Source: Bacillota bacterium
GTDB taxonomy: Bacteria > Bacillota > Dethiobacteria > DTU022
DNA length: 64,000 bases
Assembly (NCBI GenBank): GCA_012799185.1
Contig: JAAZLS010000074.1
Coordinates: forward strand, 781-64,780
Direction of reading: 5' to 3'
The translations under genes and the position numbers were made by a program. Positions within the stretch are counted from its first letter, which is position 1. Each line of letters opens with the position of its first letter. The notes under the pieces were generated by a model. That model searched no databases. It worked only from the letters and a program-made list of their open reading frames with translations, and had not been told where the DNA came from. Positions 1 to 64,000 of this stretch are shown piece after piece.

Positions 1-1059
1 GACTTTATGACCCGGCTGGCTCTCTATTATGGCTATATGCTCAGTGAAGCCGCCTACGAAGACGGGGGCCTGGATAAGATGAAGCTCTTCCCCGTCGGTA
101 CCGGCCCCTATCAATACGACCAGGGCACCCCCGGTACCAAGACCGAGATCGTCAGGTTTGAAGACTATTGGGGTGAAGCTACCGGTAATATCGATCGCAT
201 CTGTGCAACGATCATTACCGATACCAACACCATGTATTCAGCCCTGGAAAGCGGCGAAATCGATTCTTTTGCCAGCTATGATAAGGATAAGACCAATGAA
301 TATGTGAACATGGGCTTTAACAATGATCCCCTGCCCATGAGATATTGTCTCTACCTGGGCATGAATATGCAGCTGGAACCCTTCGATGATCCCCTGGTCC
401 GCGAGGCACTCTTCTGTGCTATTGATCCGCAGGTCTTTATCGAAGACCTCTACTATAATACAGAAGAGCTATCGGGCAGTTATATCCCGGCAGAGGCAAA
501 GTACGCCTTAAAGGATTATCTAAAGCCGAACTACGATCCGGAAAGAACCAGGGCGCTGCTGGCGGAGGCCGGTTATCCCGATGGTATAGATATAACCCTT
601 TGGTCTGTTAACGACGCGATCAGCCCTCCCCCGGCTACCCTGGCCCATTCGCAACTGGAGGAGGCCGGTTTCAACTGTGAGCTGCAGTTAATAGAGGCCG
701 GTGTTTTCTTCGACATGTGTCGCGCCGGAGAGGCCCCCCTATGGCTGCTCTACAACGATACCCCACCGATCGCCGACCATACGATGACTAGGTATATGAG
801 CAATAACTACCCCGGTAACAACTGGTGCGGGTTCCAAGATGAAGAATATGACGCCCTTGTTGAAAAAGGAATCAAGGCCGAAACTGAAGAGGATAAAGCC
901 CATTATTTTGCCGAAGCACAAAAACGGATGATCTCTTTCAATACACTGTACCCGATTACTACTTACCATAATGACTACATCAGCAACAGCAAGCTCAGCG
1001 GCTATACAATCGGTCCCGATGCCTGTCCCCGCTACCACAATGCAACCTTAGCAGAGTAA
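1..1059 (+). CDS. ABC transporter substrate-binding protein, family 5 (peptide/nickel type); 5' end truncated by the window edge
   Basis: The ORF at 7..1059 translates with family-5 SBP character (large soluble protein, aromatic-rich, no TM). It sits directly upstream of a DppBCDF-like permease/ATPase set. It begins at the window edge with no upstream stop. Confidence 0.75.
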   Translation, partial: DFMTRLALYYGYMLSEAAYEDGGLDKMKLFPVGTGPYQYDQGTPGTKTEIVRFEDYWGEATGNIDRICATIITDTNTMYSALESGEIDSFASYDKDKTNEYVNMGFNNDPLPMRYCLYLGMNMQLEPFDDPLVREALFCAIDPQVFIEDLYYNTEELSGSYIPAEAKYALKDYLKPNYDPERTRALLAEAGYPDGIDITLWSVNDAISPPPATLAHSQLEEAGFNCELQLIEAGVFFDMCRAGEAPLWLLYNDTPPIADHTMTRYMSNNYPGNNWCGFQDEEYDALVEKGIKAETEEDKAHYFAEAQKRMISFNTLYPITTYHNDYISNSKLSGYTIGPDACPRYHNATLAE

Positions 1060-1071
1060 CCTCGCCTATTG

Positions 1072-1111
1072 CTCCACCGGGGAACGGGATTAACTCCGCT
1101 CCCCGGTGGAG
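1072..1111 (+). terminator. Hairpin (12-bp perfect stem CTCCACCGGGGA/TCCCCGGTGGAG) followed by a T-rich stretch just after the SBP stop; possible attenuating terminator
   Basis: The inverted repeat is read directly from the sequence: 1072-1083 pairs with 1100-1111. It is followed by TAATTTGGTTG. Confidence 0.35.
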
Positions 1112-1367
1112 TAATTTGGTTGCCGAAATGTCTCTTGACGTCTATCCAATCATCCATTATAGTGAAATTGAATGGTGGAAGTTTCTTTATAGTCTTATTT
1201 ATATTTTCCATACAGTTAATAACGTCATGTTATCCGGATAGTAGCCAGTTTCTACTTTTACAAAATCAGATTGGATGAACCTTTAGTGGTATTAGGGGAT
1301 ACTTTATCCTCCCATCATCTATTTCTCTTTTTAAAGACTGCCGGACTGTAGTTAAAGGAGAAATTCC

Positions 1368-2315
1368 ATGAAAAAATACATTTTATCGCGCGTATTGTTT
1401 GCCCTTCCGACTATCATCGGGGTATTTATCGTAGTATTTTTTGTTGTCCGTCTAATTCCCGGCGATCCGGCATCGGCAATGCTGGGGCCGAAAGCAACTA
1501 CCGCACAGATCGAACAGTACCGGGAACACCACGGCCTAAATGAGCCGGTCTATGTCCAATTTGGTGTGGCCTTTAAAAAATTTATCAAGGGCGATCTGGG
1601 ACAGTCTCTCTCCTGGTACCGTCCGGCCCGTGATGTAATTATGGAACGGCTGCCCCGGTCGGCGGAGCTGGCTTTCTTCGGAGTATTATTCGGGACCATT
1701 GCCGCCCTGATTTTTGGTGTAATTGCAGCCGTTTACCGGGGACGCTGGCCAGATCTTCTGCTGACCAGCTTTGCCACCCTGGGCATGTCTTTGCCTATGT
1801 TTTATATCGGATTGTGGATCCTGGTAATCTTTGCCATGAAACTCAAGATAATCCCGGTAATTAGTACTTTAGGCGGTGGTGTCAGCTATTGGCAATCCTT
1901 GCTAGGGCCGGTCCTGGCCCTAGCCCTAAGTGAGTCGGCTCTTCTTACCCGCACTACCCGTTCCTCCATGTTGGAGGTACTAAACGAGGATTATATCCGG
2001 ACAGCCCGCTCCAAGGGCCTGACCGAAAGGATTGTCCTATTCAAACACGCTCTTGGTAATGCCCTGATCCCCATAGTTACCGTGGTCGGCTACAGTCTGG
2101 CCACGGTTTTTGGCGGCGCTATCGTTTTGGAGACGGTGTTTGCTAGAAACGGTGTCGGCAAACTCCTGGTCGATGCGATTCATGTCCGGGATTATCCACT
2201 GGTTCAAGGAACTACTATCGTTATTGCCATTCTAATAGTATTAATTAACATCGTTACCGATATTGTTTACGGGGTAGTCGATCCCCGGATCCGGGTTACA
2301 GGTGAAGAAAGGTAA
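1368..2315 (+). CDS. ABC transporter permease (DppB/OppB-like)
   Basis: 315 aa with multiple TM segments and the ABC permease EAA-like region (SESALLTRTTRSSMLEVLNEDYIRTARSKGL). Preceded by RBS AAAGGAG. Confidence 0.85.
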   Translation: MKKYILSRVLFALPTIIGVFIVVFFVVRLIPGDPASAMLGPKATTAQIEQYREHHGLNEPVYVQFGVAFKKFIKGDLGQSLSWYRPARDVIMERLPRSAELAFFGVLFGTIAALIFGVIAAVYRGRWPDLLLTSFATLGMSLPMFYIGLWILVIFAMKLKIIPVISTLGGGVSYWQSLLGPVLALALSESALLTRTTRSSMLEVLNEDYIRTARSKGLTERIVLFKHALGNALIPIVTVVGYSLATVFGGAIVLETVFARNGVGKLLVDAIHVRDYPLVQGTTIVIAILIVLINIVTDIVYGVVDPRIRVTGEER

Positions 2316-2332
2316 GCTGCAGTTCTACTATT

Positions 2333-3367
2333 TTGATGAACCAAAAGATGGGAGTACAGGCCTTGTTGACTAAAAATACAGACAATCCGTTGGTTCGCTT
2401 AGAAAATTTAAGCAAGGTATTCTCTGTCCATAGCAGCAGGGGACTGGGCACCACGGATATTACTGCTGTTAAAAATGTAAGCTTTGATATTAAAAAGGGG
2501 GAAACCTTCGGCCTGGTCGGGGAATCCGGCTGCGGCAAGAGCACCCTATCCAAAATAGCCCTGCGCCTGCTCAATGCTACCAGCGGTACCGCCTATTATG
2601 AAGGAAAAGATCTCTATAAAATGAAATATAGGGAGCTAGTTAATATCCGCCGCCAGATGCAGGTCATTTTTCAGGATCCCTATGACTCCCTAAATCCCCG
2701 GCTATCTGTTGAAGAGTTGGTAGCCGAACCGCTCATCGTGCATCGGTACGGAAACCGGGCCCGGCGAAGGGAAAGAATCGAGGAGCTTTTTCACCAGGTG
2801 GGGCTGCCGCCCCAATTGATGACGCGCTATCCCCACCAGTTATCGGGGGGCCAGCGGCAGCGGGTCTGTATCGCCCGTAGCCTGACAGTCTCACCAAGTT
2901 TTATCGTCTGCGATGAGGCAGTTTCAGCCCTGGATGTCTCTATCCAGGCGCAGATCTTAAACCTGCTTCTAGATTTAAAGAGAAGATTTAAATTGACCTA
3001 CCTTTTTATCTCCCACGATCTTTCTGTTGTAAAATTTGTTTCTGATCGCATTGGGGTTATGTATTTCGGGAGATTAGTAGAGCTGGCCGATACGGAGACC
3101 CTGTTTAGCCGCGTCCTTCACCCCTATACTCACGCCCTGCTCTCTGCTGTCCCGGATCCGGATCCGGATACACAGAAACGACGGGTTTTACTGGGGGGAA
3201 GTGTACCCAGCCTTTTTAATCCGCCCTCCGGATGTGTTTTTCACAATCGCTGTCCTTTTACGGAACCGATCTGCTCTGAGGAAGAACCGCCGTTTATTGA
3301 TATGGGGAATAGTCATTTTGCTGCTTGCCATTTTGCCGGTAAGCTTAACCTTAAAATTGATTTTTAG
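2333..3367 (+). CDS. ABC transporter ATP-binding protein (OppF/DppF-like) with C-terminal oligopeptide-transporter extension
   Basis: Walker [10 protein letters not shown], signature LSGGQRQR and Walker B FIVCDEAVSALD are present. The exact start is uncertain; a TTG near 2363 preceded by GGGAG is an alternative. Confidence 0.85.
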   Translation: MMNQKMGVQALLTKNTDNPLVRLENLSKVFSVHSSRGLGTTDITAVKNVSFDIKKGETFGLVGESGCGKSTLSKIALRLLNATSGTAYYEGKDLYKMKYRELVNIRRQMQVIFQDPYDSLNPRLSVEELVAEPLIVHRYGNRARRRERIEELFHQVGLPPQLMTRYPHQLSGGQRQRVCIARSLTVSPSFIVCDEAVSALDVSIQAQILNLLLDLKRRFKLTYLFISHDLSVVKFVSDRIGVMYFGRLVELADTETLFSRVLHPYTHALLSAVPDPDPDTQKRRVLLGGSVPSLFNPPSGCVFHNRCPFTEPICSEEEPPFIDMGNSHFAACHFAGKLNLKIDF

Positions 3368-3408
3368 ACACGACCGGAAACAAAAAGCATGGGAAAGGTA
3401 GCGCTACA

Positions 3409-4236
3409 ATGAAAAGCATGTTGAGCAACAAGTTCATTGTGATCGGCGGAACAATTATTGTACTAATGCTCCTGATAGCTATTTTTGCCCCCCTACTCAC
3501 CCCTTATGAGTATGGGACTGTCAATTTACCCAACAAACACCAGCCGCCAAGCAGTGAACATGTCATGGGTACGGATCTTTACGGTCGTGATGTCTGGTGC
3601 CGTATTGTATACGGGGCCCGCATCTCTTTATATGTGTCCTTCTCAGCAGTAGCAATAGCGATTATCTTTGGCAGTTTCTTTGGAATTATTGCCGGCTATC
3701 TTAAGGGTGTGGTCGATATTGTTTTCTCCCGGGTAATCGATATTATGATGGCCTTCCCCCCCCTTTTACTATCTTTAATCTTGGGGGCATGCCTGGGAAC
3801 ATCCCTTCAAAATATGACGATCTATATCGGGGTCCCCCTTATTCCCATGTTCTTCCGTGTTTCCCGGGGTGTAACCCTGAATATAGGTGAACGAACCTAT
3901 ATCATGGCTGCCAAATCGATTGGTAGTAGCCGTTTAAGAATCATGATGAAACATATTTTACCCAATGTATTACCCCAGATCTTTGTCGTGCTCTCCCTGG
4001 GGATGGGTGGCGCTATCCTGGCTGAGGCGGCATTGGGTTTCCTCGGCTTAGGAGTCCCCCAGCCCACGCCCTCCTGGGGATTGATCGTTAATGAGGGCAA
4101 ATTATATATGTTTTCCGCTCCCTGGACGACCGGCTTTAGCGGGGCATTTATCGCTTTAACCGTCCTGGGTTTTAACCTGTTGGGAGATGGCCTTAGAGAT
4201 TTCCTGGATCCCAAGCTTAAACACCTAGAAAGCTGA
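3409..4236 (+). CDS. ABC transporter permease (DppC/OppC-like)
   Basis: 275 aa, polytopic, with N-terminal OppC-type extension; sits in an operon with the adjacent ATPases. Confidence 0.85.
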   Translation: MKSMLSNKFIVIGGTIIVLMLLIAIFAPLLTPYEYGTVNLPNKHQPPSSEHVMGTDLYGRDVWCRIVYGARISLYVSFSAVAIAIIFGSFFGIIAGYLKGVVDIVFSRVIDIMMAFPPLLLSLILGACLGTSLQNMTIYIGVPLIPMFFRVSRGVTLNIGERTYIMAAKSIGSSRLRIMMKHILPNVLPQIFVVLSLGMGGAILAEAALGFLGLGVPQPTPSWGLIVNEGKLYMFSAPWTTGFSGAFIALTVLGFNLLGDGLRDFLDPKLKHLES

Positions 4237-4287
4237 CCGGGTAAGACACTAGTAGTTAATATGACCACCATATTAGAGGAGGTCTAG

Positions 4288-5355
4288 ATGAAGAGCCAAA
4301 AGGATTGCAATCAAGACTATAACGGCCGCCCCATGACCGAACATAAGTTGGCGGCAGCGGGGAAGAGGGCCCCACTCCTAGAGATCCGGGATCTAAGAAT
4401 AAGATTTCCCATAAGAGGCGGCGCTTCCGTGCACGCAGTAAATGGTATAGATTTGGACCTTTATCCGGGGGAATCCCTAGGCGTGGTCGGTGAATCCGGT
4501 TGTGGGAAAAGTGTTACCTTCTCCAGCGTAATGCGATTGGTCGCCTCCCCTCCGGCGATAATAGAAGGAGACATCTTTTTCGAAGGCCGAAATATCATGG
4601 AAATGACAACGAGAGAGATGCGTAAAATTCGGGGGAAGAAGATCACCATGATTTTCCAGGAGCCGATGACCAGCCTAAATCCAGTGATGAAAATCGGCTA
4701 TCAGATCATGGAGACCCTGCTCTTACATGAAAAGATTAGTAAAAAGGCGGCGGCGGAACGAGCGCTGGAACTTTTTAAGCTAGTCGAGATTCCAGATGCG
4801 GAGGGTCGTCTCTGGTGTTACCCCCACCAGCTCTCCGGCGGATTGCGTCAAAGGGTAATGATTGCCATGGCCCTGGCCTGTAGCCCGAAAATCCTCCTGG
4901 CGGACGAGCCTACTACGGCCCTGGATGTAACCATCCAGGCCCAGGTCCTTGATCTTCTTAAAAGGTTACAGCGAGAAACTAGCATGAGTATTGTCATGAT
5001 TACCCATGACCTGGGCGTGATCGCCGAGCTTTCAAAAAGGGTGGCCGTCTTTTATGCTGGCCGGGTACTGGAGGAGGCTCTCACCCCGGAGATATTTAGA
5101 AATCCCCTGCACCCGTATACGGTCGGACTCTTAAGTTGTATTCCAAAAATTAGAACGGAGCAGGAGCGGCTCTATGTAATTGAGGGCAACATCCCCGACC
5201 CCACCAACCTTCCGACCGGTTGCCCTTTTCACCCCCGCTGTAAAATTGCCACAGAAAAATGCCGCCGGGAAGAACCACTCAAGCGCAGGTATTCGGAAAA
5301 CCATTATGTTGCCTGTCATTATCCGGGTAAAATTACAGGGAAAATTACCGTTTAA
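4288..5355 (+). CDS. ABC transporter ATP-binding protein (DppD/OppD-like)
   Basis: Walker A GESGCGKS, signature LSGGLRQR and Walker [22 protein letters not shown] upstream. Confidence 0.85.
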
Positions 5356-5377
5356 CTATCAATATGAGGTGATTTTA

Positions 5378-7360
5378 GTGACAAATTTCCCTACGTTATT
5401 CACCCCCTTGGTATTAGGTCCTTTAACATTAAAAAACAGAATGTTATCCGCCCCCATGGGTACTCATAATAATACGGCGGAGGGTTATTTAAGTAGCGAA
5501 GGCATTGCCTTTTATGAACGGTTGGCCAAGGGCGGGGTGGCAGTAGTCTGCCTGGGAGAAACACTGGTCCACAGTGCTACCGGGAACAACCACGGCCGGG
5601 TTTTCCGTCTGGATGATCCGGGCAGCCTGCCGAGTTTAATTAAATGTACCGATGCGATCCATCGCTACAATGCCCTCGCCTCCATTGAGCTCCTTCACCC
5701 CGGCCGCCGGGCCGACCCGCTCTACAATGCCGAGGGTAAGGTTTATGGCCCCAGTGCCGGTAGCTGTCATTACGGCGATGGCTCCCATGAGGTAACTGAG
5801 CTGACAGAAGAGCTGATCGATGTAATTGTTAATGCCTTTGGTGACGCCGCCGAGATGGCTCAGATCGGAGGATGCGATTTCGTTACTGTCCATGGCGGCC
5901 ATGGCTGGCTGTTGGGACAGTTTCTTGCACCTAACAATAACTGGCGTACCGATCGCTTCGGTGGCAGCATTGAAAATCGGGCCCGCATTTTCGTCATGGT
6001 GGCAGAAAATATTCGCAAGAAATGTGGCCCCGACTTCCCGATCGATTTCAGAATTAGCGGAGATGATTTTACAGAAGGGGGAGCAACACTGGAAGATGCA
6101 ATCCAGTTGGCCAAGATCCTGGAAGATAAGATAGATATGCTCCACGTTTCTGCCACCAGTTTCCATAATCGCCGGGCGAGCATGCGCATGTTTCCCAGCA
6201 TGTTTTATCCCCGGGGTGTCAATGCCTACCTGGCGGAAGAGATTAAAAAACATGTTAATATTCCCGTGGTTACAGTCGGTGCCTTTAATGATCCTACCCA
6301 TATGGAACAGCTGCTAAGCGAAAAGAAAGTTGATGCTATCGCCATGGGGCGTGCCCTCCTGGCCGATCCCCTATTGCCGGAAAAGGCCCGAACCGGCCGG
6401 GAGGACGACATCATGTACTGCACCCGGTGCAATACATGCATCAGTGTTGGTTTTGTCCCCTATGTTAAATATAACCTGGGAGTCAGCCACTGTGCAGTTA
6501 ATCCTTGGCATGGGTTAGAGGAAAAACAGTTCTATGGCAAGGTCCCCCGCGGCAACCAAAAGGTACTGGTAGCCGGGGGAGGCCCGGCGGGGATGGAGGC
6601 GGCCCTAGGAGCCGCCGAGGGCGGCCACCGGGTTATCCTCTGTGAAAAAGAAGATAGTTTGGGCGGAGCCCTCCGTTATGCCTGGCATCCGGAATTTAAA
6701 AAAGATATCAAGCGCTTCGTAGAGGTGCTGGGCCGACGGATTGAACGCTCCGAGCGGATCGATGTCCGGTTAAATACCGCCGTTACCCCGGAACTGGTAA
6801 GGGAGATTGCCCCCGATGCCTTAATTGTCGCTATCGGTGCCAAGCCGATTGAGTTAAATATTCCCGGGGTCGATGATCCGCGGGTAATTAGAAGCATCGA
6901 TATCCACCGGGAAGATTTCCAAATCGGGGATAAGGTAGTAATCATTGGCGGGGGCATGGTCGGCTGCGAGGAGGGAATCGACCTTGCCAAATCTCACGGC
7001 AAAGAGGTAACTATTCTTGAAATGCAGGAACGGCTGGCCGGTGATGCGCCCTATGTCCATTACATCGCAATCTTAAATGAGATTGAACAGCTGGACAATC
7101 TAAAGGTTGAATTAAACCACACCTGTACCGCCATCAGCAATAAAGGCGTAATCTGTAAAGATCGGGAGGACCGGGAGAAGGTTTTCCCCGCCGATACGAT
7201 CATCATGGCGGTAGGGATGCGGGGATTAAGGGATGAAGCGGAATCGTTTCGGGGGTTAGCACCAACTGTTATCCCGGTCGGTGACTGTGTCAAACCATCC
7301 CAGATGGCCCCGGCCATTTTATCCGGTTACTTTGCAGGCTATAACCTCCAACGGTTCTAG
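5378..7360 (+). CDS. Old-Yellow-Enzyme-like NADH:flavin oxidoreductase fused to an Fe-S and FAD/NAD(P)-binding domain (enoate reductase / 2,4-dienoyl-CoA reductase family)
   Basis: The N-terminal TIM-barrel OYE region (PLTLKNRMLSAPM...HGGHGWLLGQFL), the Cys cluster CTRCNTCIS and a C-terminal GGGPAG dinucleotide-binding fold are all present. The GTG start at 5378 is preceded by GAGGTG; the longer ORF that begins at 5180 overlaps the upstream gene. Confidence 0.8.
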   Translation: MTNFPTLFTPLVLGPLTLKNRMLSAPMGTHNNTAEGYLSSEGIAFYERLAKGGVAVVCLGETLVHSATGNNHGRVFRLDDPGSLPSLIKCTDAIHRYNALASIELLHPGRRADPLYNAEGKVYGPSAGSCHYGDGSHEVTELTEELIDVIVNAFGDAAEMAQIGGCDFVTVHGGHGWLLGQFLAPNNNWRTDRFGGSIENRARIFVMVAENIRKKCGPDFPIDFRISGDDFTEGGATLEDAIQLAKILEDKIDMLHVSATSFHNRRASMRMFPSMFYPRGVNAYLAEEIKKHVNIPVVTVGAFNDPTHMEQLLSEKKVDAIAMGRALLADPLLPEKARTGREDDIMYCTRCNTCISVGFVPYVKYNLGVSHCAVNPWHGLEEKQFYGKVPRGNQKVLVAGGGPAGMEAALGAAEGGHRVILCEKEDSLGGALRYAWHPEFKKDIKRFVEVLGRRIERSERIDVRLNTAVTPELVREIAPDALIVAIGAKPIELNIPGVDDPRVIRSIDIHREDFQIGDKVVIIGGGMVGCEEGIDLAKSHGKEVTILEMQERLAGDAPYVHYIAILNEIEQLDNLKVELNHTCTAISNKGVICKDREDREKVFPADTIIMAVGMRGLRDEAESFRGLAPTVIPVGDCVKPSQMAPAILSGYFAGYNLQRF

Positions 7361-7382
7361 TTAATCGGTTAGGAAATGAAAG

Positions 7383-7434
7383 GGCATGCCCGGCATCTAT
7401 AACCCCTCACGCCGTCGGGACATGCCTTTTTTCC
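7383..7434 (+). terminator. Rho-independent terminator (imperfect GC-rich hairpin followed by T6)
   Basis: GGCATGCCCGGC ... GCCGTCGGGACATGCC followed by TTTTTT, immediately after the oxidoreductase stop. Confidence 0.45.
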
Positions 7435-7459
7435 AAAATTTTAGGGGAGGGGCTGTAAA

Positions 7460-9130
7460 ATGCAAGCTGAAAAGGCCGATCTGGTAATTTTAAATGGCAA
7501 GGTGGTAACCGTAGACAGGGATTTTAGCTTTCAAGAAGCCCTAGCTGTAAAGAATGGATGGATTATTAATGTTGGCCACAACCATAAAATAAAAGAACAT
7601 ATCGGTAAGGGTAGCCGGGTGATCGATCTCCAAGGAAAAATTATTTTACCCGGAACCCATGACGGCCATATTCATGCCACCCATATGGGCTTCTTTCTAG
7701 ACCCAAAGGCAATCAACCTTAATTACCCGGCGGTTAAATCGATCGGAGATATCAACAAAAAACTAAGAGAAGCCACTAAGAGGATGAAACCCGGTGAATG
7801 GATCGTTGGCCTCGGCTGGGACAGCACCCGCCTTGCCGAATGCGCTAATGAACACTTTAGAACCCCCAACCGATGGGATTTTGATGCAGTCACGCCGGAT
7901 CACCCGATTGCTCTCTTTGACTACAGTGCCCACGCCGTGGTAGTCAATAGCAAGGCCCTGGAGATCGCCGGGATTACAAGGGAGACAGCGGATCTGAAAC
8001 CGGAGTACGGCTATTTTGATCGGGACCCTCGGACCGGGGAGCCGAATGGCCATTTCTGTGAATGGGGCGCCATGCGGTTCATCGGCCGCCATATGCCCCG
8101 GCTTAGCGATGAAGAGATAGAAAAATGTATTAAACGTATTCAAAAACATTTAAATGAAAACGGGGTCACCAGCCATGCCGATATTCTGGGGATAGGCGGC
8201 GATCACCTGTTTTTCGGAACCTGGGGCCGCCGGGTAATTGAAATATATGAAAAGATGTTCCGGGAGGGCAAGCTGACCGCCCGGGTCAGCATCAATATCA
8301 TGGCCGGCCTGGAAGGGGTACAAGGTTACGATGCCATCGTAGGGGGGTTAAAACAGACCAGCCTGCCGGATTTTAGGGATAGGAACTGGGTTAAGGCAGA
8401 TATTATAAAAATTTTTGGTGACGGGGCCCCTGTACCGGAGGGAGGCTACGGTTCATTTTACGGTGCGACCCGGGAGGAGCAACGGGAAGGGCTAATTAAC
8501 AGTATTATAGAGGCCCACCGGCGGGGCTGGCAGGTAGCCGTCCATGCCACCATGGAGATGGCGCTCGATGCCGCCATAGAGGCCTTTATTAAAGCCCAGC
8601 AGATGTACCCCCGGGAGTCCCCCCGCCATTTCATAATCCACGGGGACTGGTTTACCAGGGAAAAAGCAGCGGAAGCCTTCAAATATAAAATTGGTCTCGC
8701 GGCCCAACCCAACGTTGGATTTCACCTCATGGATATCCTGGTAAAACTTTTTGGTCGGAATAGAGCCTCCCGGCTCTTCGCCCACCGGGACCTCATGGAG
8801 GCCGGTATAAACGTGGCCGGAGGCTCCGATGCCCTATGCATCAAGCCCAACTGGCGCTTAGGCGCCCAGTTTGCAGTAACCAGAAAAACCGTTCACGATA
8901 ACGTATATGCACCGGAGCTGGCCGGCAATATTGAAGATGCTATTAGGATGTACACAATCAACGGCGCCTACCAGGAACATATGGAAAATATACGGGGCTC
9001 AATTGAGGTAAACAAGGTTGCCGATTTCCAGGTTTTGGGCGACGATATCTTTAACATTGAGAAAGAAAAAATTTCCGAAATACCGGTAGTAATGACCATC
9101 TGTGATGGCCAGGTGGTATACGAAGCCTAG
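7460..9130 (+). CDS. Amidohydrolase-3 family metal-dependent hydrolase
   Basis: 556 aa with an N-terminal HDGHIHATH (HxH) metal-binding motif and an Amidohydro_3-like length and composition. RBS GGGGAGGGG upstream. Confidence 0.75.
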   Translation: MQAEKADLVILNGKVVTVDRDFSFQEALAVKNGWIINVGHNHKIKEHIGKGSRVIDLQGKIILPGTHDGHIHATHMGFFLDPKAINLNYPAVKSIGDINKKLREATKRMKPGEWIVGLGWDSTRLAECANEHFRTPNRWDFDAVTPDHPIALFDYSAHAVVVNSKALEIAGITRETADLKPEYGYFDRDPRTGEPNGHFCEWGAMRFIGRHMPRLSDEEIEKCIKRIQKHLNENGVTSHADILGIGGDHLFFGTWGRRVIEIYEKMFREGKLTARVSINIMAGLEGVQGYDAIVGGLKQTSLPDFRDRNWVKADIIKIFGDGAPVPEGGYGSFYGATREEQREGLINSIIEAHRRGWQVAVHATMEMALDAAIEAFIKAQQMYPRESPRHFIIHGDWFTREKAAEAFKYKIGLAAQPNVGFHLMDILVKLFGRNRASRLFAHRDLMEAGINVAGGSDALCIKPNWRLGAQFAVTRKTVHDNVYAPELAGNIEDAIRMYTINGAYQEHMENIRGSIEVNKVADFQVLGDDIFNIEKEKISEIPVVMTICDGQVVYEA

Positions 9131-9209
9131 CTGTCTACCAAAACATGACTAACCCGCCGGATCCGCTGGGTGGTACCGGCCGGCAGTAGTTGTAACTGGA
9201 GGCAAAAGC

Positions 9210-10430
9210 TTGGATGAACTACAGATAAATCAAAGACGCCTGGGATTCAAGGGCCTGGTCTTTTTTTTGATCCTAAATAACATGTTTATTCCCTTATCTA
9301 TCGACATGTATTTACCGGCCCTCCCTGCCATGAGCAACTATTTTGGCACCAGCCCGGCGGTAACCAACCTAACCCTAACCGCCTTTTTCTTTTTTTATGG
9401 CTGCGGACTGTTAATCTGGGGACCCTTAAGCGATAAATACGGCCGCCGGCGTTGTCTGATCCTAGGAGCCGCTGCCTATCTTCTAGCGGGAATCGGTTGC
9501 GCTCTGGCTAATAATATTAATCACCTTATATTCTGCCGTATTCTACAGGGCCTGGCCGCCGGGGCAATTGTTACCGTCTCCTTGGCTATTGTTAAAGAAT
9601 CCTTTGATGGCCGCCTTCGGGAGACAATCCTGGTAATAATTTCCACCCTCTCTGCAACCGCCCCGGTGATAGCCCCCCTAATCGGCGCCGTTATTCTCTG
9701 GTTTGCTGATTTTAAGCTGGTCTTCTGGATCCTATCGGGTTTCGGCATGGCTAGTCTTCTCCTGGCCCTGTTGTTTCAGGAGACCCTGGCGTCAGAAAAA
9801 CGCTATTCGGGTTCCCTTTTCAAAACAATGAGCCAGATTTTCCTAGTACTAAAAAACAGGTCCTTCCTCTGGCCGGCCCTGATTTTTTCTTTAAACAACC
9901 TACCCATAATGGGTTACATAGCTATCGCTTCTTATGTTTACGAGGTTCATTTCGGCCTAAGTGAACAGATGTTTAGTGTCTACTTTGCTGCGAACTCCTG
10001 TGCCTTTGTACTGGGGCCAATTCTATACTACCGGTTCTTTCGTGCCACGAATAAGGCCGATCTCATCAGAGGATGTTTTTTACTTAACATTCTATTTGGT
10101 ATTGCGATCATCTTCTTCGGCTCCTCCACCCCCTGGGCATTTTGGCTATCCTTTATACCTTACGCCCTGATCAATGCCGGCATCCGCCCCATGGCCACAA
10201 ACCTGATGCTGGAACAACAACAGGATAGTACCGGCACTACTGCCTCTTTAATCTATTTTTCGAATACTGTTTTGGGTTCGCTAGGGACTTTGATTGCCTC
10301 TATCGCCTGGGGGAATATAATACTAAGCTTCGGCGTTATTTTAACAATATTTTCTCTGCTGCCCTTAGGGGGCTGGTTGCTCTTTTTACGCTCACCGGTT
10401 CCCTGTATTGGCATAAAAGAAGAAGGCTAA
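9210..10430 (+). CDS. MFS transporter (Bcr/CflA-like drug:H+ antiporter family)
   Basis: 406 aa with 12 predicted TM segments and the MFS motif GPLSDKYGRRRCL. Confidence 0.8.
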   Translation: MDELQINQRRLGFKGLVFFLILNNMFIPLSIDMYLPALPAMSNYFGTSPAVTNLTLTAFFFFYGCGLLIWGPLSDKYGRRRCLILGAAAYLLAGIGCALANNINHLIFCRILQGLAAGAIVTVSLAIVKESFDGRLRETILVIISTLSATAPVIAPLIGAVILWFADFKLVFWILSGFGMASLLLALLFQETLASEKRYSGSLFKTMSQIFLVLKNRSFLWPALIFSLNNLPIMGYIAIASYVYEVHFGLSEQMFSVYFAANSCAFVLGPILYYRFFRATNKADLIRGCFLLNILFGIAIIFFGSSTPWAFWLSFIPYALINAGIRPMATNLMLEQQQDSTGTTASLIYFSNTVLGSLGTLIASIAWGNIILSFGVILTIFSLLPLGGWLLFLRSPVPCIGIKEEG

Positions 10431-10475
10431 GCCTGCGGGGTGGAAATTGATCTTCAATAGTAAGAAGGGGTAACA

Positions 10476-10551
10476 TGGTGGACGTGAGGGGATTCGAACC
10501 CCTGGCCTCCTGGATGCGAACCAGGCACTCTCCCAGCTGAGCTACACGCCC
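10476..10551 (-). tRNA. tRNA-Ala (anticodon CGC)
   Basis: The reverse complement folds as a 76-nt cloverleaf: acceptor GGGCGTG/CACGTCC with the G3:U70 Ala identity pair, anticodon loop TTCGCAT, T-loop GGTTCGAATCC, and an encoded CCA. Confidence 0.9.
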
Positions 10552-10700
10552 CCGCCATCGCTATTAATTATAGCAGAGCAAAGGCCGGTGAGCAAGATGC
10601 TAATTCCACAAGATAGTGTCAAAAGAAGCACCGGGGACGTACCTTTTTGCTTCTACCCCTAAAGAAGTCCCCCGTGTCTTGAAACATCCCCGTTTATTCC

Positions 10701-11315
10701 TTAATTTAGGGCTTTTAATAAGATTGTATAGGCTGCTGCCATTGCTCGCTCCATGTTAACTGCAGGGTTAAAATACCTTTCTCCAAAATATTGGGAGAAC
10801 CCCAGTATTGCTCCGGTTATGACCATATCCCGGTAGTACGGATCCCTCCCATCCCGGATCGCTCCCTCTCTAACCCCGCACTTGGCCAAATGATCGTATA
10901 TTTCATGGATTTTTGAAAGATGGGCCAACAGCTCGCCCCTGTACTCGGAAAGATACCCGTAAAATTCCTGGGTGGCTCCCACGGATAACAGAATCCTAAA
11001 AATCGAAATATTACTATCCACCTGTTCTGCAATTACATGCAGTATCTCGTGAAATTTGTTTTTAAATTTGGATTGATCTTTAACCCGTGTAAATGTGTGC
11101 TCTAGGCCAATTTTTATATAGTATAAGATGGCCCGGGATATAGCCTCTTCCTTGGATGAGAAATAATCATATAAGGTACCTTTACCGATATCCGCTTCAC
11201 TGGCTATATCTGAAACCTTGATCGTGTAAGGGTTTAATCCCTTCTCCATAAGAGCAATTACCCCATCGTAGACAGCCTTCCTCTTTTGCGGGTACCAGCT
11301 ATCCTCCAAGATCAT
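10701..11315 (-). CDS. TetR/AcrR family transcriptional regulator, translationally coupled (ATGA overlap) to the upstream RND pump gene
   Basis: 204 aa with an N-terminal HTH (AVYDGVIALMEKGLNPYTIKVSDIASEADIGKGTLYDYF) and a helical C-terminal ligand domain. Confidence 0.85.
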   Translation of the reverse strand: MILEDSWYPQKRKAVYDGVIALMEKGLNPYTIKVSDIASEADIGKGTLYDYFSSKEEAISRAILYYIKIGLEHTFTRVKDQSKFKNKFHEILHVIAEQVDSNISIFRILLSVGATQEFYGYLSEYRGELLAHLSKIHEIYDHLAKCGVREGAIRDGRDPYYRDMVITGAILGFSQYFGERYFNPAVNMERAMAAAYTILLKALN

Positions 11316-14300
11316 TCACCCCTTTTTTCCAGCATTTTTTCCCCCCGTTCCCTATGGAGAAGATCATAGATTACAGGCACCACCAGGAGTGTCAAGCCTG
11401 TAGCATAAATTAAACCACCAATAGAGACTATGGCCAGGGGCTGCAACATCTCGGCACCCGTACCTACTCCCAAGGAAAGAGTAGAGAGTCCCAAGATCGT
11501 AGTGATGGCTGTCATCAGGATCGGCCTGAGGCGGGTTTCTCCGGCCCGAACCAGGGCCTCCCTTACATCAAGCCCGCCCTCCCTCAGTTGATTGGTAAAA
11601 TCAACAAATACTATGCCATTATTTACAACCACCCCGCTTAAAACCAGGAATCCTAGCATCGAGATCAAGCTTATCTCATATCCGGTTAAAAATAACGCGA
11701 TCAACCCGCCTGTAAACGCCAGGGGTATGGTAAACATGACTATGAAGGGTGATAGGAGCGATTGGAATTGGGCAACCATGATCAGATAGATCAGGGCTAT
11801 AGCCAGTATAAGCATGTAAACAAGATCCATTAAAGAGGTATTGATAAGCCTGTTCTCTCCCCCGGTTTCAATTCTGTACCCCTCCGGAAGGTGATAATCT
11901 TTGATCTTATCCTGAAATTCCCGGCTGACAAGACCGATATTATAACCGGTTTCAATATCCGCCGTGACCGCTATATAACGCTCAAGGGAATCATGGTTGA
12001 TCGCAGCCAAGCCCCTCCCCTCATTGATTTGAAAGAGATCGCCCAGGGCTACTTCTTTCTTTTGGCCATCCTTGTCCACTGTCATTGTAAGCCCCCTGAG
12101 GTCATCTTTCCCGATCTTTTGCCCCGCCTCATCAAGCACTATAACCGGGTAATCCTTATCGGGGGTGGATAAAATAGTAGCCGTTTTCCCCTTCGATATA
12201 GCGGCGCTCACATTTGAATAAACCTGGGCCACGGTCAGCCCGTTCTCCATGGCCTTCTCCTTATCCACCACAATCCGGAGTTCCGCCATGCTCTCATCGA
12301 TCCCATCCGAAACCGCGGTGGTCCCCCCTACCCCTTCCAAGATACTGGCAATATCTGCAGATATTTCTTGCAGGGTATCCAGCTCCCTACCTTTGATCAA
12401 AACCTCGATCCCCGAGCCAGCCAGGGAAGAGATATCCATATTGGATGAGCTAACAGAAACCTCGCAGTTCAGATCATCGGTTAGCTCCAATATTTGCTCC
12501 TCCACCCAGCTGTTTTTTACCTTCTTCTCCTCATCAAGTAAAAGATAGAAGTTCATATAACCGTTACTTGAACCCCCACTAAGGCCGCCGCCGATAATAC
12601 TATCACCGGAACCACCCATTCCTCCACCCTGGAAGGCACCTATCGCTTTAATCCCTTCCAGCCCCATTAGACGATCGGTAACAGTATCAGAGATGGCAAC
12701 CAGGTCACCGGAATCCTCCCCATCGGGAAGTTCTATAAACAGAGACATCTGGGGCGCCTCCATCTCCGGTATGAAAGCTGTCCCCATGGATAACCCAAGA
12801 AATAGACTTAGGCCCATCATGACCGTCACCGCTAGAATAATCGCTGCCCGGTGTCCCAGGGCCCACCTTAGTGCTCGAACATATATTTTTGCTAAACGGT
12901 CAAAGGTCTTATTCCGTTTTGCTCCTACCTTTTGGAGCGTCCCGGAGGCCATAGCCGGCACCAGCGTCAGGGCCACCAGGAGGCTGGCCAGGAGAGCATA
13001 GGCAATCGTTAACCCCATATCTACAAATAGCTGCCGGGAGATACCTTTTACAAAAACTATAGGTAAAAAGACACAGACCGTAGTCAGAGTGGAAGAGATT
13101 ATAGCTCCCGAGATCTCCTTTGCCCCCTCAATGGAGGCCGCTACGGCAGACTTACCCTCGTTTCTTAAGCGATAGATATTTTCTATAACAACTATGGAAT
13201 TGTCTACAAGCATACCCACACCTAAAGCTAACCCCGCTAGCGAAATAATATTTATAGCGACGCCGGTAAAGTACATCATGGCGATGGCGAAGATCAGGCT
13301 AATCGGTATAGATACCGCTATGATGAGGGTCGGTTTTATGTTCTTAAGGAACAGCAGGAGAATCAGTACCGCCAATATGCCGCCGTAGATAACATTATTA
13401 AGCACAGAATCGACCACCAGGTCAATATAAACGCCCTGGTCCATCAGGGGGGTTATCGTAAGATCGTCATACTGCCCCGAGATATCCTCAAATTTTTCCC
13501 TAAGGCTACCGGCAACCGCAGCGGTTGAAAACCCACTCTGTTTCTGGAAAGTCAGCATGACCGCGTTATTCCCGTTTACCTTGGCATAGGTCTCTCCGGA
13601 GTTATCAACCTTGCTGATTCTCGCTACATCCTTTAGATAAATCTTCCCGATGTTTTCCTCACCGGTATCGAAGAGCACCATTTCCCCCAGGTCTTCAATA
13701 CACCTGAACTTATCCCCCACCTTAACCAGGTAATCGCCACCCGATTCGGTTATGGTGCCGGCAGGCATGGAAAAATTCTGTGCCCCCAGAATACCAGAAA
13801 TCATGGCCGGGGTAATCGTCCCATCTAGGGATGCTTTTTTTAGGGCCTCCTTCTTAGCTGATTCAAACTCACCCTGTTTCCCCTTAAGCTCTTTTTCCCC
13901 GCTTTCAAGTTGAGCTCTTGCTTTATCCATCTCCTGCGCAAGAATAAACTTGGCAGTCCTAATCTCCTGTTCTTTCCCGTCGAGGCTACCTTTTTGGGAT
14001 AGAATCAACTGCCTGTTTTTAGCCAGTTCAGCCCGCTGCTTAGCTAATTCATCCAGACCCTTATTAATTTCTTCTCGTCCGGAGGCCAAAGTCTCCAGGC
14101 CGCTTTCCAAGCCTTGCGACAGTAAAGCCAGGCACTGCGCTGCCTCCACCTTGCTTATTCCCTCACCGCTGTTCAATTTCCTCTCTATTTCAGCTAATTG
14201 AGGGGGCAGAACATCCTTCATTTCCCGCGGAACCTGGTTCAGGATCCCGGCCATGGTGGATTTTAGCTCATCCCCATCCATCCGGGGTAAAGCTACCAGG

Positions 14301-15193
14301 GTATCTCTTATCCCTTTCCGTAAAGCTTGTAGATTTTTCTCCCGGTCGTTTAACTCATCAAGCTTTGCCTGCAGCTCCTCCTGGACTTCATCTAGCCGCT
14401 GCTCACCGGTAGATATTTGAGCCAGGCCATCCTCCATCTCTTCCCTAGCAGCCCTTAAAGCCTCTTCCCCTTCAGCGAGCCTGGCCTCCTGTTTATTTTT
14501 TTCGGACTCCAGTTCCTTTCTTCCCTCTTCGATCTCTTTCTGCCCTGCGGCCAGCTTTTCTCCGACTGCAGAGAGACCGGAGGCCACCTTATCCAGGACC
14601 CTTTTGTTTATCCCCTCAATCTTTTGGTCGTCCAGTAGAACCTGAACCTTTTCTTCGATTAACCCGGCACCGGATACCGAGGCCACTCCTTCGACACTCT
14701 CCAATTCAGGAACTATTTTTTGTTTAACTAATTGGGAGATAGCCAAGAGATCCATATCCTCAACATCAACCGAGGCTACCATTATCGGAAGCATATCGGG
14801 GTTCAGGCGCATGAGCAGGGGGGCGCCTACGGTCTCGTTCCAGGTAGGCTTGATTAGATCTAGCATCCCGTTTATCTCGATGATAGCCGAATCCATATTA
14901 ACATCATGATTAAATTCCAAGATCACCATGGAGGAGTTTTCCCTGGAGATAGAACTTATGTTTTTTATATTGGCGGTGGTAGCCACCACCTGCTCGATAG
15001 GTTTTGTGACCACCATCTCGACCTCTTCCGGGCTCGCCCCGGGGTAGCTGGTCATAATTAAAAGGTAGGGCAGATCGATATCGGGCAGCAGATCGGTCTT
15101 TAAATTTAAAAAAGATATTGCCCCCAATATAAGTACAATTATAACTACTACAAATACCGTATAAGGCCGTTTTACACTGAACCTGGATAACAT
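11312..15193 (-). CDS. RND (HAE1/AcrB-like) efflux transporter with an internal ~280-aa coiled-coil insertion in the docking domain
   Basis: 1293 aa. AcrB-like TM1 plus a PN1 region, then a long E/K/L/A/Q heptad-rich segment (about residues 190-470), then resumption of the canonical RND sequence (DVARI...NG..AV...KQSGFSTAAVAGSL..., LVDNSIVVIENIYR). A normal second loop and TM8-12 follow (LVLSGVVVNNGIVFVDF). Confidence 0.85.
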   Translation of the reverse strand: MLSRFSVKRPYTVFVVVIIVLILGAISFLNLKTDLLPDIDLPYLLIMTSYPGASPEEVEMVVTKPIEQVVATTANIKNISSISRENSSMVILEFNHDVNMDSAIIEINGMLDLIKPTWNETVGAPLLMRLNPDMLPIMVASVDVEDMDLLAISQLVKQKIVPELESVEGVASVSGAGLIEEKVQVLLDDQKIEGINKRVLDKVASGLSAVGEKLAAGQKEIEEGRKELESEKNKQEARLAEGEEALRAAREEMEDGLAQISTGEQRLDEVQEELQAKLDELNDREKNLQALRKGIRDTLVALPRMDGDELKSTMAGILNQVPREMKDVLPPQLAEIERKLNSGEGISKVEAAQCLALLSQGLESGLETLASGREEINKGLDELAKQRAELAKNRQLILSQKGSLDGKEQEIRTAKFILAQEMDKARAQLESGEKELKGKQGEFESAKKEALKKASLDGTITPAMISGILGAQNFSMPAGTITESGGDYLVKVGDKFRCIEDLGEMVLFDTGEENIGKIYLKDVARISKVDNSGETYAKVNGNNAVMLTFQKQSGFSTAAVAGSLREKFEDISGQYDDLTITPLMDQGVYIDLVVDSVLNNVIYGGILAVLILLLFLKNIKPTLIIAVSIPISLIFAIAMMYFTGVAINIISLAGLALGVGMLVDNSIVVIENIYRLRNEGKSAVAASIEGAKEISGAIISSTLTTVCVFLPIVFVKGISRQLFVDMGLTIAYALLASLLVALTLVPAMASGTLQKVGAKRNKTFDRLAKIYVRALRWALGHRAAIILAVTVMMGLSLFLGLSMGTAFIPEMEAPQMSLFIELPDGEDSGDLVAISDTVTDRLMGLEGIKAIGAFQGGGMGGSGDSIIGGGLSGGSSNGYMNFYLLLDEEKKVKNSWVEEQILELTDDLNCEVSVSSSNMDISSLAGSGIEVLIKGRELDTLQEISADIASILEGVGGTTAVSDGIDESMAELRIVVDKEKAMENGLTVAQVYSNVSAAISKGKTATILSTPDKDYPVIVLDEAGQKIGKDDLRGLTMTVDKDGQKKEVALGDLFQINEGRGLAAINHDSLERYIAVTADIETGYNIGLVSREFQDKIKDYHLPEGYRIETGGENRLINTSLMDLVYMLILAIALIYLIMVAQFQSLLSPFIVMFTIPLAFTGGLIALFLTGYEISLISMLGFLVLSGVVVNNGIVFVDFTNQLREGGLDVREALVRAGETRLRPILMTAITTILGLSTLSLGVGTGAEMLQPLAIVSIGGLIYATGLTLLVVPVIYDLLHRERGEKMLEKRGE

Positions 15194-15277
15194 TTAAGTC
15201 CCCCGTTTTCTTCCTTATTCTCTAATGCTTTTATCTTGAACTTTCCCCCTGATTCCCCAGGACACCCAACATTTACC

Positions 15278-15330
15278 GACCGACCAGTCGGTCACTCATT
15301 GATCATAGGTGACCGGGGTGTGAATGTCAA
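15278..15330 (-). promoter_or_regulatory. Sigma-A-type promoter (TTGACA-17-TATGAT) with overlapping palindromic operators, candidate TetR sites, upstream of the RND gene
   Basis: Minus-strand reading gives TTGACA(15330-15325)-17 nt-TATGAT(15307-15302). Palindrome GACCGAC-CA-GTCGGTC lies at 15278-15293. Inverted repeat CGGTCAC/GTGACCG (15289-15295 / 15309-15315) flanks a central TGATCA. Confidence 0.45.
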
Positions 15331-15403
15331 ACCTTAAAGGGTAAGGTTCTTTGCCCGGTGGGTTACAGCCGAGGAAGTAATTTGGAGGGTGTTGGCATTT
15401 CAC

Positions 15404-16165
15404 TTACATATCGGGTGTGGGAATAATAACCGTTACACCATTAACCTTATGAACCATTACGGGGATTCCATAAATTGATTCGATGTTCTCGGGGGTCATG
15501 ATTTCAACCCCCCCGTAGGCAAAAATGGTGTTATTATCTAGAAATATAAACCGGTCACAATAACGTAAGGCCAGGTTTAAATCATGAATAATAATGATAA
15601 CAGAGATCCTCTCTGTCCGGGCGATCTCCCGTATAATGGCCAACACTTCATGTTGGTTGCCAAGATCCAGATTGCTGGTAGGTTCATCTAGGAGCAACAC
15701 ATCGGGCTGTTGGGCCAATGCCCGAGCGAGGATAACTTTTTGCATCTCCCCTCCGGAGAGCTCATCGATATAACGCAGGGCAAAACTACCAAGCCTCATT
15801 CGCTGGATTACCGACTCTACAATTTGATAATCTTCCCGGTTAGGTTCAAATGTAATGTAGGGCTTCCGCCCCAACAAAATGGAATCATAGACGGTTAACC
15901 GGTCCCTAACATTACGCTGGGCTACGTAAGCCATATGTTTTGCAATATCATTTTGATTAAGGTTATAAATATTTTGCCCGTTAACATAGACAATCCCCTG
16001 CTGGGGTTTCAAAATGCGATTGAGACACTTAATTAAGGTACTTTTACCTGCTCCATTATTCCCTAAAATAGCCGTACATTGCCCCCTGGCCGCGCAGAAT
16101 TCGATGTTTTTTAAAATTGGCTGGCTCCGCTGATAGGAGAATGCAAGTTTTTGAACATTAATCAT
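15404..16165 (-). CDS. ABC transporter ATP-binding protein (iron-siderophore/cobalamin FecE/FhuC type)
   Basis: Walker A GNNGAGKST, signature LSGGEMQK and Walker B LLLDEPTSNLD. Confidence 0.85.
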   Translation of the reverse strand: MINVQKLAFSYQRSQPILKNIEFCAARGQCTAILGNNGAGKSTLIKCLNRILKPQQGIVYVNGQNIYNLNQNDIAKHMAYVAQRNVRDRLTVYDSILLGRKPYITFEPNREDYQIVESVIQRMRLGSFALRYIDELSGGEMQKVILARALAQQPDVLLLDEPTSNLDLGNQHEVLAIIREIARTERISVIIIIHDLNLALRYCDRFIFLDNNTIFAYGGVEIMTPENIESIYGIPVMVHKVNGVTVIIPTPDM

Positions 16166-17214
16166 CTTCTACCCACCCCCTTATATACCAGGTAAATAAA
16201 CATCGGAGCACCAAGGAAAGAGGTTATGGCTCCAATCGGAAGTATAATTGGGGCCAAGACGAGGCGGGCCGCTATATCGCTGGCCAATAATAAGAGAGAG
16301 CCGACCAATGCCGTCACCGGTAACAGATAACGGTAGTCGTTCCCAACTAGCGGCCGCACAATGTGGGGTGCAATTAGCCCGATAAAGTTAATGATACCGA
16401 TAAAAGAGACAATTATTGATGCAATTAAAGAGGAGATAAACATCGATAAAATAAGCAAGCGGGTTACATTTACACCTAACCCTTTTGCCGTCTCCTCCCC
16501 ACTTAGTAACGCATTGAAATTCCAACGGTTTAAAATAAAATAAATCAACGCTAACAGGGTTGCCACCGCCATGATGGTCACTTCATTCCACCCGGCCCGC
16601 CCTAAATCACCAAACGTCCAAAACACAACAGCGGCAACCTTCACATCTTCAGCGAAATATTGTAGTAGCGTGGTCGCCCCGGCAAATAGGGCGCCCAAGG
16701 CTACACCGGATAGCACCATGGATTCCGGGGTCACCTTCTTAATGTGCGACAATCCCAATATGATGAAGGTAGATAAAAGAGCACCCATAAAGGCACAGAT
16801 GGAAACCACGTAAGGGTTGGAGAAAGATACACTTTCCAGGGTTTGATACTGCGTCCCGGCACCTAAAACAATAATTGCAAATGAAGCACCAAATGCCGCC
16901 CCCTGGGAGATCCCCAATGTGGTCGCCGATGCCAGGGGGTTATGAAGAATGCACTGCATAACACAGCCTGCACTGGCCAGGCCAATCCCGGCTACAATTG
17001 CAACGATGACCCGGGGTAAACGATAGTTAAAAATTATGACTGACGCTTGCCCACTGCCATAACCTAAAAAGGTCGCTAGCACCTCTTTCAGGGGTAGACC
17101 CGCCGAACCGGCGCTGACCGCCACCAAGGCGGCCAGCACCACAATTAGTAACACGAAAAGAATCAAAACCTTTTTATGGCGGATATACCCCTGATATGTT
17201 ACTATGTTCCTCAC
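16162..17214 (-). CDS. ABC transporter permease, FecCD family
   Basis: 350 aa polytopic with FecCD-like length and composition; overlaps the ATPase gene start. Confidence 0.85.
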   Translation of the reverse strand: MRNIVTYQGYIRHKKVLILFVLLIVVLAALVAVSAGSAGLPLKEVLATFLGYGSGQASVIIFNYRLPRVIVAIVAGIGLASAGCVMQCILHNPLASATTLGISQGAAFGASFAIIVLGAGTQYQTLESVSFSNPYVVSICAFMGALLSTFIILGLSHIKKVTPESMVLSGVALGALFAGATTLLQYFAEDVKVAAVVFWTFGDLGRAGWNEVTIMAVATLLALIYFILNRWNFNALLSGEETAKGLGVNVTRLLILSMFISSLIASIIVSFIGIINFIGLIAPHIVRPLVGNDYRYLLPVTALVGSLLLLASDIAARLVLAPIILPIGAITSFLGAPMFIYLVYKGVGRR

Positions 17215-17220
17215 TCAATC

Positions 17221-18315
17221 TCATTCCCCGATAGTCATTTTTTCAAACCTGTAACCATCAGCAGCTAGCTGCTCATAAAAAGGTTGGCCCAACATTACAG
17301 TAAAGATTTCATCAGCTTTTTTAATAATATCTACATCGGCAAACTGTTCGGGATAGATTACCTTACCCGCATAATAGGCATCGGCAATCGCCAGTTCCAT
17401 ATTAGTCCAATTGCAGGTATAAGGTATCTGGGAATATAGCTCCCCATTTCTTACCGCCTTCAGGTTATCATAAAATGCACTATTTTTAGCATAATCCTCA
17501 TTAACAAGATGCATGTTAGCAGGATTGAGAAAGATGATATCCGGATCCCACATGGTAATCTTCTCCATATCAACAAGGAACGCCACCGATTTGGGGTTGC
17601 TAATTTCATCAACGACGTTTTTAGCATGGATAGCGGTGAAAGGCGGGTACAATGCATGGGTGCCGTCAATGCCATGGGCCCCACTAAAGCTAACCGCACC
17701 AGTGTAGACGGTAGGCTTCCCTTCATCCGGTATATCCTTTGTGCGGGCATCCAGATCCGCCTGGCATTCTTTTATATAATCAATCACCCGGGAGCAATGT
17801 TCCTCAACACCCATAATTTCTCCAATCAACTCTAGTGCCGAATAAAAGGTCTCGTCAAACATTCCCTCGGGATAGATGCCGACAGTTGGAATCCCGGTCT
17901 TATCCGCAACATTTTGGGCGGTACTCTCATCCGTCTGTGCAAAAATAACATCTGGGGCGACCCTAATTAACTCTTCAATAAAGGGGGTTTCGTTGGGCCC
18001 CCCATTTGAAACAGAGGCGATGCCAGCAAAATGTTCCGCATTGATAACGGTAAAGGGCATTTTTGAAACATTATCCTTGTTCATTTCCGTAACGCCGACC
18101 AATTTATCCGCACAGCCAGCATAGGTAAGAATACGGGCTGCCCCACCGATGGCGGCAATGGTTTCAACCTCCCCGGGGATCTCCACCTGCCTGCCGAAGG
18201 CATCGGTAACTAAGCGACCCTCCTGCACCGACAGAGGCGTTGATACATAGGATACGCAACCGCTAAAAATAAGGGCAGTTACCAAAACAGCTCCCAGAAG
18301 TGTTTTCTTAAACAT
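17221..18315 (-). CDS. Periplasmic-binding-protein (class III, FecB/BtuF-like) lipoprotein for the iron-complex/B12-type ABC importer
   Basis: Signal peptide with lipobox LIFSGC; 364 aa SBP; RBS AAAGGAG upstream. Confidence 0.8.
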   Translation of the reverse strand: MFKKTLLGAVLVTALIFSGCVSYVSTPLSVQEGRLVTDAFGRQVEIPGEVETIAAIGGAARILTYAGCADKLVGVTEMNKDNVSKMPFTVINAEHFAGIASVSNGGPNETPFIEELIRVAPDVIFAQTDESTAQNVADKTGIPTVGIYPEGMFDETFYSALELIGEIMGVEEHCSRVIDYIKECQADLDARTKDIPDEGKPTVYTGAVSFSGAHGIDGTHALYPPFTAIHAKNVVDEISNPKSVAFLVDMEKITMWDPDIIFLNPANMHLVNEDYAKNSAFYDNLKAVRNGELYSQIPYTCNWTNMELAIADAYYAGKVIYPEQFADVDIIKKADEIFTVMLGQPFYEQLAADGYRFEKMTIGE

Positions 18316-18468
18316 TTTTTAGGAATCACTCCTTTTACTAAATAATAAAAAGAAACTATCAAGGGAGGTTTTCAAACTTCCCATATAGTTTCTTACTATA
18401 ACCTTTATCAGTATCAAGTTGTTATTAAATCTAATAGTTACAGGGTTACAGGCATTCTGCCTGCATTT

Positions 18469-18487
18469 AAATGTTTTATAAACATTT
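18469..18487. promoter_or_regulatory. Perfect 19-bp palindrome AAATGTTT-TAT-AAACATTT in the 340-bp leader of the iron/B12-type ABC operon; candidate metalloregulator operator
   Basis: 8-3-8 inverted repeat read directly from the sequence, about 155 nt upstream of the SBP start codon. Confidence 0.3.
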
Positions 18488-18653
18488 AATCTTTTGATTA
18501 GTATACCACCGACCAACCTTTGGGTCAAGGAAAATCCTACCGGTGGTTAAGGCGCATCGAGCATGGCGGAGAGATACTCGCCGGAGACAGAGCTGTAGAA
18601 GAAACTGTTGATAAGCGCCCGCCTACCGCTCTACCCACGTTTGCCTAAAAGTC

Positions 18654-20192
18654 TTACTGCGTTTTATCCGCTGGCCTGACCTCCAGATAATAATGGGGAA
18701 TACTGGGATCCAAGAGAACCTCATCAATCCCATTTTCCAGATCAAAGCCATGGTTCTGGCGGACGATCACGGTCTGCTCTGTGTTGCAAACCGCGGCAGT
18801 CACTACCGTAAATTCCAGGTTGCTCCCCAGGCGGGTGACCAAATCATAACCGTGTATACCCTTATTCTCAGCGCCGTTGCAATGGAAATCGTAGCTCGGC
18901 TCTTTGTGCAGGGAGGCCGTTACCGAAGCGCTCTCTCCGGCAGGGATGGTTACCGGGAATTCCAGGTAAAAGATCCGGTCCAGGTTTCTGGTTTCTGAAA
19001 TAATATCTTCGACCATTCCCATCTCATAGCGATCACGAACAGAGCCGGAAAGCGGGCCATACTCCAGCATAAATCCGGACATCATCCCGAGAAACATCTC
19101 TTTGGGCACGGCAAGCTCTTCCCCATCGCCGTATTTTGAGAAGAAATTATCCACCAGATCACCGAGGATGGCAGACAAAAGCCCCTCGCTTCGGGTGATG
19201 GTTGCCGATACGCCGGCAAGCTCATTGCTTTTTTCGCAGGCGCCATTTTTATAGCCTTGCAAGGCGTACTCCCCGATGTCCTCACCAATGACAATGATAT
19301 ATTTTTCTTCGCTTTCTCTGCGGCTTCCGCCAGGCACGAAGTAGCTGAAGCGCCGCCAGCCCTCCTCGCCATATTCACAACCGTTAAAGCCGTAGAGCAA
19401 AATAGTGGTTTTTTCAGGATCGATATTAAAGCTGATGGCCTGGGTTGCAGCGTCGAACTCCTCAAGGGGCGCCTTGAAATCAGTAAAGCTGTAGACCGTC
19501 ACCGGTTGGGATAGGGTGGGATAAGCCGCCAAAGCACCTGCCTGGTAGCTCCCGTTCTCCAGAAGTGCTTTGTATTCTTCCCAGGAGTCAAGTTGTAAAA
19601 TGTTTGCGCTGCCCTCCGGGTCATCGACGCCGTAGGCCCCGGTAAAACCGCCCGAATATCCGCCCGGATGGAGCGCCGGGGAAACCGCCTGACCATTCAC
19701 CGTGATCACAGGCATCTGCCTTGCCAGCTTCCTAAAGCTTCCGACAAAGGGGTAAAGAGCACTTACCGTGCACTCCTGTCCCGAAATATTGGTGAGGAGA
19801 TGGCTGTCTTGCACCTTTGCCCCCCATAGAAGAAGTGAATCCTCGCTGGCCAGGGAGAAATCGTAGCTGATATGGCGGCCGGCGCTGATTCCGCTTTCTG
19901 CCTCAGCCAGCGTCAGGGGGAACATGGGCCCCGCGTAGGACATGAATACGGAGCTGCCCTCGGGATGGCCGGCTCCGCCGCCCCCTCCGGAGCCACCGCC
20001 AAAGGGAAAAAGATCCTGCCAAAACATCATGCTGCCAAAACCTACCACCAGGATGATACCGGCGGCTAGGGCAGCCCAAGTCTTCCATCTGGGACGGGAA
20101 GTATTCAACTTTCTATCCTGGGCATCTTCCACAAGAGCGGTGCGAATCCCGGTGATCGCGTTAAATAGTTTTATTTCGCTCTCCTGACTCAT
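18654..20192 (-). CDS. Hypothetical membrane-anchored protein (cytoplasmic N-tail, single TM, Gly-rich linker GGGSGGGGGAG, large extracytoplasmic domain)
   Basis: 512 aa. The TM segment is WAALAAGIILVVGFGSMMFW. No recognisable catalytic motifs. Its ATG overlaps the stop of the small upstream ORF (ATGA). Confidence 0.6.
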   Translation of the reverse strand: MSQESEIKLFNAITGIRTALVEDAQDRKLNTSRPRWKTWAALAAGIILVVGFGSMMFWQDLFPFGGGSGGGGGAGHPEGSSVFMSYAGPMFPLTLAEAESGISAGRHISYDFSLASEDSLLLWGAKVQDSHLLTNISGQECTVSALYPFVGSFRKLARQMPVITVNGQAVSPALHPGGYSGGFTGAYGVDDPEGSANILQLDSWEEYKALLENGSYQAGALAAYPTLSQPVTVYSFTDFKAPLEEFDAATQAISFNIDPEKTTILLYGFNGCEYGEEGWRRFSYFVPGGSRRESEEKYIIVIGEDIGEYALQGYKNGACEKSNELAGVSATITRSEGLLSAILGDLVDNFFSKYGDGEELAVPKEMFLGMMSGFMLEYGPLSGSVRDRYEMGMVEDIISETRNLDRIFYLEFPVTIPAGESASVTASLHKEPSYDFHCNGAENKGIHGYDLVTRLGSNLEFTVVTAAVCNTEQTVIVRQNHGFDLENGIDEVLLDPSIPHYYLEVRPADKTQ

Positions 20193-20407
20193 ATATTCAC
20201 CCCTTTTTCTGTTAAATACGCCCGCAGGCTTTTGCGCAGACGGAACATTCGCCCGGCCAGCTTATTTGGCGCAGTATCTAATTTGCCTACAGTAAGCATG
20301 GCGTTTGGTCCCATCATTGTAGCTTTCAGGAATTCAACATTTTTATCACTGGACATAAACCGATCAGTAAATGGATACATGGTGTTCACCCTTTCCAACT
20401 TCGGCAC
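20189..20407 (-). CDS. Small ORF whose C-terminus weakly resembles the sigma-70 region-4 recognition helix
   Basis: GTG start; 72 aa. NKLAGRMFRLRKSLRAYL resembles the TVKSRLHRARKKLREYL-type helix. There is no region-2 equivalent, and the upstream in-frame extension is at most about 30 codons. Confidence 0.3.
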   Translation of the reverse strand: MPKLERVNTMYPFTDRFMSSDKNVEFLKATMMGPNAMLTVGKLDTAPNKLAGRMFRLRKSLRAYLTEKGVNI

Positions 20408-20573
20408 ACAAAATGGCCGCTCCCCTACTACTTCCCCATAGTTAGCGCTACAAGGGGTAAGTTTGACAGTAGTTGCTGCAATGGCCTTCTTTCTCTACAA
20501 AAACAGGGAATTCCTCTTTGCAACTAGCAGTGTAAACTCCTTTTTTGCCACAAAACCCTCATAATCCGCCGGA

Positions 20574-20900
20574 TCAAGTCAAAGTATTTGCGGTAAATTC
20601 ATCCGCCTTATCCTCTGCTTCACCTTTAGCAAAATCGTAGTCAACTAGCTTATCCTCGATATCACCATTTATGATGTGACCAATTTCGTGGAAAAATGTG
20701 AACCAAAACATATCGGCAAATTTCCGCCTTGTAGTCATAAGCAAGTTTAAGGTGCTATCATCATTCTTTTTAATCACGCCTTGGACAGGAGCGCCCCTAA
20801 AGTTTTTGACAATAGAAAACTTAATGCCGCACTCAGCCAGATAGGTTTTTAATCGGGATTGGACATCGGCCACATCTTCAAACATCAGTTCTTTAATCAA
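20574..20900 (-). CDS. ImmA/IrrE-family metallopeptidase-like protein (short, possibly a remnant)
   Basis: HEIGH zinc-binding motif inside FFHEIGHIINGD. 108 aa is shorter than typical ImmA. No cognate XRE-family regulator is adjacent. Confidence 0.5.
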   Translation of the reverse strand: MIKELMFEDVADVQSRLKTYLAECGIKFSIVKNFRGAPVQGVIKKNDDSTLNLLMTTRRKFADMFWFTFFHEIGHIINGDIEDKLVDYDFAKGEAEDKADEFTANTLT

Positions 20901-20913
20901 AGGGATCTTATCC

Positions 20914-21000
20914 TATATTTTGTACCTGGTGAAAATGATAGGGGTGAAGATTATTATAATTCACTAACTGAAGTACCCCATATTTTTGGGCCTATTGGTG
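20914..21000 (+). repeat. 87-bp direct repeat, copy A (about 96% identical to copy B at 23144-23230); derived from a metallophosphoesterase coding fragment
   Basis: Aligned by eye with 3 mismatches over 87 bp. Encodes YFVPGENDRGEDYYNSLTEVPHIFGPIG. Confidence 0.7.
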
Positions 21001-21021
21001 GGTGCAAAATTAAAATGGGGG

Positions 21022-21085
21022 GGCACAATATCCTTTTGCTTGAAGCCCTTACCTTGAGCCTTTCCTAACCTATCCCATAACAAAA
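21022..21085 (+). repeat. Degenerate copy (about 70-75% identity) of the ssrA 3'-flank/terminator region found at 24534-24604
   Basis: Shared blocks ATATCCT..TGCTTGAAG..CTTACC..AGCC..TTT..AACAAAAAACCCGC occur in the same order. Confidence 0.45.
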
Positions 21086-21132
21086 AACCCGCTACGGGAG
21101 CACAAGGGGACAGACACAGGGGGACTGTCCCC
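21080..21132 (-). terminator. Tandem hairpins plus T-tract terminating the PadR-cassette operon
   Basis: GGGGACAG...CTGTCCCC 8-bp stem, then CCCGTAGCGGG followed by TTTTTTGTT on the minus strand. Confidence 0.4.
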
Positions 21133-21172
21133 ATTATTCCCAATAAATAATTCAGTAAAGCGACCCCTGTAT

Positions 21173-21760
21173 TTAGAATATATCATCCGGCATGATATAA
21201 GGCTGGATGGCGAAGCTCTCTGCGATAAAGGATTTAACGTAGGACCGGTCTTTCAGGGGGCGCTGGACCATTTCCGCCCACTTTTCTTCATTTTGGAGGG
21301 CCGAAAGGTCCAGGCCGTAGCAGCCTTCCAGCACGCAGCGGGATATGGTATAGGAAATTCCCTGGTAATTTAAAACCAGGGTATCCAGATTACCGATCAG
21401 CACGAAATTGGCGGTGGCAGCATAGATCAGGGCCTGTTCAAAAAGCCCTTCCTCGAATTCAGTCGGGGTAGCCTGATAATAGATCTCGGCCATTAGACTA
21501 TCGGGATGGAGCTGAAATCTTTTCGGGATTTCCCCCAACGGCAAATTGGCGTTCAAGTTGGCCAGATTGGAGGCATCGCCCATGTAGGGGCTTTTGAATT
21601 TTAGCAGCCTGCCAAAATCATGGGTCAGGGGATCCGCCTGCTCAGCAATGTAGCGCTCCTCCTGCGCTTTCATCCGCGGTTTGATGTACCCCTCTACCAA
21701 AACCAGTCCCAGAATTCCCACCGCCACAAGCAAGATGATCAGGATATTTCTTTTTCTCAT
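21173..21760 (-). CDS. Hypothetical signal-anchored protein, third gene of the PadR cassette
   Basis: Probable start MRKRNILIILLVAVGILGL (N-terminal TM). No identifiable motifs. Confidence 0.5.
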   Translation of the reverse strand: MRKRNILIILLVAVGILGLVLVEGYIKPRMKAQEERYIAEQADPLTHDFGRLLKFKSPYMGDASNLANLNANLPLGEIPKRFQLHPDSLMAEIYYQATPTEFEEGLFEQALIYAATANFVLIGNLDTLVLNYQGISYTISRCVLEGCYGLDLSALQNEEKWAEMVQRPLKDRSYVKSFIAESFAIQPYIMPDDIF

Positions 21761-21761
21761 T

Positions 21762-22445
21762 TTATTCTTCCTTCCCGTGTTTCTCCGCCAGGGCGCAGGC
21801 TTTGCCAAAGAGCAGGGGGATAATCAGGGTGAGCAGGGGCAGTGCGTAGTTCAGAACGATCAGCGCAAACTGGTAAGGCCCCCCGACATGGGGGAAGCGG
21901 CCGAACCAGAGATTGCTGCCGAAGTACTTGAGCGTGTTCAAAACAGCGCTCAGCGCCATGTAAAGGATCCAGATCAGCCAGGCTGCTTTGCGGAAAAGGT
22001 GCAGCCTTTTTGAATTCAGGGGCGCAGCGGCCTCCCGGGATTCGCCCTTCATGCGGAATGAGCCTAAAAGAAACAAAATCCCCAGGATGAGCAAGATCAG
22101 GGCGAGGGCCGTATTGACAAAGATCCCCGTGGGCAAAATCCGGGCGGGGATGGTCGCCAACCAGGCGATCAGGAGGTAAAGAAGGGCGCTCTGCAGCAGC
22201 TCCAGGCGGAAGCGGTTTATGTAAACCGGCTTCCGATCCGGCAGCAGATCATCAACCGAATCGAGGGAGCCCTTCGCTTTGGAAAGCGCCTCCTCGTAAA
22301 CCAATCCCTGCTCCAGATAGTCCGCCAGCCGGGCTTCCAGATTCCCCAAGACCTCATTTTTCAATTCCCTTGACTCGGCGCTCTTGTGTCCGGCAAAGAG
22401 CCGATCCACATAATTTTTTAGATCATCTCTCGAATTATCTGCCAT
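21762..22445 (-). CDS. PadR-associated membrane protein (DUF1700-like: N-terminal helical cytoplasmic domain plus C-terminal TM segments)
   Basis: 227 aa. The N-terminal charged helical region (DDLKNYVDRLF...EEALSKAKGSL) is followed by 3-4 TM segments. It overlaps the stop of the PadR gene. Confidence 0.55.
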   Translation of the reverse strand: MADNSRDDLKNYVDRLFAGHKSAESRELKNEVLGNLEARLADYLEQGLVYEEALSKAKGSLDSVDDLLPDRKPVYINRFRLELLQSALLYLLIAWLATIPARILPTGIFVNTALALILLILGILFLLGSFRMKGESREAAAPLNSKRLHLFRKAAWLIWILYMALSAVLNTLKYFGSNLWFGRFPHVGGPYQFALIVLNYALPLLTLIIPLLFGKACALAEKHGKEE

Positions 22446-22797
22446 CTGTCTGCTCCTCCTCCGGCTGCCGGATCAGGCGATCGATCAGATTTCGCGCCGA
22501 TCGCCATGCCTTCAGGTTTTCAATGAATTGGGTCCGGCCCGCTTCCGTGACCCGATAATATTTTCTGCGCCCCCCCTGGGTCTCCTCGCCCCAGTAGGAT
22601 TCCAGGGCGCCCTGGGTCTCCAGGCGGCGCAGCGCGGAATAAAGGGTGGGCTCTTTTAGTTCAAATTCCCCGCTGCTTTTCAAATAGATCTCCTTGATGA
22701 TCTGATAACCGTAATTGTCCTCCTTCTGCAGCACGCTCAAAATAATGGTGTCGATACTTCCCCGCACCAGATCGCTGTTCAATGCGGATTCAGCCAT
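22435..22797 (-). CDS. PadR family transcriptional regulator
   Basis: 120 aa winged-HTH with the PadR hallmarks GSIDTIILSVL...NYGYQIIKEI...EPTLYSALRRLE..G. Confidence 0.85.
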   Translation of the reverse strand: MAESALNSDLVRGSIDTIILSVLQKEDNYGYQIIKEIYLKSSGEFELKEPTLYSALRRLETQGALESYWGEETQGGRRKYYRVTEAGRTQFIENLKAWRSARNLIDRLIRQPEEEQTDGR

Positions 22798-22827
22798 AAA
22801 ATCACCTCGCTGTCCCTTGTAAATAGC

Positions 22828-22856
22828 AATGTATCACGTATTACTATGTGTGTCAA
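22828..22856 (-). promoter_or_regulatory. Sigma-A-type promoter TTGACA-17-TACATT upstream of the PadR gene
   Basis: Minus-strand reading gives -35 at 22856-22851 and -10 at 22833-22828, with RBS GAGGTGA before the ATG. Confidence 0.4.
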
Positions 22857-22915
22857 TATACTATTTGTAATCTATCTTTGTCCGGTGATATTATCGCCAC
22901 TAGAATGCCCAGTAA

Positions 22916-23233
22916 GTGTTATTTTGGTGGTTTGAAAATTTCACTTTAAAGGTTACTAACAAAAAAATATGTGGTTCAAAAGTTAACAACGAAATTAAAA
23001 TCGTGCATTTAACCGATCTGCATGGTGCTGAATTTGGGAAAAACAATAAATCTCTTATTAGTAAAGTTAGTATACTTTTGGCAAGGACCATGAAAAGAAA
23101 ACAGCAATCAATCTAATGGCGGAACTGGCTCAAACAGTTCCGGTATATTTTGTACCTGGTGAAAATGATAGAAGTGAAGATTATTATAATTCACTAACTG
23201 AAGTACCCCATATTTTTGGACCTATTGGTGTGG
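22916..23233 (+). pseudogene. Fragmented calcineurin-like metallophosphoesterase gene
   Basis: The N-terminal fragment IKIVHLTDLHGAEFG (GDxHG-type motif) and the downstream fragment VPVYFVPGENDRSEDYY (GNHD-block-like) lie in different frames, separated by a stop. The second fragment is repeat copy B (23144-23230). Confidence 0.5.
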
Positions 23234-23462
23234 GATGCCCTCAGCAGTGAGATGTTTGGAGATGGCTCATATTACCCCGAAGCTACACCGATTAAGCATG
23301 AATGCTACGCTGTGTCAAAATGGTTGGTTCCTGAAGTTGAACATACAATATATTACTGTTATTCCTGCTCGGCCCTTTTCATAATACCCTTACAAAAATG
23401 CAGTAGCCCTGGCGCTGGCCCGGTTTCCCCTCAGAAAAGCCCCTAAGATTATCACCTACCTG

Positions 23463-24434
23463 TTGTGGGCGGTAGCAGGTTTCCGGCTGGTGTTCCCTTT
23501 CCCCATCCGGGGTTTATTTAGCCTGCTTCCCTTTAATTCCGCCCCCATCCCGCTGGATCTAGCCGCGCGGGCAATCCCGCAGATCGAGAGCGGAATCTCC
23601 CTCATCGACAAAGCCGTCAGCAGCGCCCTCCCCGCCGCTTTGCCCGCTGTAGGAGTCAGTCCGTTACAGACCTGGCTGACGATCGGCTCATCCATCTGGC
23701 TGGCCGGGGTTATGATTATGTTGCTCTACAGCATCCTCACCATAATCCGGTTGAAGCGGCAACTGCGCTCTGCGGTAAATGTTGAGGATAATATCCATGA
23801 AACAGCCAATCTTAAAACCCCGTTTGTAATCGGGCTGCTTCACCCGCAAATCTTTATCCCGGCCGGGTTGGACCCAGAAGAGCGCCGTTACATAATTTTA
23901 CATGAGCAGATACATATCAGGCGGCACGATCCGGCCATAAAAATATTGGCTTATTTTATACTCTCCCTCCATTGGTTCAACCCCCTTGCCTAGCTGGCTT
24001 TCCTGCTGATGAGCACCGATATGGAAATGTCCTGCGATGAACGAGTGCTAGGAGAGCTGGGCAGCCAGATAAAAATCGCTTACTCCCGGTCACTGATCTG
24101 CCTGGCAGCGGGAAAACCTATATTTAACGGCAGTCCCCTCGCCTTTGGGGAAGGCCGAATGAAAGAAAGGATTGATAACGTGTTGAATTTTAAGAAACCT
24201 TCGAGGGTGAGCATCATTTTTGCCGTTATTCTAGTAGCAGCTCTAGGACTTGGACTGACACTCAACCGTGATTTTCGGGAACCGGTCGGGCCCGGTGAAA
24301 TTAACCGAAATACACCCGGGCTGACCATCACCACCCCCCGCGATCTTTATTCCCCGACTATGAGCTCCATCTTCGGCTTTGAGCTAGTGGTGCAGGAAAA
24401 TATTTATGAACAACTGAAGCGCTATGTTAAATAG
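23463..24434 (+). pseudogene. BlaR1/MecR1-type M56 peptidase-domain gene, 5'-truncated and interrupted by an in-frame TAG (23991-23993)
   Basis: The HEQIHIRRHD (HExxH...) motif is followed, after the in-frame amber codon, by the M56-typical EMSCDERVL block in the same frame. The N-terminal TM1 is not encoded in frame upstream. No BlaI-like repressor is adjacent. Confidence 0.6.
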
Positions 24435-24589
24435 TCCTCAAAAAGGGACTATTTTGCTTTAGACCCCGCCCTTTACCGGTGTGAAATCCCCCGTTTTGCG
24501 CCCGTCACCTAAACTTATGCACAAAAACACATGGGAGCGATATCCTGGTGCTTGAAGTTCTTACCCTAAGCCCTTTAAGCCCCTTCGGC

Positions 24590-24618
24590 AACAAAAAACC
24601 CGCCATTTACGGCGGGCC
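24590..24618 (-). terminator. Rho-independent terminator of ssrA (GCCCGCCGTAAATGGCGGG + TTTTTTGTT)
   Basis: Hairpin plus T-tract about 30 nt downstream of the tmRNA 3' CCA, read on the minus strand. Confidence 0.55.
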
Positions 24619-24647
24619 GAGATTGTATCAATTCCTGTTACTTAATA

Positions 24648-25001
24648 TGGTGGAGGCGGCGGGAATCGAACCCGCGTCCGAAAGCCCGGTTATAGAAACT
24701 TCTACAGGTTTAGCCCCCGGTTCATTCTTGCCCTGCCGGATCCCCGGAGCCCGATCCTTTCAGGGCCAGCTTCGTTAGAATTCCCCCGGTGGTGGTGAAG
24801 CAACCGCCCCCGAGGTAGACCGGCTTAGTGACGCTCCCATCCTCCCCCCCGGCCAGGGAAAGGGGGGAACGCGCTACTTTTAACTAAGCAGCGTAAGCTA
24901 AATTATCGTTGGCGTTTATAGCCGTTCCATGTTTTTACCAGGCCATGGTCCTGGACCTGCCGTTCCTATCTCCTAAACCCTCGTCGAATCCTTACGCCCC
25001 C
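24648..25001 (-). ncRNA. ssrA: tmRNA (SsrA), 354 nt
   Basis: 5' GGGGGCGTAAGGATTCGACG and 3' GGGTTCGATTCCCGCCGCCTCCACCA tRNA-like ends with a G3:U70 pair. The internal tag ORF GCC AAC GAT AAT TTA GCT TAC GCT GCT TAG encodes (A)ANDNLAYAA. Lies adjacent to smpB. Confidence 0.85.
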
Positions 25002-25031
25002 ATATCTTAATAGCTCATTATATTAATTTGC

Positions 25032-25493
25032 TTAACGGTAACTTCTTTCTTTTAAAGCCCTTTCCGCCTCCCGCTGGCTTTCCTTTTCCCGAAGGACCTG
25101 CCTCTTATCATACATCCTTTTCCCCCGGGCCAGGGCCAGCTCTACTTTAACCAGGCCGCCTTTCAGGTAAATCCTAAGCGGCACCAGGGTATATCCTTTC
25201 TCCCTTACCCTACCATCCAGCCGGTCGATCTCCCGGCGGTGCATCAGAAGCTTCCGCCGGCGCAACGGATCGTGGTTAAAACGGTTGCCGGGATCGTAGG
25301 GGCTGATGTGAACGTTACATAAAAACAGCTCGCCGTCATCAACCTGGGCATACCCGTCTTTAAGATTTACCCGGGCCTGGCGCACCGACTTGACCTCAGT
25401 CCCGGTTAGAACAATCCCCGCTTCGTAACTCTCATCAATAAAATAGTTATGGTAGGCCTTGCGGTTCCGGCTGATTACTTTTACTTTTTCCAC
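25032..25493 (-). CDS. smpB: SsrA-binding protein SmpB
   Basis: 153 aa. The sequence ([13 protein letters not shown]...GTEVKS...) is SmpB-typical. Synteny rnr-smpB-ssrA. Confidence 0.9.
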
Positions 25494-25686
25494 CTGTTAT
25501 TCCCCACCATTTTGTGCACCATGCACGGTCGGGCCGATAAATCAACCCTATCGATCCAGTTGGCATTACACGGATCAAATAGGGCTGTCTGCGTTCCCTC
25601 CATGAAAATAATAACATACCCGGTAACCGGCTGTCAACAATCGATTAAACCTTCTTGCAACTTGGGGAGCCGTTATCTTCCCCCCC

Positions 25687-27822
25687 TCATTTCACCAGGC
25701 TAAAGGTAATATTGCCATCCCGCCGGCTGGTCCGCTCTACCCGAACCCGTACCTCATCACCCATTCGGTAAATTTTTCGGCGCCGTTTCCCGATTAGAGA
25801 GGCCTGCTTTTCCATGTACACATAGTAATCATCATCCAGATCGCTAAGGGGAATCATTCCCTCGACCGTGTTTTCCAGCTCTACAAACATTCCAAAATTG
25901 GTTATTCCACTAATGATGCCACTGAATTCCTCCCCGATCTTGTTTTCCATGTACAGGGCTTTCGCCAGGTCCTCATCGGCTCTCTCCGCCTCCATGGCCA
26001 GCCGCTCCCGTTCAGAGGAGTGGCGGGCAATCTCCGGTAGGCGAGATTGCAAGAAGGATCGCCGTTTAGCCGAGATATTTGCCGCCAACCCGTATTCACT
26101 TAGTAACCGGTGAACCATCAAATCCGGATAGCGGCGAATAGGGGCGGTAAAGTGAGTATAACAGGGGGAGGCCAGTCCAAAATGCCCCTCATTGGCAGCA
26201 CTGTAACGAGCCTGGGCCAATGAACGTAATAACAGGTATTTGAGCAATCGTTCTTCCTTTTGCCCTTTTGATCTCGCCAGTAGTTGATTCAGCTGGTGCT
26301 GGGTAATCTGGCCCGGTTTACCCGGTAACTGGTATCCTAAGAAACTAATTGCTTCTTTGAATGCCTTTATTTTCTCTTCTTCGGGAACACCATGGGCCCG
26401 GTATAGCCCGGGTAATTTTTTTTGGTTAAAATGGGCGGCGATCGCTTCGTTGCAAAGAATCATGAACTCTTCGATCAAGGATTCAGCCCGGCCTTGATTC
26501 CGCCGTTCGATGCTGATCGGATAACCCCGCCGGTCCAGTTTGATCTCTGCCTCCGGGAGGTCCAGATCCAGGGCTCCCCTCTGTAGGCGTCGTTCTCTTA
26601 AAGCCCCGGCCAGCCGGTCCATATTACTGATGCGTTCCATTATCTTTTCCCGGCCCCTACTGTAACCACTATTTTCCAGATAGGATTGAACCTGCCGATA
26701 GGTCAGGCGCTGCTTTACCTTAATCACGCTAGGAAAATACCGGTAACCAAAGAGTTTCCCCTCTTGGTTAATATCCATCAATACTGTTAGCGCCAGCCTC
26801 TCCTTGCCGGCCTGCAGGCTGCACAACTGTTCGGAGAGTAGGGGGGGCAACATGGGCAGGGCCCGGTCTACCAAGTAGATACTACAACCCCGGTTATAGG
26901 CCTCTTTATCCAATGGCCCGCCCTCACGGATGTAGAAAGATACATCGGCGATATGCACACCCAGCTGGTAACGCCCGGGGGCCGGCCCCTTTTCCAAGGA
27001 GATCGCATCGTCAAAATCCCGGGCCGTTTCACCGTCGATAGTAACAGTAAATAGATCCCGTAGATCCCGCCGTCCCTGTTCCCGGGCAATCTCCCCAATT
27101 CTATCTTCCCCGGGAAGGCTCTTTAGTTCCTTTATTACTTCTTTCGGGAATTCCCCGGGCAGGTTAAATTTATACCGGATCGATTTCTGGTGAGCCTGGA
27201 TGGAGTCGGCCGGTCCAAGTTTTTCCACTACCCTCCCCTGTATCTTCTGCCCGGCTTCGCCCCAGTGATCAATTTTGACCGCTACCTTCTCACCGGAGTA
27301 GGTTCCTTTTAGGTCCCTGGCAGAGACCTCCACAGCCTGGGGCAGGCAGCGTTCATCGGGCACTACATAGCAACGCCTTCCTTTACGTTCTAGGGTCCCC
27401 ACCAGCCGGTTGCTTCCCCGCTTTAAAATCGAGGTTACCTCCCCTTCCTCCCGGCGCCCCCGACTATTTTTGCCAAGCCGAACCAGTACCCGATCCCTAT
27501 GGACCGCTCCCCTCAGGTGGCGGGCCTTAATATAGATATCCTCCCTCCCGGAAAGATCCGGTTTTAAAAAAGCAAAACCCCGGCGGTTACCCTGTATGGT
27601 ACCGGTTATATAACTGGCTCCCCGCTTGGTGCCAGAGGCAGCTATAAACCCCCGGGATAGTAGCTTCCCCAGTTGCTGCTTTAATGCTGACCGGTCTTCA
27701 CCCGGTAGTATTATTGAATTTACCAGCTGGTCATAGGTTAATGCTCTTTTCCTGGGCCGGGAAAGGGTACGCATTAGCCTTGGTGCAAGTAAAGGCTGTT
27801 TTCTGTTCTTCTTTAACTTCAT
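25687..27822 (-). CDS. rnr: Ribonuclease R
   Basis: 711 aa with an RNB catalytic domain plus a C-terminal S1 domain (GIISGITNFGMFVEL). Conserved position between secG and smpB. Confidence 0.9.
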   Translation of the reverse strand: MKLKKNRKQPLLAPRLMRTLSRPRKRALTYDQLVNSIILPGEDRSALKQQLGKLLSRGFIAASGTKRGASYITGTIQGNRRGFAFLKPDLSGREDIYIKARHLRGAVHRDRVLVRLGKNSRGRREEGEVTSILKRGSNRLVGTLERKGRRCYVVPDERCLPQAVEVSARDLKGTYSGEKVAVKIDHWGEAGQKIQGRVVEKLGPADSIQAHQKSIRYKFNLPGEFPKEVIKELKSLPGEDRIGEIAREQGRRDLRDLFTVTIDGETARDFDDAISLEKGPAPGRYQLGVHIADVSFYIREGGPLDKEAYNRGCSIYLVDRALPMLPPLLSEQLCSLQAGKERLALTVLMDINQEGKLFGYRYFPSVIKVKQRLTYRQVQSYLENSGYSRGREKIMERISNMDRLAGALRERRLQRGALDLDLPEAEIKLDRRGYPISIERRNQGRAESLIEEFMILCNEAIAAHFNQKKLPGLYRAHGVPEEEKIKAFKEAISFLGYQLPGKPGQITQHQLNQLLARSKGQKEERLLKYLLLRSLAQARYSAANEGHFGLASPCYTHFTAPIRRYPDLMVHRLLSEYGLAANISAKRRSFLQSRLPEIARHSSERERLAMEAERADEDLAKALYMENKIGEEFSGIISGITNFGMFVELENTVEGMIPLSDLDDDYYVYMEKQASLIGKRRRKIYRMGDEVRVRVERTSRRDGNITFSLVK

Positions 27823-27823
27823 C

Positions 27824-28390
27824 CTACAGGCCCAACTCCCGGGCGATCCCCTGCATAGCAGCCAGGCTAATCGCGATAAATTCTTCCAGGGAAAGCCCCA
27901 GGTGGCGACAGCTCTTAATTTGCTCCCGATCGGCCCCCCGGGCGAAGCTTTTCTCCTTAAACCGGTTCATTACAAAAGCTCCATCGATAGCGGACATTTT
28001 TTTCTGGGGATGGACCAGGGCCGCCGCTACCAGCAACCCGGTAATCGGATCTACCGCATAGAGGGCCTTATCCAGTAGAGTCTTTCGCTCCACACCTACG
28101 GCGGGATTGTGGGCCTTTACCGCCTGGACCAGCTCCGCCGGCAACCCTTTATCCTCCAGGATGCGAGCACCAACCAGGCCATGCTGTTCCGGCTGATCGG
28201 CGGTTTGATCATAGTCTAGATCATGCAGTAGACCGGCCAAGGCCCAGAGGGACTCATCCTGATTAAACTTACGGGCCAGAGCAGCCATTACCGCTTCGGT
28301 GGCCAGCATATGTTTTATTAAATTTTTATTTTTCACCCGGCTCTTTACCAGGGCCAGGGCACTTTCTCTATCCACAAACTTCCTCCTCAT
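27824..28390 (-). CDS. HD-domain (HDIG) phosphohydrolase
   Basis: 188 aa with H..HMLATEAV ... LAGLLHDLDY metal-binding motifs. Confidence 0.7.
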   Translation of the reverse strand: MRRKFVDRESALALVKSRVKNKNLIKHMLATEAVMAALARKFNQDESLWALAGLLHDLDYDQTADQPEQHGLVGARILEDKGLPAELVQAVKAHNPAVGVERKTLLDKALYAVDPITGLLVAAALVHPQKKMSAIDGAFVMNRFKEKSFARGADREQIKSCRHLGLSLEEFIAISLAAMQGIARELGL

Positions 28391-28540
28391 TAATTGTTAC
28401 TTTAGTTATAATAGCCTATATTAGTAAAAAAAAACAGGCATAGAGAGACACAGGGAATGGAAATGGCAAAACCGGGCTTGTCCGGCATTTATGGAAGAGC
28501 CCGGGAGGCAACCCTAGATCTTTAGGTAACAGGAAACCAG

Positions 28541-28765
28541 TTAACTTAGAAAAGCCAATAGGACCGATAAAATCATGAAGGCTACCGCCAGCCAGGTAGT
28601 AAACTGGCTTAATCGATCATCAATCCCCTTCTTTTTCCCAAACAGTGTCTGGGCACCCCCGGCGATCGCCCCCAGCCCGGTGCTTCGCCCCGATTGCAAC
28701 AGTACAACTGCGATTAATCCCAAGCAAACAATAACAAATATTATCTGCAGTACTAGTACCAACAT
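28541..28765 (-). CDS. secG: Preprotein translocase subunit SecG
   Basis: 74 aa from the internal ATG preceded by GGAGGT; two TM segments. Conserved position downstream of eno. Confidence 0.8.
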   Translation of the reverse strand: MLVLVLQIIFVIVCLGLIAVVLLQSGRSTGLGAIAGGAQTLFGKKKGIDDRLSQFTTWLAVAFMILSVLLAFLS

Positions 28766-28846
28766 GACCTTACCTCCACTGTAACGATGCCCCAATTGTA
28801 TCATAAATTCAACAGGTTTGCTGCAAATCGACACAGGGAATAATTT

Positions 28847-31703
<2,857 letters not shown>

Positions 31704-31707
<4 letters not shown>

Positions 31708-32468
31708 CGGGTTGTCTCCCCGGCGGCTGCTATTAGTGCCAGGAAGGTATCGGCTTGCAAGCTGGCTCCCCCTACCAGGGCGCCATCTATCTCCGGCAGT
31801 GAGACAAATTCGGCAATATTATTTTCGTTAACGCTGCCCCCGTACTGGATCTGCAACTGCCCGGTAAATTCCGGGCCCAGGGTCTTCAGGGCTGCCCCCC
31901 GAACCAGCCGCGCCGCCTGCCCGGCATCGGCGGCAGAGGCGGCTACCCCGCTACCGATAGCCCATACCGGTTCATAGGCGATAACCAGGCGCCTTACCGC
32001 CACCCCGGCAATGTGGGCTAGCGCTCCCTCCACCTGCTGTCGGAGCACTTTTTCCGTAGCCCCTTTCTGCCGCTCCTCCTCGGTCTCCCCAACGCATAGC
32101 ACCGGCACCAGGTCATGTTCAATAGCAGCCAGCACCTTTTTATTAACCATCTGGTCATCCTCCCCCATAAGATGGCGCCGCTCCGAGTGGCCGATGATGA
32201 CATGGGTCGCTCCCAATTCCAGGAGCATGGCTGCTGAAATTTCCCCGGTAAACGCCCCCGCGGCGGACCAGTGCATATCCTGGCCCCCCAGCAGCACCGG
32301 GCTGCCGGCCAGCCCCTGCTGCACCGCCGCCAGGGCGGTAAAGGGGGGACAAATTAAGGTCTCTATCCCGGCCGGTGGTCCTCCGCCCTCCAGTAGGCGG
32401 CGGCAAAAGTCGGCCGCCTCTGCCGTGGTTTTATGCATCTTCCAGTTGGCAGCTATAATCAATCCCAT
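31704..32468 (-). CDS. tpiA: Triosephosphate isomerase
   Basis: 254 aa with IIAANWKMHKT and the IAYEPVWAIGSG (WAIGTG-type) motif. Confidence 0.95.
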
Positions 32469-32484
32469 CCTATTAATCCTCTCC

Positions 32485-33696
32485 TTAGTGACGATCTTTT
32501 AATATGGCAATGCCCGGCAGCTCCCGGCCCTCCCAAAATTTTAAGGTGGCCCCGCCACCGGTGGAGGTGAAATCAACCTGGCTGGACAGGTTAAACTTCT
32601 TCAGGGCAGCTACGATATCCCCCCCGCCCACTACCGAATAGGCCTTGCTGTCAGCAATCGCCCGGGCTACACCCTCCGTGCCCCGGTGAAAGGGTTCGGT
32701 TTCAAATACACCCAGGGGGCCGTTCCAGATCACCATCCCGGCACCGGCAATAATGGAGGCATACTCCTCCGTGGTGGCCGGCCCTATATCCAGTGCCCTC
32801 CATTTCGCGGGAACTGTCCCCGGGGGAATTGTAATTACCCGGGTGGGACTCCCCGATTGCAGCTCCCGGGCCGCCACCAGGTCCACCGGCAACAAGAGAC
32901 GGCAGCGGCTATGACGGCTATGCTCCCAAAGTTCCCGGGCCACCGCCGCGAGATCGGGCTCCGCCAGGGAGGCCGCCAGCTCGTAGCCCAGGGCCACCAA
33001 AAATGTATTGGCCATCCCCCCCCCGGTTAACAGGTAGTCGGCCATGGTTAAAAATCGGTTAACTACCCCTAATTTGTCAGAAATTTTGGCCCCACCCAGG
33101 ACTACTACCAGCGGGCGACCGGGATTCTCCAGGCACCGGCCAAGGGTCTTGACCTCCCTCTCCATTAATAGCCCCGCCACTGCCGGAATATAGCCGGCCA
33201 CACCCACGGTAGAGGCATGGGCCCGGTGCGCTGCACCGAAGGCATCGTTAACAAAGAGATCCGCCAGTTCCGCCAGGCCCTTGGAGAGCTCCGGGCTATT
33301 TTCTTCCTCCCCAGCCTCAAAACGTAGGTTCTCCAAAAGGAGAAGACTCCCCGGGGGGGCGGCGGTAACCGCCTCTTTTACCGCTGGGCCGACCACCCGG
33401 TCTACCGGGATAACCGGTTGGCCTAGTAGGGTTTCCAGGCGCCGGGCCACCGGATGGAGGCTTAACTCTGGCACCACTTTCCCCCCCGGACGGCCCAAAT
33501 GGGAGGCGATTATTACCCGGCTCGCCCCCCGGGCAAGTAAATATTGAATGGTGGGCAAAACCAACCGGATCCGGGTATCGTCGGCTACCTGCCCCCCCTT
33601 CAGGGGAACATTAAAGTCTACCCGTAATAGGACCCGTTTCCCGGATAGTTCTACCTGCTCTACGGTAAGCTTGTCATAACGCAATCTCTTCACCAC
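32485..33696 (-). CDS. pgk: Phosphoglycerate kinase
   Basis: 403 aa with RVDFNVP and GGGA/TLKFWEG motifs. Confidence 0.95.
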   Translation of the reverse strand: MVKRLRYDKLTVEQVELSGKRVLLRVDFNVPLKGGQVADDTRIRLVLPTIQYLLARGASRVIIASHLGRPGGKVVPELSLHPVARRLETLLGQPVIPVDRVVGPAVKEAVTAAPPGSLLLLENLRFEAGEEENSPELSKGLAELADLFVNDAFGAAHRAHASTVGVAGYIPAVAGLLMEREVKTLGRCLENPGRPLVVVLGGAKISDKLGVVNRFLTMADYLLTGGGMANTFLVALGYELAASLAEPDLAAVARELWEHSRHSRCRLLLPVDLVAARELQSGSPTRVITIPPGTVPAKWRALDIGPATTEEYASIIAGAGMVIWNGPLGVFETEPFHRGTEGVARAIADSKAYSVVGGGDIVAALKKFNLSSQVDFTSTGGGATLKFWEGRELPGIAILKDRH

Positions 33697-33839
33697 ACAA
33701 ATTAGTAGTTTAAATAAAGTTTACATTTTAATGGTAGTATAACCGACTCTATTTTACCACAAAACCCTATTTTTACCCCGGGGCCAATTAAAAAAACCAC
33801 CGGTTACGGGTGGTCTGCGGTAAATATGACCCTTCGGAA

Positions 33840-35234
33840 TCAGATCCGGCGCCGCCGGTACGAGGGGGGAATGCCAATTTCCTCCCGGTACTTGGCCACG
33901 GTCCGACGGGAGATAACAATGCCCTTTCCTTTTAATATTCCGGCCATCTGCTGGTCACTAAAGGGTTTTAAGCTGTCTTCCCGCTCAACTAGCTCCTGCA
34001 AGTAATTTTTAATACTATGAGAAGAGTAGTTCTCTCCCCCGGCCCCGGTAACCCCACTGGAAAAGAAAAATTTTAACGGGAAGAGACCCCGGGGGGTCTG
34101 GATATACTTATTAGAGGTAGCCCGGCTTACCGTAGACTCATGGATCCCCAATTTGCTCGCCACCTCTTTCAGGGTGAGGGGCTTAAGGTGTTTAATTCCC
34201 TGTTCCAGAAATGCCTGTTGCAATTTAACAATTTGGGTGGCTACCCGGTAGAGCGTTAACCGGCGCTGTTCTATGCTCCGGATAAGCCAGAGGGCGCTAT
34301 CCATTTTCCCTTTAACAAAGCTGGTTAGCTGCTCATCATCGGTCCCGGTACGCAACAGCCGTTGGTAAAAGGGGCTAATGGTCAGCCGGGGGGTACCCCC
34401 GTCGCTGGCGGTAATTATATACTCCTTTCCGACCTTCTCCACCGTTAAATCAGGGATAATATAGCGCGTTTCTTCCCCACTACCATAGATGTTCCCCGGC
34501 TTGGGGTTAAGATGATCGCGGATAAAATCGATAGCTGACTGGACCTGTTCCTGCTCACAACCCAACCGGGAGGCAATATAACGATAGCGGTTATCGGCGG
34601 CGGCGGGAAGGTAATGGGTAATTATTTTTTCCACCAGGGGAGGGGGGACTAGGTTGATTCGCTTAAGCTGTAAGAGGAGACATTCCCAGATATCCCGGGC
34701 CCCTACCCCGGGGGGCTCCAGGCCCTGGACAAGGGCCAGGCCGGCAGCTAGTTCCTTTTCACTGGCTCCCAGGGAGAAGGCCAGCTCATCCAGGTTACCC
34801 CTTAAATAACCGTTGCCGTCCAGGTTTCCTACCAGGTAGGAGGCAATATTATATTCAGCCCGGGGAAGCGACATCAGGCGGAGCTGCTCGGATAAATCAT
34901 CCTGGAGCGTTCTCCCTTCACGGGCATAGCTGTCGATAGGCGGGGGATCATCTTTAGGGTAAAACGTGGGGAGGCTACAATCTAAATTGCTATCGCGGAG
35001 ATATTCTTCCCAGGGGAACTCATCATCCTCTACCTTCTCCTCGTCGGTGAGATCATCGTTCTCCTTCTCCCCCTCTTCCCGCATCTCCAATACCGGGTTT
35101 TCCAGGAGCTCCTGCTGGATATATTCCCGAAGCTCCATCCGGGAATACTGCAGCATGGAGATAGCCATCTTTAACTGGGGGGTCATAATCAATTTTTGGG
35201 ACTGTTCTAACCTTAAATGAAAATCTAGTTTCAA
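33840..35234 (-). CDS. rpoN: RNA polymerase sigma-54 factor
   Basis: 464 aa. The N-terminal region-I (LRLEQSQKLIMTPQLKMAISMLQ) and the C-terminal RpoN box (ARRTVAKYRE) are present. Confidence 0.9.
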   Translation of the reverse strand: MKLDFHLRLEQSQKLIMTPQLKMAISMLQYSRMELREYIQQELLENPVLEMREEGEKENDDLTDEEKVEDDEFPWEEYLRDSNLDCSLPTFYPKDDPPPIDSYAREGRTLQDDLSEQLRLMSLPRAEYNIASYLVGNLDGNGYLRGNLDELAFSLGASEKELAAGLALVQGLEPPGVGARDIWECLLLQLKRINLVPPPLVEKIITHYLPAAADNRYRYIASRLGCEQEQVQSAIDFIRDHLNPKPGNIYGSGEETRYIIPDLTVEKVGKEYIITASDGGTPRLTISPFYQRLLRTGTDDEQLTSFVKGKMDSALWLIRSIEQRRLTLYRVATQIVKLQQAFLEQGIKHLKPLTLKEVASKLGIHESTVSRATSNKYIQTPRGLFPLKFFFSSGVTGAGGENYSSHSIKNYLQELVEREDSLKPFSDQQMAGILKGKGIVISRRTVAKYREEIGIPPSYRRRRI

Positions 35235-35336
35235 GTCACTCCTCCCCCTACTAGTAGTATATTTCGACGAAGATGATAATACTCCTGCCGCTATTCAAAT
35301 TAGTCTGACAAATTACCGCTGGTGGGGGGTCGAATA

Positions 35337-36272
35337 TTATGAGGGAAACGCCTTTCGGGCCAGGCGGGCCAGCTGCCGGAACCGGTGATTCATACCGGAT
35401 TTACCCAGGGGTGGATTAAGCATCTCCCCCAGCTCCTTTAAAGAGGCCTCCGGATATTTTTTCCGCAGATTTGCCGCCTCCTGCAGGGTCGGAGGCAGGT
35501 TGGATAGACCGATTAACTGTTCAACCCGGGCAATAGCCTCAATCTGCTGCTGGGAGGAGGTTACAATCTTATCTAGGTTGGCGGTTTCACAGTTTACCAG
35601 CCGGTTAACCTGGTTGCGCATACTTTTAACAACCCGAATATTTTCCAGCTCCAGCAGGGCATTGTGGGCACCGATCACCCGTAAAAATTCGGCTATCGAC
35701 TCCCCGTGTTTCATGTAGAGATAATGAACCTGGCGGCGCTCCCGAATAAATGACTCTATCCCAAAGGACTGTAGGATTTGCCGGGTTAAAATCGCATCTT
35801 CCCGGTAACCGCAATTAATTTCCAGGTGATAACCGGAACGGGATATGCTCATGGAGCCCCCGGCTAGAAATATCCCCCGCAGAAAAGCCCGCCGACAACA
35901 AAATTTTAATTCCCGGTGTATCTCCCGGGTAAAACCCGGCTGCCCCCGCAGGGGATAGAGCCCTAAATAGCCCAGCAGATTATCTACCGCCTCCCCGCCC
36001 TGGACCTGGACCATATAGGTTACCTTCCCTAGGCGCCGCCCCTGTTGCTTGACAACCCGAGGGGAATTAAATCCAGCCCCCTTAATCATTTGAAACAGGT
36101 GGCGGGCTAAAGTGCTGGAGCCGGCGGCGACCTTTATATACCGTTGTCCTTCGCTAAGAACCAAGAAACCCCGAAGCAAAACCAGGGCGGTTAGCTCACT
36201 ACGCCGGCAGCAGCGGCGGGCCTCTGGCGGGCGTACAATTAGTTCCCGGTTAATCTCGCGGGTAAAAGACAT
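35337..36272 (-). CDS. whiA: DNA-binding protein WhiA
   Basis: LAGLIDADG-like N-terminal domains and a C-terminal HTH (LGKSGMNHRFRQL). Start MSFTREINREL is preceded by GGAGG. Confidence 0.85.
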   Translation of the reverse strand: MSFTREINRELIVRPPEARRCCRRSELTALVLLRGFLVLSEGQRYIKVAAGSSTLARHLFQMIKGAGFNSPRVVKQQGRRLGKVTYMVQVQGGEAVDNLLGYLGLYPLRGQPGFTREIHRELKFCCRRAFLRGIFLAGGSMSISRSGYHLEINCGYREDAILTRQILQSFGIESFIRERRQVHYLYMKHGESIAEFLRVIGAHNALLELENIRVVKSMRNQVNRLVNCETANLDKIVTSSQQQIEAIARVEQLIGLSNLPPTLQEAANLRKKYPEASLKELGEMLNPPLGKSGMNHRFRQLARLARKAFPS

Positions 36273-36303
36273 CATCTTCCTCCTGCCTATAACGGTCAAA
36301 ATC

Positions 36304-37185
36304 CTAGATTATAACCTTCTCTATATCCCGGTGGACCAGGTTTACCGAGTACTGTTCTTCTAGAAAACGTCCTAAATCATCGGCTATAACCACTGAACGA
36401 TGCCGCCCACCGGTACAACCGATGGCCACTACCAGACTGCTCTTCCCCTCCCGGACACAATAGGGAATAATAAACTGCAGCAGATCGCGAATTTTTTGAT
36501 AGTACTTATGGCTAACCGACCACCGGTAGATATATTTTCTTATCCGGGGGTCGGTACCCTTTAGGGGCTTTAAATGTTCAACATAAAAGGGGTTGGGTAT
36601 AAACCGGACATCAAATACTAGGTCTGCTTCCGGGGGTAGGCCATACTTAAATCCAAAAGAGACCAGTTGGATTAATATCTTGCGATCTTTTAATCCGGCC
36701 TCGGTGTAAATCCGGGCTATCTTTTCTTTAAGCTGGGCCGGTGACAGGGAGGAGGTATTGATAATATGATCGGCCCTGCCCCTTAACTCACTTAGCACCT
36801 CTTTTTCCTGGCGCAACAGTTCGCTAAGGGTCCCCCCGGTAAGGGGGTGTCGCCGGCGGGTCTCCTTAAAGCGGCGAATAAGTACCTCTTGTTCCGCCTC
36901 CAGGAACAGGATGTCATAATCTACACCCGACTCCTCCAATTGATCAAGAACCTCAAAAAGATCATCAAAAAAAGTTCCTCCCCGAATGTCGCACACTAAA
37001 GCCACCCGGTTGATCTTGCCCTCAGAGTGAGCACAGAGTTCGGCAAATTTTGGAATAAAGGTAGGAGGTAGATTGTCTACGCAGAAGTAATCCAGATCTT
37101 CAAAACAGTTAACGGCGTTACTTTTACCCGCCCCGGAGAGCCCGGTTATTAATACTAATTTTAACGACGGTCCCCTTCCGGTCAT
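36304..37185 (-). CDS. rapZ: RNase adapter protein RapZ (YvcJ)
   Basis: P-loop GLSGAGKS at the N-terminus; 293 aa; conserved rapZ-whiA synteny. Confidence 0.85.
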   Translation of the reverse strand: MTGRGPSLKLVLITGLSGAGKSNAVNCFEDLDYFCVDNLPPTFIPKFAELCAHSEGKINRVALVCDIRGGTFFDDLFEVLDQLEESGVDYDILFLEAEQEVLIRRFKETRRRHPLTGGTLSELLRQEKEVLSELRGRADHIINTSSLSPAQLKEKIARIYTEAGLKDRKILIQLVSFGFKYGLPPEADLVFDVRFIPNPFYVEHLKPLKGTDPRIRKYIYRWSVSHKYYQKIRDLLQFIIPYCVREGKSSLVVAIGCTGGRHRSVVIADDLGRFLEEQYSVNLVHRDIEKVII

Positions 37186-37227
37186 TTTGACCTCCCTCTC
37201 AGTGGTTTTATCCGCCCCGACACCCCG

Positions 37228-39081
37228 TCAGTTTTGAACCTCCCCATGTAGAAACTTATAGACCCGAGAGGCCAATTTTTTACTAAATCCCGGCACCTTT
37301 TCAATCTCCTCCGGTGTAGATTGCCATAATCGATTGATATTACCAAAATGATCGAGTAAAGCCGCTCTGCGCCGGGGCCCAATTCCTGGAATCTCTTCCA
37401 ACTGGGAACGGCGGTTACGGGTTAAACGCCTGCGGCGGTGGTAGGCCAGGGCAAACCGGTGGGCTTCATCCCGTACCCTTTGCACCAGCTGTAGCAGCGG
37501 GGAATGGGCCGGCAGAACAACCGGGGCATCGGCCCCCTCCAGGAAAAGATGCTCCGTTCCCTCGGCCAAGGCCAGCAGGGTCAACCGCTCTTTCCCGGCC
37601 CGGTTTAACACCTCTCGGGCCGCCGATAACTGGCCTTTTCCACCATCGATTAACAACAAGTTCGGTTCGGGCCAGTCCTCCCGGGCAAGGCGGCGCCCGA
37701 GTACCTCCTGCAGGGCGGCATAATCATCACCGGGCTTAGCCTCCCGCAGTAGGAACCGCCGGTAGTGTTCCCTCCGGGGGCGCCCCTTTTCAAAGACCAC
37801 CATCGCCCCCACCGCCTCTTTCCCTTGGAGATGGGAGATATCGTACCCTTCAATTCGCCGCGGTCCCTCCTCCAGGCCAACCAACCGGGCCAGCTCTCGG
37901 AGAGGTTCCTCCTCCCGCCGACGGGAGGAGCGGAGCTGTTCCTCCAAGGCCAACCGGCCATTCCGGCGGGCCAGCTCCAGTAGCTCCCTCCTTTTACCAC
38001 GGCGCGGGTGCTTTAAGGCTACCTTACCCTTTTTTTTCCGGCTTTGCAACCACTGCTGTAATAGCTCTTCATCGGCAGGCCGGCTGGAGAGAAGTATCTC
38101 ATCCGGCGGTCTCTCAACCCGGCCGTAGTAGCTCTTCATAAAACCGGCCAACACCTCCGGCTCGCCCAAGCCCGCTGTGCCGGTAAGCGGGAAATGTTCC
38201 TGGCTTAGCAGTTTACCCTCCCGGATCTTAAACAGGTGAACCGCCGCTCTCTCCTCCCGGCTAACCAGGGCCAGCACATCCTGATCCGGGCCCTCCCGAA
38301 CCAGGACCTTTTGCTCCTGAGTCACCACCTCCCGCAGTGCCCGGAGCTGATCCCGTAGCCGGGCCGCCCGCTCAAAGGCCCGTTGTTGCGAGGCCTCCTC
38401 CATTTGCCGGGTTAGAGCCTCTTCCAGCGAACGAGTTCTACCCTCCAGGAAGAGGGCGATCTGTTCTACCATCTGCCCATATTCCTGCAAAGGTACATCT
38501 TTTTCTCCCCGGCAGGGAGCTAGACAACGTCCCATCTGGTAGTTAAGGCAGGGGCGCCCGGAGGTGGGCTCCCCGGTTAGAGACTGCCGGCAGCGCCTAA
38601 GGGGAAAAATTTTGCCCAGCAAACGCAAGGTGTCACGCACCGACCCGGCCCTAGTAAAGGGTCCAAACCAACGCTCTTTACCGGTAACCGGGCTGTAACC
38701 CCTTCTCTGGGTAAGGCGCAGCATTAACAGGCGGGGGTACGGCTCAGCGGTAAGCATGAGGTAGGGGTAATCCTTATCATCCTTTAGGTTTACATTGTAA
38801 CGCGGGTAATGCTCTTTAATCAGGTTGCATTCGAGAACCAGTGCCTCTGCTTCGTTATCGGTAACCAGGTATTCAATGTCAGCCATGTGGGACTGCAGAA
38901 CCCGGATCCGGGGGGGCATCCCCGTTTCGGCTAGGTAGTAACGTACCCGTTGCCGCAATAGCTTGGCCTTACCCACATAGATTACCTGTCCGGAAGCATC
39001 CTTAATCAGGTATACCCCCGGGGAGGCGGGGAATCGTCCCACCTTCTGTTCCAGTTCTTTCAAACGCCCGGCCATGCTCAC
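37228..39081 (-). CDS. uvrC: Excinuclease ABC subunit C
   Basis: GIY-YIG N-terminus (PGVYLIKDASGQVIYVGKAK), an endonuclease V-like domain and a C-terminal HhH domain. Confidence 0.9.
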   Translation of the reverse strand: MSMAGRLKELEQKVGRFPASPGVYLIKDASGQVIYVGKAKLLRQRVRYYLAETGMPPRIRVLQSHMADIEYLVTDNEAEALVLECNLIKEHYPRYNVNLKDDKDYPYLMLTAEPYPRLLMLRLTQRRGYSPVTGKERWFGPFTRAGSVRDTLRLLGKIFPLRRCRQSLTGEPTSGRPCLNYQMGRCLAPCRGEKDVPLQEYGQMVEQIALFLEGRTRSLEEALTRQMEEASQQRAFERAARLRDQLRALREVVTQEQKVLVREGPDQDVLALVSREERAAVHLFKIREGKLLSQEHFPLTGTAGLGEPEVLAGFMKSYYGRVERPPDEILLSSRPADEELLQQWLQSRKKKGKVALKHPRRGKRRELLELARRNGRLALEEQLRSSRRREEEPLRELARLVGLEEGPRRIEGYDISHLQGKEAVGAMVVFEKGRPRREHYRRFLLREAKPGDDYAALQEVLGRRLAREDWPEPNLLLIDGGKGQLSAAREVLNRAGKERLTLLALAEGTEHLFLEGADAPVVLPAHSPLLQLVQRVRDEAHRFALAYHRRRRLTRNRRSQLEEIPGIGPRRRAALLDHFGNINRLWQSTPEEIEKVPGFSKKLASRVYKFLHGEVQN

Positions 39082-39085
39082 CCAC

Positions 39086-41932
39086 CTAACCTTTCCCTAC
39101 ACCGGTCGGGTTACTGGATCCGGCTAAAACTTCTTTCAACCATTTTCCAGTATAGGAGTCTTTAACCCGGGCCACCTCTTCCGGAGTACCCCGGGCCACC
39201 ACCCGCCCGCCTTCCTCCCCGCCCTCCGGACCTAGATCGATCAGGTAATCGGCCCTTTTTAATACCTCCGGGTTATGCTCAATTACCAGCACCGTATTAC
39301 CGGCCCCTGTTAGCCGGTCCAGGATATTTAACAGTTTCTTTATATCCTCCAGGTGGAGACCGGTAGTAGGCTCATCTAATATATAGAAAGTGCGCCCCTT
39401 GCTACGCCGAGCCAGCTCGGTAGCCAGTTTTACCCGCTGGGCCTCTCCCCCGGAGAGGGTGGTGGCCGGTTGTCCCAGCCGGATATAGCCCAAACCCACA
39501 TCCTGCAAGGTCTGTAACCGGCGGCTGATCTTGGGGAAGGTTTCAAAGAGCTCGCTCGCCTCCGACACGGTCATATCAAGAACATCGGCAATGTTTTTCC
39601 CCTTGTAAAGTATCTCCAGGGTCTCCCGATTATAGCGCCGCCCACCACAAACCTCGCAGGGAACGTAAACATCGGGTAGAAAATGCATCTCGATCCGCAG
39701 TATCCCGTCTCCTCGGCAGGCTTCGCACCGGCCGCCTTTTACATTAAAGCTAAACCGGCCCGGACGGTAACCTCGCTTGCGCGATTCAAGCATCTGGGAG
39801 AAAAGCTCCCGGATCCCATCAAAGAGACCGGTGTAGGTAGCTGGGTTGGAACGGGGGGTCCTCCCGATTGGAGTCTGATCAATTACCACTACCTTTTCCA
39901 GGTGATTCAGACCTTCAATCCGATCATGGTCCCCGGGCTGCTCTCGGGAACGATAGAGATGACGGGAGAGGGCCCGCCCCAGGATTTGGTTTACCAGGGT
40001 ACTCTTCCCGGAGCCAGAAACCCCGGATACACAGACAAAAAGCCCCAAGGGGATACCGACATCAATATTCTTTAAGTTATTTTCTCGGGCCCCCCGGACC
40101 CATAGCCATCGTTCATTGGGAAGCCGCCTCTGGTCGGGCAGGGGGATCGAGCGGCGCCCGGAGAGGTAATCCCCGGTTATCGATGCAGGGCTACTCATAA
40201 TACTAGCCACATCTCCCTGGGCCACAATATGTCCACCCCGCGCCCCGGCGCCGGGTCCGATATCGACCAGATGATCCGCCCGCAAAATAGTCTCCAGATC
40301 ATGCTCCACTACGATTACCGTATTACCTAAATCGCGGAGCGCCTCCAGCGTATCCAGTAGCCGGGCACTATCCCGGAGGTGGAGGCCGATGCTTGGCTCA
40401 TCTAGGATATAGATCACCCCGGTTAACCCGGAACCGATCTGGGTGGCCAGCCGAATGCGTTGGGCCTCTCCCCCGGAAAGGGTGGCTGCCGGGCGATCCA
40501 GGGCCAGATAACCCAGCCCGACATCAATTAAAAACTGTAGTCGGGAGCGGATCTCCTTTATGACCTGGGCGGCAATCTGTTTTTCCCGTTCATCTAAAGA
40601 AAGCTCCCGGAGTCGCTTCTCTGCCTTCTCCACCGTTAAGGCCGCTATCTCCGCTATATTATAACCGTCTACCAGCACCGAAAGGCTCGATTCCTTTAGA
40701 CGTAGCCCACCACAGGCGGGACAGGGTAAGTTAACCTGGTAACGGGCCAGATCCTGGCGTACACTCTCCGATTCCGTGGTTTTAATACGTTGCTGCAAGA
40801 GCTTGATAATCCCCGGGAAGGGCCGGTGATAGTTGCGCACCCGGCCGAACCGGTTTACATAACGAAATTTTATAGGCTGGCTGGAACCATAAAAGATAAT
40901 CTCCTTCTGTTCCGGGCTAAGATCACGGAAAGCTACATTTAGGTCTATCCCGAAAGCATCGGCGGCCGCCTCTAAGAACTGCCGATAATAGCGACTGTCA
41001 CCTTTCCAGGGATGGATGGCCCCCTCGGCGATGGTTAGCTCGGGATAGGGCACAATTAACTCCGGAGAAAATTCCGCCTTCCTCCCCAACCCGCTGCACT
41101 GGGGGCAGGCGCCGTAGGGGCTATTAAAAGAGAAAGCCCGGGGACTGATCTCCTCGAAACTAAACCCGCAATGGGGACAGGAAAAACGCTCGCTAAAGAG
41201 ATGTTCCTCCCCCTCGACCTCTTGCACCAAGGCCAGCCCCTCGCCCAACTTCAGGGTAGTTTCCAGGGAATCAGCCAGGCGGGTCTCAATCCCTTCCCGC
41301 ACCACTAGCCGGTCAACCATCACCTCGATCGAATGTTTCTTGTTTTTGTCCAGGGAGATCGGCTCCTCCAACTCGTAAATCTGTCCGTTAACACGGACCC
41401 GGACAAAGCCACGGCGGCGCATCTCCTCCAGCAGGCGACTGTGTTCCCCCTTGCGCCCCCGCACCAGGGGGGCTAAAACCTGCAGCCGGCTCCCCTCTGG
41501 TAGGGTCATCACCTGGTCTACCATTTGCTGGACGGTTTGCCGGGCTATAGGCTGCCGGCAGTGGGGACAGTACGGTTTACCTACTCGGGCAAAAAGCAGG
41601 CGCAGATAGTCATAGATCTCGGTAACCGTACCCACCGTGGAGCGGGGGTTGCGGGAACTGCTTTTCTGATCAATTGAAATCGCCGGGGAGAGACCCTCAA
41701 TATGATCCAGATCCGGCTTATCCATCTGCCCCAAGAACTGACGGGCATAGGCTGAAAGGGACTCTACGTAGCGGCGTTGGCCCTCGGCATAGATGGTATC
41801 AAAGGCCAGGGAGGATTTACCCGAACCACTTAACCCAGTAAAGACAATTAAATTGTTACGGGGAAGGGTTAAATCAATGTTTTTCAAATTATGCTCCCTC
41901 GCCCCGCGAATTATAATTTTTCCTGAATTCAT
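39086..41932 (-). CDS. uvrA: Excinuclease ABC subunit A
   Basis: Two ABC ATPase modules with zinc-finger Cys pairs. Start at MNSGKII is preceded by AAGGTGAAG; the longer ORF is an upstream extension. Confidence 0.95.
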
Positions 41933-41951
41933 TTCTTCACCTTTTGCCACT

Positions 41952-44012
41952 CTATTTATACTTGGATGCTGTTCTTTTTCCCTTGCGGCTGGAAAAAGAG
42001 GCCTGCTCCAACTCAAAGATAATATCGCGCAGCTCGGCCGCTCTCTCAAACTCCAGCTCCCCAGCCGCCTCCTCCATCTCCCGCCGCAACTCCTGAATCA
42101 TCTTTCTACGCCGAGCCGGGTCCAATCCAACTAGTTTCTCCGGGCTGTAATCGCCCTCCTCCTCCGCAACCCGGGTCGCTTCAATTAGGCCACGGATCGG
42201 TTTAACCACGCTACGCGGGGTAATCTGGTGAGCACGATTGAAAGCAATCTGCTTTTGGCGGCGGCGTTCGGTCTCATCGATCGCCCGTTGCATGGAGCCG
42301 GTAATCGTATCGGCATACATAATGACCCGACCGGAAACATTGCGGGCAGTCCGGCCGATGGTCTGAATCAGTGAGCGTTCCGATCTTAGAAAACCTTCCT
42401 TATCTGCATCAAGGATGGCTACTAGGGCTACCTCGGGCAAGTCCAGCCCCTCTCGTAATAGGTTAATCCCGACCAGGATATCAAACTCCCCCAATCGCAG
42501 TCCCCGAATAATAGAGATCCGCTCCAGGGAGTCGATATCGGAGTGAAGGTAACGGACCTTTAACCCCATCTCCCGGTAGTAATCGGTAAGATCCTCCGCC
42601 ATCCGCTTGGTCATGGTAGTCACCAGTACTCGCTGGTTAGACTCCACTACCGACCGGATCTCCCCGTACAGATCATCGACCTGTCCCCCGGCGGGACGCA
42701 CAATAACCTGGGGATCGACCAGTCCGGTAGGCCGAATAATCTGTTCCACCACGGCCCGGCTATGTTCCAGCTCCCAGGGACCGGGGGTGGCCGAGAGAAA
42801 GATAGCCTGTTTTATAAGCTGTTCAAACTCGTCAAACTTAAGCGGCCGGTTATCCAACGCCGAGGGGAGACGGAAACCGTGCTCGACCAGGGTGCTCTTG
42901 CGTGAAAAGTCACCGCGGTACATGCCGTTGATCTGGGGGACGGTGATATGGGATTCGTCTACAATTACCAGGTAATCATCGGGAAAATAATCGAGCAGGG
43001 TATAGGGCCGGCTACCCTCCGGGCGCCGGTCAAAATGCCGGGAGTAATTTTCAATCCCGGAACAGAAGCCGACCTCGGTTAGCATCTCCAAATCGTAGCG
43101 GGTGCGTTGTTCCAACCGCTGAGCCTCCAACAATCGACCCTCTTGTCGCAGCTCCGCCAGGCGTTCCTTTAACTCCTGCTTAATATCGGCCACCGCCTCC
43201 GGCAATAACCCGGGTGAGGTAACATAGTGGGAAGCCGGAAAAACGGCCGCATGGCTACGCTCCCCGATTACCCGGCAGGTGAGGGGATCGATCTCGCGAA
43301 TCCGTTCGATTTCATCACCAAAAAGCTCTACTCGCAACGCGGCACCGGTAAAGGAGGCCGGGAAAATTTCGATCAACTCCCCCCGAGCGCGGAAGGTACC
43401 CCGTTTAAAATCGATTTCATTGCGCTGGTACTGGATCTGTACCAGACGGGAAAGAATTTCCTCCCGGCTCATCCGGGTCCCTACCCGCAGCGAAAGGAGC
43501 TGCTCCCCATATTCCCGGGGAGAACCCAACCCATAGATACAGGAAACACTGGCTACGATAATCACATCTCGCCGTTCCAGTAGGGCACTGGTGGCCGAAT
43601 GGCGTAGCTTATCTATCTCGTCATTAATGGACGAATCTTTTTCGATGTAGGTGTCGGTCGAAGGGAGGTAGGCTTCCGGCTGGTAGTAATCATAATAGCT
43701 TATAAAGAACTCTACGGCGTTATCAGGAAAAAATTCCTTAAATTCGCTGCAGAGCTGGGCGGCCAGGGTCTTATTGGGGGCCATCACCAGGGTTGGCCGC
43801 CGAACCTGCTGGATAATATTAGCCATGGTAAAGGTCTTCCCGGAACCGGTTACCCCCAGCAGGGTTTGGTACCGGTAACCCCGATTTAGACCCTCCACCA
43901 GGTTTTGTATGGCTGCCGGTTGATCCCCGGCCGGGGCAAAATCGGCAACCAGTTTAAAGGAATTTCCCGCCTCTATTTTTCCTTCTATTTTTCCTCTAGT
44001 CACCGCCAACAC
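41952..44012 (-). CDS. uvrB: Excinuclease ABC subunit B
   Basis: Helicase motifs ([12 protein letters not shown]) and a C-terminal UvrB/UvrC interaction domain. Confidence 0.95.
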
Positions 44013-44103
44013 CTTTCAACGTGTATTCTTCAATATTTTATTATACCACATGGCGGCAAACAGATCCGTCACAGTAACTTTGTAACCGGAGGCGGGCGGG
44101 CTA

Positions 44104-44712
44104 TTAAGATATGAAGGAGCCCGGTGCTAACTGACCCCGGGTAAAGATCAGCACTAGGCCAATGATAATAAATAGTATAGCCGTAATGATTTTTATGATG
44201 GTCGGGTCGACCCGGGATAAAAAACGGGCACCCAGGAAAATAGCCAATCCATGGTTGGCGGCCATGGCCAACATGCCTCCCGTCAGCACCAGCAACGGCT
44301 GCCCTAAATTGGCCGCCAGCAACATGGCTGCCAGCTGGGTCTTGTCACATAGCTCCGCAATAAAGACCATTCCCAGGGTCTGGTAAAATCCAGCTTTGCC
44401 GGTAGGCATCCCCGTCTCCTCCTCCCGCTTAAGGGCGGTATAGAGACCCATGAAGAGAAACATTACTCCGGAACCGATAATTAGCACCGTTGGCGGGCAA
44501 TAGGCCGCAATTAGCCCCCCGGCCAATATAGCCAGGCTCAACGATAAAAAGAGGGCGGTGAGGGCCCCTCCTAACACCTGGAAGGGCGGATAGCGACCGG
44601 CCATGGTGAGAGATACCAACTGGGTCTTATCGCCGAACTCGGCGATAAATATAGTGATAAAGGCTGTAATTAACGTCGAAAATTTTAACGCCTCCCTCGC
44701 TGTTCCCACCAC
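44104..44712 (-). CDS. UPF0016/GDT1-family membrane protein (putative Mn2+/Ca2+:H+ transporter)
   Basis: Two copies of the E-x-G-D-K-T motif (EFGDKTQL, ELCDKTQL) in a 6-TM protein. Confidence 0.75.
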   Translation of the reverse strand: MVGTAREALKFSTLITAFITIFIAEFGDKTQLVSLTMAGRYPPFQVLGGALTALFLSLSLAILAGGLIAAYCPPTVLIIGSGVMFLFMGLYTALKREEETGMPTGKAGFYQTLGMVFIAELCDKTQLAAMLLAANLGQPLLVLTGGMLAMAANHGLAIFLGARFLSRVDPTIIKIITAILFIIIGLVLIFTRGQLAPGSFIS

Positions 44713-46055
44713 CGGGCAAATAGGCGCCGCAGGGGGTTAAAGGAAGTGGGACTCTTCATCTCTACGTATACCGGGCAATCGGGAGGGGGGGCGATAATAA
44801 TCCCCAACTCCGCCCCCCGGTAAAGCGATGAGAAATACTTCGGGGTAGCCGGGAAAAGCGATGGCCCGGCCTTTATCTTGCTGGCGGGGGCTTTTTTAAA
44901 TACTAACGGGATAACCCGGCCCTCCCGGTCTATTTCCAGCAGGGTCATGAAATAACTCTCCTGGATCAGGGAAAACAGGTCAAAGGAATCCGTCAACTCC
45001 TGGCCATTTATTTTTAGGATAATATCCCCGGATTTAAGGCCGGCCTCCTCGGCCGGCGAACCGGGAATAACCATCATAACCCCGGCCCCCCGGGGAGGGG
45101 CAGAATAGAGGGGAGACCGGGAGAGCTCCCCCCGCTGGCCACGGAGAATTACCCACTCATGACCCAGGGGGGCAAATAATATCCCGGGCAGGGTCAGGTA
45201 GGGAGCAAACTCGGCAACCACGGCCAATGCCAGGAGAACCAAGCTGTAAAGCGCCAGGTGGCGGGCGGAACTACTCGCTTTTTCTCGCGGGGAGGTCGAT
45301 ATAGCCAGGTCGGCATAGCCGAGACCGGCTACTACCGGCACCATCATATATTGCAAGGTTTCACCCGGGCCGATCTCCAGGGTAGTCCTAATAATCGGCC
45401 ACCATTCCGGCATGCTGGCCCCAACTATTTCCGAGGAGGCTACTACCGATACCATTAGCGCCACCAGTGGCAGCGGCCAGAACCGCTGTAAGGTAAAGCC
45501 GCCTACCACCGGCCCCCCGGCCTTTTTAAAATAAACCGGGCTGGGACTCCAGCGACCGCTAAAATAGATTAAGAGCGATTCGATTAGATGTAACAGGGCA
45601 ATCAAGGCCAACAGGGCCGGCAGGTGGATCTTAAAGAGTCCGGCTAACGGGGGGGTGGTCGCCAGGGAGGGAAAGTAGCGGGATAAGAAGTCGGCCAGCA
45701 GGCAAAAGAGGCCCACGATCCCCCCCGCATAGGCAAAGCAAAGGTAACGGGGATTTATAAATAGCAGTAAAATCGCCACCGGCCAGATATAGAGAAGCCC
45801 GATCTGCTCCAGCGATAGCCCCAACAGGACCATCGCCACGCTGGTTAAAAACCCACCGACAATCCCCAACCCGATAGAGCCGCCGATCTGCTGCCAGATC
45901 TTGTTAATTACCCGCCCAAATAGTTTCTTTTCCAGGGCGGCCAGGCGCTGGTGTTGAATGAAAATTAAGAAGACTACCATCCAGTAAAAGGGGGTTCGAA
46001 AAGTATAGCCGAAGACTACCATAAACATCCGGCCTAATTCCTGTATAAATTCCAC
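44685..46055 (-). CDS. Polytopic membrane protein with C-terminal PDZ domain
   Basis: About 8 TM segments, then PDZ-like GSPAEEAGLKSGDIILKINGQEL. No HExxH was seen, so it is not called a site-2 protease. Confidence 0.55.
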   Translation of the reverse strand: MEFIQELGRMFMVVFGYTFRTPFYWMVVFLIFIQHQRLAALEKKLFGRVINKIWQQIGGSIGLGIVGGFLTSVAMVLLGLSLEQIGLLYIWPVAILLLFINPRYLCFAYAGGIVGLFCLLADFLSRYFPSLATTPPLAGLFKIHLPALLALIALLHLIESLLIYFSGRWSPSPVYFKKAGGPVVGGFTLQRFWPLPLVALMVSVVASSEIVGASMPEWWPIIRTTLEIGPGETLQYMMVPVVAGLGYADLAISTSPREKASSSARHLALYSLVLLALAVVAEFAPYLTLPGILFAPLGHEWVILRGQRGELSRSPLYSAPPRGAGVMMVIPGSPAEEAGLKSGDIILKINGQELTDSFDLFSLIQESYFMTLLEIDREGRVIPLVFKKAPASKIKAGPSLFPATPKYFSSLYRGAELGIIIAPPPDCPVYVEMKSPTSFNPLRRLFARWWEQRGRR

Positions 46056-47548
46056 GCAGCCGCTTCACCTCCCTTAGAAAAAGAATGAGCCGGGTTTACC
46101 AATAGATTTCGGGCCAGCTCCAGCTGGGGGTCATTCTCCGCCAGTAGCTGCTCCATCGCCTGGCGTAACCGGAGGGCGGTCAAACTATCCAGGATACCAT
46201 CGGCCTCCAGGCCGCAATCCCGTTGAAAATCAGCCAAGGCCTCGGCCGTATCCGAATCGAAATAGCCAGAGGGGGTAACCGGTTTAATATTCAACTCCTT
46301 CAGCATCTGCTGAAGCAACTCTACCTCTAACCCCCAGTCCCCCCGCTCCAATACCCCCGGGAAAAAAGTATCATAATGTTTAAAAGCTTCCGGTAGCTTC
46401 AGGGGGTAATCTGGCTTCAGCCCCTGCCCATGCAGATCGTAACCGGAGGGAGTGAGATACTTAGCTACGGTAAGTTTAAGCGCACCCCCCCCTGCTAGAT
46501 CCTCCAGGTTCTGCACCGTTGCCTTACCGTAAGTTGTCTCCCCCACCAGGAGCGCCGCCCGGTGATCCTGGAGGGCCCCGGCAATCACTTCGGAGGCACT
46601 GGCCGACTCTTCATTGATCAGCACCACCAGCGGATAGGGCTTTCCACTGCTGTAGGAATGGTGGATATCTAGAACCTCTCCCCGGCGATCTACCAGCCGG
46701 GTAATCTCCCCCTCCGGCACCAGTTCCCCGGCAATTTGAAGCGCCTCCTCCAGCAGCCCGCCGGCATTATTCCGTAAATCAAGAATTAACCCCTTACCCA
46801 ATCCGTCCGTTTCTTCCAGGGCCTCCAGCTGGCGGATAAAACTGGCACCGGTGGAACGTTCAAAACCGGTGATCTGGATATAGCCGATTCCCGGTTCTTT
46901 AACCCGGGAGAAGACCGTCTCCACCTTTACCTCTTCCCGTTGGATAGTAATCTCCAGGGGCCCGGTTACACCGGGGCGTTCCACCGCCACCTTAACCGGG
47001 GTCCCAGGCGGCCCCCGGATCAGATCGGCCGCCCGCTGCAGGCTCTCCCCGGAGATTGCAGTTCCATCAACACTAATGAGCCGGTCCCCCGCATTAAGCC
47101 CGGCCCTTTCGGCGGGGGAACCGGGAAAAAGTGCCAGCACCCAGGTCTGATCACCGATCTCGGCCAGGCGGACCCCAACCCCGGAGAAGAGGCCGGTGGT
47201 CTCGATCATAAAATCTTCCAGCCGACTGGAATCATAATAACATGTTTGGGGATCGTCCAGTACCTTTAACGTCCCCTCAATAGCCCCCTCTAGCAGCCGG
47301 TCCAGGGTTACCGGCTCCAGGTAATCCCGGGAGATCTTCTCCAGGACCTGGACAAACTGTTCCATTGCCTCCGAGAAATGGTCGCCGTCCGGCGGAACCC
47401 CCTTTTCCGGGTAGGCCCCTTCCGATGGCGCTTCCCCTACCGGACGGGAGCTGCCCAGGTGATAAGCCACTAAATTACTGCCAAGTAATAAGGCAATCAG
47501 GACCGATATGATCGCGATCTGTTTCCAATGCCACCTATTGGGCTTCAT
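46034..47548 (-). CDS. S41-family carboxy-terminal processing peptidase (CtpA/CtpB-like) with PDZ and C-terminal peptidoglycan-binding domains
   Basis: N-terminal signal/TM, PDZ (GSPAERAGLNAGDRLISVDG), S41 catalytic region, and a C-terminal PG_binding_1-like repeat (ALADFQRDCGLEADGIL). Confidence 0.85.
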   Translation of the reverse strand: MKPNRWHWKQIAIISVLIALLLGSNLVAYHLGSSRPVGEAPSEGAYPEKGVPPDGDHFSEAMEQFVQVLEKISRDYLEPVTLDRLLEGAIEGTLKVLDDPQTCYYDSSRLEDFMIETTGLFSGVGVRLAEIGDQTWVLALFPGSPAERAGLNAGDRLISVDGTAISGESLQRAADLIRGPPGTPVKVAVERPGVTGPLEITIQREEVKVETVFSRVKEPGIGYIQITGFERSTGASFIRQLEALEETDGLGKGLILDLRNNAGGLLEEALQIAGELVPEGEITRLVDRRGEVLDIHHSYSSGKPYPLVVLINEESASASEVIAGALQDHRAALLVGETTYGKATVQNLEDLAGGGALKLTVAKYLTPSGYDLHGQGLKPDYPLKLPEAFKHYDTFFPGVLERGDWGLEVELLQQMLKELNIKPVTPSGYFDSDTAEALADFQRDCGLEADGILDSLTALRLRQAMEQLLAENDPQLELARNLLVNPAHSFSKGGEAAAWNLYRN

Positions 47549-47731
47549 CTACCCCCACCACCTTTAGCCCGGGTTTAGACATACTGTTTTAATTATATCT
47601 CTAGCTTCTTTAAAAAACTACCTCCCTCCGCTTAATCGGTGAAGGTGAGTAGCTATAATACAGTAGGCTATCGCTAAGCAACAATAAAAAACAGGCTATC
47701 TACCTGCTTTAAAATAAAAAAGCGAAGCAAT

Positions 47732-47787
47732 AAGGACCGTCCCCACTGCTTCACACCACTGCTTCAAGGACCGTCCCCACTGCTTCG
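47732..47787. repeat. Tandem direct repeat (about 34-bp unit, roughly 1.6 copies; core AAGGACCGTCCCCACTGCTTC twice, CCACTGCTTC three times) in the intergenic region between the M23 peptidase and ctpA
   Basis: Read directly from the sequence: 47732-47753 and 47766-47787 are 21/22 identical. Confidence 0.5.
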
Positions 47788-47805
47788 TTGCTGAGCTATT
47801 ATATT

Positions 47806-49086
47806 TTACTGTAAATACGGTAGGGGATTGATTCTTACCCCATTTTTGCGAACTTCAAAATGCAGGTGGGGGCCGGTACTGTTACCGGTAGAGCCGACCG
47901 TCCCGATACGCTGCCCGCGGGCTACGGCCTGGCCCTGCCCGACCAGGCGGGAGTTACAGTGACCGTAAACAGTCTGCCACCGGTCCCCCCGGGCATCGGT
48001 TCCATGATCAATAATTATTAAAGAGCCGTAAGCACCCGGCGCTCTATACTGGGGATTGCTTGTCTCATCCCGCCCCGGCGCCTTTTGGTAATTGTTGCTA
48101 CTATTGATGTAGATGCCGGAGAAGATAACCGTGCCGCTCTCTGCTGCCAGGATATAGGAGGGCGTAGAGTTATAATAAGGAGATAGGGGCCAGTTACTAA
48201 GCAATATCGCAATATCCAGCCCCCCATGATATGTAGAAACACCGGTAAAAGGATCTCTCCTAGCCCCAAAGTAGGAAGAGATATGCGAGTATCGATCCAC
48301 CGGCCAGTTAAGCCGGCCACCGATCCCGGTAAAGCTACCCTGCCCGGGAGCTAGCAGGCTGGCGATCAGCCGCTCCAGAGCGGCCGCCTCCTGCTCCATC
48401 TCCTGGATAGCCTTTAATCGCTGGTTTATCTCCGCCTGAAGTCGGTTTAATACCCGGCCCCGGGAGGCCAGGGTAACCTCTACCTCCTGCTCATGATCCA
48501 GTGTCTGCCGCCGCAACGCCTCCAGGCCGCTCCTTTTTTCCTCCAGCTCCTCTTTCCGCGCCTGAATCTGATCCCGTTCGGCCGTTACCTCCTCTAAAAG
48601 AGAGAGATCGTTATCAGCGATCGCTTTTAAATTAACTAGGCGGGTTAAAAAATCGGAAAAGTCGCTGGATTCCAGCAACACCTCCAGGTATGTAACCTGG
48701 CCCCGCTCGTAGATCACCCGAAGGCGCCGCTTTAAAAGGTTGTCCCGGTATTCTAACTCCGCTTCAGCCTCCGCCAGCTCTTCCTCGGCTACCGCTATCT
48801 CACCCTCCACACGGGAAATATGACCCGCCAGTTGGTTTAACTCCGACCGTAGCTCCTTTAATCGCGAGTCCAACTGGCCGAGCTCCGCCTTCAGGCCCTC
48901 TTCCTCCCCCTTCTGCTTCTTTAAATCCTGTCTCTCTTGCTGCAAACGTCGATCGATCTCAGCCTGTTCCTGCCTCTTCTCCTCGATCAGGGAACTATTA
49001 GTGGCATCCGTAGAGGGAACATTGACCATCATAACAATCAACATTAGTACCAATAGCAACAGGCTAGAGCGCCTTAACGAGTTCAT
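47806..49086 (-). CDS. M23-family peptidase with N-terminal coiled-coil (EnvC/PcsB-like FtsEX-associated hydrolase activator)
   Basis: Signal peptide, long heptad region, and a C-terminal LytM domain (HGGLDIA ... HLHFEV). Confidence 0.85.
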   Translation of the reverse strand: MNSLRRSSLLLLVLMLIVMMVNVPSTDATNSSLIEEKRQEQAEIDRRLQQERQDLKKQKGEEEGLKAELGQLDSRLKELRSELNQLAGHISRVEGEIAVAEEELAEAEAELEYRDNLLKRRLRVIYERGQVTYLEVLLESSDFSDFLTRLVNLKAIADNDLSLLEEVTAERDQIQARKEELEEKRSGLEALRRQTLDHEQEVEVTLASRGRVLNRLQAEINQRLKAIQEMEQEAAALERLIASLLAPGQGSFTGIGGRLNWPVDRYSHISSYFGARRDPFTGVSTYHGGLDIAILLSNWPLSPYYNSTPSYILAAESGTVIFSGIYINSSNNYQKAPGRDETSNPQYRAPGAYGSLIIIDHGTDARGDRWQTVYGHCNSRLVGQGQAVARGQRIGTVGSTGNSTGPHLHFEVRKNGVRINPLPYLQ

Positions 49087-49128
49087 ATCTATCCTCCCAT
49101 TGGCATGGTAAGGGCCATCCGCAATCCC

Positions 49129-50046
49129 TTATACCCTCAGGTAACGGCCCAGCGAAAACATGCTTCCCAGCACACCTAACCCGACGCCCAGGGGCAAAAG
49201 CAGCTTTGCCAGTTGACCCATAATTTCAACCGCGGGAAGCAGGCTAATAAAAGGTAGGTTGGTACCGATCCAACCGGTGGCTGCATTGTAGGTATAGTAG
49301 AAAGCCACCAGCGGCAGCACCGCTCCCAGGAGGCCTAGGGTCAATCCCTCCAGGATAAAGGGGCCGCGAATAAACCAGCTGGTCGCTCCCACGTAACGCA
49401 TAATCATGATCTCTTTCCGGCGCAATAGTACCGCCAACCCGATGGTATGGGAAATTAAAAATATGGCGGTTACCGCCAGCGCCCCCATTAGGATCAGGCC
49501 GGCCACCTGTAGAGCCCGGGTAGTAGTAAATAGCGGCTCCACGTAACCCTGACCGTAAAACACCTCTCCCACTGCCGGGTAGCGTTCCACCGCGCCGGCT
49601 ACCCGGGGAACATCTTCCGGAATTACGGTGCTAATCTCATAGGAGTCCCGCAGGGGATTCTGCCCGGCACTATCGTAAGGTTCAAGAAAATTGCCCCGGG
49701 CTCCAAATTGTTCTTTTAACCGCCCCAGGGCCTCTTCCCTGGGCACAAAGCGGACCTCCCGCAGATTGGGATCGCCGGCTAGCTGACGGCGCAGCTCATT
49801 ACGCTCACTGATACTGGCCTGATCATCAATATAGACCACGATCTCCACCTGCTGTTTTACCGTTTCGGTAACATACTCAACATTACGGTTAATCGCCACC
49901 AGGGTCCCCAGCATTAATAACGTAACTACTACCACCCCGATGGAGGCCAGGCTTACCCAAAAGTTACGATAAAAACTTTTAAAGGCCTCACCCCAGAAAT
50001 AGGCCAACCGCCTAAAGAGCACAGCTATAGGCCCCCCTCTCTTCAT
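49129..50046 (-). CDS. ftsX: Cell-division ABC transporter permease-like protein FtsX
   Basis: N-terminus FWGEAFKSFYRNFWVSLASIG is FtsX-typical; 4 TM. The start is either the ATG at 50046 or the GTG about 27 nt downstream that overlaps the ftsE stop. Confidence 0.8.
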   Translation of the reverse strand: MKRGGPIAVLFRRLAYFWGEAFKSFYRNFWVSLASIGVVVVTLLMLGTLVAINRNVEYVTETVKQQVEIVVYIDDQASISERNELRRQLAGDPNLREVRFVPREEALGRLKEQFGARGNFLEPYDSAGQNPLRDSYEISTVIPEDVPRVAGAVERYPAVGEVFYGQGYVEPLFTTTRALQVAGLILMGALAVTAIFLISHTIGLAVLLRRKEIMIMRYVGATSWFIRGPFILEGLTLGLLGAVLPLVAFYYTYNAATGWIGTNLPFISLLPAVEIMGQLAKLLLPLGVGLGVLGSMFSLGRYLRV

Positions 50047-50698
50047 CGCCGACCAGCCTTCCTCGATCCAAGTAAAGCACCCGTTGCCGACAATAGTCAA
50101 CAATTTCCCGGTCATGGGTAGCGATGACCACGGTTGTCCCCTGGATATTAATGGTACGAAGCAGATCAACTATCTCCAAGGAGGTAGCCGGGTCTAGGTT
50201 CCCGGTCGGTTCATCGGCAACGATCATCGCTGGACGGTTAACAATTGCCCGGGCGATACCGATCCGTTGCTGCTCACCACCAGATAGATCGCCCACCTTA
50301 ACCCGGGATTTATGGGAGAGCCCCACCAGCTCCAGGACCCGCGAGACCCTTCGCGGGATTATCCGGCCGGTAGCCCCTACTACATGCATGGCAAAGGCTA
50401 CATTATCATAGGCGGTACGATCCTCCAGTAAGCGGAAGTCCTGGAAAACCATGCCTATATTCCGGCGCAGATAGGGTATTCTTTTCCGGGGAATGAGGGC
50501 CAAATCTTGGCCCAGCACCTTCAGTTTACCGTCGGTCGGAGCTATCTCCCGGATGAGCAATTTTAGCAGGGTGGATTTGCCCGCCCCGCTGGGACCGACA
50601 ATAAAGACAAATTCCCCCCGTTTAACGACTAGATCTACATTATCTAAACCGATACAGCCACCTGCATAAGTTTTTGTCAAATTTTGTGTCTCGATCAT
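50012..50698 (-). CDS. ftsE: Cell-division ATP-binding protein FtsE
   Basis: 228 aa with Walker A GPSGAGKST, signature LSGGEQQR and Walker B IVADEPTGNLD. Confidence 0.9.
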   Translation of the reverse strand: MIETQNLTKTYAGGCIGLDNVDLVVKRGEFVFIVGPSGAGKSTLLKLLIREIAPTDGKLKVLGQDLALIPRKRIPYLRRNIGMVFQDFRLLEDRTAYDNVAFAMHVVGATGRIIPRRVSRVLELVGLSHKSRVKVGDLSGGEQQRIGIARAIVNRPAMIVADEPTGNLDPATSLEIVDLLRTINIQGTTVVIATHDREIVDYCRQRVLYLDRGRLVGDEERGAYSCAL

Positions 50699-50828
50699 CG
50701 CCCGGCCTTTTCTTTTCAGATTTACATAAAACCATGGTAAGAAAGTTCGACAGATTAACTGGAATTCCTTTATGTGGGCCTGATTAATTTACTTTTTTTG
50801 CAAGAATTTGTTTTTAGGTAGGTTCGGC

Positions 50829-50866
50829 TAAAAAAAAATAAAGGCCGGTGGGCTTACCGGCCTTTT
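50829..50866 (-). terminator. Rho-independent terminator after ilvC (GGCCGGTAAGCCCACCGGCC followed by TTTATTTTTTTT)
   Basis: Perfect 7-bp GC stem plus T-run on the minus strand, 10 nt after the ilvC stop. Confidence 0.55.
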
Positions 50867-50875
50867 GGTATGGCA

Positions 50876-51874
50876 CTACTCTTCTTTCTTAATCCAGGGA
50901 ATCATGGAGCGTAGCTCCCGGCCAACCTGCTCGATGGGATGCTTCTTCTCTATTTCACGCAACCGGTTAAAGACCGGTCGACCCACCCGATTCTCGGTAA
51001 TCCACTCCCGAGCAAATTCCCCGCTCTGAATCTCGCCCAGGATATCGGCCATATTTTCCCAGACCTGTTCATCAATCACCCGCGGCCCCCGGGTGAGATC
51101 CCCGTATTCGGCCGTATCGCTGACCGAGTAACGCATCCGAGCCAGGCCCCCCTCGTAAATCAGGTCGACAATCAACTTTAACTCGTGTAGGCATTCAAAA
51201 TAGGCTACATGGGGCTGGTAACCGGCCTCTACCAGGGTTTCATAAGCAGCCTTAACCAGGGAGGTAACACCTCCGCATAAGATGGTCTGCTCTCCGAAAA
51301 GATCGGTCTCGGTCTCCTCCTGGAAGGTGGTCTCAATTACCCCCGCCCGGGTAGATCCGATCGCCCGCGCGTAGGCTAGGGCCAGGGCATGGGCCTCCCC
51401 GGTATAATCCTGGTGCACCGCCAGCAGCGCCGGCACCCCCCGCCCACTAACGTAAACTCGCCGCAACAGGTGACCGGGGCTCTTGGGGGCCACCATAAAG
51501 ACATCTACCTCTGCCGGGGGGATAATCTGGCGGTAAAGGATATTAAACCCGTGGGAAAAAGCTAGGGCCTTCCCCTCTTTTACCTGGGGTAATATCTGCT
51601 GATAGACCTCCGGCTGTACCCCGTCATCCACTAAAAACATGATAATATCGGCTTCTGCGGCCGCCTCTACCAGCCCGGTTACCTTTAACCCGTCGGCCCG
51701 TGCCTTCTCCTTGCTTTTGCTTCCCTCGTGTAACCCTACCACCACCGAGATCCCGCTATCCTGCAGGTTCTGGGCCTGGGCGTGGCCCTGGCTACCGTAC
51801 CCCAGGATGGCCACGGTTTTCCCTTCTAGCAGCTTTAAATCCGCATCCTGATCATAATAAACCTTAACCATCAT
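50876..51874 (-). CDS. ilvC: Ketol-acid reductoisomerase
   Basis: 332 aa with the [14 protein letters not shown]-terminal NADP motif. Confidence 0.95.
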
Positions 51875-51909
51875 ATCCTTACCTCCTGTAAATAGATTGA
51901 TCGGCCGCT

Positions 51910-52851
51910 TCAGGCCCCCCTGTTTTTTACCATCTCCCCGGCAACAGTAGCGACCCGGGAAGGGGTTAAACCGTAATGTTTAAGTAATGCCTCCGCCGTC
52001 CCCGATTGACCAAAGCAATCGGGCACCCCCAAACGCTTCAGCAGCGTCGGTCTATATTCACCCAACAGCTCCGCTACGGCACTGCCCAGGCCGCCGATAA
52101 TACTATGTTCCTCCAGGGTTATTACCGCCCCTGTTTTAGCGGCCCCCTCAATGATCATCTCCTTATCCAAAGGCTTTATGGTTGGGAGATGGATAACCGT
52201 TGCGTAAATATCCTGTTCCGCCAGTATGGCAGCTGCCTCCAAGGCAACCGCGGTCATGGAGCCGGTGGATAGGAGGCAGATATCACGACCGCTTTTAAGT
52301 AGAAGCCCCCGGCCGATCTGGAACGGCGCATCGGAAGGAAGCACCGGTGCAGTCTTCGGTCGTCCCAGGCGCAGGTAGACCGGCCCCTCCCAATCGGCGG
52401 CAGCCAGGGTGGCCCGGTAGGCTTCCGGAGCATCGGCCGGCACGATAATGGTCATCCCCGGTAGGGAACGCATTAGAGATATATCTTCCAGTGCCTGGTG
52501 CGAGGCTCCATCCTCACCGACGGTAACCCCGGAGTGACTACCGACAATCTTTACATTAAACCGGGAGTAGGCAACCGAGTTGCGGATCTGATCGTAGACC
52601 CGGCCGGTAGCAAAAACAGCGAAGGTGCTGGCAAAGGGTATTTTGCCGGCAGCAGCCAGCCCGGCAGCGGTGCCGATCAGATCGGCCTCCGCTACTCCCA
52701 CGTTAAAGAAACGATCGGGGAAGGCCTTGGCAAACCCGGCGGAATAGGTCGATTGGGAAAGATCTGCATCGAGGGCGACTATCCGGTTATTTGAACGGCC
52801 CAGCGCCAGCAGGGCTTCGCCATAGGCTTCCCTGGTTGCTTTTAAACTCAA
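51910..52851 (-). CDS. Transketolase, C-terminal (pyrimidine-binding) subunit
   Basis: 313 aa, split-transketolase C-terminal half; overlaps the N-terminal subunit gene by 4 nt. Confidence 0.9.
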
Positions 52852-53690
52852 TTTTCCTCCGCCTCCTTTTTCCCCAGTCCGGCCAGGGCCTCTTTAAGCT
52901 GTTCCCGGTTGGGGGCAACCCCATGCCATTCCACCCGGTTTTCCATAAATGGCACCCCTTTCCCTTTTACGGTTTCGGCGATAATCATGGTCGGTTGACC
53001 TCGCCGACAGTGGGCCTCCTCTACTGCCGCCAGGATCTCCGAAAAGCTATGGCCGTCAATCGAGAGGACGTTCCACCCAAAGGAGCACCATTTATCGGCC
53101 AACGGTTCTAGGTTTTTTACCTGGTCCGTCGGCCCGTCAATCTGAAGCCCATTATAATCTAAAAAAGCGGTCAGGTTATCCAACCGGTAGTGAGAGGAGG
53201 TCATCGCCGCCTCCCAGACTTGCCCCTCCTGGCATTCTCCATCACCCAGGACTACGTAAACCCGCCAGGGAGCATCATCCAGCCGGGCGGCCAGGGCCAT
53301 CCCGTTGGCTACCGAGAGCCCCTGCCCCAAGGACCCGGTGGAAACCTCTACCCCGGGCAGGCAATGGCGCGCCGGGTGTCCCTGTAGGGGGGAGCCCAGG
53401 CGGCGCAGGGTAGAAAGGGTATCCCGGGGAAAAAACCCCCGGGAAGCCAGGGCGGCATAAAGCACCGGGGCGGCATGCCCCTTGGAAAGAACCAGGCGAT
53501 CCCGGTCCTCCGCCCCCGGTCGGCGGGGATCAAGGGTCATGATTTTAAAATAGAGGGCGGTAAAGATCTCTACCAGGGAGAGTGAACCCCCCGGGTGGCC
53601 CGAACCGGCGGCGGCAATCATCGATAGGATATCGATCCGCAGGAGACGGGCCTGCTCTTGCAACCGCCTAATCTCTTCTGCTGCCAGCAT
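52848..53690 (-). CDS. Transketolase, N-terminal (TPP-binding) subunit
   Basis: 280 aa with the GSGHPGGSLS and GDGECQEG thiamine-diphosphate motifs. Confidence 0.9.
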   Translation of the reverse strand: MLAAEEIRRLQEQARLLRIDILSMIAAAGSGHPGGSLSLVEIFTALYFKIMTLDPRRPGAEDRDRLVLSKGHAAPVLYAALASRGFFPRDTLSTLRRLGSPLQGHPARHCLPGVEVSTGSLGQGLSVANGMALAARLDDAPWRVYVVLGDGECQEGQVWEAAMTSSHYRLDNLTAFLDYNGLQIDGPTDQVKNLEPLADKWCSFGWNVLSIDGHSFSEILAAVEEAHCRRGQPTMIIAETVKGKGVPFMENRVEWHGVAPNREQLKEALAGLGKKEAEEN

Positions 53691-53732
53691 TTCTCCAACT
53701 CCTTTATTTGATTCGTGAATTCCTTTATTAAA

Positions 53733-54611
53733 TTAGGGGGATAGGCGTCGGAAACCCTCCCCGTGAACTTCATTAGCACTGCCAATTATAAAAAATGCCT
53801 CCGGATCGCCTTCCTGGACAATCGTTTTTAGCTGGGCTACCTGCAGGCGGTTAACTACACATAGCAGAAGCTCCCGCGGCTCCCCGGTATAGGCCCCCCG
53901 GCCCGATAGCCGGGTTACCCCCCGGTTTAACTCTACCAGCAGACGATCGGCAATAACCTGGCCCCGGGAGGTAATAATAAGGACCGACTTGGCTAATCCT
54001 AGGCCCTCCTGGACCACATCGATCACATAGGTGCTTACGAATAAAGAGAGGGCGGCATACATGGCCACCTCTCCGCCAAAAGCAAAAAGCCCCAGGGCAA
54101 TAATTACCAGATCGCTATAGAGGATCCCCTGGCCGGTGCTTAACCCGATTAACCGGTGCAGAATCAGGGAGATCAGGGAGGTGCCTCCGGTAGAACCACG
54201 GGACCGGAAAACAATCCCGATGCCGATCCCCATTAATATTCCCCCATAGACCGCGGCCAGCAAGATATCCCCGGTAGCCACCAGGGGAAGGTAAAGTGAT
54301 ACCAGTTCCGAAACAGCAGAAAATATTAAAGTCCCCAGGAGGCTGCGAACTACTACCTGTGGGCCCAGGAAAAAATAGGCTGCAATAAATAGGGGGACAT
54401 TGATTAACAGGATGCTTACCCCTACCGGCAGCTTAAATAGGTAAAATATTATTACTGCCAAACCGCTGGCCCCACCCGCTGCCAGGCGATGGGGGATTAA
54501 AAACAGAACCAGGGAAAAAGCCATAAATATGGTCCCGATAATTATCCCCAGGATTTCCCCGGCGGTCTTTTTCAATTTTGCTTTATCTAGTTTTGGTAGT
54601 TTAATTTTCAT
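53733..54611 (-). CDS. YitT-family membrane protein (DUF161/DUF2179)
   Basis: 292 aa with 5-6 TM segments plus a C-terminal DUF2179-like soluble domain. Confidence 0.7.
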   Translation of the reverse strand: MKIKLPKLDKAKLKKTAGEILGIIIGTIFMAFSLVLFLIPHRLAAGGASGLAVIIFYLFKLPVGVSILLINVPLFIAAYFFLGPQVVVRSLLGTLIFSAVSELVSLYLPLVATGDILLAAVYGGILMGIGIGIVFRSRGSTGGTSLISLILHRLIGLSTGQGILYSDLVIIALGLFAFGGEVAMYAALSLFVSTYVIDVVQEGLGLAKSVLIITSRGQVIADRLLVELNRGVTRLSGRGAYTGEPRELLLCVVNRLQVAQLKTIVQEGDPEAFFIIGSANEVHGEGFRRLSP

Positions 54612-54613
54612 CT

Positions 54614-55739
54614 TTACTCCCCGGCCTCCGACCGGCGGTAGCCAGCCTGCCGTCGTAGATAAGAGTTTATAAATCGGTCCAGCTCGCCGTTCATTACCGC
54701 CTCCACCTGGCCCACCTCCACCCCGGTACGGTGATCTTTAACCAGGGTAAAAGGGTGAAAGATGTAGGAGCGAATCTGGTTGCCCCAGGCGATATCTTTC
54801 TGCGGCCCCCGCAGGTTCTCAATCTCCCGATCCAGTTCCTGGCGGCGCATCTCCGCCAGCCGGGCCTGTAAAATCCGTAATGCATGTCGGCGATTACTAT
54901 GCTGGGAGCGATCTTTCTGACAGGTGGCCGCCAGGCCGGTCGGAAGGTGAATGATGCGCACCGCTGAATCGGTCTTGTTTACATGTTGCCCTCCTGCCCC
55001 GCTGGCCCGGAAAGTCTCCATTTTCAATTCATCGGGGTTTAACTCATACTCCTCTTCCTCCACCTGGGGGATTACATCAACCGAAGTGAAGGAGGTATGG
55101 CGGCGACGGGCGGTATCGAAAGGAGAGATCCGCACCATGCGGTGTACCCCTTTTTCTGATTTCAGAAGCCCGTACGCCCGGTGCCCCCGGATAATCACGG
55201 TGGCGCTTTTAATCCCTGCCTCATCATCGGTCAAAAGCTCGGCTAGCTCCACCTCAAACCCTTTTTCCTCAGCCCAGCGGCAATACATCCTAAGCAACAT
55301 CTCGGCCCAATCCTGGGATTCCAGGCCCCCGGCGCCGGGGTGAATAGAGAGGATGGCATCGCTGGAATCATGCTCCCCGCTAAACATGGTCTCCAGTTCC
55401 AGCTGATCCAATTTTTTTGCAAGTAGATTTAGCCTGTTGCCGGCCTCTGCAGAGGCCTCCTCCCGCCCAAACTCTTCCTCTTCCGCCAACTCCAATAAAA
55501 TCTCCGTCTCCTCCAGAAGCTCGTTAATTTCGTTTAGCGGGCGAAGTTGCTCGCCTAGGCCCCCGATCTCTTTTAAAATTTGCCGGGCCCGGGAGGCATC
55601 TTCCCAAAAATCCGGGAGGGAGGCCTCTTTTTCCAACCGGCGCAGCTCCCTTGATTTCTCTTCATATTCAAAGAGAATCCCTCGTCTCTAGAAAACGCCC
55701 TCTTAATTGTTCCCATTCTTTCCGTATCTCTCTGGTCAT
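54614..55739 (-). CDS. prfB: Peptide chain release factor 2, with programmed +1 ribosomal frameshift
   Basis: ORF1 MTREIRKEWEQLRGRFLETRDSL ends at CTT TGA. Skipping one nt continues as EYEEKSRELRRLEKEASLPDFWED... through the GGQHVNKTDSAVR motif to the stop at 54614. Confidence 0.85.
55668..55673 (-). other. RF2 autoregulatory frameshift site CTT TGA (shift-prone Leu codon followed by an in-frame UGA), with an AGGGA Shine-Dalgarno-like element just upstream
   Basis: Read directly in the minus-strand translation; matches the canonical prfB frameshift architecture. Confidence 0.75.
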
Positions 55740-55753
55740 AATCCACCTCTATT

Positions 55754-58744
55754 TTATTTTCCACAACATCGTTTATATTTTTTCCCGCTGCCGCAGGGAC
55801 AGGGATCGTTGCGCCCAATTCTCTTGGCTACCCGGACCGGTTCCGGCTTTTGTGCTGCCGGGGGAACGGCGGCAGGGGCACCGCTAGGCGCCCCCATCCT
55901 AGCAACTTTACCGGCGGCCCCTCCTCCCACCGGGGCCATAGGCTGGTGCGAAGCGGTAGCGGTAGCCACCATGTCCCGGCTCCGGGGAGGAGCCACTACC
56001 CGCAACAGGTAGATTAACCGGGTAACCTCCCCCTGGATCGAACCGATCATGGCTTCAAACATGTCGTACCCTTCCCGGCGGTACTCTACCAGCGGGTCCT
56101 GTTGCCCATAGGCCCGCAGGCCGATACTCTGGCGCAACTCATGCATGGCGTCGATATGATCCATCCAGTGACTGTCCACCGTGCGCAGAAGTACCCCCCG
56201 CTCTAACTGACGCATAACCCCCGCACCAATCTCTTCTTCCCGTTGTTCGTAATGGGCTAGCGCCTCCGCCAACAGCAGCTGTTGCACCTGTTCCTTATCC
56301 AGATCTACCAGGGAGGTTGGCTCTACCCGCCCCGGGGAAAGGAAATAACGTTCCCCCTCCCGGACCAACAGCTCCGCCCCCGCCAGTTCCAAGAAAGAGC
56401 GCTCCATAAAATAGGGTTGTAACAGGCGATCGATCGTCTTCTCAACCATGTTCAGAATCGGCCGGCGCATCTCCGCCCCCTCCAGGACCTGTTGCCGCTG
56501 TTCATAAATTACCCGCCGCTGTTCATTTAAAACATCGTCATATTCCAATAGGTGCCGCCGGATTTCAAAGTTCCGGGACTCTACTTTTTTCTGAGCCCGT
56601 TCAATAGCACCGCTGATCAGGGGATGATCGATCGGCATATCCTCCTCCATCCCCAGCCGATCCATAATCGAGGCGATATTGTCGCCGCCGAAGAGACGCA
56701 TCAGGTCATCTTCCAGGGAGATGAAAAACTGGGAGGAACCCGGATCCCCCTGTCTCCCGGCCCGGCCCCGCAACTGGTTATCGATACGCCGGCTCTCATG
56801 GCGCTCGGTGCCGAGTACATGCAGGCCACCCAGGCTCAATATCTCTTCCCGTTCCCTTGAAGCCTGCCGGCGGGACTTCTTCACCAGTTCATCGTAACGC
56901 TGCTTACGCTCTATTATTTCCTCCGGTGCCAGCCCCTCCCGGCCGGCATATTCTTTATCAAGCCGTTCCCGGGCCAGGAACTCGGGATTACCTCCTAATA
57001 TAATGTCGGTCCCCCGGCCGGCCATGTTAGTGGAAATAGTAACCGCACCCCTGCGACCGGCCTGGGCAATCACACGGGCCTCCTGGTCGTGATTTACCGC
57101 GTTCAACACGTTATGGGGTATTTTATGGCGCTTGAGCATCCGACTAAGCGCTTCGGAGCGTTCAACGGAGATGGTCCCCACCAACACCGGTTGTCCGCGG
57201 CGATGACGTTCGGCAATCTCTTCAACCGTAGCGTTAAACTTGGCCCGTTCAGTCTTGAAAATCATGTCGGGCAGGTCCTGGCGAATCATCGGTTCATTGG
57301 TCGGGATTACCACCACGTCCATCCCGTAAATTTTCCGAAACTCTTCCTCCTCGGTAGCGGCGGTACCAGTCATTCCGGAGAGCTTTTCATACATGCGAAA
57401 ATAGTTCTGAAAGGTGATGGAGGCAACCGTGCGGCTATCAGCCTGCACCTCGACCCCTTCCTTAACCTCGATCGCCTGGTGAATCCCCTCCGAGTAACGG
57501 CGGCCAAACATGAGGCGACCGGTAAACTCATCAACAATAATAACCTTGCCCTCCTGCACCACGTAGTCTACATCCCGCTCATAGAGCGAATAAGCCTTTA
57601 ACAGCTGATGCAGGTAATGGAGATGTTGCCCCGCCTCCGGATCCCTATCTTCCAGGCTTTCACCGGCGCCGCCCTTCTCAAATCCTAGAACCCGTTCCAA
57701 CTCCGCGTTCCCCCGCACTAATTCCCGGTATCCCTGCTGGGAGATGGAGACAGCCCGGGTAATTTCATCAATCGAAAAATAGAGCTCTTCCTCTGCTGCC
57801 TTGTCACTCTTCTCAGCCATTAATTGGTGCCGGATCCGCTCCACCAATCTCTCTACCCCCGGCTCCTTCAGCATGTTTAAGAGCTGACGGTTCTTGGGCG
57901 CACCGCGGCGGGCTAGGAATAGCAGCTCCCCGGCCTCCTCATGTAGCCCCTCTTCCAGGTATTGCTGCGCCCGGTTCAATAGCTCACTAATCAGTCGTTG
58001 CTGCTTTTTAATCAGCCGCCCTACCTCACCCTTCCAGCGCCCGTATTCCGATTTTGATTCTACCGGGCTACTGATGATCAGCGGAGTGCGGGCCTCATCG
58101 ATCAGGATACTGTCCACCTCGTCAACAATGGCAAAGTGAAGTTCCCGCTGCACCTGCCTCTCTTTGTCCAGGACCATGTTATCGCGCAGGTAATCAAAGC
58201 CAAACTCGTTGTTGGTCCCGTATACTATATCGGCCGAGTAGGCCCTCTGCCGCTGCTCCCGGTTTAGCCCATGAACAATCAACCCTACCTCCAGCCCCAA
58301 CAGGCGGAAAATAGGGCCCATCCATTCGCTATCCCGGCGGGCCAGGTAATCGTTGACGGTAATAACATGAACTCCCTTTCCCGTCAAGGCGTTAAGGTAG
58401 GCCGGCATAACCGCCACCAGGGTCTTTCCCTCCCCGGTCTTCATCTCGGCGATACGCCCCCGGTGGAGCACTATTCCCCCCAGTACCTGCACATCGAAGG
58501 GACGCATCCCGGTAGCCCGGCGGGAGGCCTCCCGGGCCACGGCGAAGGCCTCCGGGAGAATCTCTTCCAGGGTTGCCCCCTCTTGCAGCCGCTTCCGAAA
58601 GAAAGCAGTCTTTTGCGGAAGCTCTCCCGTCTCCAGGGAGGCGATCGCCGGCTCCAGCTCGTTTACCTGTTCCACGATCTTCTGCAGGCGACGGATCTCT
58701 TTTTCATTGGAATCTCCAAAAAGCCTTTGAAGGATTCCAGCCAT
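55754..58744 (-). CDS. secA: Preprotein translocase ATPase SecA
   Basis: DEAD-motor motifs and the C-terminal zinc finger [13 protein letters not shown]. Probable start at [11 protein letters not shown]. Confidence 0.95.
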
Positions 58745-58823
58745 TGCTAAGGGCCCCCTTTTTCCTGAATCCACAGATAACAATATAACATTTTATCATA
58801 GCTAAAAGCCGGTAGACAAGGGC

Positions 58824-59945
58824 TTATAAACAGTTATTACCAGGATTGAGCTCTTCTGCTATCGCCCATAGGCTGCCGGACACCAGGGAATGTCCCCCCA
58901 ACAAGACCGGAATCGGGCAGAAAAAAGCCTCCCGGGTAAAATTTTTCAACCAAGGATGCTCAATCTCCTCAAACCGTCCCAGATCGGAGAGAAACCGCTC
59001 CCGATCCGAAAAACTATACCGGTTATGAGCCATGAAAAGCCGGCTGTCGATAAAGGCCGCATCGGCGACCCGGGAAAGATAGTGAAAAAAATCCGGCAGG
59101 CCGGCCCGTTCAAGCAGGTATCCCATCAGGGAGGCTACCTCTTTTCTTTCTAACCGCCCCAGGGCTTTCATCCCCCGCTCCTCGGAGAAGACACGCAATC
59201 TAATTCTAAGGCGGGAGTTGAGGCGTTCCATCACCGGAGCCCCTACCCGGCCGATCAGCACTATCTCCCGATAATTACCGTTTAAGACCTGCTTGGCCCG
59301 CCGCAGGCGGGAATAGTCCCAATCCAGCTCCGCAAGACAGGCCCGCGTCCGGGCGCCGGCAAAAGGGCTATCACCCAAGACGAGAGCATCGATCGGGGTA
59401 TCCAGGTCAAATAAGAGCCCCGGGGAAAGGGGCGTAAGCTCAAGCTTTAGCCCTAACCGATCCCGTAAGGCGGTCGCCAAAACATTATCCATCGCCGGCA
59501 GCTCGATCCGATTAAATGCCCCGCTAATATTAAAAGCAACTAGGTCCGCCGACTGAATATTGTTTGTAATTAGCCGGCCGGTACCTCCTGACAGGCGCCG
59601 GCATATAGCTGATATTTCCTCCTCCTTGATCAAGGGACAGCCAGCGCCGCTAAAATAAAATACCTTTGATAGACGGTGCTTCAAGACTAGCCGTTTTAGC
59701 TCCTCCCCGAAATGAAATGAACGGGGTAAGAGTCGGTTTACAGCTACCGTCGCCCCCTTCGCCCGGGCCAGTTCCGCCAGCCGGCGGTTATTGGTAGCTA
59801 GGTAAACCTGTCCGATCTCTTTAACCCGGTTAAGTTTGTCTAAATTGTCAAGCAGGGCAGCGGCACGCACCGCGGCTAGTTCTCGCTCTACCAGGCTCCC
59901 CGGGGAGCCCCCTTCAAATATAACAGCGTTAACCGGCTCGTTCAT
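58824..59945 (-). CDS. Hypothetical cytoplasmic protein of unknown function, inserted between hpf and secA
   Basis: 373 aa with no TM segments and no motif I can assign with confidence. Confidence 0.5.
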   Translation of the reverse strand: MNEPVNAVIFEGGSPGSLVERELAAVRAAALLDNLDKLNRVKEIGQVYLATNNRRLAELARAKGATVAVNRLLPRSFHFGEELKRLVLKHRLSKVFYFSGAGCPLIKEEEISAICRRLSGGTGRLITNNIQSADLVAFNISGAFNRIELPAMDNVLATALRDRLGLKLELTPLSPGLLFDLDTPIDALVLGDSPFAGARTRACLAELDWDYSRLRRAKQVLNGNYREIVLIGRVGAPVMERLNSRLRIRLRVFSEERGMKALGRLERKEVASLMGYLLERAGLPDFFHYLSRVADAAFIDSRLFMAHNRYSFSDRERFLSDLGRFEEIEHPWLKNFTREAFFCPIPVLLGGHSLVSGSLWAIAEELNPGNNCL

Positions 59946-59970
59946 TCACCGCTCCCTTCTGGCCATTATT

Positions 59971-60507
59971 TTAAGTTTCCGGATCAATTAAACCGTAATC
60001 GCCGTCCCGCCGCCGGTAGAGAACATTCACCCGGTTGTTGTAGGCATTAACGAAAACAAAGAAACTATGCCCCAGCAGGTTCATCTGCAGGATGGCTTCC
60101 TCTAAATCCATCGGTTTTAAGGGGAAACGCTTGGTTTTAACTACTTTTTCTTCCCTGTATTTCTCCTCAGATTGCAAAGAGGCTAGCTTTTCACTGGCCG
60201 CCCGTAGCCCTTTCTGGCGCATGGATTTGATTAAACGGGTTTTATATTTGGCTACCTGTCTTTCCAGCTTTGAAACTACCTTATCAATCGAGGCGTACAT
60301 ATCACCGGTCGATTCTTCCCCGCGCAGGATCAAACCGTTAACAATAACTGTCACCTCTACGATATGATTTTCCCGGACCACGCTCATTACTACCTGGGCA
60401 CCGGCTTCCTTCCCAAAATACTTGGAGAGCTTCCCTAGTTTTTTGTTGGCATACTCCACTAGCGCCGAAGTAACTTCGATGTTTTTTCCCCTAACCGTTA
60501 TATCCAT
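59971..60507 (-). CDS. hpf: Ribosome hibernation-promoting factor (long HPF/YvyD)
   Basis: The N-terminal S30AE domain (ITVRGKNIEVTSALVEYANKKL) and a C-terminal dimerisation domain are present. Start MDIT is preceded by AAGGAGG. Confidence 0.85.
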   Translation of the reverse strand: MDITVRGKNIEVTSALVEYANKKLGKLSKYFGKEAGAQVVMSVVRENHIVEVTVIVNGLILRGEESTGDMYASIDKVVSKLERQVAKYKTRLIKSMRQKGLRAASEKLASLQSEEKYREEKVVKTKRFPLKPMDLEEAILQMNLLGHSFFVFVNAYNNRVNVLYRRRDGDYGLIDPET

Positions 60508-60607
60508 CAGCATCCTCCTTTTTTCTCTTATCATTACTATTCCCTGGAAGTTGCAAAATTCCTACAAAAAAAGGCTTATTAAAATGCAGGCTAATGGGAT
60601 CCTCCTG

Positions 60608-61324
60608 TCAGTTAAATGACTGGAAGGCGGCTACTGCACCGTATATCTTCATCCCGGGACGACTTAATACCGCCGCCGCCTCTTTCATGGTGGCACCGGT
60701 AGTGTAGATATCATCCACCAGGAGAAGGCTATTCCCCGGTGGAATAACCTCCAACGACGCAAAGGTACCCGCCACGTTCCGATGCCGCTCCCGGCGGGAA
60801 AGACCGGTTTGTGAAGGGTTATCCTTGACCTTTTTTAAGGCTGGGACCAGCGGTACCTTTAGTAGAACAGCTACCCGGCGAGCTACCAGCTCCGCCTGGT
60901 TATACCCCCGCCGGGTTAGTTTCCGGGGATGGAGGGGGATATAGGTGACCAGATCCGGGGTCCAACCGACCTCCAGCAGGGCCATCCCTAACCACTCCCC
61001 CAGGGGGCGGGCCAGATGCCGCCCCCCCCGGTATTTCAACCGGTGTAACATTTTCCGGAACTCACCCCGGTAAAAGGAGAGGGCAAAGAGGGACCGGAGC
61101 GGGCTATTACCGGGGCAACAGTCTTTAGCGCCCGGGTGGAAAGAGCCGCACCGAGGACAATAGGGCCCCGCCATGGGCACCTTTGCCCGGCAGCGGGGAC
61201 AGCAGGGAGGGCCAGGGAGGGCGGTGGCGGGCAAAATCGCCCGGCAAATTAAACAGCGGGGGGGATAGAACAGCCGTAGAAACGCCTCCGGCCAGTAACC
61301 TAGGGTTTTACCGGTCTTATTCAT
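60608..61324 (-). CDS. comFC: ComF-family (ComFC) phosphoribosyltransferase-domain protein
   Basis: The N-terminal Cys-rich zinc-finger (CLICRAIL...CCPRCRA...CPRCG) and the C-terminal PRTase motif LLVDDIYTTGAT are present. Confidence 0.8.
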   Translation of the reverse strand: MNKTGKTLGYWPEAFLRLFYPPRCLICRAILPATALPGPPCCPRCRAKVPMAGPYCPRCGSFHPGAKDCCPGNSPLRSLFALSFYRGEFRKMLHRLKYRGGRHLARPLGEWLGMALLEVGWTPDLVTYIPLHPRKLTRRGYNQAELVARRVAVLLKVPLVPALKKVKDNPSQTGLSRRERHRNVAGTFASLEVIPPGNSLLLVDDIYTTGATMKEAAAVLSRPGMKIYGAVAAFQSFN

Positions 61325-63536
61325 GGCCTATTTTACTCCCCTCCGGCTGCTGTAGCCGACGACCTAAATTACTGTACCGCTGGAGCACCCGATCGTTTTT
61401 AACCGCAATCGCCAGGGCCTTCCAACTCCCTACCAGCACCGCCATGCGGCGGGCCCGGGTAATACCGGTATAGAGCAGGTTGCGCTGCAATAGGGGATAA
61501 TGCTGGGTTAAAACCGGCATGATGATTACCGGGTATTCATTTCCCTGGCTTTTATGCACCGAGACCGCATAGGATAGGGATAGCTCATCCAGTTCACGGA
61601 AATCATAGATTACCGACCGCTCGCCGCCTAAATCCGGGTAGCTAACAGCCAGCTCTCCCTCCTCTAAGTCAATGGAGACAATCCGGCCGATATCACCGTT
61701 GAAGATCTCCTTCCGGTAGTTGTTCCGAATCTGCATAACCTTATCCCCCAGACGAAAAACAGCTCCCTGGCTGCTAACCTCCGGTTTGCAGCGATGGGCC
61801 GGATTTAAAGCCTCCTGCAGAAGGATGTTTAACCGGTCCACCCCGGCGGCGGTCCGTCGCATCGGGGTAATTACTTGGATATCTTCCAAGGGATCAAAGG
61901 GACCGTAATTGGGAATTCTTTCGCGACAAAGCTGTACCACCAGCGAGGCCGCCTTACCCGGCTCTTCCTCCCGAATAAGGAAAAAATCGGTAGAACGGGT
62001 ATTGGCCTGGGGCAATTTGCCCCGGTTGACCCGGTGGGCATTAACTATAATCATACTCTGGCCGGCCTGGCGAAATATTGTCTCCAGCCGTACTGCCGGG
62101 ATTATTTCAGAATCGATGATATCACGAAGTACACTTCCCGCCCCTACCGACGGTAACTGATCCACATCTCCAACCAGGATCAGGCGGCAACCCTCCGGGA
62201 TCGCCTTCAATAGGGAATGCATTAATTGGAGATCTACCATGGAGGCCTCATCGATAATAACAACTCCGGCATCGAGCGGCCGCTCCTCATGGCGCTGGAA
62301 ACGGAAGCCTGTTCCCTCCTGGTAGCCATATTCTAACAACCGGTGTATTGTTGATGCCTCTCCCCCGGTAGTTTCAGCAATCCGGCGGGCCGCCCGGCCG
62401 GTAGGGGCAGCCAGCACAACTTTCTGCTGTAACTTTTCAAACAGGGTAAGCAGGGCCTTGATAGTGGTAGTTTTACCGGTACCCGGTCCCCCGGTAACTA
62501 CCAGCACTCCGCTAGCCAGCGCCTCCTCCAACACCCGGCGCTGGGCCGGCGCCAGGCGGATCGGTCCCCGGTTGGCAGCCTTCAAGGCTTTCTTTACCTC
62601 CTCATCCCCCCAGCTAAGCCGCCTCTCCCGAAGCCGAAGTATCCGCCGGGCCACCCCGGCCTCCGCATAATAGTAGCCGGCCTTGTAGATCGCCTCTCCC
62701 GAATCCAGGGGGATCCGAAATACCCGGCGCCGTTCAGCAAGCTCGGCCACCAGGGCCGCAATCTGATCTGCCGACACCGACGCCCCCCCCGGACCGGAGG
62801 TTAGCTCTCCCACCCTGGAGATTAGCTCTTCCCGAGGGAGATAAACATGGCCGCCCTCCGCCGCCCGGGCTAGGCTATAGATAATTGCCGCCTCGATCCG
62901 TTCCGGAGCCCCGGCCGGGAGGCCCAACTGCCGGGCAATCTTATCCGACGTTTTAAATCCGATACCATAAACCTCTTCCGCCAGACGGTAAGGGTTTTCT
63001 TGCACTTTAGAAACCGTATCCGCTCCGTAATGCCGGTGAAGGCGAAGGATGACCCCGGGGGTTATCCCATAACCCTGTAAAAAAACCATGGCCTGCTGGA
63101 TCTCCCGGTAACGAGCCAATCCGGCAATGATCAGATCGGCCTTTTTGGCCCCGATACCCGGGACCTCCAACAGCCGCTCGGGTTCCTTCTCGATGATAGT
63201 TAACGCCTCAACCCCCAGGTGATCAACAATATTTCCAGCCGTTACCGGTCCAATCCCCTTAATTAAACCGGAGGATAGGTAACGTTTAAGCCCTTCCGCA
63301 GTAACCGGGAGGAGGCGTTCCCACCGTTCTACGGCTAACTGGCGACCGTAGCGTCGGTGAACCTGCCAGGAACCGGTCAACTTTAGCTCTTCTTCTATTT
63401 GGAGTGGGGGGAAATTCCCAACAAAGGTAATCTCCTCTCCCCCCCGGCAGCGCAGGCAACCCACCAGGAAAGAACTCTCCCCGTTATAATAAATGATCCG
63501 TTCCAGGCTACCGGTAAATTCCTTCATAGCTATCAC
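61317..63536 (-). CDS. recD2: RecD2-like ATP-dependent DNA helicase (HhH + SF1 helicase)
   Basis: N-terminal HhH repeats (GIGPVTAGNIV, PGIGAKKADLI), Walker A GGPGTGKTT, and an SF1B-like C-terminus. Confidence 0.85.
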   Translation of the reverse strand: MIAMKEFTGSLERIIYYNGESSFLVGCLRCRGGEEITFVGNFPPLQIEEELKLTGSWQVHRRYGRQLAVERWERLLPVTAEGLKRYLSSGLIKGIGPVTAGNIVDHLGVEALTIIEKEPERLLEVPGIGAKKADLIIAGLARYREIQQAMVFLQGYGITPGVILRLHRHYGADTVSKVQENPYRLAEEVYGIGFKTSDKIARQLGLPAGAPERIEAAIIYSLARAAEGGHVYLPREELISRVGELTSGPGGASVSADQIAALVAELAERRRVFRIPLDSGEAIYKAGYYYAEAGVARRILRLRERRLSWGDEEVKKALKAANRGPIRLAPAQRRVLEEALASGVLVVTGGPGTGKTTTIKALLTLFEKLQQKVVLAAPTGRAARRIAETTGGEASTIHRLLEYGYQEGTGFRFQRHEERPLDAGVVIIDEASMVDLQLMHSLLKAIPEGCRLILVGDVDQLPSVGAGSVLRDIIDSEIIPAVRLETIFRQAGQSMIIVNAHRVNRGKLPQANTRSTDFFLIREEEPGKAASLVVQLCRERIPNYGPFDPLEDIQVITPMRRTAAGVDRLNILLQEALNPAHRCKPEVSSQGAVFRLGDKVMQIRNNYRKEIFNGDIGRIVSIDLEEGELAVSYPDLGGERSVIYDFRELDELSLSYAVSVHKSQGNEYPVIIMPVLTQHYPLLQRNLLYTGITRARRMAVLVGSWKALAIAVKNDRVLQRYSNLGRRLQQPEGSKIGHE

Positions 63537-63551
63537 CTCCCGGCGGCCGGA

Positions 63552-64000
63552 TTACCCCCGTTCCAAATCCCTTACCCGGTCCACCCTTTCCCAGGGCAAA
63601 TCCAGATCCGGACGGCCGAAATGCCCGTAAGCAGCCACCTGCCGGTAAATCGGGCGGCGTAGATCCAACTGTTCAATCACTGCTGCCGGGCGAAGATCGA
63701 AATTACGGCGGACTAGATCCTCAATATAGCTCTCCTTCTCTACTCCAGTTCCAAAGGTATCTACGGTTAAAGATACCGGTCGGGCCACCCCGATCGCGTA
63801 AGCCACCTGGAGTTGACATTTTTTAGCCAACCCGGCGGCCACCACATTTTTGGCCACATAGCGAGCGGCATAAGCGGCTGAGCGGTCGACCTTCGTCGGA
63901 TCTTTACCCGAGAAGGCGCCCCCGCCGTGGGCAACGTAGCCACCATAGGTATCAACCATCAGCTTGCGTCCGGTCAGCCCGGCATCACCCTGCGGTCCCC
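63552..64000 (-). CDS. metK: S-adenosylmethionine synthetase, C-terminal part (gene continues beyond the window end)
   Basis: Window contains only the last ~150 codons (VDTYGG...[21 protein letters not shown]...), which is MetK C-terminal sequence; the minus-strand gene continues past coordinate 64000. Confidence 0.9.

Follow-up and report, generated by a model that had tools for sequence, protein, structure and literature searches.

A direct repeat around a PadR operon near tmRNA: probably the scar of a microhomology-mediated rearrangement in a decaying region

Insertion of a transposon or IS element usually duplicates 2–15 bp of target and brings in a transposase gene and terminal inverted repeats, and a relative lacking the element is expected to keep an uninterrupted target. 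A site-specific integrative element is expected to carry or adjoin an integrase or recombinase gene and to lie between att repeats corresponding to a conserved attachment site, such as the 3′ end of a tRNA or tmRNA gene. In microhomology-mediated (RecA-independent) tandem duplication and deletion, a microhomology joins the end of a segment to the beginning of one upstream of it, and later deletions, also at microhomologies, leave short direct repeats around the genes that survive. Islands associated with tmRNA (ssrA) start at the tmRNA 3′ end and vary in content between relatives and strains. Here we describe a locus in a 64-kb stretch of Bacillota DNA (the window) in which an 87-nt direct repeat, R1a and R1b, brackets a three-gene PadR operon near tmRNA (Table 1). 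We hold, with a probability of about 0.7, that this repeat was left by an illegitimate, microhomology-mediated rearrangement of a variable region in decay and does not mark the insertion of a cassette.

The locus departs from the first two systems in several respects. Its repeat measures 87 nt; neither 21001 nor 23143 has inverted repeats, and the only inverted matches close by are internal (23 nt at 78%); there is no transposase between the repeats, where the ORFs encode PadR, a perm_prefix membrane protein and DUF4825; and the relative with an uninterrupted metallophosphoesterase (MPE) gene still has the operon. Instead of the 3′ end of a tRNA or tmRNA, R1 consists of an MPE coding fragment and 27 nt. 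Duplication–deletion is matched by a segment end joined to an upstream segment start at 4–6 nt of microhomology, by later deletions with microhomology and by the short direct repeats left around surviving genes; the difference is that the end product alone is seen here, with 87 nt of the first duplicate surviving. With tmRNA-associated islands the locus shares the start at the tmRNA 3′ end, the variable content, low-GC patches, pseudogenes (ImmA-like, M56 and MPE) and the presence of the tmRNA 3′ flank in more than one copy; unlike them, the window has no integrase, duplicated tmRNA 3′ core or recognisable att pair, and the 87-nt repeats are not island ends.

Table 1. Features of the locus (positions in the window; strand given as +, − or., the last for segments without one).
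Feature	Position	Strand	Remarks
ImmA/IrrE-like (M78, HEIGH motif) pseudogene	20574..20913	−	N-terminus cut at R1a junction; also frameshifted in this strain; fragment at 20574–20900
R1a, secondary copy	20914..21000	+	20914–20973, MPE codons about 115–134; 20974–21000, 27 nt non-MPE
Segment b	20997..21027	.	homologous sequence of L105/L106 (sister lineage) lies about 890 nt away from R2a
R2a, PadR operon terminator region	21028..21132	−	diverged paralog (76%) of R2b, the terminator region just downstream of tmRNA
DUF4825 protein	21173..21808	−	Pfam DUF4825 E 3.1e-10; dN/dS 0.19–0.20
227-aa membrane protein	21762..22445	−	N-terminal helical ‘permease prefix’/HAAS-like domain, then multi-TM region; dN/dS 0.23–0.34
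PadR-family winged-helix regulator, 120 aa	22435..22797	−	Pfam PadR E 2.5e-22; resembles TIGR03433; dN/dS 0.14–0.15
PadR operon promoter	22828..22868	−	TTGACA, 17 nt, TG-n-TACATT; near-consensus extended −10 at 22856–22828
MPE pseudogene, original position	22916..23203	+	codons about 25–134 of the intact 254-aa gene
R1b, original copy	23144..23230	+	left flank runs on into MPE coding as in L106; 23204–23230 non-MPE
Segment e, 155-nt filler, 43% GC	23231..23385	.	between MPE stump and M56 pseudogene
BlaR1/M56 peptidase pseudogene	23386..24434	+	without N-terminus; in-frame stop 23991–23993; without BlaI partner
R2b + tmRNA terminator (24597–24618) + flank F (24620–24647)	24540..24647	−	immediately 3′ of tmRNA
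tmRNA (ssrA)	24648..25001	−	ARAGORN; Rfam 181 bits; smpB and rnr upstream; anchors the variable region

The two copies agree at 84 of 87 positions (96.6%; BLAST E 1.4e-35) and are the only ones in the 64 kb, where 28- and 32-nt sub-patterns of R1 each occur exactly twice, shuffles giving an expectation of 0. Contigs from six ENA assemblies (L002, L003/L093, L004, L005, L091 and L092) have copy A between identical flanks, and four of them (L002–L005) also span copy B. Identical junctions across six independent metagenome assemblies rule out an assembly artefact, and the 96% identical repeats around the PadR cassette that were described in an earlier note on this DNA are thus real and fixed in these assemblies. 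The three differences between the copies are the same in all four assemblies covering both, and copy A does not vary among the six; gene conversion keeping the copies alike is thereby ruled out. An exact 23-mer of R1 had no match in viral and JGI metagenome contigs, and neither R1 nor the second repeat, R2, folds into significant structure. A hairpin at 23120–23142, abutting R1b, was dropped as a candidate recombination signal: it is ordinary MPE coding sequence and is present in contig L106 of a sister lineage too.

The repeat had been read as a fragment of an MPE gene, which holds for part of it. An exhaustive HMMER protein search matched the copy-B region to P0084, an intact 254-aa MPE with 96% identity over 45 aa, and base-level alignment assigns only nt 1–60 of R1 to MPE coding, nt 61–87 (‘VPHIFGPIG’) being non-MPE in both copies. 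The full-length P0084 gene matches Pfam Metallophos with E 1.7e-12 (48.6 bits against a cutoff of 21.5); the remnant in the window alone is sub-threshold (E 0.039). It was only the exhaustive search that settled the identity: the stitched MPE peptide gave no hits in a word-indexed protein search, sub-threshold matches only in Pfam, and a misleading match to SCO1 in the PDB (E 0.2), and blastn of 22830–23400 against phages and plasmids found no match. The sister gene resembles the calcineurin-like, membrane-anchored metallophosphoesterases of the YkuE/YaeI type (PF00149) in its N-terminal TM helix and in its motif order (D-L-H-G, G-D, S-H, G-D-T-H-G-G), but its third motif is G-E-N-D in place of G-N-H-D/E; the window, unlike this type, keeps only a frameshifted part of the gene.

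The contigs of the sister lineage, L105–L107, are 96% identical to the window. In L106 and L107 the intact MPE gene adjoins the same PadR/227-aa/DUF4825 operon, divergently transcribed, at the position of the MPE remnant in the window, and there is a single R1 equivalent. It follows that the cassette never split the MPE gene: one sister-lineage contig suffices to show that no ‘interruption’ by the operon ever took place. We regard as established that the order kept in this lineage, namely a membrane ORF, R2a, the DUF4825, 227-aa and PadR genes on the minus strand, the intact MPE gene on the plus strand and the R2/F flank, would be the ancestral layout, L105/L106 being taken as the less derived state from its intact genes.

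The MPE gene of the window carries three lesions: 463 nt are missing from its 5′ part at 22915|22916; at 23069|23070 a deletion of 40 nt shifts the frame and takes out the GD motif; and at 23203|23204 its 3′ part is cut off. As aligned with the sister gene, it decayed in place through three events unrelated to the cassette, which we likewise count as established, and everything past codon 134 was replaced by foreign DNA carrying the broken M56 gene. Copy B is indeed attached to an N-terminal phosphoesterase fragment in another frame, as the earlier note had it: the two are contiguous, and the frame is shifted by the 40-nt deletion. The R1 unit spans the truncation point, with 60 nt of MPE and 27 nt of foreign DNA. 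Since both copies end with the same 27 foreign nt, the duplication came after the truncation, so that the copy was made once the gene was dead; this order of events, too, is firm.

The flanks distinguish original from copy. To the left of R1b lies uninterrupted MPE sequence colinear with the intact gene of L106, and to the left of R1a a truncated ImmA-like gene; R1b is in its ancestral context, and the flanks of R1a are non-ancestral on both sides, segment b being the other. At both of the A/B differences within the MPE part L106 matches R1b, so R1a carries the derived states. The proposal that insertion or duplicative recombination destroyed the phosphoesterase gene therefore fails on two counts, the gene being intact beside the same operon in L106 and L107 and the truncation predating the copying of the repeat. 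Comparison with related genomes, which the earlier note had recommended in order to find an intact phosphoesterase gene without the cassette and the cassette at other loci, found the intact gene beside the cassette, not without it, and did find the PadR operon at other loci in relatives; the intact frames in L106 and L107 come close to what the note itself had named as speaking against its reading.

The description of copy A as an isolated scrap next to an ImmA-like fragment is borne out, and the ImmA-like gene is truncated at its N-terminus. The fragment matches Pfam M78 weakly (E 0.005); among 72 homologs, the full-length ones have 215–276 aa, with at least 70 extra N-terminal residues, and in strain L002 the version has 168 aa and lacks the 1-nt insertion. 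The ImmA-like homologs are found in defence islands, in contexts that show no connection with MPE or R1. On the other side of R1a, window 20997–21022 matches nt 1–26 of L106 at 92%, and the left edge of segment b overlaps the end of R1a via the microhomology GGTG(T)G, which is present where R1b passes into e, where b begins in L105, and at the R1a|b join of the window. This microhomology is short, 4 nt if exact and 6 nt if one later substitution is allowed, and by a rough approximation at least 4 nt would be met by chance in about 2% of cases. The b|R2a join of the window has the microhomology GGGnGCA. In L106, homology to the tmRNA-side R2 copy extends to 127 nt.

How did an 87-nt copy come to lie beside an unrelated gene? 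We infer that a tandem duplication of roughly 3 kb, from b to R1, could have occurred via the GGTG(T)G that the R1-to-e boundary has in common with the beginning of b, creating the novel R1|b join. A later deletion from inside the neighbouring ImmA-like gene into the first duplicate would have left only its last 87 nt, R1a, and the loss of about 890 nt in another microhomology deletion may have brought b beside R2a. The full tandem-duplication intermediate was not seen in the retrieved contigs, for which the collections were queried by exact protein or short exact DNA words.

The same end product would result from a single replication template switch copying 87 nt. In such a one-step templated patch (MMBIR/FoSTeS-like), the nascent strand, during repair or replication of a break in the ImmA-like region, would have switched to the R1b region, copied 87 nt and switched again to b via GGTG(T)G, and the intervening DNA would have been deleted without a tandem-duplication intermediate. 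It draws on the same junction evidence as the duplication, needs fewer events, and the patch is short and copied from only 2–3 kb away; against it, the left junction, TTATCC|TATATT beside TTCCGG|TATATT at the flank of R1b, shows no visible microhomology. To our knowledge, templated patches of such length are poorly documented in bacteria, which also counts against it. The present data fit either tandem duplication with later deletion or a template switch, and we regard the one-step patch as an unlikely route, if the strongest of the alternatives.

The rearrangement took place in what is, as a whole, a variable, decaying patchwork downstream of tmRNA. From tmRNA to tRNA-Ala(cgc) the distance is 14 kb in the window against 2.4–3.1 kb in the relatives L013 and L022, each of which has different cargo. 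The M56 pseudogene shows as Pfam matches on two adjacent ORFs (profile positions 36–227 and 236–295), and segment e matched nothing in the loci fetched, the phage collection or the plasmid collection. Among nine ORFs between tRNA-Ala and tmRNA scanned against Pfam, with ORFs outside 18000–27000 taken from 100 aa upwards, there was no integrase; the scan gave PadR, DUF4825, M56, weak M78, TetR, AcrB, ABC-transporter parts, or nothing. tmRNA was the only Rfam family found in 18–26 kb, and no partial tmRNA 3′ copies that could be att scars occur in the window. The best match in an SmpB scan of the genome collection, from which the species itself is absent, was 80%, and L012, the closest relative with sequence downstream of tmRNA, shares no R2.

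Such surroundings suggest a different origin of the repeats, by tandem accretion: two related integrative islands, each with an ImmA-like gene, an MPE gene and an R2/F-type end, would have integrated successively at the 3′ end of tmRNA, and their decay would have left R1a–R2a and R1b–R2b as remnants. Two nested direct-repeat pairs in the same order, the neighbourhood of tmRNA as a classic integration site, low-GC patches in a genome of 52.6% GC, and the copies of the tmRNA 3′ flank F in the sister lineage, which end at the exact nucleotide where the tmRNA of the window starts, are all consistent with this. However, the shared lineage-specific truncation junction indicates that both R1 copies came from one decayed MPE copy, and an integrase-less wreck is unlikely to have integrated twice; the R1 pair is 97% identical and the R2 pair 76%, which makes the pairs of different ages; R2a and R2b-like copies are both present in the sister lineage, which has a single R1, so that R1a arose separately and later; and the window contains neither an integrase nor partial tmRNA copies. 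Two islands are thus improbable, slightly more so than the patch. Equally doubtful is the idea that the module of about 4.3 kb in the sister lineage (membrane ORF, PadR/HAAS-like/DUF4825 operon and MPE), bounded by direct copies of F, is an integrase-less mobile island that entered the tmRNA 3′ flank, mobilised in trans or by flank homology, with the PadR membrane-stress operon as cargo; were this true, the window would hold a decayed copy, and the operon would owe its other location in the next-nearest species to real mobility.

The weakest reading, to which we give next to no credence, is that a previously intact phosphoesterase gene was split and destroyed when the PadR cassette entered it and 87 bp of target were doubled, by a very long target-site duplication or a Campbell-type single crossover of an R1-carrying circle, the repeats then being the boundaries of the cassette and recombination between them able to excise it: high-identity direct repeats around a compact, self-sufficient operon would accord with this, as would the operon's position elsewhere on the chromosome in the nearest other species (and in more distant relatives), where DNA homology is confined to promoter through stop codon and implies movement as a unit at some time, but the sister-lineage gene lies beside the operon and not around it, the MPE N-terminal fragment (segment d) would belong to the insert yet is colinear, with R1b, with the intact gene, the junction common to both copies means a gene already truncated, R1a is flanked on its left by an unrelated truncated gene instead of MPE, the 2.2-kb unit has no recombinase, transposase, integrase or terminal inverted repeats in or around it, and the excised state is absent from the contigs examined. 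The idea that the repeats delimit a mobile cassette is accordingly abandoned, the single R1 equivalent in L106 and L107 included in the reasons.

A tidy operon is not shown to be a mobile cassette by the direct repeats around it, and an attractive but wrong inference is here corrected. On our preferred reading, the rearrangement scar, the locus offers a base-resolved example of a tmRNA-adjacent variable region decaying by microhomology-mediated deletion and duplication while selection preserves a regulatory operon. It is of modest value for annotating Syntrophomonadaceae-like biogas MAGs, and the locus is to be annotated as MPE, M56 and ImmA pseudogenes with an intact PadR operon.

The operon in the middle is simply a surviving functional gene set. 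It had been called self-contained, with its own promoter and terminator, and this stands: the extended −10 promoter is followed by three genes, all on the minus strand, and by a hairpin with a T-run at about 21088–21132, as read from the sequence, and dN/dS values of 0.14–0.34 point to an intact, conserved unit under purifying selection. Upstream, DNA homology to the operon of the relative L094 stops at 22868. The pairing of PadR with the 227-aa gene, the two sharing an 11-nt overlap at the end of padR, is kept in L094, L097, L099 and L106. A standalone padR overlapping a gene for an N-terminal helical domain plus multi-TM region, under a strong promoter of its own, is reminiscent of HAAS–PadR-like wHTH dyads (PMC11237479) and of PadR repressors of membrane-protein operons (PMC6624303). 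From such family knowledge, PadR and the HAAS-like protein probably act as a membrane-signal dyad, keeping their own operon repressed as long as no membrane signal comes in. The partner in such a dyad is expected to have a three-helix HAAS domain of the DUF1700, DUF1129 or DUF1048 type at its N-terminus. Unlike the described dyads (PMC11237479), the 227-aa protein is below the Pfam HAAS/DUF1700 thresholds and matches perm_prefix_1 (NCBIfam NF038403; 31.6 bits against a cutoff of 30), and the third gene encodes DUF4825. In its small family of 11 clusters, one of 11 members matches Pfam HAAS PF22564 (E 0.0085) and none matches DUF1700; a profile search of the PDB gave nothing informative. The DUF4825 ORF has 211 aa from a TTG start, or 195 aa from the ATG at 21760 used by gene callers, and its product shares 79% aa identity with the L094 ortholog.

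The 87-nt direct repeat is best read as a rearrangement scar of an ordinary and well-understood type, left in a variable region that is decaying around a conserved PadR operon. The two copies, R1a and R1b, are identical at 84 of 87 positions, and sub-words of 28 and 32 nt taken from them occur exactly twice in the 64 kb and not at all in shuffled sequence. Six independent ENA metagenome assemblies have contigs colinear with the window (identity 99.5-99.8% over L002-L005), and R1a has identical flanks in every one of them. R1b is also spanned in four of them (L002-L005), where the three differences between the copies are unchanged and a single site of R1b varies. The repeat is thus real, its A/B differences being constant wherever both copies are visible, and the direct repeats bracketing a PadR cassette described in the earlier note are borne out.

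Features of the locus (window coordinates)
Feature	Position	Strand	Remarks
tRNA-Ala(cgc)	10476-10551
R1a	20914-21000		direct repeat copy, 87 nt
R2a	21028-21092		terminator region of PadR operon
DUF4825 protein	21173-21760/21808	minus
227-aa membrane protein	21762-22445	minus	NCBIfam perm_prefix_1, 31.6 bits (cutoff 30)
padR	22435-22797	minus	Pfam PadR, E 2.5e-22
PadR operon promoter	22856-22828		near-consensus TTGACA-17-TGnTACATT
R1b	23144-23230		direct repeat copy, 87 nt
BlaR1/M56 peptidase pseudogene	23386-24434		N-terminal part (~35 Pfam-profile positions) missing; in-frame TAG at 23991-23993
R2b	24540-24603		terminator region just 3' of tmRNA
F, ~30 nt	24620-24649		between tmRNA terminator and tmRNA 3' end
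tmRNA	24648-25001	minus	preceded by smpB and rnr

The repeat had also been read as a fragment of a metallophosphoesterase (MPE) gene, and this identification holds. When the R1b ORF (23071-23247) served as query in an exhaustive HMMER search, the match was P0084, an intact 254-aa protein of a sister lineage that is 96% identical over 45 residues and has an N-terminal transmembrane helix and the motifs DLHG, GD, GEND, SH and GDTHGG; its gene matches Pfam Metallophos (E 1.7e-12). A stitched MPE peptide gave no match in a word-indexed protein search and only sub-threshold Pfam matches, and its PDB match to SCO1 was non-significant.

The gene for P0084 is carried by contigs L106, L107 and L108. 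On the first two of these, this intact MPE gene directly adjoins the PadR/227-aa/DUF4825 operon, with divergent transcription; the sister-lineage operon matches window 21026-22915 at 96.3% identity, and L106 has only one R1 equivalent. A further contig, L105, found independently via an R2 word, shares with L106 an overlap of 100% identity and reaches further to the left. The earlier note had proposed that insertion or duplicative recombination of a mobile cassette destroyed the phosphoesterase gene. Since the sister lineage has both the operon and an undamaged MPE gene, placed alike relative to each other, this proposal is refuted in its main point, and the cassette did not insert into MPE.

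Base-level alignment against L105/L106 defines the lesions of the window instead. A 463-nt deletion at 22915/22916 has taken out 24 codons of MPE together with the region upstream of the gene, and a 40-nt deletion at 23069/23070 has removed the GD motif and shifted the frame, which explains why the N-terminal phosphoesterase fragment had been seen in another frame. MPE homology ends after nt 60 of R1 (23203/23204), the final 120 codons being replaced by 27 nt, the 155-nt filler e (23231-23385) and the M56 pseudogene. To the left, a deletion of ~890 nt between R2a and segment b (20997-21027), which lies to the right of R1a, has removed a low-GC membrane ORF; left of b, the window has R1a and an ImmA-like fragment, whereas L105 has unrelated sequence. 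Three Logan contigs (L006, L009 and L010) begin exactly at 23203, the MPE truncation point.

In R1, 60 nt come from MPE and the other 27 nt do not, and the junction between them is present in both copies, so the 87 nt were copied after the gene had been truncated. R1b is the original, since its left flank passes uninterrupted into MPE and L106 matches it at both of the differences inside the MPE part; R1a has breakpoints on both sides. The right join of R1a to b falls in GGTG(T)G, a motif that occurs where R1b meets e (CCTATTGGTGTGGGAT) and where b starts in L105 (TTAGAGGTGTGTGCAAAA); in the window the sequence of the join is CCTATTGGTGGGTGCAAAA. By a rough approximation, the chance of a microhomology of at least 4 nt is about 2%. 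The deletion between b and R2a has the microhomology GGGnGCA. The simplest history of R1a would comprise three steps: a tandem duplication, mediated by microhomology, in which the ~3 kb between b and R1 inclusive were doubled, producing the R1/b join; a deletion that began inside the ImmA-like gene and ran into the first duplicate, leaving 87 nt; and the b/R2a deletion at GGGnGCA. A one-step template switch that copied these 87 nt, a less probable route, would lead to the same end product as the duplication and deletion.

In the operon itself, the 227-aa membrane-protein gene and padR overlap by 11 nt, and hairpins followed by a T-run can be read from the sequence at ~21088-21132. The dN/dS values of the three genes, 0.14-0.34 against both L106 and L094 (a relative carrying the operon elsewhere), indicate that all three are functional. 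The family of the 227-aa protein is small (11 clusters), and its operon context is always PadR/X/DUF4825. From family knowledge (PMC11237479), the PadR repressor is likely controlled by the N-terminal helical domain of its membrane partner. By sequence this domain is a borderline case for HAAS: Pfam HAAS (PF22564) matches 1 of 11 family members (E 0.0085), and DUF1700 is not hit. In the MAG of the nearest other species (GCA_964585925.1; SmpB 80% identical), an ECF-sigma/290-aa pair and comEC flank the operon, and in two further relatives it adjoins ecfA1A2T. Homology at the DNA level is confined to window 22868-21176, from promoter to stop codon (81%). These differing neighbours and the confined homology show that the operon changed location at some point. 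As its proteins (72-86% amino acid identity) have diverged to a degree similar to smpB, relocation within the lineage would fit better than recent foreign acquisition.

R1 is located between tmRNA and tRNA-Ala(cgc), an interval (10476-24648) of 14 kb, as against 2.4-3.1 kb in two related Syntrophomonadaceae MAGs. Its cargo differs between relatives: methyltransferases in one of these MAGs (L013), a catalase-peroxidase in the other (L022), and in the window TetR with an AcrB-like pump, a FecCD-type ABC uptake system, a 512-aa membrane protein and, in the 4 kb nearest tmRNA, a patchwork of the M56/BlaR1 pseudogene, low-GC scraps (31-43% GC vs 52.6% for the whole window), the intact PadR operon and a truncated ImmA/IrrE-like gene. 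The M56/BlaR1 gene is a pseudogene in all strains seen, and no BlaI/MecI-type repressor lies upstream. Compared with its homologs of 215-276 aa, the ImmA/IrrE-like gene has lost 70 or more residues from the N-terminus, the loss falling exactly at the R1a boundary. Neither an integrase nor a transposase was found among the scanned ORFs, nor a partial tmRNA copy in the window.

Strains differ at 20529-20620: L002 (5420-5969) has a 168-aa ImmA-like ORF, which in the window is truncated to 108 aa by a 1-nt insertion, with other DNA beyond, and sequence left of 20529 also differs. An ImmA-like homolog (67% identical) adjoins Wadjet (JetA/JetB/JetC-like) genes on JGI metagenome contigs (L100/L101, 1-2500), and the HTH-M78 family of this gene seems to travel in defence islands. 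A 72-aa ORF (20189-20407, minus) weakly matches an ECF sigma factor C-terminus (small pairwise test, E 0.006) and is followed by the 512-aa membrane protein (18654-20192, minus), which has no family match; the two may be a truncated sigma/anti-sigma pair.

The second, weaker direct repeat pair, R2, is 76% identical, and its homology is longer in the sister lineage (127 nt; L106 855-981 and 4148-4242); R2 possibly represents a duplication of the flank downstream of tmRNA. The adjacent flank F recurs twice in the sister lineage (L106 4208-4243; left end of L105, reverse complement 1-60), bracketing a 4.3-kb module that comprises the membrane ORF, the PadR operon and MPE. In both copies similarity ends at the exact base where the window tmRNA begins, and L105 has an additional inverted copy of 21 nt, identical to the window version. 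F is a possible att-like or recombination site. Many assemblies with identical smpB end inside tmRNA. Together, the F copies and contig ends suggest that recombination has recurred at the 3' end of tmRNA, with co-existing variants; they are also the basis for reading the 4.3-kb module as a mobile island at this flank, which is improbable. Six independent assemblies with identical SmpB (L110, L111 and L113-L116) end 24-222 nt past smpB, just before or inside tmRNA, which suggests assembly-graph branching from co-existing variants beyond that point. Immediately past the right-hand F copy of the sister lineage lies a low-GC 312-aa ORF (L106 4391-5329, minus), with no Pfam match and a C-terminal CxxC...CxxC zinc-ribbon-like motif.

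Follow-up and report, generated by a model that had tools for sequence, protein, structure and literature searches.

Genomic islands that occupy tRNA and tmRNA genes, as compiled by Islander, carry a tyrosine integrase gene along with a displaced fragment of the target gene, with crossover taking place within the T loop, the anticodon loop or the T/acceptor junction; such islands can form tandem arrays, and among their targets tmRNA was reported as the most enriched (PMC4383910). In Dehalococcoides, several islands lie in tandem downstream of the tmRNA gene ssrA, each bounded by an insertion-site repeat: 20 bp from the 3' terminus of ssrA, arising from insertion in the T-loop, with a serine recombinase module, DsiB, beside attL. 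Some of these islands have no integration genes, and the authors caution that evidence of integration may be lost through deletion and amelioration (PMC3146451). Cis-mobilizable elements (CIMEs) have neither integration nor transfer genes, are flanked by attachment-site repeats, are stacked by repeated site-specific insertion at the same site and are mostly decayed; their definition presupposes a known ICE or IME with an integrase that acts on the CIME sites (PMC5704250). Finally, in the Tycheposon arrays of Prochlorococcus islands, incoming elements displace residents deeper into an island beside tRNA or tmRNA genes, where degenerate remnants and scattered partial site copies stay behind; Tycheposons encode tyrosine recombinases, and partial copies of tRNAs result from them (bioRxiv 10.1101/2020.12.28.424599).

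The locus analyzed here lies behind the ssrA gene of a 64-kb stretch of Bacillota DNA (the window). The gene (24648–25001, minus strand), with the tag ANDNLAYAA, was identified by ARAGORN and by Rfam (RF00023, 181 bits). It anchors what is probably a decayed array of small cassettes inserted successively at the ssrA 3' flank, and the segment at 21021–21098 is best read as a fossil junction of integrase-less gene cassettes stacked behind the tmRNA gene.

The preliminary description, made from the sequence alone, had proposed that the ssrA 3' flank has a degenerate counterpart about 3.5 kb away, provided that the alignment rose above background. It does so: a pairwise alignment of 24533–24603 with 21021–21092 yielded 54 identities in 70 ungapped columns (77%) with two small indels, and its Smith–Waterman score of 31 compares with 9.0 ± 1.4 (maximum 19) for 2000 dinucleotide shuffles and with 16 for the second-best site anywhere in the window on either strand. 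Thus, this flank copy is real, with a similarity far above chance that extends, more weakly, as far as 21003. The blocks ATATCCT, TGCTTGAAG, CTTACC and AACAAAAAACCCGC keep their order in both copies, as had been stated, and a composite pattern of them has exactly two matches in the window (0 expected). Profile searches of the 64 kb likewise recovered the block only twice, each time on the ssrA strand, with an nhmmer E-value of 2.6e-17 for the distal copy (21046–21098); neither pattern nor profile revealed a third copy in the window by which the outer limit of the array could be placed. A genome scan based on SmpB provided 80 loci, the window's own MAG not being among them, all from distant relatives (SmpB ≤80%); synteny with these stops at ssrA, and they showed no flank homology, no shared genes downstream of ssrA and no copies of the block in ~1 Mb. 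The two flank DNA patterns had 0 matches in viral contigs.

We also considered what else the shared flank might encode. A structured RNA was rejected, as Rfam gave no match at E≤5 across 20400–24660 apart from a chance miRNA match, and the consensus fold (−7.8 kcal/mol) shows 0 compensatory pairs; a promoter was rejected since the scan found none there. That the flank derives from the 3' terminus of a coding gene now decayed, namely a phosphoesterase once convergent on ssrA, is barely credible: one frame does read GSDILVLEVLTLS and GHNILLLEALTLS in the two copies, with a 3-nt indel, but the mismatches show no preference for any codon position (6/5/5 and 11/7/9), and the intact phosphoesterase of related contigs (L111/L112) ends in quite different sequence; we rejected the idea on these two grounds. 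A protein query concatenated from the phosphoesterase fragments also found no homologs.

The repeated unit, which we call block O, spans ~90 nt. Its working copy (24558–24649, minus strand), delimited by terminator scan, folding and the recurrence of the same two ends elsewhere without ssrA, comprises the last 2 nt of the tmRNA, a 29-nt spacer (24619–24647) that includes ATTGATACAAT, the ssrA terminator (24597–24618, minus strand) and the proximal flank (24558–24596). The terminator was called by a terminator scan, and its region folds at −21 kcal/mol. The fossil copy (21046–21098, minus strand), defined by alignments and nhmmer, has lost the spacer and the 5' half-stem and retains the 3' half-stem, the U-tract and the proximal flank. 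Hence, of the duplicated A-tract and hairpin that had been described, the tract and the 3' half-stem are indeed common to both copies, whereas the full hairpin is not: the distal copy (21088–21098) has its U-tract behind a stem of only 4 bp (−4.3 kcal/mol, z=−0.47), an intrinsic terminator being defined by a GC-rich stem of ≥5 bp ahead of a U-tract, and received no call from the terminator scan. This fossil copy is probably functionless now, though perhaps it helps to terminate the adjacent PadR operon. The expected hallmark of insertion, a partial ssrA 3' copy, is absent, as the repeated block includes no more of the gene than its last 2 nt. A blastn-short search with ssrA and the spacer returned only chance 11–13-mers across the 64 kb, no ssrA-internal direct repeat was found in the window by the same means, the spacer pattern has its single match at ssrA, and the related contigs also contain no displaced ssrA fragment. 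With neither such a fragment nor a second spacer in the window, the fossil copy is devoid of the parts that would prove a site-specific junction.

The layout finds its explanation in related metagenome contigs. On these, block O is present apart from ssrA in four or more other types of junction (L111/L112/L113, L119 twice, the second copy of L127, and L090), always in direct orientation and with the same two sharp ends. All spacer-bearing copies start with ..CATAT(T/C)AAGTAA, that is, from the last 2 nt of the tmRNA, and all copies that reach the far end lose homology to the window at 24560–24575. ARAGORN found no tmRNA on L090, L111–L115 and L119, nor did Rfam on the four contigs scanned (L090, L111, L113 and L119); L090 and L111–L119 have no core genes from which a host could be read. 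In L127, L090 and L119, the displaced O copies, which sit beside unrelated cargo, come after a conserved arm of ~100 nt, the P arm (80.8% identity over 130 nt between the first two contigs). Remnants of this cassette end persist in the window at 23204–23230 and at 20974–21018 (minus strand; CCATTTTAATTTTGCACCCACCAATAGGCCCAAAAATATGGGGTA), the latter collinear with the P arm before the displaced block in L127 and L090. The O copies are 75–90% alike among themselves, as against the near-identical cores of fresh integrations.

These contexts also bear on the idea of a dispersed intergenic repeat, for instance a terminator-carrying miniature element that came to lie behind ssrA and the PadR operon by chance. 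Several of them do have neither ssrA nor a recombinase, as such an element would predict. Yet the 64 kb holds only two copies, both within 3.6 kb of ssrA and on its strand, none was seen in the ~1 Mb of distant-relative loci or in viral contigs, and the copies are all direct and sit at cassette boundaries, with one end coinciding with the tmRNA 3' terminus. We regard a dispersed repeat as quite improbable.

A complete cassette is seen in L127, which derives from another species (smpB 74%, tmRNA 83% and HD gene 72% identical to the window). Here blaI, an intact 446-aa M56 gene and two small ORFs with no Pfam matches lie between two O copies 2.85 kb apart (3380–3498 and 562–650), the first of which abuts the L127 tmRNA. 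The cargo is 97% identical to window positions 23412–24396, while smpB is only 74% identical. Toward ssrA, identity is 97% over 24408–24557 and then falls to ~81% over 24558–24647; this switch at 24557/24558 coincides with the point where the ssrA-less O copies diverge, and strand exchange possibly took place near it. L128–L131, from other samples, are 100% identical to L127, with L128 and L130 extending only 19 nt into the tmRNA; the presence of the M56 cassette beside a foreign ssrA rests on one metagenome contig, L127. The segment 24480–24557 (minus strand), which corresponds to the distal part of the flank originally flagged, matches L127 at 97% identity, just as the M56 cargo does, and constitutes the cassette-side arm ('P-prime type') of that cassette. 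It is homologous (78%) to the arm following the distal copy in L090/L111, with 97 of 124 positions identical between window 24480–24603 and L090rc 944–1070, and homologous to 21021–21045 (minus strand), the remnant of the arm of an older cassette as aligned with L090/L111: 25 nt are left in the window of the 127 nt in those contigs.

Ordinary homologous recombination between related genomes could also stack cassettes, with the block and the cassette ends as mere homology anchors and with neither a dedicated recombinase nor a true attachment site. The identity switch at 24557/24558 could then be the end of a recombination tract, and the finding of no recombinase gene and of O copies that are diverged rather than identical would fit. 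However, replacement makes no direct duplication of the anchor, and yet the block is duplicated around cargo in L127 and L119; moreover, the block has both its end points at identical nucleotides in four or more independent contexts, and the conserved P arm stands before three displaced copies next to unrelated cargo. This explanation is therefore unlikely, and we favor successive insertion at the ssrA flank.

Consistent with an array, the window between 20.5 and 24.6 kb consists of cassette parts in various stages of decay, and GC content is a mosaic ranging from 0.31 to 0.54. Nearest to ssrA is an M56 (BlaR1-like) pseudogene (23412–24434, plus strand), both ORF pieces of which match Pfam PF05569 and whose intact 446-aa counterpart in L127/L128 is 97% identical; the window's copy has lost its 5' end, has an internal stop at 23991–23993 and is missing ~955 nt at 24395/24396. 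A deletion of ~1.1 kb has fused it to the 3' remnant of a HepT-like gene (23337–23411, minus strand), which is 75% identical to L127 112–188; the remnant translates as PGLLHFCKGIMKRAEQE against PGLLHFCSGILKKAEKEQ in L127, whose homolog matches Pfam PF01934 (E=3.6e-8). Next is a metallophosphoesterase pseudogene (22915–23203, plus strand), 86% identical to an intact counterpart in L111/L112 that encodes 298 aa and matches Pfam PF00149 (E=6.7e-13). The pseudogene has three lesions: a 462-nt deletion of the start and promoter, a 40-nt internal deletion and the loss of the 3' two-thirds. It is followed by an intact PadR cargo operon (21173–22797, minus strand), 94–96% identical in L111–L119, that codes for a PadR regulator (22435–22797, minus strand; Pfam), a 227-aa membrane protein (21762–22445, minus strand) and a DUF4825 protein (21173–21808, minus strand; Pfam). 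Outermost is an ImmA/IrrE-like metallopeptidase pseudogene cut at both ends (20574–20900, minus strand; weak Pfam M78 match). The L082 version of this protein (168 aa, homologs mostly having 220–276 aa) matches the PHROG families 'transcriptional regulator' (phrog_2439) and 'metallo-protease' (phrog_87). The contexts of further ImmA-like homologs on L102 and L103 proved unrelated, and an apparent L102 flank match was at chance level. A prophage or plasmid origin of 20400–24650 was rejected, with no blastn match in 50,697 phage or 72,556 plasmid records.

An 87-bp repeat occurs in this region as copy A (20914–21000, plus strand) and copy B (23144–23230, plus strand), identical at 84 of 87 positions (97%). 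Although it had been taken for a phosphoesterase fragment, only 60 nt of it belong to that gene (23144–23203 in copy B), the other 27 nt (23204–23230) being a P-arm remnant; this composition of copy B follows from the repeat search, the intact-gene alignment and P-arm homology, and copy A has the same junction. The distal flank copy does adjoin copy A, as had been noted. From this, the preliminary description had derived a unit of phosphoesterase fragment plus ssrA flank, duplicated in tandem in this genome and subsequently diverged. Within 3.6 kb there are indeed two copies of each repeat, with order and orientation preserved. Nonetheless, such a unit is highly improbable: the two components differ in divergence (3 mismatches in 87 versus 16 in 70; Fisher p=3e-4), they adjoin at the distal copy only and are 1.3 kb apart at the ssrA-proximal one, and L090 and L111 carry a longer distal flank copy with no 87-bp repeat alongside. 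Between the window and L111 the distal flank copy shows 97% conservation, as against 77–80% identity to the proximal copy, so that the split of the flank long predates the duplication of the 87-bp repeat. The similarity of the left extension of L090 to the phosphoesterase fragment of the window was not significant.

Comparison with relatives, in which an identical layout free of indels would have spoken against an insertion scar, instead exposed several deletions in the window. L127 189–1302, L127 2288–3242 and L111 2123–2584 are missing from it, and pseudogenes of the window have intact counterparts elsewhere (metallophosphoesterase in L111/L112, M56 in L127). Two breakpoints are polymorphic within the window's species: L124 retains the end of blaI and the start of M56, and L082 has different DNA left of 20529. 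Between 20529 and 25000, own-species contigs all share one layout, and therefore no movement is seen at present.

Under the favored reading, each cassette would insert at one place, the stretch starting at the terminal CA of the tmRNA, and would come to lie between two direct O copies. The ssrA-side copy would go on terminating the tmRNA transcript, while the other, behind its P arm, would be displaced outward. Both flank copies would then be junctions of O with a cassette-side arm: 24480–24649 the live junction of the blaI–M56 cassette, and 21021–21098 a fossil one from an older, related cassette; subsequent insertions would have displaced this junction outward, and deletions would have taken its spacer and half of its terminator. 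Further deletions, removing cassette ends and parts of the cargo, would have produced the M56, HepT-like, metallophosphoesterase and ImmA-like pseudogenes as well as the 87-bp repeat. The ssrA-less O copies at cassette boundaries, the bounded L127 cassette and the visible deletions support the earlier suggestion of a scar of successive insertion and deletion at a tmRNA hotspot.

It had also been noted that no integrase remains. Accordingly, Pfam detected no recombinase domain in the ORFs from 7–30142 and 36304–55636, the window ORFs scanned yielded neither an integrase nor a serine recombinase nor a transposase, and the only such gene on the related contigs is one of the IS256 family, close to a block in L119. 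For this reason, we can only infer the enzyme and its reaction, namely a site-specific recombinase encoded elsewhere that moves the cassettes. More tentatively still, and with considerable doubt, these might represent a new family of ~2–3 kb integrase-less cassettes with conserved ends that move between Firmicute species in anaerobic digesters, insert right after the tmRNA CCA and not within the gene, each bring their own spacer–terminator block so that ssrA keeps a terminator, and depend on a recombinase supplied in trans. If real and mobile, such a family would offer a route for regulator/sensor pairs (blaI–M56, the PadR operon) and toxin-like genes between biogas-reactor species. Its conserved ends are concrete sequences for tracing the missing recombinase, and such an array would escape standard island finders, which need an integrase and a displaced tRNA or tmRNA piece. 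For the window itself the practical point is modest: 20.5–24.6 kb is better annotated as a decayed mosaic of four pseudogenes and an intact PadR operon than as native chromosome.

How, then, does this locus stand with respect to the described systems? First, it resembles the Islander islands in its tmRNA anchor, in the foreign cargo 3' of it between direct repeats and in the preserved function of the target, with a full-length tmRNA gene (24648–25001) at one end. It differs from them in that the ORFs scanned and the related contigs have no integrase, the far end has no displaced target-gene fragment in the same orientation, and the repeated block comprises the last 2 nt of the tmRNA with spacer, terminator and flank. 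Second, it shares with the Dehalococcoides ssrA islands the tandem elements downstream of ssrA and the insertion-site repeats; unlike there, the repeat lies outside the gene, the cassettes are only ~2–3 kb and no recombinase was found, the window having neither the 20-bp ssrA repeat nor a DsiB-type module. Third, as in the CIMEs, the cargo is free of integration and transfer genes, both in the window (PadR operon and pseudogenes) and in L127 (blaI, M56 and two small ORFs). The L127 blaI–M56 cassette retains both site copies; the window does not have both an attL and an attR, its distal copy being without the spacer and half the terminator, and because the outer site copies are truncated its remnants no longer qualify as a CIME. 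Unlike for CIMEs, neither a partner ICE or IME nor an integrase was identified for these cassettes. Fourth, although the tyrosine recombinase and partial gene copies of the Tycheposons are not seen in the window, the pushed-out residents, degenerate remnants and scattered partial site copies resemble those of a Tycheposon array. Thus, the locus is of a known kind, that of tandem islands and cis-mobilizable elements, and presents a variant in which the repeated site is situated wholly downstream of the gene.

Alignment bore out the degenerate second copy of the ssrA 3′ flank claimed in the preliminary description: 54 of 70 ungapped columns (77%) are identical between 24533-24603, beside the tmRNA gene (ssrA; 24648-25001, minus strand), and the distal stretch 21021-21092. 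The similarity is significant over background, with a local score of 31 versus 9.0 ± 1.4 (maximum 19) in 2000 dinucleotide shuffles and 16 at the highest-scoring unrelated position of the window. The sequence blocks named in that description are all present in the same order in both copies, and their composite pattern matches exactly two places in the window, namely the two flank copies. The A-tract and terminator hairpin were also said to be included: the terminator 3′ half-stem and U-tract are the only parts common to both copies, and the full hairpin is not, the distal one being a 4-bp remnant (−4.3 kcal/mol versus −21 kcal/mol for the region of the ssrA intrinsic terminator at 24597-24618, minus strand). 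The common flank showed no conserved RNA structure and no Rfam match; a coding signature in it was rejected, with mismatches by codon position of 6/5/5 and 11/7/9.

As also claimed, the distal flank copy adjoins copy A of an 87-bp repeat (20914-21000 versus 23144-23230 for copy B; 84/87 identical). At the proximal flank, the repeat lies 1.3 kb away. This separation and the unequal divergence of the two elements (3/87 mismatches in the repeat versus 16/70 in the flank; Fisher p = 3 × 10−4) contradict the proposed tandem duplication of a unit made of the phosphoesterase repeat plus the flank. A terminator-like hairpin called at 23120-23142 (plus strand), inside the phosphoesterase pseudogene and directly before copy B, is probably a chance match, since the same sequence lies within an intact coding region of the related metagenome contig L111.

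The source MAG is labelled "Firmicutes/Bacillota bacterium" (75-kb contig; proteins NMA92664-NMA92670), and its species is present in many biogas-fermenter metagenomes. Upstream of ssrA lie smpB, rnr, an HD-domain gene, secG and eno. Downstream, with increasing distance from ssrA, are an M56/BlaR1-like pseudogene split into two ORF pieces (23463-24434, plus), a low-GC phosphoesterase-like fragment (about 22915-23203, plus), an intact minus-strand operon of three genes, namely PadR (22435-22797) and, at 21173-22445, those for a DUF4825 protein and a 227-aa membrane protein, and an ImmA/IrrE-like fragment (20574-20900, minus). The GC content is mosaic: 0.31-0.40 in the phosphoesterase and ImmA pieces, and 0.51-0.54 in the M56 pseudogene and PadR operon. 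Further out, a 512-aa ORF (18654-20192, minus) with no Pfam or PHROG match has internal ~34-nt repeats at 19636-19706 and may code for a surface or anti-sigma-like protein of repetitive type; the contigs of six samples all break off within it (at 18976-19743). A tRNA-Ala(CGC) gene (10476-10551, minus) lies 14 kb from ssrA between MFS and TetR/AcrB genes, with no integrase or repeat noticed beside it.

In distant relatives, gene order is common only up to ssrA; the window's own species has an identical layout across 20529-25000 in contigs drawn from at least six samples. The informative contigs were those with slightly different versions of the cargo genes. Metagenomes in which the contigs occur include SRR3184648, SRR28714079, SRR28714609, SRR24902087 and the MTKW project. 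In L090 and L111-L115, the PadR operon is ~96% identical to that of the window, the metallophosphoesterase beside it is intact (298 aa; Pfam PF00149, E = 6.7 × 10−13), and the distal flank copy extends further (78% identity with 24480-24603 across 124 aligned columns) and has no neighboring 87-bp repeat. An ssrA-less flank copy in L111 (1147-1236; 85.6% identical to 24649-24560) sits between the metallophosphoesterase 3′ end and an unrelated 331-aa ORF, and in L119 the PadR operon is flanked by such copies on either side. Some 700 nt beyond a displaced copy in L119 is an IS256-family (Transposase_mut) gene (3447-4490); no other transposase or recombinase was seen close to a block copy. Just beyond the distal flank copy, related contigs also feature a 509-nt AT-rich cassette coding for a 151-aa membrane protein (L090 776-1284; L111 4811-5266; L100 817-1325), which is absent from the window and shares 95% identity with a contig from a low-GC Firmicute (homologs in Tissierellales).

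The 12-kb contig L127, to which L128-L131 from other samples are identical, comes from a different species (identity to the window: smpB 74%, tmRNA 83%, HD gene 72%). Here, blaI, an intact 446-aa M56 gene and two small ORFs lie between two copies of the repeated flank block (block O), one abutting the tmRNA (3380-3498) and one 2.85 kb away (562-650); this cargo is 97% identical to 23412-24396 of the window. L127 is rearranged upstream of ssrA-smpB as well: four genes (YhhN, a 722-aa ORF, a cation-ATPase C-terminal fragment and a nitroreductase; 4707-9052) separate smpB from rnr, which is itself split into two ORFs.

Block boundaries were drawn from two alignments (A5 and A6) and a profile search. 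Every spacer-bearing copy of O starts ..CATAT(T/C)AAGTAA, on the final two tmRNA bases; in every ssrA-less copy, homology to the window ends at 24560-24575; and identity between the window and L127 switches from 97% over 24408-24557, the level of the cargo, to ~81% over 24558-24647. On these grounds, we defined block O (24558-24649) and a cassette-side arm (24480-24557) as separate parts, with O consisting of a spacer (24619-24647) carrying the invariant ATTGATACAAT, the terminator (24597-24618) and the proximal flank. Judged by sequence, the distal copy is a composite of the same two parts as at ssrA, an O remnant (21046-21098) and an arm remnant (21021-21045), with this arm homologous (78%) to that of the M56 cassette.

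Ahead of the displaced O copies of L127, L090 and L119 stands a conserved cassette end some 100 nt long, named the P arm (80.8% identical between L127 and L090 over 130 nt). It holds the spacer motif in inverted form, which in L090 matches 24622-24642 at 21/21 positions. The arm before the displaced blocks reads ..TC(A/C)ATTCCT.TTA.T.TAGACA (L090 1431-1453; L127 660-700; L119 2625-2667), loosely like the tmRNA 3′ end TCGATTCCCGCCGCCTCCACCA (about 11/22 positions), a likeness that might reflect a very decayed gene-end copy or chance. In the window, a P-arm remnant lies at 20974-21018, and another makes up the final 27 nt of each 87-bp repeat copy. Thus, the repeat is a junction fragment, with 60 nt from the phosphoesterase and 27 nt from the P arm; a deletion created it, and its duplication came later.

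Outward from ssrA, the proposed order begins with the live junction of O and arm, then the M56 cassette, which would have lost ~955 nt of its 3′ part (L127 2288-3242). A ~1.1-kb deletion (L127 189-1302) would have taken blaI, the M56 start, the P arm and the second O copy, joining M56 to a HepT-like 3′ remnant (23337-23411) whose L127 homolog matches Pfam PF01934. Beyond it lie a P-arm scrap, the phosphoesterase pseudogene, the intact PadR operon and the fossil O plus arm, followed by a second P-arm scrap joined to a phosphoesterase scrap and then the ImmA-like pseudogene. The phosphoesterase pseudogene has three lesions relative to L111/L112. A 462-nt deletion at 22915 relative to L111 (2123-2584 there), with 3-nt microhomology at its junction (AGTAA|GTGT), took the metallophosphoesterase start together with the greater part of the divergent intergenic region, so that 118 nt remain upstream of PadR.

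At two breakpoints the species is polymorphic: L124 retains the blaI end and M56 start, and L082 has a longer ImmA-like gene (168 aa) followed by different DNA left of 20529 (L082 5144-5969). The L082 version looks 5′-truncated too, as homologs are mostly 220-276 aa; the gene has been cut in the window, where a C-terminal piece of a sigma-factor-like ORF (20189-20407) now adjoins it (region 20407-20574). In several samples, contigs of this species stop where spacer and tmRNA meet (24644-24677) or within ssrA (24810-24910), which, as an assembly hint only, suggests that the sampled communities have alternative downstream sequences behind an identical ssrA.

The distal flank feature is a fossil, and probably a non-functional one. 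The preliminary reading of serial insertion and deletion at a tmRNA hotspot, with no integrase left, was right in spirit and wrong in detail, there being no duplicated unit; what is worth pursuing is the cassette family to which the fossil points. The pattern fits site-specific accretion, with cargo between direct copies of a fixed-end block, conserved cassette ends, and different species having near-identical cargo at one and the same locus. The main rival, exchange by homologous recombination alone, leaves the duplicated blocks unexplained. A circular cassette would have the junction P arm ...TAAATTGTATC.ATTCCT.TTA.T.TAGA | CATATTAAGTAAC...GGATAAGGGC | TTCAAGCACCAGGATAT, and an empty site would join the tmRNA end and block O to sequence other than a cassette arm. 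The recombinase and the strand-exchange point are both putative here, as is mobility of the cassettes at the present day. The locus differs from the Islander definition (PMC4383910) in having no displaced gene fragment and, among the window ORFs scanned, no integrase; Islander sites are in the anticodon loop, T loop or T/acceptor junction, whereas the repeated site here is wholly downstream of the gene. Site-specific accretion of this pattern has been described for cis-mobilizable elements and tandem islands (PMC5704250), the Dehalococcoides ssrA islands (PMC3146451) and tycheposon arrays (bioRxiv 10.1101/2020.12.28.424599).
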